IMG/VR virus record: IMGVR_UViG_3300042898_004255
Location: 1-55,909 of that record
DNA length: 55,909 bases
DNA from: a virus
Lineage: Duplodnaviria; Caudoviricetes
Reading direction: 5' to 3' (one strand)
Below, piece by piece: positions 1 to 55,909 of this stretch. A program made the position numbers and the translations under genes. The notes under the pieces are model-generated. The model did no database searches. It had not been told where the DNA came from and worked only from the letters and a program-made list of their open reading frames with translations. Position 1 is the stretch's first letter; each line of letters opens with the position of its first letter.

Positions 1-560
1 GCAAAATGTGCTGAGTAAAATCTAGCCGGAACGGGTTCAGTTAATGATTCAAAGTTTTCAATTGAAGCGGGTAGGAAAAAAACCGCACCTTCAGGTATGA
101 ATCTATCAAAATTCATTTTCCAAGGAACATTGGTACGACCACTTGGATCGTTTTCGGGGTCAAAAGAAGATATATAAGAAGTTATTAAAGGTTTTTCATG
201 TCCTTTATCTTGTAATTGTTTAAACATAGTAATACATTCAACATCCCAATCTTGGATAAATCTATGATGTGAATCTAATTGTAACGTGTATTGCTCATCG
301 TCATAAAGTTGTTGTAATTTATTTCTAGCCCAACAAGCACCTTCAGAAATACTATAATCAATATCAATAATTTTAAATCTTGGGTCAGATTTAAATTCAT
401 CTAAATTATCCCACTCGTCTTCTATTGAATGTTGCCACGAAATCGCGAAAATTAAATTTTCAGGATATTTAGCTTTTTCTAAACAATCTTTAATCGTTAA
501 AACTAATTGCGGGTCTCGGTATGACGCAATTTGAATAAATATTTTATCGTTATTTAACAT
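1..560 (-). CDS. Glycosyltransferase, Gnt1/GT60-like GlcNAc transferase (partial, runs off window start)
   Basis: Manual translation from ATG at 560: MLNNDKIFIQIASYRDPQL...GACWAR...YTLQLDSHHRF; the IASYRD and QLDSH motifs are typical of this family. Not in the ORF track. Confidence 0.8.
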   Translation of the reverse strand, partial: MLNNDKIFIQIASYRDPQLVLTIKDCLEKAKYPENLIFAISWQHSIEDEWDNLDEFKSDPRFKIIDIDYSISEGACWARNKLQQLYDDEQYTLQLDSHHRFIQDWDVECITMFKQLQDKGHEKPLITSYISSFDPENDPSGRTNVPWKMNFDRFIPEGAVFFLPASIENFESLTEPVPARFYSAHF

Positions 561-642
561 ATGTGATTTTAGAAAAAAATAAAACTTTTTTTATAAATAG
601 TAAAGTCATATTTTTTTATTATATTGCAGAAAAAAAGAAAAT

Positions 643-987
643 ATGAAAACTAATTACCAACCAATCGTAGTAAAAAAATCAACACAAATGTTAGAAGTTT
701 TAGAAGAGTTGGATTTTTTTACCGAACATGAAATCAAAAATAAACAATACGTTTTTGATTATTTTTGTGACGTTTTTACGGAAAAATTTATTAATGGAGA
801 AATTAATGATAACGATATTAAAATCAACGAATATGAATTTCATAAATACTTAACGGAAATCATCTTAATTAGTACCTTACAATCTTTAAAAGAAAATAAT
901 CTTGTGGATTCAATTGAAGATGAAAATAATGAAGAAGTATTTTTTCTTACCGAGTTAGGAAAAAATACAGTTAGTAAAATTAAATAG
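643..987 (+). CDS. Hypothetical protein, possible C-terminal winged helix
   Basis: 114-aa ORF; C-terminal LQSLKENNLV...FFLTELGK resembles a wHTH wing. Confidence 0.5.
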   Translation: MKTNYQPIVVKKSTQMLEVLEELDFFTEHEIKNKQYVFDYFCDVFTEKFINGEINDNDIKINEYEFHKYLTEIILISTLQSLKENNLVDSIEDENNEEVFFLTELGKNTVSKIK

Positions 988-988
988 A

Positions 989-1747
989 TTACAACTCAAA
1001 AGTTTTCAAGAAATCCTTACCTGATTGTTTATAACTTTCTTTACTTTCATCGTTTGGATTTTTTGTAAATTGCCAATTCCAAGAGAGTTCGTCTTTAACG
1101 TCAAATCCAAAAAAAGACAAAACTTTTTTTTGTGTATCAACCACATTTTCACCATTCCAATTTTGACCAATGGCAATAATACCACAGGAAATATCTTTCA
1201 ATAGATTAGACTCACCTAACGTAGAATGTCTATTCTCTAACCATGTCAATCTTTCTATTAGATTTTGATATACCGCATTCATTTGTCCCCATCTTATTGA
1301 ACCAAAAAATAGAACAGTATCACTTTCAAATAAACTTTTACTTATTTTCCATAACTCATCGTCAGGATTATTGATATTTCTCCAACACCTATGTTGTCCA
1401 GTTGGGTTCTTTTCTTTATCGTCTAATGATGCTTTTTTAAGTCCACATTGATTTCCATCCATGTGAGAAACATTCGCCTCACAAGTATAAATTTTTAAAT
1501 CAGGAACTTCTATTAAAGTAACTTTATTTTTCCCAATAAAATCTTGGATGGCTTTAGCTAATTTTGTCGATTTTGGTTCTTCTTTTAATTCTTTTTCCGC
1601 CCATCCACCTCTATTTGAAGTTGTTAGTATTAAAATTTTTTTTCTTTTTTCTAAAAATTTTATAGTTTTAATTAATTTTTTGTAGTGAACATCATCTTTT
1701 TGTAATGTTAAGTCTATATCTTCAAATAAATGGGAAAGTTTCATCAT
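989..1747 (-). CDS. Flavodoxin-fold NAD(P)H-dependent FMN reductase / iron-sulfur flavoprotein-like protein
   Basis: ILILTTSNR...KSTKLA FMN-binding loop, Cys cluster (C-EANVS...C...CW), SDTVLFFGSIRWG; extra N-terminal MKLSHLFED peptide. Confidence 0.8.
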   Translation of the reverse strand: MMKLSHLFEDIDLTLQKDDVHYKKLIKTIKFLEKRKKILILTTSNRGGWAEKELKEEPKSTKLAKAIQDFIGKNKVTLIEVPDLKIYTCEANVSHMDGNQCGLKKASLDDKEKNPTGQHRCWRNINNPDDELWKISKSLFESDTVLFFGSIRWGQMNAVYQNLIERLTWLENRHSTLGESNLLKDISCGIIAIGQNWNGENVVDTQKKVLSFFGFDVKDELSWNWQFTKNPNDESKESYKQSGKDFLKTFEL

Positions 1748-2064
1748 TTAAGTTTTTTTTCAACAACTTGATTTGACATTTTTTTATGTTCTTTAATTTT
1801 GTTTTTAAGTTGTTTTATAATGTTATGTGTATTATTTAAATTTTCTGATACTGTTTTTATTCTTGATTTAGATATTACTTTTAATCCTTCAGGCATGGAA
1901 TCATTAACTTTTCTAAGTTCCTTTATGGTCTCGACAAGTTGATTTTCAAATTCTTCAATCTTAAACTGTATTTTATTATAATCTTCTCTACGAATTTTTT
2001 TTGTGTCTTCGTAGAGAATTTCTTTTATTTTATTTAATATTAATTTTTCATTAATATTCTCCAT
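1744..2064 (-). CDS. Hypothetical coiled-coil protein
   Basis: Start probably at MENINE (2064), which avoids overlap with the upstream gene; overlaps next gene by 4 nt. Confidence 0.55.
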   Translation of the reverse strand: MENINEKLILNKIKEILYEDTKKIRREDYNKIQFKIEEFENQLVETIKELRKVNDSMPEGLKVISKSRIKTVSENLNNTHNIIKQLKNKIKEHKKMSNQVVEKKLK

Positions 2065-2089
2065 AATATTATGTTTTTTACATTTTATT

Positions 2090-2329
2090 TTATACTGTAA
2101 ATTCTCTGTCTTCTGATTTTGATAATTCACCGTCTCTCCTCATACCATCTTTAATGTACGTTCTAATAAGTTTAGATACGGTCATTTTTTTATGTTCAGC
2201 AACTTTTTCAATCTCTCTAAAATACGCAGGAACGACTCTAAAAGATAACATTCTAACTAATTGTTTTGATTTATGAACAGGAGGATTAAACTCAGTTTCT
2301 TTCATATTTTGTTGTGGGGATAATTTCAT
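2090..2329 (-). CDS. Ribbon-helix-helix (CopG/Arc-like) DNA-binding protein
   Basis: LSFRV strand followed by EIEKVAEHKKMTVSKLIRTYI helices. Confidence 0.7.
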   Translation of the reverse strand: MKLSPQQNMKETEFNPPVHKSKQLVRMLSFRVVPAYFREIEKVAEHKKMTVSKLIRTYIKDGMRRDGELSKSEDREFTV

Positions 2330-2354
2330 AATTTGATTATTTTTATTATAAATA

Positions 2355-2386
2355 TTTGTTATTGAAGAAATATTTCAGTATATTTG
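2355..2386 (+). promoter_or_regulatory. Bacteroidota-type primary sigma promoter (-33/-7)
   Basis: TTTG (2355-2358), 20-nt spacer, TATATTTG (2379-2386), upstream of ATG 2404. Confidence 0.7.
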
Positions 2387-2403
2387 AAATATAAAAAAAA
2401 ATC

Positions 2404-2760
2404 ATGCTAAAAGAAACATCAATTGTAGATCCAGTAGAATACTGTGAAAAAAAATACCCAGAAACTACGTCTGAGTTTAAAAAAATAATGCAAGACCAAT
2501 ATTTGTTGTTTTGTAAAAAACAAATGAATTACGGTCCAGATAATTTATCAGCGGGAACGAGATTGGAAACAAAAGAAGAAGTTAAATTTTCTTTAACAGG
2601 TTTGTTTTTTAGAATGAATGATAAAGTACAAAGATTAAAACAATTGGTAGTTTTAGGTACCGAAGACTCTGTAGATGAACCAATTGAAGATACTTACCAA
2701 GATTTAAGTGTTTACGGTATCATTGCACAAATTATTAAAAAACAAAAATGGGGTAAATAA
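2404..2760 (+). CDS. DUF1599 / nucleotide-modification-associated domain 1 protein
   Basis: KKQMNYGPDN...RMNDKVQRL...EPIEDTYQDLSVYGII motif pattern. Confidence 0.75.
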   Translation: MLKETSIVDPVEYCEKKYPETTSEFKKIMQDQYLLFCKKQMNYGPDNLSAGTRLETKEEVKFSLTGLFFRMNDKVQRLKQLVVLGTEDSVDEPIEDTYQDLSVYGIIAQIIKKQKWGK

Positions 2761-2791
2761 TCGTTTAAAAAAAATTAATTAAAATATTTAT

Positions 2792-3184
2792 ATGGAAAGA
2801 ACAACGAACTTTATGAAGAACAATTTAAAAAATCCTACGTTTCTTTTATTCTTAGATTCAATAAATTCAACTATTTTATCTAACATTAAAACAGAGACTT
2901 ATTTTTCTTTAAATAAAGAAAAGAAAATAACTTTTCAGTACTTAACTTTAAAAGTTATTTTACAAACTATTAAAGTTAGAGCAAAATTAACAGACAAAGA
3001 ATTGTATGAATTTGTAGAAGTTCTTTTAGATAAAAATGAGGAGTCTGAAAACTTTGAATTGGCGGGAATACTAGTAGATATTTTAAAAGATTTTCAGACA
3101 TTAAATAATATGTTAAAAGATTACTATAAACCTAAAAGAACAATTAAAGTTGATAAAAAAAATACAGATGAACTAGAACAATAG
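2792..3184 (+). CDS. Hypothetical protein
   Basis: 130-aa ORF; weak UVR-like EESENFELAG segment. Confidence 0.5.
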   Translation: MERTTNFMKNNLKNPTFLLFLDSINSTILSNIKTETYFSLNKEKKITFQYLTLKVILQTIKVRAKLTDKELYEFVEVLLDKNEESENFELAGILVDILKDFQTLNNMLKDYYKPKRTIKVDKKNTDELEQ

Positions 3185-3197
3185 TTCATCTGTATTC

Positions 3198-3407
3198 CTA
3201 TACAATCTCAGCAATAGGTATTAAAGTTAAGAACAAATAAAACTTTTCTTCATTACTATTATGTTTTAAGACCATATCACAATCCCAATAACTTTTTAAC
3301 GAATCAATAAATTCTTCTTTCATTTGACTTTCTTTTATTCTCTTACGTACATAATATACGTTTCCTTGATAGTTTATTAGTTCTTTACAGTTTATCATCA
3401 TTCGCAT
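3198..3407 (-). CDS. Hypothetical protein
   Basis: Short ORF coupled to the end of the nuclease gene. Confidence 0.5.
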   Translation of the reverse strand: MRMMINCKELINYQGNVYYVRKRIKESQMKEEFIDSLKSYWDCDMVLKHNSNEEKFYLFLTLIPIAEIV

Positions 3408-3985
3408 TTAATTTCACAGTCATACCATTTTATTATTTGTTTTTCATTTGTAAAAAAAAAACATCTATTTTTTTGTGTTCTTTCAAAAAATATTTGTTTA
3501 ATAAAAGCCGAAGGAACAGTAGCACCTGTCGATAATTTCGCACTATTCTGATCGAATATCACCTTAATTTTTACAGTTAAAGGTTCTTTATTGTCCCATA
3601 CTCTTTCTCGTTCTTCAAGTAATCTCCACTCTCCTCTATTTAGATATTGGTTCTGTAAAACACAATTTAAAAATGAATACGTTTCTTTTAAGTTACTTAT
3701 ATTGTCCGAAAAAGAACCAGCGGGAACTAAATGTCCTTTATCGTAAATGTTATTGTGGTAATCTAAATTATTAGATGTATGGACACCTTTTTCTAAATAA
3801 AAATTTAAGTTTTTACCCCTAACTCTTGATTGTCTATTTGTTGAACGATATGTTATTTCTAAAGGTTGTTCTAATTTCTGTGAATATAACACAGAATAGA
3901 TTGTTTTTTTAATAAAAACAGTATCGTTTTGACCATTAAGTATTATGGGTATAAATAAAATAAAAAACAATATTCTTTTTTTCAT
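3398..3985 (-). CDS. Secreted DNA/RNA non-specific endonuclease (NucA/EndA-like)
   Basis: YDKGHLVPA (DRGH-type) motif, N...Q...LNRGEWRLLE; N-terminal signal peptide ending ILNG|Q. Confidence 0.85.
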   Translation of the reverse strand: MKKRILFFILFIPIILNGQNDTVFIKKTIYSVLYSQKLEQPLEITYRSTNRQSRVRGKNLNFYLEKGVHTSNNLDYHNNIYDKGHLVPAGSFSDNISNLKETYSFLNCVLQNQYLNRGEWRLLEERERVWDNKEPLTVKIKVIFDQNSAKLSTGATVPSAFIKQIFFERTQKNRCFFFTNEKQIIKWYDCEIKCE

Positions 3986-4536
3986 AAATTATTTTTTTTA
4001 ATATAATTAAATATATTTTTTGTTGTGTCAGATTCTAATTTAAACTCAATAAATGGTATATCATTTGTTTCTAACTTATTTTTAATTTGTTTATCTATCT
4101 CTTTCGCTTCATATATATTCTGAAATCTTCCATTTTCATTATATGTTTTATCGTCTCTTAATAACAAGATATTTAAACTATTATATTTTTTAAATAGTGA
4201 TAAAATAAAATCATCAAAAGAATCATCATAAAAAGATGATGGATAAGATGGTTGAATATCATAAAATTGTTTATAAATAATCCCTAGAATAATTGGGGAA
4301 TCAACAATAATGTATTTTACTTTATTATATAATCTACTAATATTTCTATGTTGATTACCAGTAATATAAAATTGGTCTTTTATTGCAGAATAATTTTCTT
4401 CCCACGCAACAATTTTTGGGAATTCAAATGTTAATTCTACATCCATGTGTTCTTTTTTCATTTCAGTGAATAAACCAGAAGATGTGGTGGATTTACCGAT
4501 TCCAGGACCACCAAAAAAATTTATAATTAAACTCAT
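3982..4536 (-). CDS. P-loop kinase, NadR/AAA_28-like
   Basis: INFFGGPGIGKST Walker A, IIVDSPI, GRFQ motif. Confidence 0.75.
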   Translation of the reverse strand: MSLIINFFGGPGIGKSTTSSGLFTEMKKEHMDVELTFEFPKIVAWEENYSAIKDQFYITGNQHRNISRLYNKVKYIIVDSPIILGIIYKQFYDIQPSYPSSFYDDSFDDFILSLFKKYNSLNILLLRDDKTYNENGRFQNIYEAKEIDKQIKNKLETNDIPFIEFKLESDTTKNIFNYIKKNNL

Positions 4537-4546
4537 TTTTTTTTGA

Positions 4547-4577
4547 CAAAAGTAAGATTTTTTTTATAATTTATCAA
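4547..4577 (-). promoter_or_regulatory. Bacteroidota-type promoter
   Basis: Minus strand TTG, 20-nt spacer, TACTTTTG (4554-4547), upstream of ATG 4536. Confidence 0.55.
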
Positions 4578-4631
4578 TCTTTTTATTTTTATTTCTTGAT
4601 TTAAAAGTATTTATATTAAGAAATAAATTAT

Positions 4632-4940
4632 ATGGAAATAGATTCTTTGTATACGGTAATTATAACAACAATAACTATTTTAGGGTCCGCCAGTGCTTGG
4701 AGGTTTTATGAAAAAAAGGCATTGATGAAAGAACGATCAGAAAATTTTATGAAGGATGATTGTAGGGAAAGAATATCTAAATTAGAAATTTTGTTAGAAA
4801 AATCATCTTCTGAAAAAAACGACATGAGGGATAAAATTTTGGATCTAACCAGAGAAGTAGCAGAACTTAGAGTTAAAGTTGAATTTTTGGAAGATAAAAA
4901 TAAAGAATTAATTAAGAAAACAGGAAACCCACATTTATAA
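4632..4940 (+). CDS. Single-TM coiled-coil protein, possible holin/lysis accessory
   Basis: N-terminal hydrophobic helix plus coiled coil; lies upstream of the endolysin. Confidence 0.5.
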   Translation: MEIDSLYTVIITTITILGSASAWRFYEKKALMKERSENFMKDDCRERISKLEILLEKSSSEKNDMRDKILDLTREVAELRVKVEFLEDKNKELIKKTGNPHL

Positions 4941-4947
4941 AAATAAA

Positions 4948-5514
4948 TTAAAAAGTTTTACAAAAAGAATCGAATACTTTGATTATTTCATTTAATGAAT
5001 CATAAGTAAAACATTCAGAATAACCGTGAAAATTTTCAAGTATAGGTCTAAATTTTTTTACACCTATATTTTTTTTTAATTTATTTTTTATTTTTTCTTC
5101 TATTGATTCTGCGTTTTTAGAATCTATCCTTCTTAAAATAGTTTGTAAAACATATCCCTCGTACCCATATTCTTTACTGAATCGACGAAAGATAAATTTT
5201 TTAGAAGTAATACCTACTTTTATAAAAACATCACCAGTCTTCTCTTCTTTCATTACAATCAAATAAAGACATTTTGGTAATTCTTTAATTATTCTTTCTT
5301 TTTTATCTTTATGTTTTGATAATTTTTTTAAAACATACGTTTTTGCATCTTCAAGTTTATTAAATTCTTTTACGTCTCTATATTTGTTCGGAAAGTATTT
5401 TTTAAATCTAGGTGAATATATTATTTTACCACTATCAACAACAATAACTTTTTTACTCGATACTATTTTCTCGTAAAAAGAATAAAATCCTAATTTAAAT
5501 AATGGTTCATTCAT
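4948..5514 (-). CDS. GIY-YIG superfamily (T5orf172/MUG113-like) nuclease
   Basis: LYLIVM...FIKVGITS...RRF...AESIE...SECF motif order. Confidence 0.65.
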   Translation of the reverse strand: MNEPLFKLGFYSFYEKIVSSKKVIVVDSGKIIYSPRFKKYFPNKYRDVKEFNKLEDAKTYVLKKLSKHKDKKERIIKELPKCLYLIVMKEEKTGDVFIKVGITSKKFIFRRFSKEYGYEGYVLQTILRRIDSKNAESIEEKIKNKLKKNIGVKKFRPILENFHGYSECFTYDSLNEIIKVFDSFCKTF

Positions 5515-5581
5515 TTTTTATTGTTTTATTTATATATATTCATCTTTTTTCTTTTAACAAAAATATTTATAAATAAAAAAG

Positions 5582-6394
5582 ATGAATTTAAAGATTGGTT
5601 CAACTGGTGATAATGTAAAAAAATTACAAGTAAAATTACTTTTAAACCCTGACGGTGATTTTGGTATTATAACTGAAACTGCGGTTAAAAAATGGCAAAA
5701 AGAAAATGCTTTAAATCCTGATGGAATAGTGTCAGAAATTGTTTGGAATAAAATGTTCAATATTGTTGTTGAACAAAAATCAACAGGGTCATTAAATTTA
5801 GATAAATTAAAAGGACATGTCCCTATTTCAGTTTTAAATCAAATACCAAATACTATCACAAGTTTTGGTATAAATACACCACTAAGACTTGCACATTTTT
5901 TGGCACAATGTGCACATGAAAGTGGAGGATTTAAATTGGTGCAAGAGAATTTAAATTATAGTGCGAATGGTCTTATGGAAATTTTTGGTAAGTATTTTCC
6001 AACAAAACAACTAGCAGAACAATATCAAAGAAAACCTGTTTTAATAGCATCTAAAGTATATGGTAATAGAATGGGGAACGGTGATGAAAAAACAAAAGAA
6101 GGTTTTAAATTTAGAGGACGTGGGTATATTCAATTAACAGGAAAACAAAACTATACCGCATTCGGAAAATCGATTAATGAGGATATTGTTAGTAACCCAG
6201 ATAAAGTTGCAACACATTACCCCTTATTATCTGCAGCGTGGTTTTTTACCAAAAATGGATTACACAAAATTGCAGATAAAGGAGCAACCAACGCAATTGT
6301 CACACAAATATCGAAAAGAGTAAATGGTGGAACAATAGGTCTAGAAGATAGAATAAAATATTTTAAAAAATTTTATGAGTTATTAAAACCATAG
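5582..6394 (+). CDS. Endolysin: PG-binding domain + GH19 glycoside hydrolase
   Basis: LKIGSTGDNVKKLQ...DGDFG...AVKKWQ PG_binding_1; LAHFLAQCAHESGGF, FRGRGYIQLTG, VNGGTIGLEDR. Confidence 0.92.
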   Translation: MNLKIGSTGDNVKKLQVKLLLNPDGDFGIITETAVKKWQKENALNPDGIVSEIVWNKMFNIVVEQKSTGSLNLDKLKGHVPISVLNQIPNTITSFGINTPLRLAHFLAQCAHESGGFKLVQENLNYSANGLMEIFGKYFPTKQLAEQYQRKPVLIASKVYGNRMGNGDEKTKEGFKFRGRGYIQLTGKQNYTAFGKSINEDIVSNPDKVATHYPLLSAAWFFTKNGLHKIADKGATNAIVTQISKRVNGGTIGLEDRIKYFKKFYELLKP

Positions 6395-6396
6395 GA

Positions 6397-8046
6397 TTAA
6401 TACCTAACCCTACGGTTTGATTCTTCAATATCACCAACATCAGGTGATACGTCTTTATTTAAAGCAGTAAAAAATTTAGCTTGTACAATTTGTTCTTCTT
6501 CTTGTTGATGATCTTCTAAAAATTTTAACCAAGAACGTTCTGTTAAAAAATAACCTTTGTTGTTAATAGGGTCCTTTATACAATAAAATTTATTATTATC
6601 TATAGTTGATTGAAAGAATAATACAGAATATTTTTTATTTAATAAAGTATTAGTTGCATCATCTTTAACTTTATAACTCATTAAAGGTTTACGAGAATTA
6701 AGTGAATATACTGGTTCATATATTACACCATTTTTTTCATACCATTCAGATTTAGTAACATCCGCTATTCCGTATAATTTTTTAGTTTTTTTATCCATTA
6801 ATATAACTATGTCTGAATTTTTTACATTAGTATGTGCAACTGTAGTGTCAAATCTAATCATGAAAATACGTTTCATCATATATGATATACCACCATGACC
6901 TAATACGCCAATTTTTCTATCTAAATTATTAAAATGAGATTTTTCTTTTTTTATTTCTTCGAATAACTCGTAAGTTTCAAATCTAAGGAAAAGATTTTCT
7001 AAAGTTGTTGTATTTATGTATAACGATTTTAATTCATCATTCATTGAACGCCATGATTCGGGTTTTTTTAAATATCCACCAGCGTTAATGAACCCCTCTT
7101 TAATGTGATTTGGTTCTTTTCTAAATTCATATGGTCCTGGGTCTTCATTAACTCGTCCAACTCTAGTAGAGTCAATTAATTCTTCATTAGTAAATTCTTT
7201 TTCAACTATTAAATCTTTATGTTGTGCAATTTTTGGATAATTTTTAATTACATTTTCCCAACTATTAATAGTTTTATTTGTTAGTGATGTTAAAACATAT
7301 CTATAATTTTCGTCATATATTCCTTTAGTGTTAAATTGTAAAGCACCCATGAAATATTCATCAGTATTTTCATCTTTAGATTCGTCAATTACAAAATAAA
7401 AACTTTTACCATCACTTCTATAATTTGACCACAAATTACTACCTGGAAGTGGATGTGTTACACACCAAAAACCACCATCTTTACCTGTTTGTTTTTTATA
7501 AATTTTTTCTCTATAATAATGTCCGAATTTAACAGATTCCATCATATCTGGTATTTTATAAACTCTGAAATCGCCCTCATCAATAATTTTAAATTTATCA
7601 CCATACCAAAGGTCTCTTCCCAATTGTATTATATTTTCTTTTGGTTTTAGTGTATATAAATCGCCACGTCTGATATTTTCATTTTCATCCAAAATAGGTG
7701 GATGGTATTGATTTACTAAAAAATTTATTTGTTGAAATGTGTACTTTGTTATATCTTTTAAATTTGATTCATCAAAATTTTCAAAACCTAATGTTCCGTC
7801 AAATCTAGCTAAAAAACTATTAACATTTCCCTGATTTGGGTTTAAATTATCTTTAAAAGCACTATATCTATCATAAATTTGTTCAACGTTTTCCTCAGTC
7901 AAGTTAGGTTCTTCATTTCTCCATTTTTCAAGTAATGAATTAAGTAAAGGTCTACTTATTTTTGCTTCAGATAAAAATTTTCTAACACTAATTCTTTTTA
8001 TTAATTTCTTTAATTGGTTTTCTGTTATTACTATTTGTTTCCTCAC
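6397..8046 (-). CDS. Putative virion-internal protein with ITE-type N-terminal tag and conserved 'WC..YR..FYF' domain
   Basis: Starts MRKQIVITENQLKKL; FWCVT...SNLWSNYR..GKSFYFVID is shared with 51360..52415. Confidence 0.6.
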   Translation of the reverse strand: MRKQIVITENQLKKLIKRISVRKFLSEAKISRPLLNSLLEKWRNEEPNLTEENVEQIYDRYSAFKDNLNPNQGNVNSFLARFDGTLGFENFDESNLKDITKYTFQQINFLVNQYHPPILDENENIRRGDLYTLKPKENIIQLGRDLWYGDKFKIIDEGDFRVYKIPDMMESVKFGHYYREKIYKKQTGKDGGFWCVTHPLPGSNLWSNYRSDGKSFYFVIDESKDENTDEYFMGALQFNTKGIYDENYRYVLTSLTNKTINSWENVIKNYPKIAQHKDLIVEKEFTNEELIDSTRVGRVNEDPGPYEFRKEPNHIKEGFINAGGYLKKPESWRSMNDELKSLYINTTTLENLFLRFETYELFEEIKKEKSHFNNLDRKIGVLGHGGISYMMKRIFMIRFDTTVAHTNVKNSDIVILMDKKTKKLYGIADVTKSEWYEKNGVIYEPVYSLNSRKPLMSYKVKDDATNTLLNKKYSVLFFQSTIDNNKFYCIKDPINNKGYFLTERSWLKFLEDHQQEEEQIVQAKFFTALNKDVSPDVGDIEESNRRVRY

Positions 8047-8156
8047 TTCTTATTTTATTTTATAAATATTTTTATTTTTAATAAAATCAACATTAATTAC
8101 ACATTCTTTATTATAAATGTTGATATTTATAAATATAATATTAAACATAAAATACC

Positions 8157-8567
8157 ATGGTAAATTACAAAATAGAAGAACTTGAACAAATTGACTCAAT
8201 TACTGCTGAAAAATTAAGAAGTGTCGGAATAAATACAGTTCTTAAATTATTGGAAAATACAAAAACAACTAAACAAAGAGAAGAAATTTCTAATAAAACA
8301 GGAATTGATGTTAGTCAAATTCTTAGATATACTAATATGGCTGATTTATTTAGAGTTCATGGTATTGGTAGAGAATATTCAGATCTTTTAGAACACTCTG
8401 GAGTTGACACTATCATAGAGTTATCAAAAAGAGATGCCATAAATTTAACTAAAAAAATAGAGGAAGTTAATAACGAATATAAATTTGTTAAAAAACTTCC
8501 ATTATTGAATGAAGTTCAAGATTGGATAAATCAATCAAAAGAATTGGAAAGATTTCTTGAATATTAA
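8157..8567 (+). CDS. DUF4332 helix-hairpin-helix protein
   Basis: AEKLRSVGI..., MADLFRVHGIGREYSDLLEHSGVDT, V.DWI.Q.K.L.R..EY. Confidence 0.85.
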   Translation: MVNYKIEELEQIDSITAEKLRSVGINTVLKLLENTKTTKQREEISNKTGIDVSQILRYTNMADLFRVHGIGREYSDLLEHSGVDTIIELSKRDAINLTKKIEEVNNEYKFVKKLPLLNEVQDWINQSKELERFLEY

Positions 8568-9118
8568 ATACCCTCTTCGTTATTTGCATTAATCAAGTCA
8601 TTCTCTATTCTTCTTCTCATACCATCTGTTAACTGATTATAAACATCGTCTCCGTATGTATGTCTTATGTCATTTTCTTCACGTAGATCTATAAATTGAC
8701 CTCCCGCTAAAAATCCTAAAACTTTTTCTAAATTAATTGTTCTCCAAGATTTATATGCAGCCTTTTCTTTTATTTGATTTTCATCCAAGTTTTCATCCGC
8801 TCTTAATTCTATCAAATTTTTTCGATACGCAACCATATCTATAACTCTTTTTACATTATTATTTCTTTGTAAATTAGCTTGTCTTTCAGTTTTTTCTTTC
8901 TCACTTGGAACATAGTTACTTATAAAACGTTTAATTAACATGTGTCTAACTTCTCCGTCATTTTTAACAAAAGCAACTCCCACCATTTGATTTTTATCTA
9001 ACGCATCTTTTAATTGAGTTAGATTTTTATAATCATCATATGTGAATGCCATTTCATCCATTCTAAGTTTATTTTCTAATAAACTTTTTAATTGTGATTC
9101 TGTAATTATTATTTTCAT
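8564..9118 (-). CDS. ITESQL-tagged protein with WYL_2/SH3-like domain
   Basis: True start probably MKIIITESQL at 9118; VAFVKNDGEVRHM...WRTIN motif. Confidence 0.55.
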   Translation of the reverse strand: MKIIITESQLKSLLENKLRMDEMAFTYDDYKNLTQLKDALDKNQMVGVAFVKNDGEVRHMLIKRFISNYVPSEKEKTERQANLQRNNNVKRVIDMVAYRKNLIELRADENLDENQIKEKAAYKSWRTINLEKVLGFLAGGQFIDLREENDIRHTYGDDVYNQLTDGMRRRIENDLINANNEEGI

Positions 9119-9122
9119 TTTA

Positions 9123-9554
9123 TTAAAATTTTCTTCCTGATGTGTTTGGTTTATTAATATTATTTGTTGGGGTTCTTTTAGTTGTGTTGTTATATATTTT
9201 TTCGGTTGTTCTCGGTTTAATTTGCACATTATTTAATTCGTCAACAGAATTTGAATTAAATCTGGACCAATAATCATTTCTTAATGGTGTATAAAATATA
9301 TCATCATAATAATATAAATGATTTGGTAAATCTTCTACTGTTTCATAAAAAGGAGAAACTCTATAACTATAATAAAAATCACGACGTATATTTCTATACG
9401 TATATAAACTATTTTGATAGTTTGGTAAGTGAGTTATTCTTCTATGTTTTTTTTCTTTTTTATAAATTGTATCAGTTTCAACGTAATATACATCATCTTG
9501 TGATTTTAATGTTGAAACTGAAAATAATAGAAATAATAAAAATATATTTTTCAT
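9123..9554 (-). CDS. Secreted hypothetical protein
   Basis: Signal peptide MKNIFLLFLLFSVSTLKS|Q; Tyr-rich middle and low-complexity tail. Confidence 0.6.
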   Translation of the reverse strand: MKNIFLLFLLFSVSTLKSQDDVYYVETDTIYKKEKKHRRITHLPNYQNSLYTYRNIRRDFYYSYRVSPFYETVEDLPNHLYYYDDIFYTPLRNDYWSRFNSNSVDELNNVQIKPRTTEKIYNNTTKRTPTNNINKPNTSGRKF

Positions 9555-9637
9555 TATGTTAATTTATTTATAAATATATGTGATATTTATAAATAAAAAA
9601 TAAACATAAAAAAACAATTAAGTATTTTAAAAAATAA

Positions 9638-9722
9638 GTCATGTTTAAATACATGAATTAGGACCGGATATAGTTGCTATTCCGTTGGGGGATGTTGATT
9701 CGCTACTCACATCCCCTCTTTT
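9638..9722 (+). ncRNA. Structured intergenic RNA element 1 (three hairpins, last terminator-like)
   Basis: tcatgt/acatga, cgga.atag/ctat.tccg and ggggatg/catcccc stems followed by a T-run; GC-rich island downstream of TATTTATA (9584). Confidence 0.5.
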
Positions 9723-9745
9723 AAAAGAAAATAAAAACAAATAAA

Positions 9746-9877
9746 ATGAAAATATTAATTACAGAATCACAATTAAAAAGTTTATTAGAAAAAACCATTA
9801 TTGAAAATGTTATGGTTAAATCAACCCCAAATTTAAAAAATCTTAAAGAAACCTACACTAAAAAAAACAGACGATAA
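9746..9877 (+). CDS. 43-aa ITESQL-tagged peptide
   Basis: MKILITESQLKSLLEKTIIENVMVKSTPNLKNLKETYTKKNRR; below the ORF-track cutoff, supported by the shared motif. Confidence 0.6.
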   Translation: MKILITESQLKSLLEKTIIENVMVKSTPNLKNLKETYTKKNRR

Positions 9878-9890
9878 AAGTTTAAATAAT

Positions 9891-10208
9891 ATGAAATTAT
9901 TTGATTTAATGAATGAATCGAAAAAAGATTCTTTTGAAACATTTGCAGAAAAAAGATTAGGTGGTGCAACAAAAATTGCGGACAACGCAAAAGAAAAAGG
10001 TGGACCATCAATGTTAACATATCATCATTTTGTTGTTAAACTACCTTATTATAAAAAAGCGAGTCAAGGAAAATTTGATTTGAATGGAGTTAAAAAAGAA
10101 TTTAATGAAACCCTTAAAAAAATATCAACGGATATGAACCAAGTCGAGTTTCAAAAAGAAATGGGAAGATTGGAAGTACTTGGTGAGTTAATAATAAAAC
10201 ATAAATAA
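9891..10208 (+). CDS. Hypothetical protein with MKLxxLxxE N-terminus
   Basis: MKLFDLMNE start; 105 aa. Confidence 0.6.
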   Translation: MKLFDLMNESKKDSFETFAEKRLGGATKIADNAKEKGGPSMLTYHHFVVKLPYYKKASQGKFDLNGVKKEFNETLKKISTDMNQVEFQKEMGRLEVLGELIIKHK

Positions 10209-10209
10209 C

Positions 10210-11304
10210 ATGAATTTAAACGAACAAATATCAAGAATAAAAGAAGTAATGGGGTTAGTTAACGAACAAATAACCTCAACAGGTTATAATTTACCTCAAG
10301 GTCATACTATACCAACATGTACCCAAACGGGTTGTAAGGGAACTTATAGTGGTCCACAATTTAATATAATAGGTACAAATACGGATGGGACTGACAAATG
10401 GAATGACATTGCACATGACTACTCAAATACCATGAGTTATTATGTTGGTGATAAACTAAAAGAATTATATAAACAAGGAATTTATGTTAAAGTAGACCTT
10501 GAAATGATAAAAATGACGGCGTACCCAGTTAAAAATGAAGAAAGTGCAGATCCAACAAAAGTAACTATAGATATACCATTTATTAGAGTAAAAAATAAAT
10601 GCGAAGCATATACTTCATTTGACCATGCAGGTGGGTGGGGGCACTTGCGTATTGATTTAGACAACAGAAAAACACAATTATCATCTGCATTGTTACCTGG
10701 TGAAACATTAGATATTAGTACTTTGAATCAAACAAATAAAACTGATTATAAAACAAGTTTAAATGAGTACTGGATACAATGGAAAAATAAAACTACTCAA
10801 TCTGATTGTGCTAATAATTCAACTAATGTAACCCCACAAACAACAAGTGTAACACCTCAGAAAACTAATGTAACCCCACAAACAACAAGTGTAACACCTC
10901 AGAAAACTAATGTAACCCCACAAACAACAAGTAGTTCATCAAATGGTGAAGAGGTCAAAGTTACTGGTAATGGTATTATAGAGTTAAGAAAAAATATAAT
11001 AAGTAAATCATCAAATGCAAGTATTGATGTAAATAGTATTAAAGTTAATATGGATAAATTTGAAATTTCATATAAATCAGGTCCAACTAAAATAAATAAA
11101 ATTAGTCTTTTTACAAGAAACACTGGTGATGTTAAAGATAGTTCAGGATTTACCACCGCATTAGATAATGTTATATCCCAAAATAAATCTGATAATATTA
11201 CCGTTGAAGTTATTAAACGAGGTTCTATAACAAATTATCCATTCAATGACGGCACAAAAAAATTTAATACAACTCTATATTGGGCGGTTTTATTAATATA
11301 TTAA
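10210..11304 (+). CDS. Hypothetical protein: N-terminal EQISRIKEVM tag, Cys-containing domain, Thr/Pro linker
   Basis: MNLNEQISRIKEVMGLVNE; central HAGGWGH domain; TPQ repeats. Confidence 0.65.
   Translation: MNLNEQISRIKEVMGLVNEQITSTGYNLPQGHTIPTCTQTGCKGTYSGPQFNIIGTNTDGTDKWNDIAHDYSNTMSYYVGDKLKELYKQGIYVKVDLEMIKMTAYPVKNEESADPTKVTIDIPFIRVKNKCEAYTSFDHAGGWGHLRIDLDNRKTQLSSALLPGETLDISTLNQTNKTDYKTSLNEYWIQWKNKTTQSDCANNSTNVTPQTTSVTPQKTNVTPQTTSVTPQKTNVTPQTTSSSSNGEEVKVTGNGIIELRKNIISKSSNASIDVNSIKVNMDKFEISYKSGPTKINKISLFTRNTGDVKDSSGFTTALDNVISQNKSDNITVEVIKRGSITNYPFNDGTKKFNTTLYWAVLLIY
10821..10932 (+). repeat. 42-bp coding tandem repeat (about 2.6 copies; TNVTPQTTSVTPQK)
   Basis: actaatgtaaccccacaaacaacaagtgtaacacctcagaaa repeated. 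Confidence 0.9.
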
Positions 11305-11353
11305 TAAACCATATTTTTTTAAAAAATAAACTATTTATATATAAAAAATTAAA

Positions 11354-11680
11354 ATGAAAAAAGTAATTAGATTAACTGAATCACAATTAAAACAAATGGT
11401 CAAACAAATGATGACGGAAGAATATAGTAAAGAATATTATGACCGTGAATACAGAGAAGGTCCTACAGATGAAGACAAGGAAATGATGAGATTAAAAAAA
11501 GAATTTATTAATCTTGTTAATAAAATGAGGAAAAAGGGGTTCGATTCAATCTCTGATTTCGAGGATTTACTATATGACCAAATACCTGTTGATGATTATG
11601 GTGATTTTTTTGAACCTAAACAATTCTCAAAATTTGGTGGTAAAATAGGTCCAAAATCTCCAGAGTATAGAAGACGATAA
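11354..11680 (+). CDS. LTESQL-tagged hypothetical protein
   Basis: MKKVIRLTESQLKQMVK; TATTTATA at 11332. Confidence 0.65.
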   Translation: MKKVIRLTESQLKQMVKQMMTEEYSKEYYDREYREGPTDEDKEMMRLKKEFINLVNKMRKKGFDSISDFEDLLYDQIPVDDYGDFFEPKQFSKFGGKIGPKSPEYRRR

Positions 11681-11702
11681 AAAAATTAAAACAATTATAA
11701 AT

Positions 11703-11735
11703 AAAAAAACCCTTCAAATTTGAAGGGTTTTTTTT
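11703..11735. terminator. Bidirectional intrinsic terminator
   Basis: A-run, cccttcaa/ttgaaggg hairpin, T-run between convergent genes. Confidence 0.85.
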
Positions 11736-11736
11736 A

Positions 11737-12099
11737 TTATCTTTTTTTACCACAAGATAAACATTTTCTTTTTGATGACGATTCATTCATATCACTATCG
11801 TGTACAGACTTTGGGTTTTCACGGTCATTAAATTCGTCATCTCCATATCTAGAAAATTCATCATCACCATATGTTGAAAATTCGTCATCTTCTTCCATAG
11901 GGAATTCATTATCGTTAAATTCGTCATCTTCTTCCATAGGGAATTCATTATCGTTAAATTCATCATCTTCATCCATATTAGACTGAATTTTTTTAGAAAA
12001 TAAATCATCAAGACTAAATTCATTTTCTTTCAGATTTCTTTTTGTAAAAAGAATATTAGCTTCTTGAATATTCTTTAATTTCGCCAATCTTTTATTCAT
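11737..12099 (-). CDS. Acidic repeat protein
   Basis: EDDEFNDNEFPME / GDDEFS repeats; C-terminal CxxC. Confidence 0.65.
   Translation of the reverse strand: MNKRLAKLKNIQEANILFTKRNLKENEFSLDDLFSKKIQSNMDEDDEFNDNEFPMEEDDEFNDNEFPMEEDDEFSTYGDDEFSRYGDDEFNDRENPKSVHDSDMNESSSKRKCLSCGKKR
11826..11975 (-). repeat. 39-bp and 24-bp coding repeats
   Basis: aattcgtcatcttcttccatagggaattcattatcgtta duplicated. Confidence 0.85.
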
Positions 12100-12121
12100 A
12101 TTAATTTTTAATTAATAAATA

Positions 12122-13309
12122 TTACCAATATTCTAATAAGTTTAATTTGTCCATATATTCTTTTTCGATATCACTAGAAGTTAAGTTACTATAGTCTTTT
12201 GGTATTATACTATATAATTTAGATAATTTTTTATATAATCTTTCAGCATCGAATTTCATTTTGTTTATCATTTTTTCAAATGTTTTTTTAACATTAAGAT
12301 CATCATTATCAGAATACATTAATTTAGAAATATGTTTCGACCATAAATCGTGAATAGATTTGTCATCTAAATCTACACCTAAAGAACCTTGATTAAGTGC
12401 CTTCATAAATTCTTTAGACATACCCGCAATCTGCAATAAAAACAAACCCATTGATTTATTTGTCGCCATGTATATAAAATAATCTGGAACATTAAGATTA
12501 TTTTTTAAATCAAGTCTAACAGATTCAAATAATTTTTCATATGATAAATTCTTCACTTCATTAATTTTCCCATACACATTTGATGACCTAAATTTTTCCA
12601 AAAAATTACTTTGTGTTATTTTTTGACTTAAACATTCAGAATAAAGTTCATTTGGTCGAACTTTACTTTCAACATCATGAATATAATACATTAAAAAACA
12701 AAAATCATTTAAATCACCAGAAAAATCTACCTCATTGTATAAATAATTTGACAAAGAATAGTGTGTTCTATCACTTATTTTAGCATAAGGGTTTAAAACA
12801 TGGTCAATATAATGTTTTAATTCGTGTGACATAGTATCAACATTCATATTTTTTTGAGATATTAAAAAACGAACAAACTCTAAAAATGTGATATTACCAT
12901 CTATAGCATAATTCATATCTAAAACCGCATCACTTTGTGCATCATAAGTTAGTGTTCCTTTTTTACTTAGATTTGTAATATCAGGATTAGTGTTTGACAT
13001 ACTTAAAATCGCAATCGGAACACTCATACCATAAAATGTTGTAAAATTTATTGTAATTCTAACTGTTTTTAGTATGACATCTTGTTTTTCTGTAGGAAAT
13101 ATTTCGTCCATATTTAAAACAAAATAAAGTTTATCAGTATCTCTTATACTAATTTTTGATAAATTTTTACTTTTTACATAATCAATTATTTGACTATATA
13201 GTTTATCAATAATTTTTGTTGATGTTTCAAAAACATTTTCTACCACTCCAACTACCTCATTTAAATTATTAACATTATTAACCATGTTAATCATTGCACG
13301 TATATCCAT
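12122..13309 (-). CDS. Putative zincin-like metallopeptidase
   Basis: SHELKH (HExxH) with downstream E..A/V-type segment. Confidence 0.5.
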   Translation of the reverse strand: MDIRAMINMVNNVNNLNEVVGVVENVFETSTKIIDKLYSQIIDYVKSKNLSKISIRDTDKLYFVLNMDEIFPTEKQDVILKTVRITINFTTFYGMSVPIAILSMSNTNPDITNLSKKGTLTYDAQSDAVLDMNYAIDGNITFLEFVRFLISQKNMNVDTMSHELKHYIDHVLNPYAKISDRTHYSLSNYLYNEVDFSGDLNDFCFLMYYIHDVESKVRPNELYSECLSQKITQSNFLEKFRSSNVYGKINEVKNLSYEKLFESVRLDLKNNLNVPDYFIYMATNKSMGLFLLQIAGMSKEFMKALNQGSLGVDLDDKSIHDLWSKHISKLMYSDNDDLNVKKTFEKMINKMKFDAERLYKKLSKLYSIIPKDYSNLTSSDIEKEYMDKLNLLEYW

Positions 13310-13317
13310 ATTTTTTT

Positions 13318-13815
13318 TTAATCTATATTTATTGTTCCACCGGAGTATTTTTTATCATACCCGTCTCTTATTTGTTTTTCAGATACATCAATTAAATCTT
13401 GTAAAATATCGTTTAGGTCATCCATATCAAGTTGTAGTGTATCTAAATCTGTAAGTAAATCATTTGCTTTACTATAAAATGTTTCTGCTTTAGCATCCAA
13501 ATTATCATTTAAATGGTCATCAAAAAAAGATTCCATAACATCAAAGTATTTTTCCCATTTATTTTTTAATATTTTTTGATTTGCCCTAAACTTTTCAACT
13601 GTTTGTATGTAATAATCCATGTTTTCACAGATATCTGAAATAGTTGTGTTAAATACCACATTATAAACATTATAAATAGATTTTTTTCCACCATCTATAA
13701 GTTTTTCTAAATCAGACACTACTTGTGGTAATGATTCTGGATTATACATAAATTTCATAGAGTCTTCAACTATTCTAATTAAATCACTTGTTTTTAACTT
13801 TATTATTCTTTTCAT
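13318..13815 (-). CDS. Helical hypothetical protein with degenerate ITESQL-type N-terminus
   Basis: MKRIIKLKTSDLIRIVED. Confidence 0.6.
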   Translation of the reverse strand: MKRIIKLKTSDLIRIVEDSMKFMYNPESLPQVVSDLEKLIDGGKKSIYNVYNVVFNTTISDICENMDYYIQTVEKFRANQKILKNKWEKYFDVMESFFDDHLNDNLDAKAETFYSKANDLLTDLDTLQLDMDDLNDILQDLIDVSEKQIRDGYDKKYSGGTINID

Positions 13816-13879
13816 TTATACTTTTATATTGGATAAATATTTAAAAAACCATATTTATACTATATAATGTTAATAAAAT

Positions 13880-15514
13880 ATGAAAATAATAATCACAGAA
13901 TCACAGTTAAATAGGTTAAATGAGGATATAACTGCTGGTAGAATGATTGTTTATCATAGAACCGGAAAAAAAGGATTCAATCCATCTAAAAACATTGCGG
14001 ATGATGGTTATATAGTTAGTATAGGTGCACATTACGGTTATGGTGTTTATACAACATATGACCTTGAGTCCCAAATGGGTGATAAAATGAAGAATAATTA
14101 TGGAAATATTATCATTGAATCTCAGATTATAGATACTAGTAAATTTTTAATTTTTAATTATGACATTGCGAAGAAAATATACAAATCAAGATATCGATTT
14201 ATAGACCAGTTAAAACAAATATTAGGAAAAAAAGAATGGTTAAAATATAAAGATAACGACCCCATAAGAGATATCGATGATACATTGGAAGAAGGAAATA
14301 TAAAATATACATCAAATCTTGCTTATGATTTTTACCAAGAGTTCTACGATTCTATTTTACAAAAACTTAATGGAATGATATTCACAGGTGGGAATGATGG
14401 AAATGTACTAGTATCTTATAATAGAAGAAATATCGAACCATTAAGATATTCTGAAGATGATGGTAAAACCTGGACAAATATTAGAAATGTAAAAACTTAT
14501 CAAAGAATAAAAGAACCAGATGATTATAAAAAAGACCCTGAGTTCCAACATCTTTTAAATAAGATTGAAAATGAACCAAATTTGGGTAGTTATTTTATAG
14601 AAGAAGTACCCTCAAAATATTATGATTATTTATTAAATTATTTTTCAAAAAAAGGTGATAAATTAAATGATAATGAATCTAAAATTATTGATATCATAAA
14701 ACTTATTAAAAAATTTGGTGATTATGATATTTTTAGAATACTTAATAATTCAAAAGATAAAGAACAAACGGCAATAGAAATTCTTGAAATTAATGGTGAT
14801 AGTTTAACTTCTTATGATATACAACTTTTATTATCATATTTTACAATACCAGATAACAAAAGTTTAATAAATATTGATGTTTTAATAATAAAAATTATTG
14901 ATTTAAAAGGTGATAAATTTAATTTCGAAGGTATTAGAGATTTAGTTCAATATTCTGAAGATAAAGACCTTATTGCAACAAAAATTATTGATATAATGAG
15001 TGAAAAATTAGATGGTGATGTTATCGAGATTTTAATGTCTCGTTCAACAGATAAAGAACTTATTGCAACAAAAATTATTGAGAAAAAAGGTAAAGAATTA
15101 CAGAGTATGGATATTAAAAATATTTTACAACGTGCATTTTATTATAACAAAAAAAATAACTCACTTCATTATGGTCATAAAAACATATTAACAAAAATTT
15201 TTGAAATCAAAGGTGATAAATTGAATTATAATGATATTAATGAAATATTAATGTATCCATTAAATAATAATAACGATACATTAATTAAAATTATTCAAAT
15301 AAAAGGTGAAAAATTAATTGATAGGGAAATATATATGTTACTTAATAATTCAAAAGATAAAGAATTAATAAAGAAAACATTATTACAAAATGGTGTTGAT
15401 TATGAATTAATAAATGATGTAATAATTGAAGATGATTTAGATACTCCATTAATACCAGATAATTATCAGTCAATGTTAAATGAAATAAAGAGAATTAAAC
15501 AAATAATAAGATGA
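13880..15514 (+). CDS. ADP-ribosyltransferase-like domain + six helical repeats, with N- and C-terminal tags (paralog A)
   Basis: MKIIITESQL; VYHRT...GY...HYGYGVYTT...YG PARP/diphtheria-toxin-type H-Y core; DKDLIATKII repeats; ends MLNEIKRIKQIIR. Confidence 0.65.
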   Translation: MKIIITESQLNRLNEDITAGRMIVYHRTGKKGFNPSKNIADDGYIVSIGAHYGYGVYTTYDLESQMGDKMKNNYGNIIIESQIIDTSKFLIFNYDIAKKIYKSRYRFIDQLKQILGKKEWLKYKDNDPIRDIDDTLEEGNIKYTSNLAYDFYQEFYDSILQKLNGMIFTGGNDGNVLVSYNRRNIEPLRYSEDDGKTWTNIRNVKTYQRIKEPDDYKKDPEFQHLLNKIENEPNLGSYFIEEVPSKYYDYLLNYFSKKGDKLNDNESKIIDIIKLIKKFGDYDIFRILNNSKDKEQTAIEILEINGDSLTSYDIQLLLSYFTIPDNKSLINIDVLIIKIIDLKGDKFNFEGIRDLVQYSEDKDLIATKIIDIMSEKLDGDVIEILMSRSTDKELIATKIIEKKGKELQSMDIKNILQRAFYYNKKNNSLHYGHKNILTKIFEIKGDKLNYNDINEILMYPLNNNNDTLIKIIQIKGEKLIDREIYMLLNNSKDKELIKKTLLQNGVDYELINDVIIEDDLDTPLIPDNYQSMLNEIKRIKQIIR

Positions 15515-17643
15515 AAATAATAATCACGGAATCACAGTTAAATAAGTTAAATGAAGATATAACTGCTGGTAGAATGATTGTTTATCACAGAACAGGAAAA
15601 AAAGGATTTAACCCATCTAAAAACATTGCGAATGTTGGTTATATAGTTAGTGATGGTGCACATTACGGTTATGGTGTTTACACAACATATGACCTTGAGT
15701 CCCAAATGGGTGATAATATGAAGAACAATTATGGAAATATTATCATTGAATCTCAGATTATAGATACTAGTAAATTTTTAATTTTTAATTATGACATTGC
15801 AAAGAAAATATACAAATCGAGATATAGATTTATAGATCAGTTAAAACAAATATTAGGAAAAAAAGAATGGTTAAAATATAAAGATAATAGTATAATAAAA
15901 AATATAGATTATAGATTAGAACAAGAGAATATAGTATATACATCAAATATTGCTCTTGATTTTTACGGAAGTTTCAAAGATTCTATTTTACAAAAACTTA
16001 ATGGAATGATATTCACAGGTGGAAATGATGGAAATGTACTAGTATCTTATAACAGAAGAAATATTGAACCATTAAGATATTCTGAAGATAATGGTAAAAC
16101 CTGGACAAATATTAGAAATGTAAAAACGTATCAAAGAATAAAAGAACCATATGATTTAAAAAAAGATCCTGAGTTCCAACATCTTTTAAATAAACTTGAA
16201 GTTGACCCTCGTTTTGATATAAAAAACATTCCTTCAAAATATCATGAATATTTATTTAATTTTTTATCAAAAAAAGATAATAGTAAATTAAATCATAATG
16301 AATCTAAAATTATTAAAAACATAGAACTTATTAAAAAATTTGGTTCCTATGATATTTTTGAAATACTTAATAATTCTACAGATAAAAAAGAAACTGCAAT
16401 AGAACTTATTGAAATCGGAGGTGATAGATTAACTTCTATTGAAATTAATACTATACTATTATATTTTACAATACCAGATAACAAAAGTTTGATAAATATT
16501 GATGTTTTAATAATAAAAATTATTGAATCAAAAGGTGAAAATTTACAGTATCAACTTGTAGAAAGTTTACTTGAATATTCAACTGATAAAGACCTTATTG
16601 TTGCCAAAATTATTGAAACAAAAGGTAGAGAATTAAATAGTAACGATATACGTTTTATACTTAAATATTCAACTGATAAAGACATTATTGCAACAAAAAT
16701 TATTGATTTAAAAGGTGAAGAATTGAAACCAGTTGAAATAAATAATTTAATTATGTTATCAAATAATAAAGACCTTATTGCGATAAAAATTATTGATGCA
16801 AAAGGTGATAAATTAGAAATTAGTGAAAATATAAGTCATTTACTTTATGATTCAAAAAATAAAGACCTTATTGTGACAAAAATTATTGACGCAAAAGGTA
16901 AACAATTAACTAATATTGAAATATGGTTATTACTTGATTATACAAAAAAAAATGTTATTAATACAAAGAAACTTATCTCATTTGGATACCTCATTAGTGA
17001 ACAACGATATATGCAGTTAACACCATTATTGCAAAAATATTATAAAAAAATTAGAGGTGTTAGAGGTGTTGCTGGATATATAGATTGGGAATTTAAATAT
17101 TTAACTGATAATGAAAGAATTAAATATATTGATTTAAAAGGTAAAGAATTGTTGCATTCAGAAGATGTAATGTATTTAGTTCGATATTCAACCGATAAAG
17201 ACCTTATTGCATCAAAAATTATTGATGTAAAAGGTGAAGAATTGACATCAGATAATATAAAAGTTTTACTTCTATATTCAGTATCTATAAATAAATCTTA
17301 TAACATTATAATAAAAATTATTAAAACACTAGGTGTGAAATTATATGATGATAATTTAATAGGTAATTTAATTGCACCTATGTTAGATACTGAATATAAA
17401 GACCTTATTATACGAGAAATTATTGATGTAATAGGTAATAAATTAAATAATGTTTATATTCTTTTTTTAGTAGTACTTTCAAATGATAAAGAATTAACAA
17501 AGAAAACATTATTACAAAAGGGTGTTGATTATAAATTAATAAATGATATAATAACAACGAATGAAATAGATACCCCATTAATACCAGATAATTATCAAGA
17601 AATGTTAAATGAAATAAAAAGAATTAAAGAAATAATAAGATGA
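15511..17643 (+). CDS. ADP-ribosyltransferase-like domain + helical repeats (paralog B, chimeric)
   Basis: ART domain near-identical to paralog A; 6 repeats, an internal copy of the array N-module, 3 more repeats, C-terminal tag. Confidence 0.65.
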   Translation: MKIIITESQLNKLNEDITAGRMIVYHRTGKKGFNPSKNIANVGYIVSDGAHYGYGVYTTYDLESQMGDNMKNNYGNIIIESQIIDTSKFLIFNYDIAKKIYKSRYRFIDQLKQILGKKEWLKYKDNSIIKNIDYRLEQENIVYTSNIALDFYGSFKDSILQKLNGMIFTGGNDGNVLVSYNRRNIEPLRYSEDNGKTWTNIRNVKTYQRIKEPYDLKKDPEFQHLLNKLEVDPRFDIKNIPSKYHEYLFNFLSKKDNSKLNHNESKIIKNIELIKKFGSYDIFEILNNSTDKKETAIELIEIGGDRLTSIEINTILLYFTIPDNKSLINIDVLIIKIIESKGENLQYQLVESLLEYSTDKDLIVAKIIETKGRELNSNDIRFILKYSTDKDIIATKIIDLKGEELKPVEINNLIMLSNNKDLIAIKIIDAKGDKLEISENISHLLYDSKNKDLIVTKIIDAKGKQLTNIEIWLLLDYTKKNVINTKKLISFGYLISEQRYMQLTPLLQKYYKKIRGVRGVAGYIDWEFKYLTDNERIKYIDLKGKELLHSEDVMYLVRYSTDKDLIASKIIDVKGEELTSDNIKVLLLYSVSINKSYNIIIKIIKTLGVKLYDDNLIGNLIAPMLDTEYKDLIIREIIDVIGNKLNNVYILFLVVLSNDKELTKKTLLQKGVDYKLINDIITTNEIDTPLIPDNYQEMLNEIKRIKEIIR

Positions 17644-18209
17644 AAATAATAATAACGGAATCACAGTTAAAAAAACTAATAAAAAATAATTTAAATGAAA
17701 ATTTTTTTGATTTTCATTCTATGAATTATGATGACCAAAAAAAAATATATAACATATTTAAAGATTCGTATGAAAAATCTGTTGGTGTTTCTTGGACAGA
17801 AGATAAATTTTTTAACAGATCAAGAAATTGGAAATTTTATGGAGATGAAAATGGTTTTATTTCAATAAGACCTCAAAATTCAGGTTTTTATAAATTGGTC
17901 GGCGTTGCTGGAAGTTTAAAAGGTATTTTAAAAGGTTTAGATTATTTAAATAATCAAGATTATCCAATATGGGGAATGGTTAGTGAAGATATTAAAAATA
18001 TGGCATTAAGAAAAGGTTTTAAGGAACCATCTAAGTCAGAGTTAACAATGTTATACAATAATATTCCTAGTTCAGTATTTGGTGGTGTTGAAACTGAAGT
18101 AAATACTGATGGTAGTCTAACACTGAAATACCCTGATGTTGGAGACACTAAAAAATATTTTATTGCGAATGAAAAATATTTCGATAAGATGAAAAATTTA
18201 AAATATTAA
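17640..18209 (+). CDS. ITESQL-tagged hypothetical protein
   Basis: MKIIITESQLKKLIKNNLNE; ATGA-coupled to paralog B. Confidence 0.65.
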   Translation: MKIIITESQLKKLIKNNLNENFFDFHSMNYDDQKKIYNIFKDSYEKSVGVSWTEDKFFNRSRNWKFYGDENGFISIRPQNSGFYKLVGVAGSLKGILKGLDYLNNQDYPIWGMVSEDIKNMALRKGFKEPSKSELTMLYNNIPSSVFGGVETEVNTDGSLTLKYPDVGDTKKYFIANEKYFDKMKNLKY

Positions 18210-18215
18210 TGTTAA

Positions 18216-18542
18216 CTAATTAATTTCTTTTATTTTTTTATCTAATATTTTAAAACATTCTTCGAAACCATCATTTTCTATATCTTCTCTTTTAGATTTT
18301 GATTCTTTTGAAGTTAATACTACTTTTTCATTTTCTAAAAAAATTGTGTATGACCAATTATTTTTTGTATACATTTCAATCGTTAAATAAATTCCTTGTT
18401 TATCAAAAAAACCATATAATTTTTTTATATCATAAAAATCAAGAACGGATATTGATGGCACACCTGTATTAGGGAACATTATTTTACAAAAAAGTTCCGT
18501 CGCATCAGAATAAAGATATTGAATAGTGTACCAATTCATCAT
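18216..18542 (-). CDS. Hypothetical protein
   Basis: 108-aa ORF. Confidence 0.55.
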   Translation of the reverse strand: MMNWYTIQYLYSDATELFCKIMFPNTGVPSISVLDFYDIKKLYGFFDKQGIYLTIEMYTKNNWSYTIFLENEKVVLTSKESKSKREDIENDGFEECFKILDKKIKEIN

Positions 18543-18601
18543 ACATAATTATAAAAAAAACATATTAAGTTATATATATTAAATGAATAAATTTGTTAAA
18601 T

Positions 18602-18970
18602 ATGAGTTTCTTAAAAGATGAAAATAAAACAAAATTTACAGAGTTTGTAAAATTTGTAAAAAACGAACTTAAAATTGAAAGTTGTCCAACTATTGTTCTT
18701 CAAAATGGTAGAGGTAAACTAAAGACAACCGCAAATTATGATTACATGAAGACTAATAAAATAATTCGTGTTAATATTAAGAATCGTAGTTTAGTTGATG
18801 TGATGAGAAGTATTGCACATGAAATGGTTCATCACAAACAATATGAAGATGGAAGATTAGATGTAAAACCACCAGATATCGGTGGTGAAATAGAAGATGA
18901 GGCAAACGCAAAAGCGGGACAATTTATAAAAATGTTTTCAAAATTAGATGAGACTATTTATGATGAATAA
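18602..18970 (+). CDS. Small zincin metallopeptidase (HExxH)
   Basis: RSIAHEMVHHKQ...EDEANAKAG; ATG start at 18602. Confidence 0.7.
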   Translation: MSFLKDENKTKFTEFVKFVKNELKIESCPTIVLQNGRGKLKTTANYDYMKTNKIIRVNIKNRSLVDVMRSIAHEMVHHKQYEDGRLDVKPPDIGGEIEDEANAKAGQFIKMFSKLDETIYDE

Positions 18971-19022
18971 ATTTAATAAACAATAAATAACATTTTAAGA
19001 TTTTTAAACTATTTATATAAAT

Positions 19023-19238
19023 ATGAAAATAATAATATCAGAAAAACAATATAAGAAACTTATAAAAAGTATCGACGAACAAGGTGCTCCCGCTGGTGAC
19101 ACTAAACAAGGTTATCCCGAAGTGGGTAAATGGGAGTCAGGAGTTACTAGAGGTGCAGCTAACCAAATTGGATTAACTAAGTGGTCAGACATTGTTGGTT
19201 CTTTATTAAAGAGAGATAAAGGTAATAAATTAAAATAA
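19023..19238 (+). CDS. ISEKQY-tagged small protein
   Basis: MKIIISEKQYKKLIKSIDE; TATTTATA at 19010. Confidence 0.65.
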   Translation: MKIIISEKQYKKLIKSIDEQGAPAGDTKQGYPEVGKWESGVTRGAANQIGLTKWSDIVGSLLKRDKGNKLK

Positions 19239-19243
19239 TAATT

Positions 19244-20419
19244 ATGAATTTTAATATTAGTACAGATAGGAAATATATTCAAATAGAGAATATTATTTTA
19301 AATACTGAAACAGGGTTAAAAACAAATATTTTAAATCCAAATATAACAATATTATGTGAAATATTAAAAGACCAAATTCTGTTTTCATACAAAAATAAAT
19401 TATTTGAAAGAACTGATTTGTTTTCTTTAATGAAAAAATTAGTTTATCCATTAATTAAACATGACATTAATCTATTGCAAGAATATGAAATAAAATATAG
19501 TATGAATCTTATTTATGAGGATATAAATACTTTTAATAATCATACATATAAATTAATTAACGAATCTTTTGATTTTATAAAAAAGGGTATATCTACTGTT
19601 GGTGATAAATTAAAACAAGCAGGAAATTTTATATTAAATAAAGGTTTACCTGTTTTTTTTAAAAAATTAGAAGAAATTTTACTTAATCCAATTGCAATTG
19701 GTATAGATGTTGCACTATCAACGTTGGGTATCGGTAAAGTAGCAGGTTCTATTTTGTGGGGATCGTTAGGTATTTGGAAAATTTATGAATTATCAACAGG
19801 TAAAATAGAAAACAGTATATGGTCGTATCTTGATATTGCAGTATGTTTTATAGGTTTGATTTTTACAGGTGCTGCGGTTAATGGTATAAAATCAGTAATA
19901 AAAGGTGCAGGAAGAGACATTGGTGTTTTATTAAAATCACCAGCAATTAAACCTATTATAAAATTACTCGGAAAAGGATTTAGTTTCATTTTAAATGCTT
20001 TAGTAAAACCAATAGAATGGTTGGTTAAAAAAGTTGGTGGACCTAAAATTCAAGAAATTATTAATTTAGCGAAATCAAAATTAAAGAATGTTTTTGATAA
20101 ATTAAACTCATTATTCAATCCTGCTTCCGGACAAAAGGGAATAAAAGGAACCGTATCTCAAGGATTTAAATCAGATATAACAAAACCGGGTCAAGATGCA
20201 CTAAAAAATAAATCAGCACTAAAATCAGCGGCAATTAAAGGGGCTAAATGGGGTGCCGGTACATACGGTGCAATAAAAGGTGTTGAATATGGTGTAAATT
20301 ATTTGAATAAAAATAAAAATAAAAATAATCAAGAAAATAGTCAGGAAAATATTGATGATACGGTATTTAAAAACGCAATATCGTCAGAATTTGAAAATGC
20401 ACTATCTCAAATGGATTAA
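19244..20419 (+). CDS. Membrane-interacting protein with hydrophobic hairpins
   Basis: PIAIGIDVALSTLGIG...YLDIAVCFIGLIFTG; Gly/Ala-rich amphipathic C-terminal part. Confidence 0.6.
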   Translation: MNFNISTDRKYIQIENIILNTETGLKTNILNPNITILCEILKDQILFSYKNKLFERTDLFSLMKKLVYPLIKHDINLLQEYEIKYSMNLIYEDINTFNNHTYKLINESFDFIKKGISTVGDKLKQAGNFILNKGLPVFFKKLEEILLNPIAIGIDVALSTLGIGKVAGSILWGSLGIWKIYELSTGKIENSIWSYLDIAVCFIGLIFTGAAVNGIKSVIKGAGRDIGVLLKSPAIKPIIKLLGKGFSFILNALVKPIEWLVKKVGGPKIQEIINLAKSKLKNVFDKLNSLFNPASGQKGIKGTVSQGFKSDITKPGQDALKNKSALKSAAIKGAKWGAGTYGAIKGVEYGVNYLNKNKNKNNQENSQENIDDTVFKNAISSEFENALSQMD

Positions 20420-20448
20420 TTATAAAATTAAAATAAAATAAAAATAAA

Positions 20449-22587
20449 ATGGAAAACTTAGATAGTCAATTAATAAGAAAATACATTACATTGGTAGAAA
20501 ATGTAGAAAAAAGTATTGAAAATGGTGTTATCAACACTAAAAAACCTTTAGATGAACAAATGAGTTTATTTAACGATGCTTTAAAATCTTTAGCAAATAC
20601 AGTAAAAGCGGAACCTGCTCTTTTTCAACAATTAAAAAATGAAACCAATATAATAAGTAAATATAAAATAAATAATATTGATGATTTAATTAAATTACTT
20701 AATGACGGTAAAGTAGCTAACTCTGAAGCAGGAACAATAGTTAAAAATATTTTAAAAAATCCCGGATCAAAAGAATTGGCGATTAAAATTAAAGGTTTAA
20801 TAAGTGCAGAACCTGGATTTATAGAGATAGCTAAAAAAGTTTATCCAAAAGGAACACAAATGCCATTCAACCAAAAAAATATGGACATTGCTAAAAATAC
20901 ATTGAAACAACTTGGTATTGAAGAAAAAGTTGCTGAGGATATGTTAAAAACTGCATATCAAAAATCTTTAAATGTAAGTGGTAAAAATATAACTAAAATA
21001 GGAAAAGACCCTGTTAAAGTAGGGAAAGATGCGGGTAAAGTAGGGAAAGATGCGGGTAAAGTAGGAAAAGAAGGTACCGCAATTGCAGATGATGTCGCTC
21101 GTGAAATTGAAACCGGTATTAAAACAACTAACGAAACAAAAAATATATTTATTTTTATTAAAGACTACATAAAAGAAATAAAAGTAACCATAATTAATAA
21201 CATCCGCACTTTCATAATTCCAAATAAATTACTTGCTTGGTTACTAGTTGGTGGTGGTTTGATTGTTTTATACAATTTATTAAAAGGTAGTGGTGGTGAA
21301 ATAGTAATAAAAGATGAGAATGATAAAATAATTGACCCAAACAAATTAGAAGGTTGGGCTCAATGTATGAAAAATTTAATTAAAAATAATCAAGGGGAAC
21401 TAACAAAAAGTAGTAAGGGTAATCCAGTTGTGAAAGTTACAAAAACAGGTAATTCTGAATATGATGCTTTGGGTGGTTTGTTATTTTTCACAGATTATAC
21501 GGTTTTAAGTATGGATGGTAGATCTAAAAAAGGGAAATGGAAATGTAAATCAGGACAAGTACAAACAATTGATGAAAAATATTTAAATGAACAGGCAACA
21601 AATAATATAACTAACGATGTTAGTGTTATGATAGATCTTTTAGATTTTCCGGTTACAAAAAATGATTTAGTTCAAGCAAATAATTTATTACAAAAATATG
21701 TTACTAATGGTCAAGGTAAAGAATTTTTAAATTTATATAACGATTCTGGTTTAGCAAACGCATCCTTAGAAACATCTCTTAATTATATTGCAACATTTGA
21801 CCCTGCTTCAGTTCAGGCGAAAAACCAAATGTACGATAAAATTAAACAAATAAAAACCGGTAAAGGTGGTCAAGGAAAACCAACTAATACTGGTGACCCA
21901 TTAAGTGGTATTGAGATAACTTGGGATGATGGTAAACCAACACCAACACAAAAACCAATACCAGAGAATAATTACAGGGATTGTAATAATTTCCCATTAT
22001 TTTTTGGATGTAAAGGTAAATTAGTATCAGACTTACAAACTTGTTTAAAAATGACAAGTACTGATGGTAAATTTGGTCCCGCAACTAAAGCAGCTGCAGA
22101 ATCTTGGGCTAAGTCGAATAATATAACTCTAAAAGCACCTATAAATGCACCGGGTGGTGGTGTTTATGAAACATTTGGTGTAACAGAAGAAAACTTTAAG
22201 AAAATTTGTGGTGGTACTGAACCAATAAAACCAACACCAACACCTAATGTACAAGACCCATTAACACCAACACCAACACCTAATGTACAAGACCCATTAA
22301 CACCAACACCAACACCTAATGTACAAGAACCAACACCAACTGATAATGACGCTATCTCAATACAAAAATTACTTGAAAGATTAAAAAGGAATAATCAATT
22401 AGTTGACACTAGTAGAAATAGAACAGTATATAGGGGACCAGACTTAACACCTGAAGAACAATCATTATTAATTAAACACATGAAAGGTTCTGGATTTGAA
22501 CCTAAAAATCCAAATAAAGCAGTAAGAGAATGGAGGCGTGGAGATAAAATTGTTTTCAAAAGAACAGGGTCATATGGTGAAGAATAA
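20449..22587 (+). CDS. Large protein with TM helix and PG-binding-like domain
   Basis: LLAWLLVGGGLIVLY TM; FGCKGKLVSDLQTCL...DGKFGPATKAA PG_binding_1-like; Pro/Thr repeats. Confidence 0.65.
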   Translation: MENLDSQLIRKYITLVENVEKSIENGVINTKKPLDEQMSLFNDALKSLANTVKAEPALFQQLKNETNIISKYKINNIDDLIKLLNDGKVANSEAGTIVKNILKNPGSKELAIKIKGLISAEPGFIEIAKKVYPKGTQMPFNQKNMDIAKNTLKQLGIEEKVAEDMLKTAYQKSLNVSGKNITKIGKDPVKVGKDAGKVGKDAGKVGKEGTAIADDVAREIETGIKTTNETKNIFIFIKDYIKEIKVTIINNIRTFIIPNKLLAWLLVGGGLIVLYNLLKGSGGEIVIKDENDKIIDPNKLEGWAQCMKNLIKNNQGELTKSSKGNPVVKVTKTGNSEYDALGGLLFFTDYTVLSMDGRSKKGKWKCKSGQVQTIDEKYLNEQATNNITNDVSVMIDLLDFPVTKNDLVQANNLLQKYVTNGQGKEFLNLYNDSGLANASLETSLNYIATFDPASVQAKNQMYDKIKQIKTGKGGQGKPTNTGDPLSGIEITWDDGKPTPTQKPIPENNYRDCNNFPLFFGCKGKLVSDLQTCLKMTSTDGKFGPATKAAAESWAKSNNITLKAPINAPGGGVYETFGVTEENFKKICGGTEPIKPTPTPNVQDPLTPTPTPNVQDPLTPTPTPNVQEPTPTDNDAISIQKLLERLKRNNQLVDTSRNRTVYRGPDLTPEEQSLLIKHMKGSGFEPKNPNKAVREWRRGDKIVFKRTGSYGEE
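21015..21070 (+). repeat. 21-bp coding repeat (KVGKDAG)
   Basis: taaagtagggaaagatgcggg tandem. Confidence 0.85.
22231..22340 (+). repeat. 36-bp coding repeat (PTPTPNVQDPLT, about 3 copies)
   Basis: ccaacaccaacacctaatgtacaagacccattaaca tandem. Confidence 0.9.
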
Positions 22588-22605
22588 ATTTAAATAAGAT
22601 TAAAA

Positions 22606-23193
22606 ATGGAATTAAAACAAAAAATAAAAACAATAATTCTTGACGAAAGAAAAGAAAATTTGAAGAATTCTTTAAATGAATTAAAAAATATACGTGACAA
22701 ATCTTTTAGATCTGAACGTTCATTTCAAATATTGATTAATTTATTAAATGAAGGATATGATGTTAATGAAATTGACGTTACTTCACAATTGAAAAATATT
22801 GATTTTAAATCTATGATTACTGATGCTACATTATCTGGTGTTAAAGAATATATAATAAGATATGTATTAAATCAAATCTTTGGTATGAATTCCAGTATAT
22901 CAACAACGGCTGCACAATTTTTATCAGATTATCATGTTAGACATCTTTTAAAACCTTTTAAAAATTTAGAATCATGTACATCAAGAGATGGTATGCCAAA
23001 AATAATAGATGGTATTTTAGAAGTTTTAGCTAGATATTTAGTAACAAAAGTAACCAATAGTGATAGGGATGATTATGGATTAAATTTAAAATCTATATCA
23101 TTAACATTTGGTGGAAACATGTTAGGTGAAGCAATAAGAGATTCAGATTTGTCCGAAATATTATCTGAAAAATTTTGTAAAATAATACATTAA
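22606..23193 (+). CDS. Hypothetical protein
   Basis: 195-aa ORF in operon. Confidence 0.6.
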   Translation: MELKQKIKTIILDERKENLKNSLNELKNIRDKSFRSERSFQILINLLNEGYDVNEIDVTSQLKNIDFKSMITDATLSGVKEYIIRYVLNQIFGMNSSISTTAAQFLSDYHVRHLLKPFKNLESCTSRDGMPKIIDGILEVLARYLVTKVTNSDRDDYGLNLKSISLTFGGNMLGEAIRDSDLSEILSEKFCKIIH

Positions 23194-23194
23194 T

Positions 23195-24097
23195 ATGAAA
23201 ACAAAACAACAAATATTAGAAGAAAAAAGACTAATTAATGAAAGTATATTTAGTCTTGAAAATATTTTAATGGTTGCCGGATTTGTTCCTGTTATAGGTG
23301 AAATCGCTGATGTTGCGTTAATTTTATATTATTTGAAAAAAGGACAATATCTTTATGCCGCACTTATGTTAGTTGCTCTTATACCTACTTTTGGAGATAT
23401 TTTAGTTAAACCTTTTATCAAATCACTACAAGGAGTAAGTAAATTAGCATTAAAAAATGGTGATGAATTAATTAATGTATTAAGTAAAAACCCAAAATTA
23501 ACAGAAAAATTTAAAGATATTGTTTCTAAATCAAAAGATGTAAATGTTACAAAAACAATAGATAGTGTTTCAAAAATAAATAAAGGTTGGGGACAAAAAC
23601 TTAAAGATGGTATCAATTCATTAACTAGTATATTCACGAAAGTAAAACCAATAGCTGCATTAAAAAAAGGTGTCGATACTGCAGTTGCAGGTGGAAAATT
23701 TAGTGCGGGTCTCAAAGGATATTATCAAGGAGAAAGATTATCTAAATTTTTAACAAAAAGAGGTGTAGAACCAAGTGGATTCATACAAAAATGGTGGATT
23801 AAATTTGGTGCTAGACAAGATAGAAAAAGTTCTTTTAAGAATTTTATTATAGCGAATAATTTATTACAAACATTTGGGTTACCTAGTCTATCAGCACTTG
23901 AAAATAAAATAGAAAATGATAAGGAATTTAGAGAAAAAATGGCGGACAATGAACAAATAAGTAATTTTATTGCACAAAATTCAGATGAAACATATTTAAA
24001 ACCTGAAGAGGAAAAAAAATCAACAACATCTCCTGATTTTTTAAGTGGTCTTTTAAACGTATCTGTTTTAAAAAAGTTAGCGGGATTATACGCATAA
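23195..24097 (+). CDS. Protein with pre-toxin (PT-TG-like) hydrophobic hairpin
   Basis: AGFVPVIGEIADVALILYY...GQYLYAALMLVALIPTFGD. Confidence 0.55.
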   Translation: MKTKQQILEEKRLINESIFSLENILMVAGFVPVIGEIADVALILYYLKKGQYLYAALMLVALIPTFGDILVKPFIKSLQGVSKLALKNGDELINVLSKNPKLTEKFKDIVSKSKDVNVTKTIDSVSKINKGWGQKLKDGINSLTSIFTKVKPIAALKKGVDTAVAGGKFSAGLKGYYQGERLSKFLTKRGVEPSGFIQKWWIKFGARQDRKSSFKNFIIANNLLQTFGLPSLSALENKIENDKEFREKMADNEQISNFIAQNSDETYLKPEEEKKSTTSPDFLSGLLNVSVLKKLAGLYA

Positions 24098-24119
24098 ACT
24101 AAATTTACAGATATTTATT

Positions 24120-24222
24120 AAAGAGTCGTGTGGTTTGGTCACCTATGACAATAAATTAACTAAAAACGAAAGGAGGTATCTAAATCTCAACAAAGGAGTC
24201 TATTTGACTCCTTTGTTTGTTT
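24120..24222 (+). ncRNA. Structured intergenic RNA element 2 carrying GAAAGGAGGT; ends in intrinsic terminator
   Basis: TATTTAT at 24112; gtcgt...atgac hairpin; GAAAGGAGGT at 24168-24177 with no downstream ATG; caaaggagtc/gactcctttg terminator. Confidence 0.5.
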
Positions 24223-24316
24223 ATATACTTTACTTTTTTATTATAAATGTATATATTTATTTATAATAAAATAACAATAAAAAATATTAATTTAATAAAA
24301 ATTTAATTTGTAGAAA

Positions 24317-24347
24317 CAAAAAAACCCACAATTAAGTGGGTTTTTTT
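24317..24347 (-). terminator. Intrinsic terminator of tmRNA
   Basis: A-run, cccac/gtggg stem, T-run directly after the tmRNA 3' end. Confidence 0.85.
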
Positions 24348-24355
24348 GTTTTAAG

Positions 24356-24773
24356 TGGAGATGGCGGGAATTGAACCCGCGTCTTGTTTGTCATAGTATA
24401 AATAGACTACACGTTTATTCAATTAATTCATAACTGACAAATAGTTGGTTCCTATTTTGACATTGTTACCAATAACTGTGTCGAATTCACTTTCACCATT
24501 TTCATGGGTTTATAGGTAGAGTTCTGAACTAGACCTTTGACACTTTTGTGGTTGTATCACACCGTAGGGACTTCTGTTCCAAGGTATATGTCCACCGACC
24601 CGTTGTAGTTTTGCTTAAGCTACTTCTACGTTAGAAGTTGATAGTAATCCAACAACTTCCATGTTTTTGTAAACGTCTCCGTTTGATTGTTTCCACCATT
24701 TATTAAAGTCGTAGATGAAATCCGACTACGTGCCTACTTACAATATTAACACCAATCGATGCCTGACACCCCC
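24356..24773 (-). ncRNA. ssrA: tmRNA
   Basis: 5' GGGGGUG pairs with 3' CAUCUCC-A including G3.U; T-arm GCGGG-UUCAAUU-CCCGC; pk1-like pseudoknot followed by tag ORF GDVYKNMEVVGLLSTSNVEVA* (24680-24615); CCA not encoded. Confidence 0.93.
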
Positions 24774-24791
24774 AAACAAACCAAAAATAAT

Positions 24792-25025
24792 CTATTTTTG
24801 ATCAGGACCTTTAACACCAGTATCATTTGATGTAGAACCTCTTTTTGCGGTAATAGTGATAGTATCAAGGGTAATTGTTGGAATATCCTCAGATACTTTC
24901 TTTTTTGATTTAGGTTGTTTTGAAACTAGTTCTTTTTCAACTACATTAGTTTTTACCACAGTAATTTCTTCATTCTTTTTTTCGATACCTAAGAAATGTT
25001 TAACATTTACAAAAAAATTTTTCAT
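24792..25025 (-). CDS. Small hypothetical protein
   Basis: Likely start MKNFF at 25025, downstream of TATTTATA (25048-25041). Confidence 0.5.
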   Translation of the reverse strand: MKNFFVNVKHFLGIEKKNEEITVVKTNVVEKELVSKQPKSKKKVSEDIPTITLDTITITAKRGSTSNDTGVKGPDQK

Positions 25026-25060
25026 AATTAAAGTTTTATATATAAATATAAAGATTATTA

Positions 25061-25741
25061 TCAAACAACTAAAGGAAAATGTTCCTTATATTTATTTTCA
25101 AATATTTCTTTAGTTGAAACCCATTCACTACTAATTTGACCAATTGACTTGTGTGTCACTTTAATTTTAGTTGTAACACCTATCTTAACACCATCTAAAT
25201 GATTTTCAATACAGATAGGTAAATCATAAAAATGGAAACCACTAAACTGTTCATTAAATTTATGTTTAATTCTACCTCTATGAACCATCATAAACAAACC
25301 ATCAACAACAACAACCTCTTTCAGTTTTTCAGAATAAGATTCTTTAGAGTAATAGTTAACGTGTCGTTTACCTTGATGTTCGTGTCCAACAATACCATAC
25401 ATAGATGTTCTGTCTTGCCACCATGTACCACTTAATAAATTATCTGTTCCAGCTAAACCAATAACCCCATATTCTGTATTGGTTTCAAATAATCTAATTA
25501 TTTTGGGTGTAATATTCTTTGTCTCCAAAATAAGATCATCGTGCATAAAAACAATAATATCATTTGTAGAGTCATTAAGTCCTTCGTTATAGATTTCTGG
25601 TAATGATGAAACTCCATCATTTTCGTAGACCAATATTTGTGTTTTAGGATGTGAAAACATTTTTTCCACATGTTTCAAATAATTGTCGTCAATTTTACGT
25701 GTTGATATGACTACACTAACTATTTCTTCACGATTCGACAT
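25061..25741 (-). CDS. Glycosyltransferase family 2-like
   Basis: YNEGL...IIVFMHDD, VVVVDGLF, FHFYD. Confidence 0.85.
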   Translation of the reverse strand: MSNREEIVSVVISTRKIDDNYLKHVEKMFSHPKTQILVYENDGVSSLPEIYNEGLNDSTNDIIVFMHDDLILETKNITPKIIRLFETNTEYGVIGLAGTDNLLSGTWWQDRTSMYGIVGHEHQGKRHVNYYSKESYSEKLKEVVVVDGLFMMVHRGRIKHKFNEQFSGFHFYDLPICIENHLDGVKIGVTTKIKVTHKSIGQISSEWVSTKEIFENKYKEHFPLVV

Positions 25742-26465
25742 TGGTGACTATTATTTTTTTATTTTCTTCAAAAACATCAAACACTAATGGTCGGTTTGAT
25801 GGACGATATTTTTCAGTACAAATTGACGCATTTGCGAAAATTGTATCGTACTCTTTAGTGACCCCGTATGATAAATGGATATGTCCAAAAACGTGTAATA
25901 AAGGTTTTATTTCATTAATCCTAAGTCTTAGTAATTCACACCCAACTTTTAAATTTTTAGGTGCTAAATCCAAAATACCATGTGCGGGACCGTGTGTAAC
26001 TAATATATTTGTATCATCGGGAATTAAATTCCATTTTTCTTTTAATTCACTTCCTAGTCTTGGAAGATTAAACGCCCAATTAAAAAATTCAGGTTGCCAT
26101 GGACTTCCCCATATTTTTAATGGTCTTGAAAACCCTAAATCTAATGTTACACTACTATCTTGAAGGTAGTGAACATTAGATTCTAATAAGTTTTCTTTAT
26201 TTAATAAATTTTTATACCAATCAATAATATCCTTATCTCGTGAATGTGAGAAGGTTTGGAATCCAAAATCATGATTACCCGCAATAAAAATTTTATTACT
26301 AAAACCTTTCAAAGATTTATACCAATTAATAAATTCTTCAATTTCTCTTGGTATACCTTTATTTGTACAATCACCAGAATGTATTAAAATATCACCTTCA
26401 GGTATGTTATGTAACATTTGGTCATGTAAACTATGTGTATCAGATACACAAACAATTCTAATCAT
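25728..26465 (-). CDS. Metallophosphoesterase (MPPED/239FB-like)
   Basis: SDTH, GD, IAGNHD, THGP, FGHIH motifs. Confidence 0.92.
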   Translation of the reverse strand: MIRIVCVSDTHSLHDQMLHNIPEGDILIHSGDCTNKGIPREIEEFINWYKSLKGFSNKIFIAGNHDFGFQTFSHSRDKDIIDWYKNLLNKENLLESNVHYLQDSSVTLDLGFSRPLKIWGSPWQPEFFNWAFNLPRLGSELKEKWNLIPDDTNILVTHGPAHGILDLAPKNLKVGCELLRLRINEIKPLLHVFGHIHLSYGVTKEYDTIFANASICTEKYRPSNRPLVFDVFEENKKIIVTNVES

Positions 26466-26515
26466 TGTATTATTTTTTACCCGTTATCTCCACCACTTAC
26501 TTTTAATAAAGTAAG

Positions 26516-27325
26516 AAAAAAAAATACCTGAGAATACAGTATTTAACGAAACTCTTTAGATGGATTATTGTTTCCCAATCATTTCCACTACCTTTTGAGT
26601 AGTAAGTTTCAGTTACAGTTAATTAGATTAACTAATCCTTAAGTCGTATTCTACTCTCTTGATAATCATTACTCTTCGAGATTGCGACCCCGATTAATCC
26701 TTGCGGGAGGAGAGAACTTTTTCAAAAATCACATCAGGATTGGGTCCCTTTGTGGCCAAGAACATCTCTTGACTATGTAGTAACCTATCAAACACGACTG
26801 ATGAGCACTTTTCCTTGTTTTATTTGTACTGTTAAAAGTCATAGATAACAATTTGGTTGTGGATATTGAAAGTAGCGGCTCATCAACCAGCCATGTCATC
26901 TTTTGAACGACACGATACTAAACTACTCTCTGAAGTCTCCCGACTTCCATACTTTTGGTTTTCTTCATAATTAAACTTTTGGTAAGTTTAACTAAGGATA
27001 ACGGCAGCACCACCTGTATTCGTTATCTTACCTTTCGGTTTTAAGACCACCATAATATTGAATCACGCAATTATATAATTGGAATTTATATTTCTTGCAT
27101 AGATCCTACGAGTTATTCTTATTGGTGTTCCCACCTCAACGAAACAACCACATTGCCTCGTTATTCGACCACTTTTCCTACAGTGTCACCCTCGGTACTA
27201 AAGGTCAAATAATATCTCGTTTGTCTACTCGAGTTCCCTTGCGGAAACCGCAACCCACTTAACCAAGTGAATCACTTTATACCACTTTCATGGTTTATTT
27301 TATGGACTATAGACCGCCCATATCT
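26516..27325 (-). ncRNA. Large (~800 nt) structured ncRNA, GOLLD-like
   Basis: No ORF over 60 aa; GC enriched; many GNRA-capped stems on the minus strand (cca-u-gaaa-gugg, cc-gcaa-gg twice, cc-gaaa-gg), long-range gatgagc/gctcatc pairing, recurrent AGUA/GAA; own promoter and boxA-like leader. Family assignment is by size and context only. Confidence 0.7.
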
Positions 27326-27329
27326 TAAA

Positions 27330-27388
27330 TTCAAAGAACTTTTTTTAAATCTTAAACAAAGATAAGAATAAAAAATGATATTGTCAAA
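27330..27388 (-). promoter_or_regulatory. Bacteroidota-type promoter plus boxA-like element for the large RNA
   Basis: TTTG (27388-27385), 20 nt, TATCTTTG (27364-27357); GTTCTTTGAA at 27339-27330. Confidence 0.7.
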
Positions 27389-27405
27389 TATTTTTTAAAA
27401 AAAAA

Positions 27406-28005
27406 TCAATATATTTTAAAATTCATTTTTTCTATTACAGTATTAGCTATTTTTTTATGACCAGATTGATTCATATGACAAACCCAATCATAACAATCGT
27501 TCGTATTAACTGTGGTAATACTTATAACTTTAGCCCCAACAATACTATCAGTTAATAACTGTTGGTATTTACTATAATTTTTAAAAAATAATTTACCATC
27601 CTTTAATGGTTTTATACAATTTGGACTCACACCAGTTATAATAACACATTGTACGTTATTTTGTTTACATATATTAACTATTTTTTGAACATCTTTAAAT
27701 ATTAAATATGGGTCTCTCTTACCATATAAATCATTTACACCACCATATACAAAACAATACTTAAAGTAAGGTGTGATTGTTTTATTTGCAACATTAACCA
27801 TATATGGTAAATGTTTTCCAACAATTGATGTGTTGTGTAATTTTAATTTAGTTTTATTCTTAAGAATTACTTGCCATCCCCATGAATGATTTGATGTATG
27901 GGAATCACCAATAAATAATACGGGTACATTAATTAAATCTACGGTAGTATCTTTAATGATAAAAGGAGATAAAATTAAAAAAAATATTAATACAAATTCT
28001 TTCAT
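27406..28005 (-). CDS. SGNH/GDSL hydrolase, probably exported
   Basis: FIGDSHT, GGVND, DWVCH; hydrophobic N-terminus. Confidence 0.85.
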   Translation of the reverse strand: MKEFVLIFFLILSPFIIKDTTVDLINVPVLFIGDSHTSNHSWGWQVILKNKTKLKLHNTSIVGKHLPYMVNVANKTITPYFKYCFVYGGVNDLYGKRDPYLIFKDVQKIVNICKQNNVQCVIITGVSPNCIKPLKDGKLFFKNYSKYQQLLTDSIVGAKVISITTVNTNDCYDWVCHMNQSGHKKIANTVIEKMNFKIY

Positions 28006-28097
28006 TATTTACTGTTTTAAATAGTGTAATTTTTATATATAAATATATTGTTTTGATATTTAATTTGATATTTATGGTTAACCAAACATATAAAACA

Positions 28098-28361
28098 ATG
28101 AAGAAATTTTTTAGTCAATTATTTAATGATAATAACACAATAAACGAAAAATCTGTTGTTGGTTTCATTTCTTTTATTATGATGGTAGCAACAATGATTT
28201 TAGATTTAGCTACAGGTTGGATGGGTAAGGAACTTTTAATTAATGAATTTATCTTCAATGGTTTTTTATTAATTACTTTAGGTTCGTTCGGTATTTCGTC
28301 TTTTGATAAATGGGTGAATAAAAAAAATATCAAAGAAGAAGAATCGATTCCTGAAGAATAA
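28098..28361 (+). CDS. Two-TM holin-like membrane protein
   Basis: ATG at 28098; two hydrophobic helices and a charged tail. Confidence 0.55.
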   Translation: MKKFFSQLFNDNNTINEKSVVGFISFIMMVATMILDLATGWMGKELLINEFIFNGFLLITLGSFGISSFDKWVNKKNIKEEESIPEE

Positions 28362-28413
28362 AATATTTTTTTAGTATTTATATATAAATAAATTTTTTAA
28401 AAACTTTAAAATT

Positions 28414-28581
28414 ATGAAAAACTGGAAAACTACAGTTGCAGGATTAGCATTAGCAGCAATCTCTTTTGCAACTTACATGGATTGGATTAATGCCAGTCAA
28501 GCAGGAATGATTACGACTATTTTAACCGCGGTAGGATTTTCACTAGCCAAAGATAGTGGTGTTTCTGGAAAAGAATGGTAA
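28414..28581 (+). CDS. 55-aa two-TM holin-like protein
   Basis: MKNWKTTVAGLALAAISFATYMDWINASQAGMITTILTAVGFSLAKDSGVSGKEW; NWKTT..G and AKD pattern; not in the ORF track. Confidence 0.65.
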   Translation: MKNWKTTVAGLALAAISFATYMDWINASQAGMITTILTAVGFSLAKDSGVSGKEW

Positions 28582-28599
28582 GATTACCTTAATTAATTT

Positions 28600-28635
28600 A
28601 AAAAGGGAGAAGATATTATCTTCCCCCTTTTTTTT
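28600..28635. terminator. Bidirectional intrinsic terminator
   Basis: ggga-gaagat/atcttc-ccc hairpin flanked by A- and T-runs. Confidence 0.75.
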
Positions 28636-28948
28636 ATTCAATAATTTCACATAATTTTTGAACATAATTACATGTCTCATAATCTTCTAAACTTTCAAAA
28701 TAAAATAAAACATCTTTCCTAAGTAGATGGATATCTTTTCTTGAAAATTTTAATTCAATTTCACCACTTATATTTTCAATATCAGCGGATAACTTCAATA
28801 CAAGTTGGTCTTTTGTTTTGTTTTTAAAATTTTCGAATAATTTTACGATATTATTATAAATGACTGTTTTATTTTCGTCATAAAAATCGGTATAAGTGTC
28901 ATATTTACCTGTTATCGATAAAACCATAGTCTCTACATTATCACTCAT
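28634..28948 (-). CDS. Hypothetical protein
   Basis: Likely start MSDNVE (28948), downstream of TTTG-N20-TATATTTG (29000-28969). Confidence 0.55.
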   Translation of the reverse strand: MSDNVETMVLSITGKYDTYTDFYDENKTVIYNNIVKLFENFKNKTKDQLVLKLSADIENISGEIELKFSRKDIHLLRKDVLFYFESLEDYETCNYVQKLCEIIE

Positions 28949-29019
28949 TCTTTTTTGGTTTGATAAGTCAAATATAACAAAAAATATTATGAAAAACAAA
29001 AAAAAATAAATGTTTTTTT

Positions 29020-29150
29020 AAAAAAAAAGAGCCCCGATGGGGATCGGGGCTCTTGAGGTCATTTGTGGGTTCAATACCACGACTTAAAACGAAAGGATAT
29101 CGACAAAAATTCCTTTAAATATGAAAATAAATTCAATTTAAATATAAATA
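29020..29150 (-). ncRNA. Structured element 3 in clpC 3' region, ending in strong terminator
   Basis: Minus-strand TATTTATA (29150-29143), aaagga/tccttt and gtc.gtgg/ccac.gac stems, gagccccgat/atcggggctc hairpin + T-run. Confidence 0.45.
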
Positions 29151-29189
29151 TATATAATTTTACCAAAAACCAAAATATTTATACAATTT

Positions 29190-31196
29190 TTAAAAAATTT
29201 TCATATGTTCATCTTCAAATTTCAAATTTATAACTTGATTTTCTTTTATATTACCTTTTAAAATTTCGTCAGACAAGAAATCTTCACATAAATTTTGAAT
29301 TATTCTTTTAACGGGACGAGCACCATATTCTTCCATGGTGTTAAGTTTTTCAATTTCATTAAGAACACTTTCATCAAAAGATATTTTATAATTTTTAACA
29401 GAAAGTCTATTCTCAAGTTTTTTAAGTTCAATTTCAATTATCTTTTTAATATCTTCTTTATTTAAGGTATTAAATAATACAATATCATCGATACGATTTA
29501 AAAACTCAGGATTAAATTGTTGTTTTAGAGATTTTTCAACAATAGATTTTTTAATTTGTTCTTTTTGACTTTCACTTGATGATGTAACGAATCCCAATCC
29601 TCCACCAAATTCAGATACTTTTTTGGCACCAACATTTGATGTCATAATTATTATGGTATTAGTAAAATTAACTTTTCTACCAAAAGAATCCGTAAGGTGA
29701 CCTTCATCCATTATTTGAAGAAGAATATTATAAACATCTTTATGTGCCTTTTCTATTTCATCGAATAAAATAACAGAAAAAGGATTGTTTTTAATTTTTT
29801 CTGTTAGTTGTCCACCTTCATCATGTCCAACATACCCTGGAGGTGAACCAATCAAACGAGAAAGATTGTGTTTTTCCATATATTCACTCATATCGACACG
29901 AATCATTTTATTTGAATCACCAAATATTAGTTCTGCGATAGTTTTTGCTAAATATGTTTTACCAACACCAGTTGAACCGATAAAAATAAAAGAACCTATT
30001 GGTCTATTATTTTCTTTAATACCTACTCTATTTCTTCTTATTGACCTAGATATTATTGAAATAGCATCTTTCTGACCAATTATCTTAGATGATAAATTTT
30101 CTTCTAATTTAATTAATTTTTCAGTTTCATTACTATCTAGTTTACTTATAGGTACTCCGGTCATATCTGATACCATTTGATACACATCATCTACTGTAAT
30201 AGGTATTAGACTATCTTTTTGTTTTTCAGACCATTTATTCTTTTCATCTTCAAGTTTAAGTAAAATCTTTCTTTCTTCATCTCTAAGTCTAGCTGCTTGT
30301 TCATAATCCTGTGTTTTTACCACCAATATTTTACTCTCCTTTATTTTTTCAGATTCTTTCTTTAAGTTTTCAATTATATCAGGGATTTTAATATTTGTTT
30401 TTTTATTTGACCCTAATTCATCTAAAACATCAATAGCCTTATCCGGAAATTGTCTATCTGTAATGTATTGTGATGATAAATTTACAATTGTTTCTATAAC
30501 ATCATCACCGTATTTGACTTTATGAAAATCTTGATACACATCTTTTAAGTTTCTCAGTATTAATACTGTCTCATCTTTAGTTGGTTCCTTTAATGTTATT
30601 TTTTGGAATCTTCTAACCAACGCAGAATCTTTTTCTATGTGTTTTTTATACTCATCAAAAGTTGTTGCACCAATACATTGTATTTCACCACGAGCGAGTG
30701 CGGGTTTCAGAATATTTGCAGCATCCATAGATCCACTAGCATTACCAGCACCAACCATTGTGTGTAACTCGTCAATAAAGATAATAATGTTTGGTTCGTT
30801 TTGTAATTCATTTAAAATCGCCTTTATTCTTTCTTCAAACTGTCCCCGATATTTTGTACCGGCAACTAAGGAAGTTAAATCTAATGATAAAATTCTTTTA
30901 TCGATTAAATTAGATGGACAATCTCCTTTAACAATTAATAATGCTAATTTTTCAACTAATACTGATTTACCCACACCAGAATCTCCAACAATGATTACAT
31001 TATTTTTTTTCTTTCTAGAAATAATCTGTGCGATTCTTCTAACTTCAGTATCTCTACCAATAACAGGGTCTATTTTCCCTTCTTCAGCCAATCTATTTAA
31101 ATCTCTAGAGAAATTATCTAAAATTGGTGTCCTAGAACCTTTTTTTCCTTTTTTAAAGGATGTTTGTTGACTTTCGTCGAAATAATCTACTGACAT
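29190..31196 (-). CDS. clpC: ClpC-type AAA+ chaperone lacking the N-terminal domain
   Basis: Two NBDs (GDSGVGKS, GSTGVGKT), GTKYRGQFEER, UVR-type M domain (QDYEQAARLRD), LGF ClpP-docking loop; starts directly at TPILDNF. Confidence 0.9.
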   Translation of the reverse strand: MSVDYFDESQQTSFKKGKKGSRTPILDNFSRDLNRLAEEGKIDPVIGRDTEVRRIAQIISRKKKNNVIIVGDSGVGKSVLVEKLALLIVKGDCPSNLIDKRILSLDLTSLVAGTKYRGQFEERIKAILNELQNEPNIIIFIDELHTMVGAGNASGSMDAANILKPALARGEIQCIGATTFDEYKKHIEKDSALVRRFQKITLKEPTKDETVLILRNLKDVYQDFHKVKYGDDVIETIVNLSSQYITDRQFPDKAIDVLDELGSNKKTNIKIPDIIENLKKESEKIKESKILVVKTQDYEQAARLRDEERKILLKLEDEKNKWSEKQKDSLIPITVDDVYQMVSDMTGVPISKLDSNETEKLIKLEENLSSKIIGQKDAISIISRSIRRNRVGIKENNRPIGSFIFIGSTGVGKTYLAKTIAELIFGDSNKMIRVDMSEYMEKHNLSRLIGSPPGYVGHDEGGQLTEKIKNNPFSVILFDEIEKAHKDVYNILLQIMDEGHLTDSFGRKVNFTNTIIIMTSNVGAKKVSEFGGGLGFVTSSSESQKEQIKKSIVEKSLKQQFNPEFLNRIDDIVLFNTLNKEDIKKIIEIELKKLENRLSVKNYKISFDESVLNEIEKLNTMEEYGARPVKRIIQNLCEDFLSDEILKGNIKENQVINLKFEDEHMKIF

Positions 31197-31346
31197 TTTG
31201 TTTTCGTTTTAATGAAATATAAGAAAAAAGATTTTAAAAGACAAATATATGACTTTTTTTCAGTTTTTTAAAAAAAAACAGACTTTTTGTCTTTTTTTTT
31301 GTTTGGGAATATTATTTGAAGCAAAGGTATAAAAAAAAATATAATT

Positions 31347-31715
31347 ATGTTAACGATTTACAAAGACCCATTAAGAAATGTATTAGATACATTTTTTGAA
31401 AAAGAACCATCAAGAAATAACTCGGTTAAATTCCTTGAAAAGGACGATAAGTATTTCATATACCTTACAGTTCCTGGTTTAACTAAAGAAGATTTAACTA
31501 TTTCGGTTAAAGAAGAGTTATTAACTATTTCTTATAAGAAAGAAGAAAAAGATGATGATAATTTCATTTTTTTAAATTCTTTTAAGAAATCATATCTAAT
31601 ACCTAATGACATTTCTGAAAAAGATATTGGAGGAAGTGTTAAAAACGGAATTTTAGAGATTATTCTCCCGAAATCTAAAGAAAAAATTAAAGAAAGAATT
31701 ATATCTTTAAAATAG
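31347..31715 (+). CDS. Hsp20/alpha-crystallin small heat-shock protein
   Basis: VPGLTKEDL.I, F.KSY.IP, NGILEIILPK. Confidence 0.9.
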   Translation: MLTIYKDPLRNVLDTFFEKEPSRNNSVKFLEKDDKYFIYLTVPGLTKEDLTISVKEELLTISYKKEEKDDDNFIFLNSFKKSYLIPNDISEKDIGGSVKNGILEIILPKSKEKIKERIISLK

Positions 31716-31717
31716 AA

Positions 31718-31742
31718 TAAAACCCCACAATTGTGGGGTTTT
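31718..31742 (+). terminator. Intrinsic terminator
   Basis: aaaaccccacaattgtggggtttt perfect palindrome. Confidence 0.8.
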
Positions 31743-31773
31743 ATCGTTTTGTTAATATTTATAAGTAAAAAAA

Positions 31774-31962
31774 ATGAGAAGAATTATTCAAATAACCGAG
31801 AGTCAACTAAAAAATGTCATTTTACAACAATTAAGTCAAAGTGGGGTAAAAGGTTTATATAAAGAAAGACATGAAAAAAAACTTCCCAAAAATGAGGTTA
31901 ATGAATCACTATACTCAGTTTTTAGAGATATAAAACAAAGTAGAAAAAAATATCGTTATTAA
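31774..31962 (+). CDS. ITESQL-tagged small protein
   Basis: MRRIIQITESQL; VNESLYSVFRDIK is similar to VNESLSSVLKDIK in 34486..35433. Confidence 0.6.
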   Translation: MRRIIQITESQLKNVILQQLSQSGVKGLYKERHEKKLPKNEVNESLYSVFRDIKQSRKKYRY

Positions 31963-31973
31963 AAATAAAAAAT

Positions 31974-32219
31974 ATGGCTATATTATCTGAAAAAATTGAA
32001 GGTAAAGTGATTGAAGTTAAAATTCAATCATCTAATATTAAATCATCAAAGTATAATACTGAAGATAAAACATTGTTAATAGAATTCAATAATGATTCCG
32101 TTTATCAATATAATGAAGTTCCGTGGGAAATATTTACAAAATTAAGGATGGCGGAATCACAAGGAAAATATTTTAACTCAAATATTTCCAAAAAATATAA
32201 GTACGAAAAAATAAAATGA
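31974..32219 (+). CDS. KTSC domain protein
   Basis: SSNIKS..YN....L.IEF....YQY.EVP....L..AESQGKYFN. Confidence 0.9.
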   Translation: MAILSEKIEGKVIEVKIQSSNIKSSKYNTEDKTLLIEFNNDSVYQYNEVPWEIFTKLRMAESQGKYFNSNISKKYKYEKIK

Positions 32220-32995
32220 ATATATTAAAAGAACTTATAGAAGATCTAAATAAGGATAAAGAAATAATGAAATCTTTTAACAAGAAAGATTCTTTACCTA
32301 TTGAGTTATTCGATAAAATAGGTAATTCTTTTAAATTAAAAAGTGACATTAGAGAAAAATTATTAGAAATAACAAATTCATTCTTAGATTTTATAAAAAT
32401 TGATTTTTTTATTTTCGATGTTCATTTAACAGGTTCACTAGCTAATTACAATTGGTCAAAATATTCTGATGTTGATATACATATAATATACGATATAAAT
32501 GAATTTATGTCAAACGACGAGGAATCCAAAATTTATGAAGAAATAATTGATGAATTTTTTCAAAGTAAAAAGAAATATTGGAACTTAACAAGGAATATAA
32601 AAATAAAAGGTTACGATGTTGAATTATATGTTCAAGATATTAATCAAAAATTTTTATCAACAGGTGTTTACTCCGTTTTAAACGATGAATGGGTTATTGA
32701 ACCAGAAAAATTAAAAACACCATTTAATATAGACGAAAAAAAGATTTTACAGAAGAGTAATGAATTCGCTAAACAAATTGACTCATTAATTAACTCTTCA
32801 GATAAAGATGTTATAAAACAAATAGATAACATTAAAACTAAATTAAAAAAATTTAGACAAAGTGGATTAGAACAAGGAGGGGAATATTCTTATGAAAACC
32901 TCACATTTAAATTATTAAGAAGAAATGGTTATATAGAAAAATTAATGGCTTTAAGATCGAAAGTACTTGATAAAGAATTATCTATAAGACAGTAA
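32216..32995 (+). CDS. Pol-beta-fold nucleotidyltransferase
   Basis: LTGSLANYNWSKYSDVDIH (GS..DxD) and third acid VELYVQD. Confidence 0.8.
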   Translation: MNILKELIEDLNKDKEIMKSFNKKDSLPIELFDKIGNSFKLKSDIREKLLEITNSFLDFIKIDFFIFDVHLTGSLANYNWSKYSDVDIHIIYDINEFMSNDEESKIYEEIIDEFFQSKKKYWNLTRNIKIKGYDVELYVQDINQKFLSTGVYSVLNDEWVIEPEKLKTPFNIDEKKILQKSNEFAKQIDSLINSSDKDVIKQIDNIKTKLKKFRQSGLEQGGEYSYENLTFKLLRRNGYIEKLMALRSKVLDKELSIRQ

Positions 32996-33063
32996 AAAAC
33001 CATCTTTTTTCCATTTATAAGTATATTTATAATAAATAATAATAAATTTACAATATTAAAAAT

Positions 33064-34092
33064 ATGGCAGAATTAAACCCATTAGGTAGTGAAAAATTAC
33101 AAGGAGATGAAAAATTAAGGCGTATCCTTGAATTAACTTACTACGGTAATAACAACAAACCTAACCAAAAATCTAAGTCAGAATTTATATCTGAAGCAAC
33201 CTCAAATGGTGTTTATGGTATAGTTAAAGAAAAAGATGGTTATTACGTAAAAAAAGGTCTAAATGAAAGTTCTTTAGATTATATTGGTGGATTATTTATG
33301 AAAAATAAAAATAGATTTTCATCATACGCAGAAGCATTAAAAAGATTACAATTAATAAATGGTCAAGATATACAAGAAGCAACAAAGTATGTTTTAAAAC
33401 AAAATTCAACACAAAAAAATGTTGACGCTCCTGTTCAAGAAAATCCATTACCATCAGACATGCCATCAGAAATGCCAGCAGAAATGCCGACGGATATGCC
33501 AGCAGAAATGCCAACAGATATGCCCACGGATATGCCAGCAGAAATGCCAACAGATATGCCAACAGAAGAACCTTCTAGTGGCAGTGGTTCTAAACCTTCA
33601 GACTATATGTCTGAAATACAGAAATTTGCGGGTAAACTTGGTCAAGAATTAAGGGACCAAAAAGAAGAAATGGAAAGTGATGACATCAAGTATGTTTTAA
33701 ATATGATTATTTCTGCAGTAAATCTAGATAAATTAGAAGATGATGATATAGAAGAAATCTCAGATAAATTTAATAGAGATGAGGATTATTCACCAGAGTC
33801 TCCAGAAGATGAATCAGAGTTTCCTGAAGAAGAACCAGACTCACCTGAACAAGGATCAGAGTTTCCTGAAGAAGAACCAGACTCACCTGAAGATGAAGAA
33901 TTAAGTGAGACAATGGATAAATTAGAAAGGTTTGTAAATACACCTGCGGTGACAGATGAAGAAATTGATTTATCATCATATGCGGACATTGCAGAAGACG
34001 ACGATGTAACTCACGAAATTGATTTTGATAGAATGAAAAAAGATATTAATGATAGTATTCATACAACACTAAACAAATATTTTAGAAAATGA
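33064..34092 (+). CDS. Acidic low-complexity protein, probably head-associated
   Basis: EKLRRILEL N-terminal helix; MPxE and PEEEPDSPE repeats; TATTTATA at 33024. Confidence 0.65.
   Translation: MAELNPLGSEKLQGDEKLRRILELTYYGNNNKPNQKSKSEFISEATSNGVYGIVKEKDGYYVKKGLNESSLDYIGGLFMKNKNRFSSYAEALKRLQLINGQDIQEATKYVLKQNSTQKNVDAPVQENPLPSDMPSEMPAEMPTDMPAEMPTDMPTDMPAEMPTDMPTEEPSSGSGSKPSDYMSEIQKFAGKLGQELRDQKEEMESDDIKYVLNMIISAVNLDKLEDDDIEEISDKFNRDEDYSPESPEDESEFPEEEPDSPEQGSEFPEEEPDSPEDEELSETMDKLERFVNTPAVTDEEIDLSSYADIAEDDDVTHEIDFDRMKKDINDSIHTTLNKYFRK
33455..33565 (+). repeat. 12-bp coding repeats (MP[AST][ED])
   Basis: atgccagcagaa / atgccaacagat series. Confidence 0.85.
33812..33890 (+). repeat. 42-bp coding duplication (SEFPEEEPDSPE)
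   Basis: atcagagtttcctgaagaagaaccagactcacctgaa twice. Confidence 0.85.
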
Positions 34093-34499
34093 AACTAATT
34101 TATGTTAATGAGATTGGATTAGACTATAAGGGTCAAAAACAATATGAATTCATTTTTAGTGAAACTGAAGAGTTTGATATGGATGAATGGTTTGATACCC
34201 CTGCGTCTTCAACAAGTACAAATAAATCACCAGATGTTGAATATATTAACATTATTAGTCTTCTTAAAGATACTGATTTAGTTTTAGAATTAATACAAAA
34301 TTCAGATTACTTTGGTATTATTGATTCAGTAGATGGTGTTGTGGCTATGGCTTGGGAAAAAACAAATTTAGAATCTGACATTGAAAGGTTATTTTTTAGA
34401 TTTGGTGAGTCAATAGAATCTGTAACAAAAAAAATAAAAAGTAGAGGTTATAAATTAGAAAACAAAAATTTAAAATTTAATAAACATGAAGAGAATTAA
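34089..34499 (+). CDS. Hypothetical protein
   Basis: 136-aa ORF in the pre-terminase operon. Confidence 0.65.
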   Translation: MKLIYVNEIGLDYKGQKQYEFIFSETEEFDMDEWFDTPASSTSTNKSPDVEYINIISLLKDTDLVLELIQNSDYFGIIDSVDGVVAMAWEKTNLESDIERLFFRFGESIESVTKKIKSRGYKLENKNLKFNKHEEN

Positions 34500-35433
34500 C
34501 GCAATAAAAAAACTTTTACGTGAAGGATATACAGAAAGATTATTATCTAATTTAGATGATAATAAAATTACAAATTTATATCGTGCCGTAATGAGTGAAC
34601 AACAATCTGAAGCTAAGGTGAGTATGTCAAAAAGTAATTTTGACCCTAGAATCGCACAACAATTAACAAAAAGTGGTGTTGGTGTTGAATTAAAAGAAAA
34701 AAATCATGAAGATAATGATAATGAAATTATAAGTTTCAGTATACCAGATTGGGCAGTATCAACACTTATCAATGGTGATTCTTCAGGACTATCAGACGAA
34801 GATGAAGAAAAGATAAATTCATTTGTTGATGAGATAGAATCTAAATTTGGTAATGCTAATTTTATGTTATCTGACGATGATGAATTAGAATTAGGATTTT
34901 GTTATAGAAATGATATAGATAATTTAGGTAGTAATTGTATGAAACTTTTATTAAAACCTAGTAAAAATGTAAACGAATCATTGTCGTCAGTGTTAAAAGA
35001 TATAAAAAGAAAAAGGAATTTATTTGAAAATAAATATTTTCATAATTTTACAACCAAAGGTGAAATTGTTAGTTTGATTAAAAGTAAATTAAATGAACAA
35101 GATACCATGGAAAAAATTAAGTTACCATCATTTTTTACATCAAAAGCAATAAAAAATAGCACTAAACAAAAACAAGTAGAAGAAGATACAGAAAAAGAAA
35201 CTACAACAAAACCAAGAGAAAAAGAAAAGGAAAAAACTAGAAAAAATCCATATAAAACTGATCCTAAAACTGACCCAGGTCCACAAGCCAAAGATACAGA
35301 AAAAGAAACTACAACAAAACCAAAGGAAAAGGAAAAGGAAAAAGAAAAGGAAAAAGAAAAGGAAAAAACTAGAAAAAATCCATATAAAACTGATCCTAAA
35401 CATAACCCAGGTCCACAAGCTGAAAAAAGATAA
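34486..35433 (+). CDS. Multi-segment hypothetical protein with duplicated basic tail
   Basis: Internal IPDWAVSTLINGDSSGL domain; tail DTEKETTTKP...RKNPYKTDPK..PGPQA twice. Confidence 0.65.
   Translation: MKRINAIKKLLREGYTERLLSNLDDNKITNLYRAVMSEQQSEAKVSMSKSNFDPRIAQQLTKSGVGVELKEKNHEDNDNEIISFSIPDWAVSTLINGDSSGLSDEDEEKINSFVDEIESKFGNANFMLSDDDELELGFCYRNDIDNLGSNCMKLLLKPSKNVNESLSSVLKDIKRKRNLFENKYFHNFTTKGEIVSLIKSKLNEQDTMEKIKLPSFFTSKAIKNSTKQKQVEEDTEKETTTKPREKEKEKTRKNPYKTDPKTDPGPQAKDTEKETTTKPKEKEKEKEKEKEKEKTRKNPYKTDPKHNPGPQAEKR
35183..35420 (+). repeat. ~108-bp duplication with gaaaag (KE) microsatellite expansion
   Basis: Two copies of agatacagaaaaagaaactacaacaaaacca...ccaggtccacaagc. Confidence 0.85.
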
Positions 35434-35445
35434 AAATTAAAAAAA

Positions 35446-37014
35446 ATGAGATTTTTAAAAAAAGATATATTAAATTTAATCGAACAAACATTATTAGAGA
35501 TGCCAATGACTTTCCCACAAACAATAAGTGTAAGGAGAAAAAATCCAGACTTTGATCCAAACCAAGAAGAAAGTGATAGGAACCCTAAATTTATTGAAAT
35601 TGATGAACCTTTTACAGAAAGACCCGAACAAGGTATTCAATCAAAACTTGCGTCTCAAGATACACCACTTAAAAAAGTACCGATGCCAAGAGGTACTACA
35701 AATCAAAATTTTCAAGAATTATTGGCGTCTGAAACTTATAAAAATGTGATTACACGTGTAAAACAAACCACCGGTTCAAATTCAAGAAATTTAATTGGTC
35801 AAATGTTTGATGCTATCAAACAAATTGATGAATTTGAAGAAAATCATAAAAAAGAGTTAGAAAAATTAGCGGCCGAAAGTGTTTTTGAAATATATAAAAT
35901 ACCTAAAAATTCGGTTAATATATTTGTAAAATTAGTTTCATATTCAGACAGACTAAAAGGACAAAAAATTCAAAGTGATGATTTTTTACATAAAATGGAT
36001 AATCAAAATCCTGATAGTCCTGATATGGAGGATGAAGTGGCTGACTATATTAATATTGACGACGAAGGTGTTGATGTGGAAGAAGATTATGTTGATAAAT
36101 TAGAAAATTTTAATTTAGAAAAAGCTAAAAGAAGATTAATAAATGCAATGACACAAGGTTCAGCTCATTCAGCGTATAATCTCTATCATTTTGTTGCAAA
36201 TAAAATTAAGAATATAGTTGGTACAACTTATAATGGAAAAGATGTAATGGAAATTTACGCTCTTATGATGTCAATAAATGATAGTAATTATTGGCATTTA
36301 AGTGATAATCAGATAATAAGTGCTCAAGGATCAATAGCCGGAAAAGCTGATGTTAAATTTCCTAATTCTTCAGATGATGATGAAGAATATGGTGGAGACA
36401 ATGATGAAGACGATGATAATGATAATGAAAATCAAAGAGACACATTAGGAAACCCTGTTGATTTATCAAAAACACAAGTACATATACATGGAATGAATTT
36501 CCCTGTTCTATTTCATGAAGTAATTAAAGGAATGGAAAAGGTTAAATCAGGTGCTGGTTTAACATTTAAAGGTTTTAATCCTAAAAATCGTAAACATAAG
36601 AATTTTGTTGACCTGATAAAAAAATATGAAGATGTCATGGAGTATGAAATGTGGGATTTACGTTTAGGTCCTGCAATATGGGAAAGATTTAGGATGGCGA
36701 ATCCTGAAAGAGTGATAAACCCTGAAGAAAAAATTGAATTGCAAGCGTTTGTACAAATGTACGTTTATGAGTTACCTGCTCGTAAATTTTTATGTTTAAT
36801 GAAAGAAGTTATGGAAGGTACTGATAGGGTCAAATCAATAGTGTCTTCATTAGTCACCTCAATTGAACAAATGTTGGAAGAAGAAGCTTATGAAGACGCG
36901 TTAGCGGAATTTAATAATGAAATAGATGACATAGATGAAGAAATAACAAACGATGAATTAAATAACTTTTTAGGTGATATTCCTGGTGTAAGATTATCAG
37001 ATGATGATTATTGA
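35446..37014 (+). CDS. Conserved hypothetical phage protein upstream of terminase
   Basis: 522 aa; KRRLINAMTQG, FPVLFHEVIKG, WDLRLGP motifs. Confidence 0.7.
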   Translation: MRFLKKDILNLIEQTLLEMPMTFPQTISVRRKNPDFDPNQEESDRNPKFIEIDEPFTERPEQGIQSKLASQDTPLKKVPMPRGTTNQNFQELLASETYKNVITRVKQTTGSNSRNLIGQMFDAIKQIDEFEENHKKELEKLAAESVFEIYKIPKNSVNIFVKLVSYSDRLKGQKIQSDDFLHKMDNQNPDSPDMEDEVADYINIDDEGVDVEEDYVDKLENFNLEKAKRRLINAMTQGSAHSAYNLYHFVANKIKNIVGTTYNGKDVMEIYALMMSINDSNYWHLSDNQIISAQGSIAGKADVKFPNSSDDDEEYGGDNDEDDDNDNENQRDTLGNPVDLSKTQVHIHGMNFPVLFHEVIKGMEKVKSGAGLTFKGFNPKNRKHKNFVDLIKKYEDVMEYEMWDLRLGPAIWERFRMANPERVINPEEKIELQAFVQMYVYELPARKFLCLMKEVMEGTDRVKSIVSSLVTSIEQMLEEEAYEDALAEFNNEIDDIDEEITNDELNNFLGDIPGVRLSDDDY

Positions 37015-37026
37015 AAATAAAAAATA

Positions 37027-37055
37027 TAAAAGGTGGTTTTTTACCACCTTTTTTT
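37027..37055 (+). terminator. Intrinsic terminator before terminase
   Basis: aaaaggtggt/accacctttt hairpin + T-run. Confidence 0.75.
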
Positions 37056-37067
37056 ATAATTAAAAAT

Positions 37068-38840
37068 ATGGATGATAAAATAATACAATTAAGAGAATAT
37101 GCTCGTATATTAAAAGACGCACCTTACGCATTAAGAACATATCTAACAACATATGATAATACACAAAAAAAATATGTACCATTAGATTTATTCCCTGACC
37201 AAATTCAATTAATTAAAGATTACGAGTTATATAATGAAAATATAACAAGAAAATATAGACAAGCCGGAGTAACTACAGTTACCGCAGCTTGGGTTTCTAG
37301 AAGATTACAAATAGCAAAACCAGAAAATCCCGAAAGAGTATTAGTTATTGCAAATAAAAGAGACACCGCAATTGAAATGGCAAATAAAATTCGACATTTT
37401 ATTGACCAATGGCCGGATTGGATTAATGTTGGGTTTTCAGTAGATAAAAATTCTGAAAGTAGATTTAGGTTAAATAATGGTTGTGAAGTTAAAGCGGTAG
37501 CAACCTCAGCGGACGCATTACGTGGTTATACTCCAACTATACTTATTTTTGATGAGGCGGCATATATCGAAGCTGGTGATGATTTTTGGGCAGCATCTAT
37601 GGCATCTTTGTCAACAGGAGGAAAAATTATTCTTATTTCAACACCAAATGGTTTTGACCCTATATATCATGGTGTTTATGACCAGTCGATTAGAAAAATG
37701 AATGATTTTCATATAACCGATTTAAGATGGTTTAAAGACCCTCGTTATTCTAAAGATTTAAGATGGGTAAAATGCACAGACATTTGTGATTATATGTTAA
37801 ATAGAGAAAGGTATAATGATGATGAAGTAGTAATGCTTGATTTTGACCCTGAAAAATATAATGATTACATTGAAATGGGATATAAACCATTCTCATCATG
37901 GTTTGAATCGATGTCTAAAAAATTCAAATACGATAGACGTAAAATTTCACAAGAATTAGAATGTGATTTTTTAGGTTCAGGTGATGGTGTAATACCAAGT
38001 GGTGTCCAACAAAACATATCTAAGAATTTAATTAGGGAACCAATAGAAAAATATATGCAAGGTACTTTTTGGCAATGGAAAGAACCTGTTCAGGGTCATA
38101 GATATTTGATGGGTGTTGATGTTAGTCGTGGAGACAGTGAAGATTTTTCATCAATTAACATTATAGATTTTGACGAAAGAGAACAAGTTGCAGAATATAT
38201 TGGGAAAATACCACCAGATGATTTAGCAACTGTTTGTTACAAATGGGGTATATTATATGAAGCGTTTATTGTAATAGATATTACCGGTGGTATGGGAGTT
38301 GCAACTTCAAGAAAATTACAAGAAATGAATTATAAAAATTTATATATTGATGGTATCAATACTAAAAATATATGGGAATATAATCGTAAATCACTTGATA
38401 AAATTCCAGGTATAAACTTTAATAATAAAAGAACTCAAATCGTTGCAGCATTCGAAGAACAACTAAGAAAAGATTTTAAAGTTAGGTCTTCTAGACTTTT
38501 AAACGAGTTAAGTACATTCATATATATAAATGGAAGACCTGATCACATAAAAGGGTATCATGATGATTCTATTATGAGTTTATCAATGGCATTATATGCG
38601 TCAGATATGTGTTTTAATCAATTAGAAAAAAATGAAAACGCAAATAAAGCGATGTTAGAATCTTGGACAGTATCCGAAAGAACATACGAACCAAATAAAA
38701 CATTTTATTCTTATGGTACATCTTTTGATCCTATAGGTTCGATGCAAATAGGTGACGATAGAATTAATCAATTTTTAAATAAACCAACTAAAGATACTTA
38801 TAAAGAGTTTTCTTGGTTATTTAAAAAAAGAAATCAATAA
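37068..38840 (+). CDS. terL: Terminase large subunit (T4 gp17-like)
   Basis: LFPDQ Q-motif, KYRQAGVTT Walker-A-like, LIFDEAA Walker B, ISTPNG, GVDVSRG nuclease, HDD. Confidence 0.95.
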   Translation: MDDKIIQLREYARILKDAPYALRTYLTTYDNTQKKYVPLDLFPDQIQLIKDYELYNENITRKYRQAGVTTVTAAWVSRRLQIAKPENPERVLVIANKRDTAIEMANKIRHFIDQWPDWINVGFSVDKNSESRFRLNNGCEVKAVATSADALRGYTPTILIFDEAAYIEAGDDFWAASMASLSTGGKIILISTPNGFDPIYHGVYDQSIRKMNDFHITDLRWFKDPRYSKDLRWVKCTDICDYMLNRERYNDDEVVMLDFDPEKYNDYIEMGYKPFSSWFESMSKKFKYDRRKISQELECDFLGSGDGVIPSGVQQNISKNLIREPIEKYMQGTFWQWKEPVQGHRYLMGVDVSRGDSEDFSSINIIDFDEREQVAEYIGKIPPDDLATVCYKWGILYEAFIVIDITGGMGVATSRKLQEMNYKNLYIDGINTKNIWEYNRKSLDKIPGINFNNKRTQIVAAFEEQLRKDFKVRSSRLLNELSTFIYINGRPDHIKGYHDDSIMSLSMALYASDMCFNQLEKNENANKAMLESWTVSERTYEPNKTFYSYGTSFDPIGSMQIGDDRINQFLNKPTKDTYKEFSWLFKKRNQ

Positions 38841-38896
38841 GACTATTTATATTAATCTAAAAATTAACTATACTTTAATTAAAACTATTTATATAT

Positions 38897-40702
38897 ATGG
38901 CAAATAGTAATTCAACAGTATTTCAAAGATTAACCAAAATGTTTGGGTTCTCTGGAGGTGTTAGACCACCAGAAGAACTACCGTCATTTAATTTTTCAAA
39001 GGATGAAATACTAAAAACAAATAGTAGGGAAGAATATGAAAAAGCAATACTACAAGCACAACAAACACAATATATTGCTGATAAATGGACTAAATTAGAA
39101 CAATCCCTTTATAATCAATCAGTATATTATGAACCGAATAGATTGTCAGCATATTACGATTATGAAAGTATGGAATTTACTCCTGAAATATCAGCAGCGT
39201 TAGATATATACGCTGAAGAGTCAACGACACTTTCAGAAAAAGGTGATATATTAACAATTTTTTCTGAATCTTCTAGAGTTAAATCAATTTTAGAAGATTT
39301 ATTTATTAATAGACTCGATTTAAATACTAATTTACAAATGTGGGCTAGAGGTGTTTGTAAATATGGTGATGATTTTGTGTACCTAAAAATAGATCCAGAA
39401 AAAGGAATTATAGGTTGTCAACAATTACCTAATATTGAGATAGAAAGGATTGAAGGAAAAGAATCAAAAACACAAAACGTAAAACCAGATAACACCCCTT
39501 CTAGAGAATTAAGATTTCAATGGAATAATAAAGATTTAGAATTTCAATCTTGGGAGATTGCTCATTTTAGATTATTGGGTGATGACAGAAAACTTCCATA
39601 TGGAACTAGTATGTTAGATAAAATAAGAAGAATTTGGAAACAATTACTATTAGCTGAAGATGCTATGTTAATTTATAGAACAACGAGAGCACCAGAAAGA
39701 AGAGTTTTCAAAGTTTTTGTCGGTAACATGGACGATAAAGACATTGAATCTTATGTTCAACGTGTTGCAAATAAATTTAAACGTGACCAAGTTGTCGATT
39801 CAAGGAATGGTCAAGTAGATATGAGATACAATCAAATGGCAGTAGACCAAGATTATTTCATCCCAATTAGGGACCCTACTCAAACTAACCCAATCGAAAC
39901 ATTACCTGGTGCACAAAATTTAGGTGAAATTGCGGATATTGAATATATTCAAAAGAAAATGTTAGCAGCACTTCGTATTCCAAAAGCATTTTTAGGATTT
40001 GAAGAAGTTGTCGGTGATGGAAAACAATTGGCATTAATGGATATTCGTTTTGCCAGAACAATAAATAGAATTCAAAAATCATTAGTTCAAGAATTAAATA
40101 AAATTGCTTTAATGCATTTATATCTTCTTGGTATGGAAGATGAATTAGATAATTTTTCACTTTCCTTAACTAATCCATCTGCACAATCTGATTTATTAAG
40201 AATAGAACAATGGAAAGAAAAAATATTACTTTACAAGGACGCAACTGCGGATAACTCACAAGTAGGTATTTTACCTGTTTCACATACATGGGCTAAGAAA
40301 AATATTTTAGGTATGAGTGATAGTGAAGTTTTACTTGATTTACAACAACAGAGACTTGAAAGAGCGATGGGATTTGAATTAACTAATACTCAAAACGTAA
40401 TTAAACGTTCAGGTATTTTTGATGATGTGGATTCTAAATATGGTATTCCTGAAGAAGAAAGAGAAAAAGCGGAAAACTCACAATCTGGTGATGCTGGTAT
40501 GGATATGGGTATGGGTGGAGGATCACCACCGCCACCACCTGGAGGTGGGGAGGCACCATTAAGTGAATCAACGAAAAAAAGAAATATATTGAGTATGTTA
40601 GGAGAAGGTGATGTTTTAAATGATTTATTTGATATAAATAAAGCACAAAAAAATATTCATGAAATAGAAAATAAATTAAAAAATATGTTAAATGAAGAAT
40701 AA
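38897..40702 (+). CDS. Portal protein (T4 gp20-like)
   Basis: PEISAALD, YGTSML, EDAMLIYR..RAPERRVF, IETLPG.QNL..I.D..Y. Confidence 0.95.
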   Translation: MANSNSTVFQRLTKMFGFSGGVRPPEELPSFNFSKDEILKTNSREEYEKAILQAQQTQYIADKWTKLEQSLYNQSVYYEPNRLSAYYDYESMEFTPEISAALDIYAEESTTLSEKGDILTIFSESSRVKSILEDLFINRLDLNTNLQMWARGVCKYGDDFVYLKIDPEKGIIGCQQLPNIEIERIEGKESKTQNVKPDNTPSRELRFQWNNKDLEFQSWEIAHFRLLGDDRKLPYGTSMLDKIRRIWKQLLLAEDAMLIYRTTRAPERRVFKVFVGNMDDKDIESYVQRVANKFKRDQVVDSRNGQVDMRYNQMAVDQDYFIPIRDPTQTNPIETLPGAQNLGEIADIEYIQKKMLAALRIPKAFLGFEEVVGDGKQLALMDIRFARTINRIQKSLVQELNKIALMHLYLLGMEDELDNFSLSLTNPSAQSDLLRIEQWKEKILLYKDATADNSQVGILPVSHTWAKKNILGMSDSEVLLDLQQQRLERAMGFELTNTQNVIKRSGIFDDVDSKYGIPEEEREKAENSQSGDAGMDMGMGGGSPPPPPGGGEAPLSESTKKRNILSMLGEGDVLNDLFDINKAQKNIHEIENKLKNMLNEE

Positions 40703-40703
40703 T

Positions 40704-41444
40704 ATGTCAAAATTTGGTGAACTAAAAACAAAGTTGTTAATTAAATTAACAGAATCTTATAATTCAGGAAATAAAAAAGAATTAAAAGATTTAATTAAAA
40801 AACTAAAGTCTAATAATAATTTAGTTGAAGTCTATAGATTTTATGAAGATATGGAAAAAACATATATTCAAAATAAAGAAACTGCTAAAGTGTTTGTAGA
40901 AACATTAGAACCTCATTTTATTGAAAAAATAAAATCTATAGATTCGGAATGTAAAAAATTTAGTAAAGTATTAAAAGATGTAGTTGTAGAAAACAATGAA
41001 TTATATGAATGTTTAGATGTACTTTCAGAAGAAAACACTATACACAATATAGTTAAGAAAATTGAATATAAAGAAAAATTTATTAATTTTTTAACAACAA
41101 AAAAAGAAATTAATGACAATAAAGAACCTGATTTAAAAATTGAAAATCATTCATTATTAAATAATATTTTAGTTAATAACTTTAATATAAAGTATATCGA
41201 TTTTCTTAATGAAGAACAGAAAGAGACATTTAAAAATATCATTTCTATGACAAACGAAAGTTTAAGTAATGAAATGACCACATTAAAGATGGAATTAAAT
41301 AAAAAAATTGAGAATTTATTAAATGAATCATCTGAAAGTTCTTTGGTAGAAAAACTTAATGATGTTAGAAAACAAGTTAATGAATCTGAAGTGTCGAAGT
41401 ATAATTATTATAAATTATCGGAATTGAAAAATGGATTAATTTAA
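40704..41444 (+). CDS. Hypothetical helical protein in head module
   Basis: MSKFGELK start; located between portal and protease. Confidence 0.65.
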   Translation: MSKFGELKTKLLIKLTESYNSGNKKELKDLIKKLKSNNNLVEVYRFYEDMEKTYIQNKETAKVFVETLEPHFIEKIKSIDSECKKFSKVLKDVVVENNELYECLDVLSEENTIHNIVKKIEYKEKFINFLTTKKEINDNKEPDLKIENHSLLNNILVNNFNIKYIDFLNEEQKETFKNIISMTNESLSNEMTTLKMELNKKIENLLNESSESSLVEKLNDVRKQVNESEVSKYNYYKLSELKNGLI

Positions 41445-41465
41445 CTTTTTAACCACATAATATTT

Positions 41466-41500
41466 AAAACCCTGAATTACATTTAATTCGGGGTTTTTTT
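41466..41500 (+). terminator. Intrinsic terminator
   Basis: aaaaccctgaatta/taattcgggtttt hairpin + T-run. Confidence 0.7.
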
Positions 41501-41580
41501 ATTTATTAAATTTGGTTTTTTTAGATTTATTATGTATATTTTACATACACCATAAAATAATTTTAATGCGCATATTTTAA

Positions 41581-42006
41581 ATGAAAAAAGGAAAATTTAT
41601 TAAACTCGGAACACACAATAATGTAAAAATAGGATATGGTACTACCGACTATAGAAACTTAAAAACAATCTATATCCAATTAAACTCTTGGACCCAACCT
41701 AAAGAAGATAACTATGATTATCTAAAAATAATTTCAAAAGTAAATAAATTATTAAAACAACACATATATAATTTAAATAATGTTTATTTCAAAAAAGAAT
41801 CTATTGTTGATTTGGACATAAAAACAAGTAGTATTAAAACAAATAAAAAGTCTTTTATGGATTTAGAAATAACACTATATATTGAAAAAAAAATAGACAT
41901 AAAATCAAAAGAAATAAAAAAAATAATTAATGATTTATCTGTTTTTATCGTAGATAATATTTTAACAGACGAAATACTTTTTAATTTCTATACGAAGAAG
42001 AATTAA
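41581..42006 (+). CDS. Hypothetical protein
   Basis: 141 aa; preceded by TTTG-N20-TATATTTT (41511-41542). Confidence 0.65.
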   Translation: MKKGKFIKLGTHNNVKIGYGTTDYRNLKTIYIQLNSWTQPKEDNYDYLKIISKVNKLLKQHIYNLNNVYFKKESIVDLDIKTSSIKTNKKSFMDLEITLYIEKKIDIKSKEIKKIINDLSVFIVDNILTDEILFNFYTKKN

Positions 42007-42076
42007 TTCACTTTTTAAGGTATTTATTAATATGTAGTTATATTGTTTAACAATATAATTTAATATTAATTAATAT

Positions 42077-42763
42077 ATGGAAAAAGAACAGTTATTTAAA
42101 AACGGTAAAATACTTTTAATTGAATATGACGCTGGTCATATCTCACCTAAAGAGAATAAAAAAATAATATCAGAAATGAATGAAACTAATTTTTCTGAAG
42201 ATATTATTTTACACGCCGTTTTACAAAAATTTGATACCCCGAACAAGAATGGTAGAATTTATCCTGAAAGTTTATTAAAAAGAGAAAACGAAAAATATCA
42301 AAGTATAATAAAAAAAGGAGGGGCATTAAATGAATTAAATCACCCGTCGTCCAGTTTAATAGATTTAGATAGAGTTTCACATTCCATAATTGAGACATGG
42401 TGGGATGGTAAAATTCTTTTGGGTAAGATAAAATTATTTACATCTCCGGGTTGGAAAAAAATGGGGATAGTAAGCACTAAGGGAGATCAAGCAGCGATGT
42501 TATTAATGAATGGTGCTACTTTAGGTATTTCATCAAGAGGTGTAGGTTCTTTAAAAAATATAAAAGGACAAAATATTGTACAAGATGATTACGAATTAGT
42601 TTGTTACGATTTAGTTTCATCACCATCAACACCAGGTGCGTATATTTTTAAAAATTTAGAAGATAGAGATAATTACGAAGAATCAATTCAAGAAGTACCA
42701 AAATCAATGGATAGAATGAAAAATTTAATGGGTAACTTAAATAATTTTTTACAAAAAAAATAA
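42077..42763 (+). CDS. Prohead protease (T4 gp21-like)
   Basis: NKNGRIYP, ELNHP, VSH, LGISSRGVGS, DLVSSPSTPGA. Confidence 0.95.
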   Translation: MEKEQLFKNGKILLIEYDAGHISPKENKKIISEMNETNFSEDIILHAVLQKFDTPNKNGRIYPESLLKRENEKYQSIIKKGGALNELNHPSSSLIDLDRVSHSIIETWWDGKILLGKIKLFTSPGWKKMGIVSTKGDQAAMLLMNGATLGISSRGVGSLKNIKGQNIVQDDYELVCYDLVSSPSTPGAYIFKNLEDRDNYEESIQEVPKSMDRMKNLMGNLNNFLQKK

Positions 42764-42814
42764 AATTATTTTAGTTTAAATCATTAAAAACAGTGTTTTT
42801 TTATAAAAACATAA

Positions 42815-42822
42815 TATTTATA
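42815..42822 (+). promoter_or_regulatory. Putative phage late promoter TATTTATA (representative copy)
   Basis: Same motif, in gene orientation, a short distance upstream of starts at 4608, 5564, 8124, 11332, 13852, 19010, 28375, 31756, 33024, 38886 (+) and 2347, 8061, 9569, 25041, 28038, 55856 (-). Confidence 0.6.
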
Positions 42823-42840
42823 TAAAAAATAAATTTTCTA

Positions 42841-44142
42841 ATGAATGAAAAATCAATTTTAGAACAAGCATTACTTCAAGTGCAAACGCTTGAAGAGGCA
42901 GTAAAAACAAATGCAAAAGGTATACTTGCTTCAACAATGAAACAAGAAATAAATGATTTGTTAAAAGAAGAAGAAGAGGAAGAAGTTGTTTCAAAACAAT
43001 CTAAACCTAAAAAAGGTGGGAAAGATGTTACATCAAATTTTGATGAAGATGAAGAAACCGATGATGATGAAGAAATCGAAGACGAAGATTCAGAAGACGA
43101 TGAAGAAATCGAAGATGAAGATTTAGAAGACGATGACGAAATCGAAGATGAAGAAATGGATGATGAAGATTCAGAAATGGGTTTTAATCCAGATAATGAA
43201 ATGGGTTTTAATCCAGATGATGAAGATTCAGAAATGGGTGGTTCAAATCCATTTATGGGTGGTCAAGGTTCCGATATGGGTAATGACGAAGTTTTCAACG
43301 CAACTGAAGCATCATCAGAAGAAGTTTTAAGAATTTTTAAAGCAATGGGACCAGAAGATGGTTTTATTGTGAAAAAAGAAGGAAACACAGTAGAATTTAA
43401 AGATGGTGATAATGAATACATCATTAAATTAAACGAAAATGAAGACTCTATGTACGATGATATGTACGAAGATGATGACGATGTATACGAAGGAGATGAC
43501 GAAAAATATGACGACATGTACGAAAAAGAAGACGACATGTACGAAGATGATGACGACATGTACGGAGAAAATGAAGACGATGTTGTCTATGAAATAGATC
43601 TTGACGGTAGTGATGAATATGGTGACGAAGAAGGTGATGTTCAAAAACTTGACGCCACTGAAGCAGCTAGAACTAAATGGAACGCACACGGCGATAAAGG
43701 AGGAAGTAATAGATTAGGTATTAAAGGTAAAAAAATATTCGCAGCAGGTGCGATTAATGAGGAAATGAACAAATTGAAAAAACAAAATTCAGAGTACAGA
43801 AAAGCCTTAGTATTATTTAAAGAAAAACTCAATGAAGTTGCGGTGTTTAACGCAAATTTAGCTTATTCAACACGTTTATTCACTGAACATTCAACCACAA
43901 AAAAAGAAAAAATAAACATTTTAAAAAGATTTGATTCAGTTTCAACATTGAAAGAATCAAAAAATCTTTACAGTATTATTAAAACAGATTTAGAAAATAA
44001 AAAACCTATTTCTGAATCAGTTGTAAATAGACTTAATTCGACACCAAGTACTTCTTCTTCAACACAGGTTCTTTCAGAGTCAAAAGCTTATGAAAATCCT
44101 CAGTTTAGAAGAATGAAAGATTTGATGTCAAAAATAAAATAA
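42841..44142 (+). CDS. Prohead core / scaffold protein
   Basis: Very acidic repeat-rich centre and coiled-coil C-terminus; located between protease and MCP; many LxE sites. Confidence 0.8.
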   Translation: MNEKSILEQALLQVQTLEEAVKTNAKGILASTMKQEINDLLKEEEEEEVVSKQSKPKKGGKDVTSNFDEDEETDDDEEIEDEDSEDDEEIEDEDLEDDDEIEDEEMDDEDSEMGFNPDNEMGFNPDDEDSEMGGSNPFMGGQGSDMGNDEVFNATEASSEEVLRIFKAMGPEDGFIVKKEGNTVEFKDGDNEYIIKLNENEDSMYDDMYEDDDDVYEGDDEKYDDMYEKEDDMYEDDDDMYGENEDDVVYEIDLDGSDEYGDEEGDVQKLDATEAARTKWNAHGDKGGSNRLGIKGKKIFAAGAINEEMNKLKKQNSEYRKALVLFKEKLNEVAVFNANLAYSTRLFTEHSTTKKEKINILKRFDSVSTLKESKNLYSIIKTDLENKKPISESVVNRLNSTPSTSSSTQVLSESKAYENPQFRRMKDLMSKIK

Positions 44143-44163
44143 ATTAAAACAAAATAAAAAAAA

Positions 44164-45882
44164 ATGGGAGCATTATTAGAATCAGGTATTGTTGGTAACA
44201 TTGGATTAAAACACCTACGTGTTATCAAAGAAGATACCATTAAAAAATGGAATGACTTAGGATTTTTAGAAGGTCTTGATGGTCATCAAAAAGATAACGT
44301 AGCACAGTTGTACGAAAATCAAGCGTCGTATTTAATTAACGAAGCTGCGGTTTCTGACGCAAGTGGTTCATTCGAAACAGTTGTATTCCCTATCATTCGT
44401 AGGGTATTTTCTAAATTATTGGCTAACGATATCGTTTCCGTACAAGCAATGAATTTACCAATTGGTAAATTATTCTTCTTTGTACCTAAAATTCAAGATT
44501 CAAAATCCGCACCTTTTGGTTATCCAAATGATTCGGATACCGATCCAGGTGCAGGTTATACATCAACTAGAAGTCTTTATGATCGTTTCTACGAAGAAAG
44601 TGATGAAGCTGACCAAGGTCTTTTTGATTATTCAAAAGGTGCTGAAACAATTGTTCCAATTCTTCCTCATGGGTTTGTTACTTTTAATGACGGTGTACCT
44701 ACAGTAACAACCGCACCATTAAGTGGTTCTTCACTTTCTAATATTATTGTAGTTTACAGTGGATTTTCAACAGATGGTCAAGGTAAATTAATTGGTGCTA
44801 ATGGTAGTGTTATGGATACTGATGAATTTTTATCAGCATTAACTGTAACAATTACTGGTAACACACCAACTAACGGCGTTAAAAACTTTAATGTTGTTAC
44901 ACAAAAATACGGTAAAGGTCTTATTGAATATGGTGCGAAAGTTGGTACCAATTTAAATAAATTTTCTAGTGTTTGTGACCAAGAAGGAAAAATTTATTTA
45001 AGTGTTGATTTGGAAACATATAGTCCAACATCAGGTTTTTCACCTGCTGATTTAAGTTCAAATGATTTAGCACTAGCTAATCTTTATACAACATACAAAA
45101 CATATGCGTCTCTTGAATTTGAAGAAGAAATTGGTGAAGTTTCTTTCGATCTTCAATCTGTAACTGTATCAGTTACTGAAAGAAAATTAAGAGCAAGCTG
45201 GTCTCCTGAACTTGCACAAGACGTTTCTGCGTTTCATAATATTGATGCTGAAGCTGAATTAACGGCTTTATTATCTGAACAAATTGCAGCAGAAATTGAC
45301 CGTGAAATTCTTCGTGATATCCGTAAAGGTGCTGCTTGGAGAAGTAAGTGGGATTACAACGAATGGAGATATGGTGCAAGTGGAAACACTCCTTTCTTGG
45401 GTTATACCCAAAAAGATTGGAATCAAACATTGGTTACTAAAATTAACCAAATTTCCGCACAAATCCATAAAACAACTCTTCGTGGTGGTGCTAACTGGAT
45501 TGTAGTATCTTCTGAAGTTTCTGCAGTATTTGATGATTTGGAATACTTCCACGTATCAAACGCACATCCTGAGCAAGACCAATACAACATGGGAATTGAA
45601 AAAATTGGTTCACTTTCTGGTCGTTACCAAGTATTCCGTGACCCATATTTACCAGCAGGAAAAATTATGATTGGTCATAAAGGAAAATCATTGTTAGACG
45701 CGGGTTATATTTACGCACCATATGTGCCTTTACAATTAACTCCAACAATGTACAATCCATTTAACTTTACACCAATTAAAGGTATCATGACACGTTACGC
45801 TAAGAAAATGGTTAATAACCGTTACTATGGTGTGATTGACGTACATGGTTTAACCACATTTGGTATTGATACATTAAGATAA
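44164..45882 (+). CDS. Major capsid protein (T4 gp23-like)
   Basis: FPIIRRV...VSVQAM..P.G, RKLRASWSPELAQD, EIDREI, YAPYVPL, P.KGIMTRYA; predicted cleavage LINE60|A. Confidence 0.96.
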   Translation: MGALLESGIVGNIGLKHLRVIKEDTIKKWNDLGFLEGLDGHQKDNVAQLYENQASYLINEAAVSDASGSFETVVFPIIRRVFSKLLANDIVSVQAMNLPIGKLFFFVPKIQDSKSAPFGYPNDSDTDPGAGYTSTRSLYDRFYEESDEADQGLFDYSKGAETIVPILPHGFVTFNDGVPTVTTAPLSGSSLSNIIVVYSGFSTDGQGKLIGANGSVMDTDEFLSALTVTITGNTPTNGVKNFNVVTQKYGKGLIEYGAKVGTNLNKFSSVCDQEGKIYLSVDLETYSPTSGFSPADLSSNDLALANLYTTYKTYASLEFEEEIGEVSFDLQSVTVSVTERKLRASWSPELAQDVSAFHNIDAEAELTALLSEQIAAEIDREILRDIRKGAAWRSKWDYNEWRYGASGNTPFLGYTQKDWNQTLVTKINQISAQIHKTTLRGGANWIVVSSEVSAVFDDLEYFHVSNAHPEQDQYNMGIEKIGSLSGRYQVFRDPYLPAGKIMIGHKGKSLLDAGYIYAPYVPLQLTPTMYNPFNFTPIKGIMTRYAKKMVNNRYYGVIDVHGLTTFGIDTLR

Positions 45883-45901
45883 TCTTAATTACTGAATATA
45901 G

Positions 45902-45933
45902 AAAAAACCCCCGCAGAAATGTGGGGGTTTTTT
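45902..45933 (+). terminator. Intrinsic terminator after MCP
   Basis: ccccgca/tgtgggg stem + T-run. Confidence 0.85.
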
Positions 45934-45964
45934 ATTTGTAAAAATATACGTATATTTGTATATT

Positions 45965-46309
45965 ATGAGTAAAAATAAAATACCGTTAGAAGAAAATATT
46001 GATGGGTCTACAGATTATAGTAAATTACGTTTAGACCATTTAAAAGAATTAATTGCAGAGAGAAATATTGATTGTAAACAAACCAAAGAAGAAATTGTTA
46101 AACATCTTAAACTTGATGATGAAGGGATCTTTATAAGACCTGTCACTTATGAAAAAATAAATGATGATAAGTTTATTATAGGTATATCATTAAATGACAC
46201 AAAAAGTTTTATTGAGATTGGTAAATTTGTTGAAAAAGGAATTGCGAAGAACATGGGAGTTTTTTATGGGAGTAGGGTACATTACATATCAAAACAAAAA
46301 TTAGTATGA
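45965..46309 (+). CDS. SAP/HeH-like domain protein
   Basis: DYSKLRLDHLKELIAERNI...TKEEIVKHL; TATATTTG at 45951. Confidence 0.55.
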   Translation: MSKNKIPLEENIDGSTDYSKLRLDHLKELIAERNIDCKQTKEEIVKHLKLDDEGIFIRPVTYEKINDDKFIIGISLNDTKSFIEIGKFVEKGIAKNMGVFYGSRVHYISKQKLV

Positions 46310-46746
46310 ATTGGAATGAATATTTTTTAAATATTGCGGAACAAATAAAATTAAAGTCAAAAGACGAATCAACACAAATAGGTGCGGTAATTGTTGGTAA
46401 AGATAATGAGATCCTTTCTACGGGTTATAATTCTTTTCCAAGAGGTTTAGATGATTCAAAAAAAGAAAGACAAGAGAGACCTGAAAAGTATTTTTGGATC
46501 GAACACGCAGAAAGAAATTCTATTTATAATGCAGCTAGAATTGGTGTTTCATTAAAAAACTCAACGATTTATTTAACATCTGGAGTACCATGTATGGACT
46601 GTGCTCGAGCTATTGTAAATGTGGGAATACAAGTTGTTTGGTGTAAAAAAGAGTGTACAACAAAGAATAAAGAGAAATGGGAAGAATCTCAAGAAAAAAG
46701 TATAAAATTATTTAATGAATGTAATGTGATGGTATATTTTTATTAA
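46306..46746 (+). CDS. dCMP deaminase
   Basis: SKD..TQIGAVIV, TGYN, HAERN, PCMDC. Confidence 0.92.
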   Translation: MNWNEYFLNIAEQIKLKSKDESTQIGAVIVGKDNEILSTGYNSFPRGLDDSKKERQERPEKYFWIEHAERNSIYNAARIGVSLKNSTIYLTSGVPCMDCARAIVNVGIQVVWCKKECTTKNKEKWEESQEKSIKLFNECNVMVYFY

Positions 46747-46752
46747 ATAATT

Positions 46753-47541
46753 TCATCTCATTATTTCTTTTATCCTTCTTATTTCATGTAACATTTCTTG
46801 ATAATTATCTGGTATTGGTTCAATATAACTAACTCCATCTTTTTCAAAGTTATAATCTCTTATTGTTCTATTTATTAATTTATAATCAACACCATTTTGT
46901 AATAATAATTTTTTTATTAATTCTTTATTTTCTGTAATAATAAATAAATATTTCATATTATATACAGTAAAATAACTTTTATCTATTGTTTTAATAATTT
47001 TTATTGCAATATTATTTTCATTTTGTGAATGTCTAAGAAAAAAAATTATTTTATCACTATTCATGTATTCCATTTTTTCGTTATTTTCGATAATTTTTTT
47101 TATAATATTATCTTTAATATCTGATTCATGAAAATCACTAACTAAAATAGAAATCACGTTATCATCTATTTCATTTAATGTTTCAATAATTTTTGTTGCA
47201 ATAAGGTATTTATCTTTTGAATATTTAAATAATTTATTTGTATATTTATAATCCAATTCTTCACCTTTTGTTTCAATAATTTTTGTTGCAATAATGTCCG
47301 TATTTTCTGAATAATAAAGTAAATATTCTACATCATTATAATCCAATTCATCACCTTTTTTTTCAATATATTTAATTTTCTCATCGTCAGTTAAATATTT
47401 AAATTCCCAACCAAAATATCCAACAACACCTCTCATTCTAATATAAGATTTTTGCAATGATTGAGATAACTGTTTATATTGTTTCTCAGGAATTTGTGAT
47501 CCAGTGTTCACATATCTACTTAATACTTCAGAATATTTCAT
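46753..47541 (-). CDS. Variable helical-repeat protein, array member 6 (4 internal repeats)
   Basis: Constant N-module MKYSEVL.RYVNTG...RMRGVVGY..WEFKYL and C-module LLQNGVDY...IPDNYQEML.EIRRIKEIMR. Confidence 0.85.
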   Translation of the reverse strand: MKYSEVLSRYVNTGSQIPEKQYKQLSQSLQKSYIRMRGVVGYFGWEFKYLTDDEKIKYIEKKGDELDYNDVEYLLYYSENTDIIATKIIETKGEELDYKYTNKLFKYSKDKYLIATKIIETLNEIDDNVISILVSDFHESDIKDNIIKKIIENNEKMEYMNSDKIIFFLRHSQNENNIAIKIIKTIDKSYFTVYNMKYLFIITENKELIKKLLLQNGVDYKLINRTIRDYNFEKDGVSYIEPIPDNYQEMLHEIRRIKEIMR

Positions 47542-48299
47542 CCCATTATTTCTTTTATTCTTTTTATTTCGTTTAACATTGACTGGTAGTTATCAGGTAT
47601 TAACTTGATATTTGAAAAATATTTATTAATAACATCGTTTATTAATTTATAATTAATTCCATTTTGTAATAATAATTTCTTAATTAATTCTTTATCTTTT
47701 GAATATTGAAGTAAATTATGTATATCATCACTTTGTATTTTTTTACCTTTTGTATCAATAATTTTTATTGCAATATCATCTGTATTTTGAGTATATTGAT
47801 AAAGTAAAAAATATATATCATCACTATGTAATGTTTCACCTTTTGTATCAATAATTTTTGTTGCTATAAAATTTTCATTTTGTGAATATTTAAGTAAATG
47901 TAATATTTCATAACTACCCAATTCTTTACCTTTTGTTTCAATAATTTTTGTTGCGATAAGGTCTTTATCATTTTTTGAAATATTCATTAAACCTAATATA
48001 TCATAACTTTCCAATTCTTTACCTTTTGTTTCAATAATTTTTGTTGCGATAAGGTCTTTATTTTCTGAATATTTAAGTAAATTTTCTACATCATTACTTT
48101 TTAATTGTTTACCTTTATTTTCAATAATTTTAATTCTTTTATCATCGGTTAAATATTTAAATTCCCAATCTTTATATCCAACAACACCTCTCATTCTCAT
48201 ATAAGATTTCTGTAATGATACTGACAACCGTTCATATTGTTTCTCAGGAATTTGTAATCCAGTGTTCACATATCTATTTAATACTTCAGAATGTTTCAT
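47538..48299 (-). CDS. Variable helical-repeat protein, array member 5 (4 internal repeats)
   Basis: Same modules; NKDLIATKIIETKGKEL repeats. Confidence 0.85.
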   Translation of the reverse strand: MKHSEVLNRYVNTGLQIPEKQYERLSVSLQKSYMRMRGVVGYKDWEFKYLTDDKRIKIIENKGKQLKSNDVENLLKYSENKDLIATKIIETKGKELESYDILGLMNISKNDKDLIATKIIETKGKELGSYEILHLLKYSQNENFIATKIIDTKGETLHSDDIYFLLYQYTQNTDDIAIKIIDTKGKKIQSDDIHNLLQYSKDKELIKKLLLQNGINYKLINDVINKYFSNIKLIPDNYQSMLNEIKRIKEIMG

Positions 48300-49279
48300 C
48301 TCATTATTTCTTTTATCCTTCTTATTTCATTTAACATTTCTTGGTAGTTATCAGGTATTAATGGGATAGGTAAATCATTTTCAATTATTACATTATTTAT
48401 TAATTTATAATCAACACCATTTTGTAATAATGTTTTCTTTATTAATTCTTTATCATTTGAAATTGATAATAAAAAAACAATTGGTTCATAATTTAATTTT
48501 TTACCTTTTGTTTCAATAATTTTTGTTAAAATAAGGTCTCTTTCATTTTTAAGAGTTATAGCTTCTATAAGTAATTCGAGTATATCTTCATCGGTTAATT
48601 CTTCACCTCTTATCTCAATAATTTTTATTATGATATCATATTTTTTTCTTGAAAAAAGAAGTAAATAAAGTTTCTCGTCTTTAGTTAATTCTCCACTTTT
48701 TACTTTGATAATTTTAGTTATTAAATCATCCATATCTATCAAATCTACATTAACTGGCGCCCTTAAATGGTTTAGAAAAGGAAGAATGATATTAAGATTC
48801 AATTTATCACCTATTATTTCAATAATTTTTGTCGCAATATCATTTTTATTACTTGAATATTGAAGTAGTAGAGTTATATTATCAAAATTTAAATGTATAT
48901 TTTTTACTTCAATTATTTTTTTTATAATATCATCTTTATTAACTGAATAATCTAAAATTTGTTTAATAACATATCCATATAACGAATTTGGATATTCTCT
49001 ACCTATTGTGTCAATAATTTTTGTTGCAATAATATCTATATCATTTGAATATTCAAGTAAATTTTCTACCTCATGATTATTTAACTTATTACCTTTTTTT
49101 TCAATAATTTTAATTCTTTCATCATCGGTTAAATATTTCCATTCCCAATCTTCATATCCAACAACACCTCTCATTCTTTTATAAGATTTCTGTAATGATG
49201 GTGATAAAAGATTATATTGTTCCTCTGGAATTGGTAATCCAGTGTTCACATATCTATTTAATACTTCAGAATATTTCAT
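48296..49279 (-). CDS. Variable helical-repeat protein, array member 4 (6 internal repeats)
   Basis: Same modules. Confidence 0.85.
   Translation of the reverse strand: MKYSEVLNRYVNTGLPIPEEQYNLLSPSLQKSYKRMRGVVGYEDWEWKYLTDDERIKIIEKKGNKLNNHEVENLLEYSNDIDIIATKIIDTIGREYPNSLYGYVIKQILDYSVNKDDIIKKIIEVKNIHLNFDNITLLLQYSSNKNDIATKIIEIIGDKLNLNIILPFLNHLRAPVNVDLIDMDDLITKIIKVKSGELTKDEKLYLLLFSRKKYDIIIKIIEIRGEELTDEDILELLIEAITLKNERDLILTKIIETKGKKLNYEPIVFLLSISNDKELIKKTLLQNGVDYKLINNVIIENDLPIPLIPDNYQEMLNEIRRIKEIMR

Positions 49280-55909: not shown

Follow-up and report, generated by a model that had tools for sequence, protein, structure and literature searches.

In an uncultured giant T4-like phage, two adjacent genes combine an ADP-ribosyltransferase-fold domain with a short leader resembling a clip-off tag and a helical repeat tail that varies

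We analysed a window of 55,909 nucleotides, the whole stretch of IMG/VR record IMGVR_UViG_3300042898_004255, from an uncultured giant T4-like phage; the record makes up about 18% of the phage genome. Two neighbouring genes in the window each encode an ADP-ribosyltransferase (ART)-fold domain with a variable tail of helical repeats and a brief N-terminal leader that resembles a clip-off tag, and the adjacent third gene carries the same leader. The locus contains the following features.

13852..13859, plus strand: candidate promoter element, octamer TATTTATA, 28 nt upstream of gene 1
13880..15514, plus strand: gene 1, an ORF for 544 aa with leader, ART-like domain, repeats and C-terminal cap (domain limits from model and repeats)
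13880..13924, plus strand: gene 1 leader MKIIITESQLNRLNE, 15 residues, a candidate capsid-targeting/propeptide tag ending Leu-Asn-Glu
13925..14524, plus strand: gene 1 ART-fold domain, about residues 16-215 (from model, fold matches and conservation)
14564..15514, plus strand: gene 1 repeat body and C-terminal cap (30-aa units and the cap common to the array described below)
15511..17643, plus strand: gene 2, an ORF for 710 aa with the same leader and ART-like domain, a longer repeat body and the same C-terminal cap
about 16969-17145, plus strand: gene 2 internal copy of the array N-cap (about residues 487-545)
17640..18209, plus strand: gene 3, leader MKIIITESQLKKLIKNNLNE on a GNAT-fold domain, 189 aa (from model and fold matches)

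Genes 1 and 2 overlap by ATGA, and both products begin MKIIITESQLN[RK]LNE, followed by VYHRT, DGY or VGY, YGYGVYTTY, NYGN and GNDGNVLVSY. The reading frames and motifs thus lie just where an earlier note on this DNA had seen them when it gave both proteins the same leader and a motif-bearing domain of ~200 aa. Over residues 1-228 the two paralogous products are 90% identical (91.7% at the DNA level), and dN/dS between the copies is 0.27; both are therefore under purifying selection. No tRNA genes were found in the window, and Pfam and PHROGs searches of the neighbouring genes returned nothing useful for the finding.

To describe the domain we used an AlphaFold model of residues 1-228 with a 92-row alignment (pLDDT 90.0, pTM 0.86). 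The model has the split beta-sheet of the ART superfamily, with a ~70-residue helical insert (about residues 94-162) between the fourth strand and the last three. Compared all-against-all with 48,161 PDB chains, it matched 29 chains at Z >= 5, with a top Z of 6.2, which is in the range that the tool rates middling. About four-fifths of the 50 best matches listed are ARTs by title, covering PARPs, tankyrases, diphtheria/exotoxin A/cholix-type and pertussis/LT-type toxins, and Rhs/ParT/RES/DarT/Tpt1/Arr entries. The Foldseek check that had been proposed for this domain gave a divided answer: nothing in the PDB at E <= 1e-3, whereas the viral model library (BFVD) returned 8 matches at that threshold, almost wholly ARTs and headed by a PolyVal ADP-ribosyltransferase (6.8e-6) and an ART-PolyVal-like protein (1.7e-5). 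No single PDB match is strong, and the fold call therefore rests on the uniform match list together with the viral library. With ART fold matches in both collections and an invariant His and Tyr, the predicted structure supports assignment of the ~200-aa domain to the ART superfamily, on its His-Tyr (PARP/diphtheria-toxin) side, and so upholds the proposal of a PARP/diphtheria-toxin-type ART-like domain.

Sequence links to named families are sparse. Pfam and PHROG searches of both ART-like proteins gave no family for the domain even at E <= 1; ART-PolyVal (PF18760, cut-off 31.2 bits) had no match by hmmscan at E <= 1 and none in a six-frame search of the window at E <= 10, and the query domain, which has no conserved Glu, does not match PARP (PF00644, cut-off 26.7 bits). 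Some relatives come nearer. Two of 46 long relatives exceed the Pfam PARP cut-off, on their N-terminal half (the His-Tyr region) only, four of 92 shorter ones reach PARP at E <= 0.01 (best 21.8 bits), and one of the 92 reaches Tox-ART-HYD1 with 24.7 bits against a cut-off of 25. In a language-model look-up, 9 of 30 matches fell in one cluster set; in its top cluster (score 0.91), 29% of the members carry PF18760. Searched against PDB sequences, the domain gave chance-level phmmer rows only (a designed repeat protein and IpaD), and the family profile found PARP10 alone, at E 1.3, as a motif-level alignment of YH.T ... YG.G.Y.

The candidate active site is strongly conserved. His26 (13955-13957), in YHRT, is present in 147 of 147 aligned rows, and Tyr57 (14048-14050), in YG.G.Y, in 149 of 149, a pair that fits the His-Tyr-[Glu/Asp/Gln] clade, in which strand 1 supplies the His and strand 2 the Tyr of the predicted NAD pocket. 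Gly53 and Gly55 are kept in 147 and 144 of 149 rows, and Arg27, beside His26, in 137 of 147. The alignment holds no conserved Glu that could serve as the catalytic residue; Glu80 (IIIES) was considered and rejected, since its column holds Lys more often (78 of 149 rows) than Glu (59). Instead, Asp173 (14396-14398) is found in 143 of 151 rows, within GNDGNVLVSY and directly before strand 174-179, and position 175 is Lys, Arg or Asn. A published survey assigns the H, Y and D of the polyvalent-protein ART family to strands 1, 2 and 5, respectively, and describes an H-Y-D site for phage polyvalent-protein ARTs and Tox-ART-HYD toxins (PMC5512222). An hhalign comparison of the family profile with one ART-PolyVal-like stretch (relative P0007) aligned only 25 columns, in the His region, with a probability of 45%, and we therefore infer that Asp173 is the strand-5 Asp from its place before strand 174-179. 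A tblastn search with the P0007 stretch, made to collect true ART-PolyVal sequences from GenBank phages, found none. The earlier note had read GNDGNVLVSY as the strand of the usual catalytic Glu and supposed that the chemistry may be atypical; the strand carries Asp173, and an H-Y-D pattern is already on record for such ARTs (PMC5512222). The chemistry is thus less odd than it first seemed.

The ART-like domain family comprises 673 metagenome clusters at 50% identity, with relatives down to about 30% identity. None was found in GenBank phages (tblastn, 50,697 records; blastn with the region likewise gave none), and scanning viral and metagenome sequences with the domain brought up nothing beyond one short, near-identical contig and matches to the leader alone. 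The domain is N-terminal in 141 of 150 relatives and is followed by at least 100 aa in 108 of them, with Pfam-recognised tails of several kinds (WG_beta_rep, LRR, ankyrin, DUF4116, Fib_succ_major), so the proposed build of enzyme head and exchangeable tail finds support at family level. One relative, P0004, is 78% identical and has the same build as the 710-aa protein.

In the window, the repeat tails have counterparts in a gene array of their own.

46753..51340, minus strand: six tandem paralogs of 163-327 aa, each with an N-cap, 1 to about 6 30-aa repeats and the C-terminal cap, without an enzyme domain

The repeat unit has ~30 residues and the consensus.i..LLkYS.NKDlIATKIIEtKGkeL..., with 38 anchor matches in the eight proteins (two ART-like, six array), 30 of them non-cap units. 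The C-terminal cap, DKELIKKTLLQNGVDY.LIN...PLIPDNYQ.MLNEI.RIK.I[IM][RG], is nearly the same in the six array genes, and a blastn comparison of both tails with the array produced 105 matching segments at 67-88% identity. Consensus, cap and blastn together bear out the idea that tails and array have repeats and C-cap in common, and on this sequence evidence the likeness is homology, not chance. Recent gene conversion between tails and array was rejected: there is no near-identical stretch, the best being 87.7% over 179 nt. The 710-aa protein contains the internal copy of the array N-cap at about residues 487-545; its gene unites, in one frame, an ART-repeat gene and a gene of array type. The array repeat family spans 98 metagenome clusters, none with a Pfam domain. 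In the six array proteins and two tails, Pfam found no known repeat family (ankyrin, LRR, TPR, DUF4116 and others) at E <= 1; a repeat protein had no match among PDB sequences and no usable match in an Atlas look-up. A resemblance of the repeat to DUF4116 is an impression only.

Gene 3 was modelled with a pLDDT of 88.9, and all 50 listed PDB fold matches are GNAT acetyltransferases (Z up to 10.2), with 24 Foldseek matches at E <= 1e-3. Of 150 relatives of the ART-like domain, 14 carry this GNAT-fold domain in fusion with it, and one relative of the gene 3 protein is fused to a NUDIX domain. In polyvalent proteins a GNAT typically adjoins this ART (PMC5512222). The description given by the ART-PolyVal authors, an H-Y-D site with a GNAT neighbour, thus matches what is found here, with the equivalence of the Asp taken from its position.

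The leader is common to unrelated proteins, on three adjacent genes here and on 35 groups elsewhere. MKIIITESQ is encoded in at least 132 viral-contig stretches, and we took statistics from 80 loci among them. Those loci hold 92 instances, 90 of which have an upstream stop no more than 28 in-frame codons away, and 75 leader-bearing bodies form 35 BLASTP groups (at least 35 unrelated groups overall). The nonapeptide occurs in 43 synonymous DNA versions, so it is the peptide and not the DNA that is conserved. On other contigs leader-bearing genes form arrays, and relatives carry two further leader types, a second (NEQI.RIK..MGL.E) and a third (IKKLLREGL). The repeat proteins have a look-alike of the second type at their C-terminus.

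In the model, leader residues 1-14 have a pLDDT below 50. The Glu of the hydrophobic-x-Glu (h-x-E) motif falls at residue 15 in 33 of the 75 leader-bearing proteins, and 19 have no h-x-E in residues 10-22. Glu15 is conserved in 124 of 136 cases, also where the ART-like domain is internal, so it may belong to the fold and not to a cleavage site. The T4 prohead protease cuts after Leu/Ile-x-Glu; by that specificity, the end of the leader is a candidate site for such a protease, and an enzyme of this type is encoded among the head genes of the phage.

38897-40702: T4-like portal, on one side of the prohead protease
42077..42763, plus strand: T4-type prohead serine protease, which would remove the leader (Pfam Peptidase_S77, E 7.5e-20, 71.7 bits against a cut-off of 27)
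44164-45882: Gp23-type capsid protein, on the other side of the protease from the portal

Four known systems resemble this locus. ART-PolyVal, grouped with Tox-ART-HYD2 by Iyer et al. 2017 (PMC5512222), has in common with our domain the ART fold, the best viral structure matches, a first-strand His, a second-strand Tyr, an Asp close to the catalytic strand and the GNAT association, besides phage origin and predicted delivery with the virion. The domain here differs in that the Pfam model does not match it, a helical insert splits it, it stands N-terminally, preceded by a short leader, and not within a giant protein of many enzymes, its fusion partner is a 30-aa repeat not described before and it lacks a relative in the GenBank phage records. 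With the PARP catalytic domain and diphtheria-toxin-type ARTs it has the fold and the YH.T ... YG.G.Y motif pair in common; unlike them it is without the catalytic Glu, it misses the Pfam model and its Z is only about 6.

T4 Alt is a head-packaged, protease-processed, injected ART. Our proteins may have the same life cycle of synthesis alongside the head proteins, prohead loading, protease trimming and injection, and the phage encodes T4-type portal, protease and capsid proteins. We rejected membership of the T4 Alt/VIP2 (Arg-Ser-Glu) family, however: the conserved residues are His, Tyr and Asp, and no sequence or Pfam link to that family appeared, whereas Alt is placed on the RSE side of the superfamily (PMC9503650). 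The leader itself recalls the capsid-targeting sequence of T4 IPI-III. That sequence is a short N-terminal peptide, the sole common part of T4 internal proteins (PMC3012670), as the leader is among its carriers. Both end in hydrophobic-x-Glu. The leader differs in sequence, in length (15 residues against 10 in T4) and in standing on at least 35 protein groups across many uncultured phages.

With an ART fold, a repeat tail and a leader, the products of both genes resemble a type of host-modifying protein already known from phages, here in a form that is new and lacks annotation. It is an evenly balanced proposition, in our judgement, that genes 1 and 2 encode paralogous host-modifying ART-fold effectors with an H-Y-D site, target-binding repeats, leader-directed packaging and injection. 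The H-Y-D domain would most likely bind NAD+ and transfer ADP-ribose to a host macromolecule, and the 30-residue repeat tail, which differs between the copies and comes from a family expanded in the phage, most likely binds a target or partner. The leader, ending Leu-x-Glu like the T4 capsid-targeting sequence, most likely loads the protein into the prohead, where the T4-type protease would then cut it off, so that the ART-like enzymes and their GNAT-fold neighbour with the same leader could enter the next host with the DNA. We infer loading and cleavage from the T4 analogy, the prohead protease in the window and the many proteins that bear the leader; frequent packaging of phage ARTs in the head, above all in myoviruses, has been argued for (PMC9503650).

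The packaging step invites a different view, possible if doubtful, in which the proteins act unpackaged inside the infected cell and the leader is a shared partner-binding helix, or is kept for efficient translation starts and cassette recombination. Some 20 kb separate the genes from the head module, and their neighbours have no known function; between the 15511 and 17640 junctions the DNA of the C-cap codons, the ATGA overlap and the leader codons is conserved, and this would likewise help cassettes to be shuffled. Yet retention of one peptide through so many synonymous versions on so many unrelated groups, its disorder in the model, an h-x-Glu at a fixed distance and an encoded T4-type protease argue for a capsid tag, with a T4 precedent point by point. 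We think it unlikely that the substrate is something other than a host protein chosen by the repeats, such as NAD+ for degradation (as for MbcT/RES-type enzymes), DNA or RNA for ADP-ribosylation (DarT) or RNA 2'-phosphates (Tpt1), although such an activity could blunt NAD-dependent host defence. MbcT (Z 6.1), NatT, RES, DarT1 and Tpt1 score in the same Z range as PARPs, Arg27 adjoins His26 in nearly all rows, and the NUDIX fusion of one GNAT relative recalls viral ADPr-targeting proteins, which include Nudix proteins (PMC9503650). Set against this, the best viral fold matches and the H-Y-D residues point to polyvalent-protein ARTs, counted as protein-modifying by their describers (PMC5512222), and the long extensions after the domain are, where Pfam names them, binding-type (LRR, ankyrin, WG_beta_rep), which fits a macromolecular target better than a small molecule.

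Highly unlikely, finally, is a catalytically dead fold that serves as a binding module only. The missing Glu and the helical insert would suit such a pseudo-PARP, and two pseudo-PARPs, TASOR (Z 6.0) and PARP13 (Z 5.9), rank with the best matches and score as well as active enzymes. Pseudo-PARPs have usually lost the His-Tyr pair, Gly and Asp-type residues, whereas here the pair is invariant and both Gly of Y-G-x-G-x-Y and Asp173 persist in 95-99% of rows, to about 30% identity. The reading as packaged host-modifying effectors might be carried further, to a retargetable kit in which the leader, the H-Y-D ART 'warhead' with its GNAT partner and a fast-varying repeat 'aiming' module are recombined among themselves, a distinctly unlikely extension. 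The six free-standing repeat genes would be a donor pool, contributing through the conserved cap and leader junctions, and the 710-aa protein, with a whole array-type gene in frame, would be an example caught in the act. Injected enzymes could in that case be re-aimed at new targets as hosts change.

Head-packaged ARTs beyond T4 Alt are so far mostly predictions from comparative genomics (PMC5512222, PMC9503650). This locus offers a compact testable case: a small domain in which His26, Tyr57 and Asp173 are the candidate catalytic residues, a leader that lends itself to removal tests in E. coli with a protease of known type, and a natural pair of variants whose main difference is the repeat tail. 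The locus also puts on the map a family that no Pfam model reaches from the query and that is absent from GenBank phages, and links it to a leader that, in large uncultured phages, stands on dozens of protein families. Should this leader be a capsid address, the proteins that bear it would list what these phages inject.

The octamer TATTTATA is the reverse complement of the T4 late-promoter octamer TATAAATA. We rejected TATAAATA itself as a late promoter of the ART-like genes: it is present in the window, but not ahead of them. The case for TATTTATA as a promoter element is weak, in a genome of ~75% A+T where the octamer occurs 45 times on both strands together; of 62 genes, 13 have it on the coding strand no more than 60 nt upstream, the portal and a scaffold-like gene included.

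Two adjacent genes in the window encode proteins with the same plan, a short leader followed by an ADP-ribosyltransferase (ART)-like domain, a repeat tail and a cap, and a third gene follows directly:

13880-15514 (+): gene 1, 544 aa, leader, ART-like domain, repeat tail and cap
15511-17643 (+): gene 2, 710 aa, the same leader and ART-like domain, a longer tail and a cap
17640-18209 (+): gene 3, 189 aa, a protein with a GNAT-fold model

Open reading frames and sequence comparison confirmed in all details the layout of leader, domain, repeats and C-cap that the earlier note had given for genes 1 and 2. The two are joined by an ATGA overlap and share the leader MKIIITESQLN[RK]LNE. The domain of ~215 residues is 90% identical between the two proteins; in the DNA of this region, identity is 91.7% and dN/dS is 0.27, which indicates that selection maintains both copies. 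The tails consist of 30-residue units (consensus.i..LLkYS.NKDlIATKIIEtKGkeL...) in which a framework of Ile15, Lys18, Ile19 and Ile20 is nearly invariant and positions 1, 3, 4, 7, 10 and 28-30 are highly variable. Both tails share their C-terminal cap (...DKELIKKTLLQNGVDY.LIN...PLIPDNYQ.MLNEI.RIK.I..) with an array of six tandem repeat-protein genes at 46753-51340 (-), and at the DNA level tails and array gave 105 matching segments of 67-88% identity. A copy of the array N-terminal cap lies inside the 710-aa protein, at about residues 487-545: its gene is fused in frame to one of array type. The same architecture recurs in a metagenomic relative (P0004) of 78% identity. The 30-residue repeat matched no Pfam family, PDB sequence or Atlas cluster. 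Repeat proteins that stand alone make up a family with 98 clusters, none of them named, and several members often share one long contig.

The ART-like domain had no relevant Pfam match at E <= 1, no PHROG match and, by tblastn, no relative in 50,697 GenBank phage records. Searched exhaustively, 1.84 billion cluster representatives yielded 673 relatives at E <= 1e-3, 332 of them at E <= 1e-10. The structure model, made from a 92-row alignment (pLDDT 90.0, pTM 0.86; pLDDT below 50 at residues 1-14 only), has strands at 21-28, 56-59, 77-83 and 89-91, a helical insert at about 94-162 and further strands at 165-170, 174-179 and 185-191. Of 48,161 PDB chains compared by VIA, 29 matched this model at Z >= 5 but no chain reached Z 8; the scores lie in a range that VIA rates "middling" by its own scale. 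Its best 50 rows were, with few exceptions, ART-superfamily proteins, headed by the Rhs toxin TreX (Z 6.2), MbcT (6.1) and the TASOR pseudo-PARP (6.0); among the matches listed were PARP1-4, 10, 13, 15 and 16, tankyrases, diphtheria toxin and its homologues, exotoxin A, cholix, ParT, pertussis-type toxins, Tpt1, DarT1 and Arr. Foldseek returned nothing from the PDB at E <= 1e-3, although PARPs dominated its list. A viral model library gave eight matches at E <= 1e-3, the top two annotated as PolyVal ADP-ribosyltransferase (6.8e-6) and ART-PolyVal-like (1.7e-5). The ART-type domain proposed in the earlier note is borne out by VIA and the viral library, in which fold searches on the model return mostly ARTs, and at the level of the predicted structure we regard the ART fold as established.

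Links by sequence agree with the fold, and placement of the domain within the ARTs is approximate. The Pfam PARP cut-off was passed by 2 of 46 long relatives, on the His-Tyr half; among 92 shorter relatives, four reached PARP at E <= 0.01 and one reached Tox-ART-HYD1, scoring 24.7 bits where the cut-off is 25. PARP10 motifs align with the family-profile stretch vivYHRT...gF...YGkGiY, only at E 1.3. The Pfam ART-PolyVal model had no match in the window even at E <= 10, a result to which the ~70-residue insert may contribute.

Conservation was counted over 151 aligned rows, with the rows aligned at each column as denominator. His26 (147/147), Tyr57 (149/149) and Gly165 (151/151) are joined by Gly53 (147/149), Gly55 (144/149), Tyr74 (145/149), Gly75 (147/148), Gln110 (142/151), Asp173 (143/151), Gly174 (143/151) and Pro187 (144/149). 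No column across the 151 rows holds a conserved Glu, and position 175, a possible site of a PARP-like Glu, is Lys, Arg or Asn. Glu80 (in IIIES) was considered as the catalytic Glu and rejected, since 78 rows have Lys in this column and 59 have Glu. For want of a catalytic Glu, atypical chemistry had been suspected, but a His-Tyr-Asp site is already described: according to excerpts of PMC5512222, the ARTs of phage polyvalent proteins carry His in strand 1, Tyr in strand 2 and Asp in strand 5, and Iyer and colleagues group this family with Tox-ART-HYD2. A later survey, likewise in excerpt, names an HY-[EDQ] clade (PMC9503650). Strand 174-179 of our model begins directly after Asp173, which by its position would be the equivalent of the strand-5 Asp; profile comparison with the ART-PolyVal-like stretch of one metagenomic relative (P0007) aligned just the His region.

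The closest known system by proposed mechanism is T4 Alt, whereas by fold and active site it is the ART of polyvalent proteins. Because genes 1 and 2 have His-Tyr-Asp where T4 Alt has Arg-Ser-Glu, their domain is not an Alt relative; it also fails the Pfam models of both ART-PolyVal and PARP, and the most fitting description is a divergent branch, so far unannotated, of the His-Tyr-Asp phage ARTs. The architecture is new: a short leader precedes a split ART domain and a new repeat tail, the two genes are tandem paralogs, and the GNAT partner is encoded separately. Frequent head packaging of phage ARTs and their company with GNATs are already published; what is fresher here is the leader system, together with the repeat family.

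Of 150 relatives, 141 have the ART-like domain at the N-terminus; at least 100 residues follow it in 108, and 31 consist of the domain only. Tails recognised by Pfam (WG_beta_rep in five, LRR in two, and ankyrin, DUF4116 and Fib_succ_major in one each) are, as annotated, binding-type repeats, and the 30-residue repeat of genes 1 and 2 occurs in 6 of the 150. Domain position and tail variety together imply that the family as a whole pairs an enzyme head with exchangeable binding tails, which supports at family level the idea of a head with an interchangeable tail raised for these two genes. The tail may choose the substrate.

Gene 3 overlaps gene 2 by ATGA, and its protein also begins MKIIITESQL, with a leader that closes in LNE at residue 20. 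This protein had no Pfam match; its model (pLDDT 88.9) gave 24 Foldseek matches at E <= 1e-3, and all 50 PDB matches listed were GNAT acetyltransferases, with Z up to 10.2. The gene 3 domain is fused before or after the ART-like domain in 14 of the 150 best relatives, and one of 39 stand-alone relatives of the gene 3 domain carries a NUDIX domain. In polyvalent proteins, one GNAT family typically adjoins that ART within the same polypeptide (PMC5512222, in excerpt). Fold, fusions and this precedent imply that genes 1-3 form one cassette on a known theme.

The window, an entire IMG/VR virus record of 55,909 bases, represents an estimated 18% of its genome, which implies a phage genome of roughly 300 kb; its G+C content is about 25%. 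It includes these genes of a T4-type head module:

37011-38840: terminase
38897-40702: Gp20-type portal (E 3e-75)
42077-42763: T4-type prohead protease, Peptidase_S77 (E 7.5e-20)
44164-45882: Gp23-type capsid protein (E 1.8e-72)

The capsid protein is distant from every cultured phage: its best matches were in an uncultured 484-kb phage, at 31% identity, and in Flavobacterium phages, which reach 40% over half of the protein. Its Gp23 domain is confined to residues 305-556 of 572, leaving an N-terminal extension of ~300 residues. The phage also encodes a ClpB/Hsp104-type double AAA+ protein at 29190-31196 (-) (AAA_2 3e-69, ClpB_D2-small, phrog_4871), and an endolysin-like gene at 5582-6394 has PG_binding_1 and Glyco_hydro_19 domains.

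A scan of viral contigs found at least 132 stretches of DNA encoding MKIIITESQ, and leader statistics were drawn from 80 loci among them, holding 92 instances (77 distinct). An in-frame stop lies no more than 28 codons upstream of 90 of the 92, so these leaders lie at gene starts, and since there are 43 synonymous versions of the nine codons, it is the peptide rather than the DNA that is conserved. With the first 18 residues removed, the 75 leader-bearing proteins of at least 60 aa fell into 35 BLASTP groups. Four to ten consecutive leader-type genes run together in other contigs, and the window has further related leaders at 11354-11680 (MKKVIRLTESQL), 13318-13815 (MKRIIKLKTSDL) and elsewhere. 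ART-like and GNAT relatives bear other leaders (NEQI.RIK..MGL.E; IKKLLREGL), which mostly close in hydrophobic-x-Glu directly before the domain.

The T4 prohead protease cuts after Leu/Ile-x-Glu. Hydrophobic-x-Glu occurs inside residues 10-22 in 56 of the 75 leader-bearing proteins, with Glu at residue 15, as in genes 1 and 2, in 33; Glu15 is present in 124 of 136 ART-like rows and the motif in 20 of 30 GNAT rows. Glu15 could instead belong to the domain fold rather than to a cleavage site. In T4, a capsid-targeting sequence is the sole feature common to the internal proteins and loads them into the scaffolding core (PMC3012670, in excerpt). Given the leader data, this precedent and the T4-type protease in the window together, loading and trimming is the most likely role of the leader: it would load the protein into the prohead, and the protease would then trim it off.

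Leader-type N-termini occur on six genes within 10210-18209 (at 10210, 11354, 13318 on the minus strand, 13880, 15511 and 17640), which suggests an island of genes with such leaders; the starts of 52692-53675 and 53683-54453 are similar. The C-terminal ends of all eight repeat proteins (..MLNEI[RK]RIK[EQ]I[IM][RG]) resemble one N-terminal leader type:

46753-51340 (-): leader-like C-termini of the array genes
15460-15514 (+): leader-like C-terminus of gene 1
17590-17643 (+): leader-like C-terminus of gene 2

That type is N-terminal on gene 10210-11304 (MNLNEQISRIKEVMGLVNEQ, at 10210-10270) and on ART-like and GNAT relatives such as MNLNEQIKKMKKAMGLNES, and C-terminal in some GNAT relatives. 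The leader-like C-terminus may be a second address or a docking helix usable at either end.

One metagenomic relative, P0007 (963 aa), has in one polypeptide a GNAT-like domain, the ART-like domain of genes 1 and 2, helical repeats and one further domain, which is ART-PolyVal-like (24.6 bits, below cut-off). Leu-x-Glu motifs separate its domains, an arrangement that would fit a polyprotein cleaved by the head protease. A 180-aa MKIIITESQ-bearing ORF on another viral contig (L009) reads ...SFLYHGSNIKNLDSIKRFGL... soon after its leader, which resembles the His motif of PARP-type proteins but would belong to another family; this ORF did not match the ART-like family profile. Residues 1418-1604 of PDB 9k3a chain B, an internal virion protein of the cyanophage A4 pre-ejectosome, matched the ART-like model at Z 5.4, and 9k3a was its first Foldseek row (E 0.014). 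The main text of the paper on 9k3a does not contain 'ADP-ribosyl'; the match hints weakly at an ART-like domain in a packaged ejection protein. Finally, 13 of 62 genes have TATTTATA on their coding strand, 11-55 nt upstream (sites include 13852, 38886 and 42815), among them the ART operon, the portal, a scaffold-like gene and the endolysin-like gene. This octamer is a candidate promoter element, but the genome is very A+T-rich.
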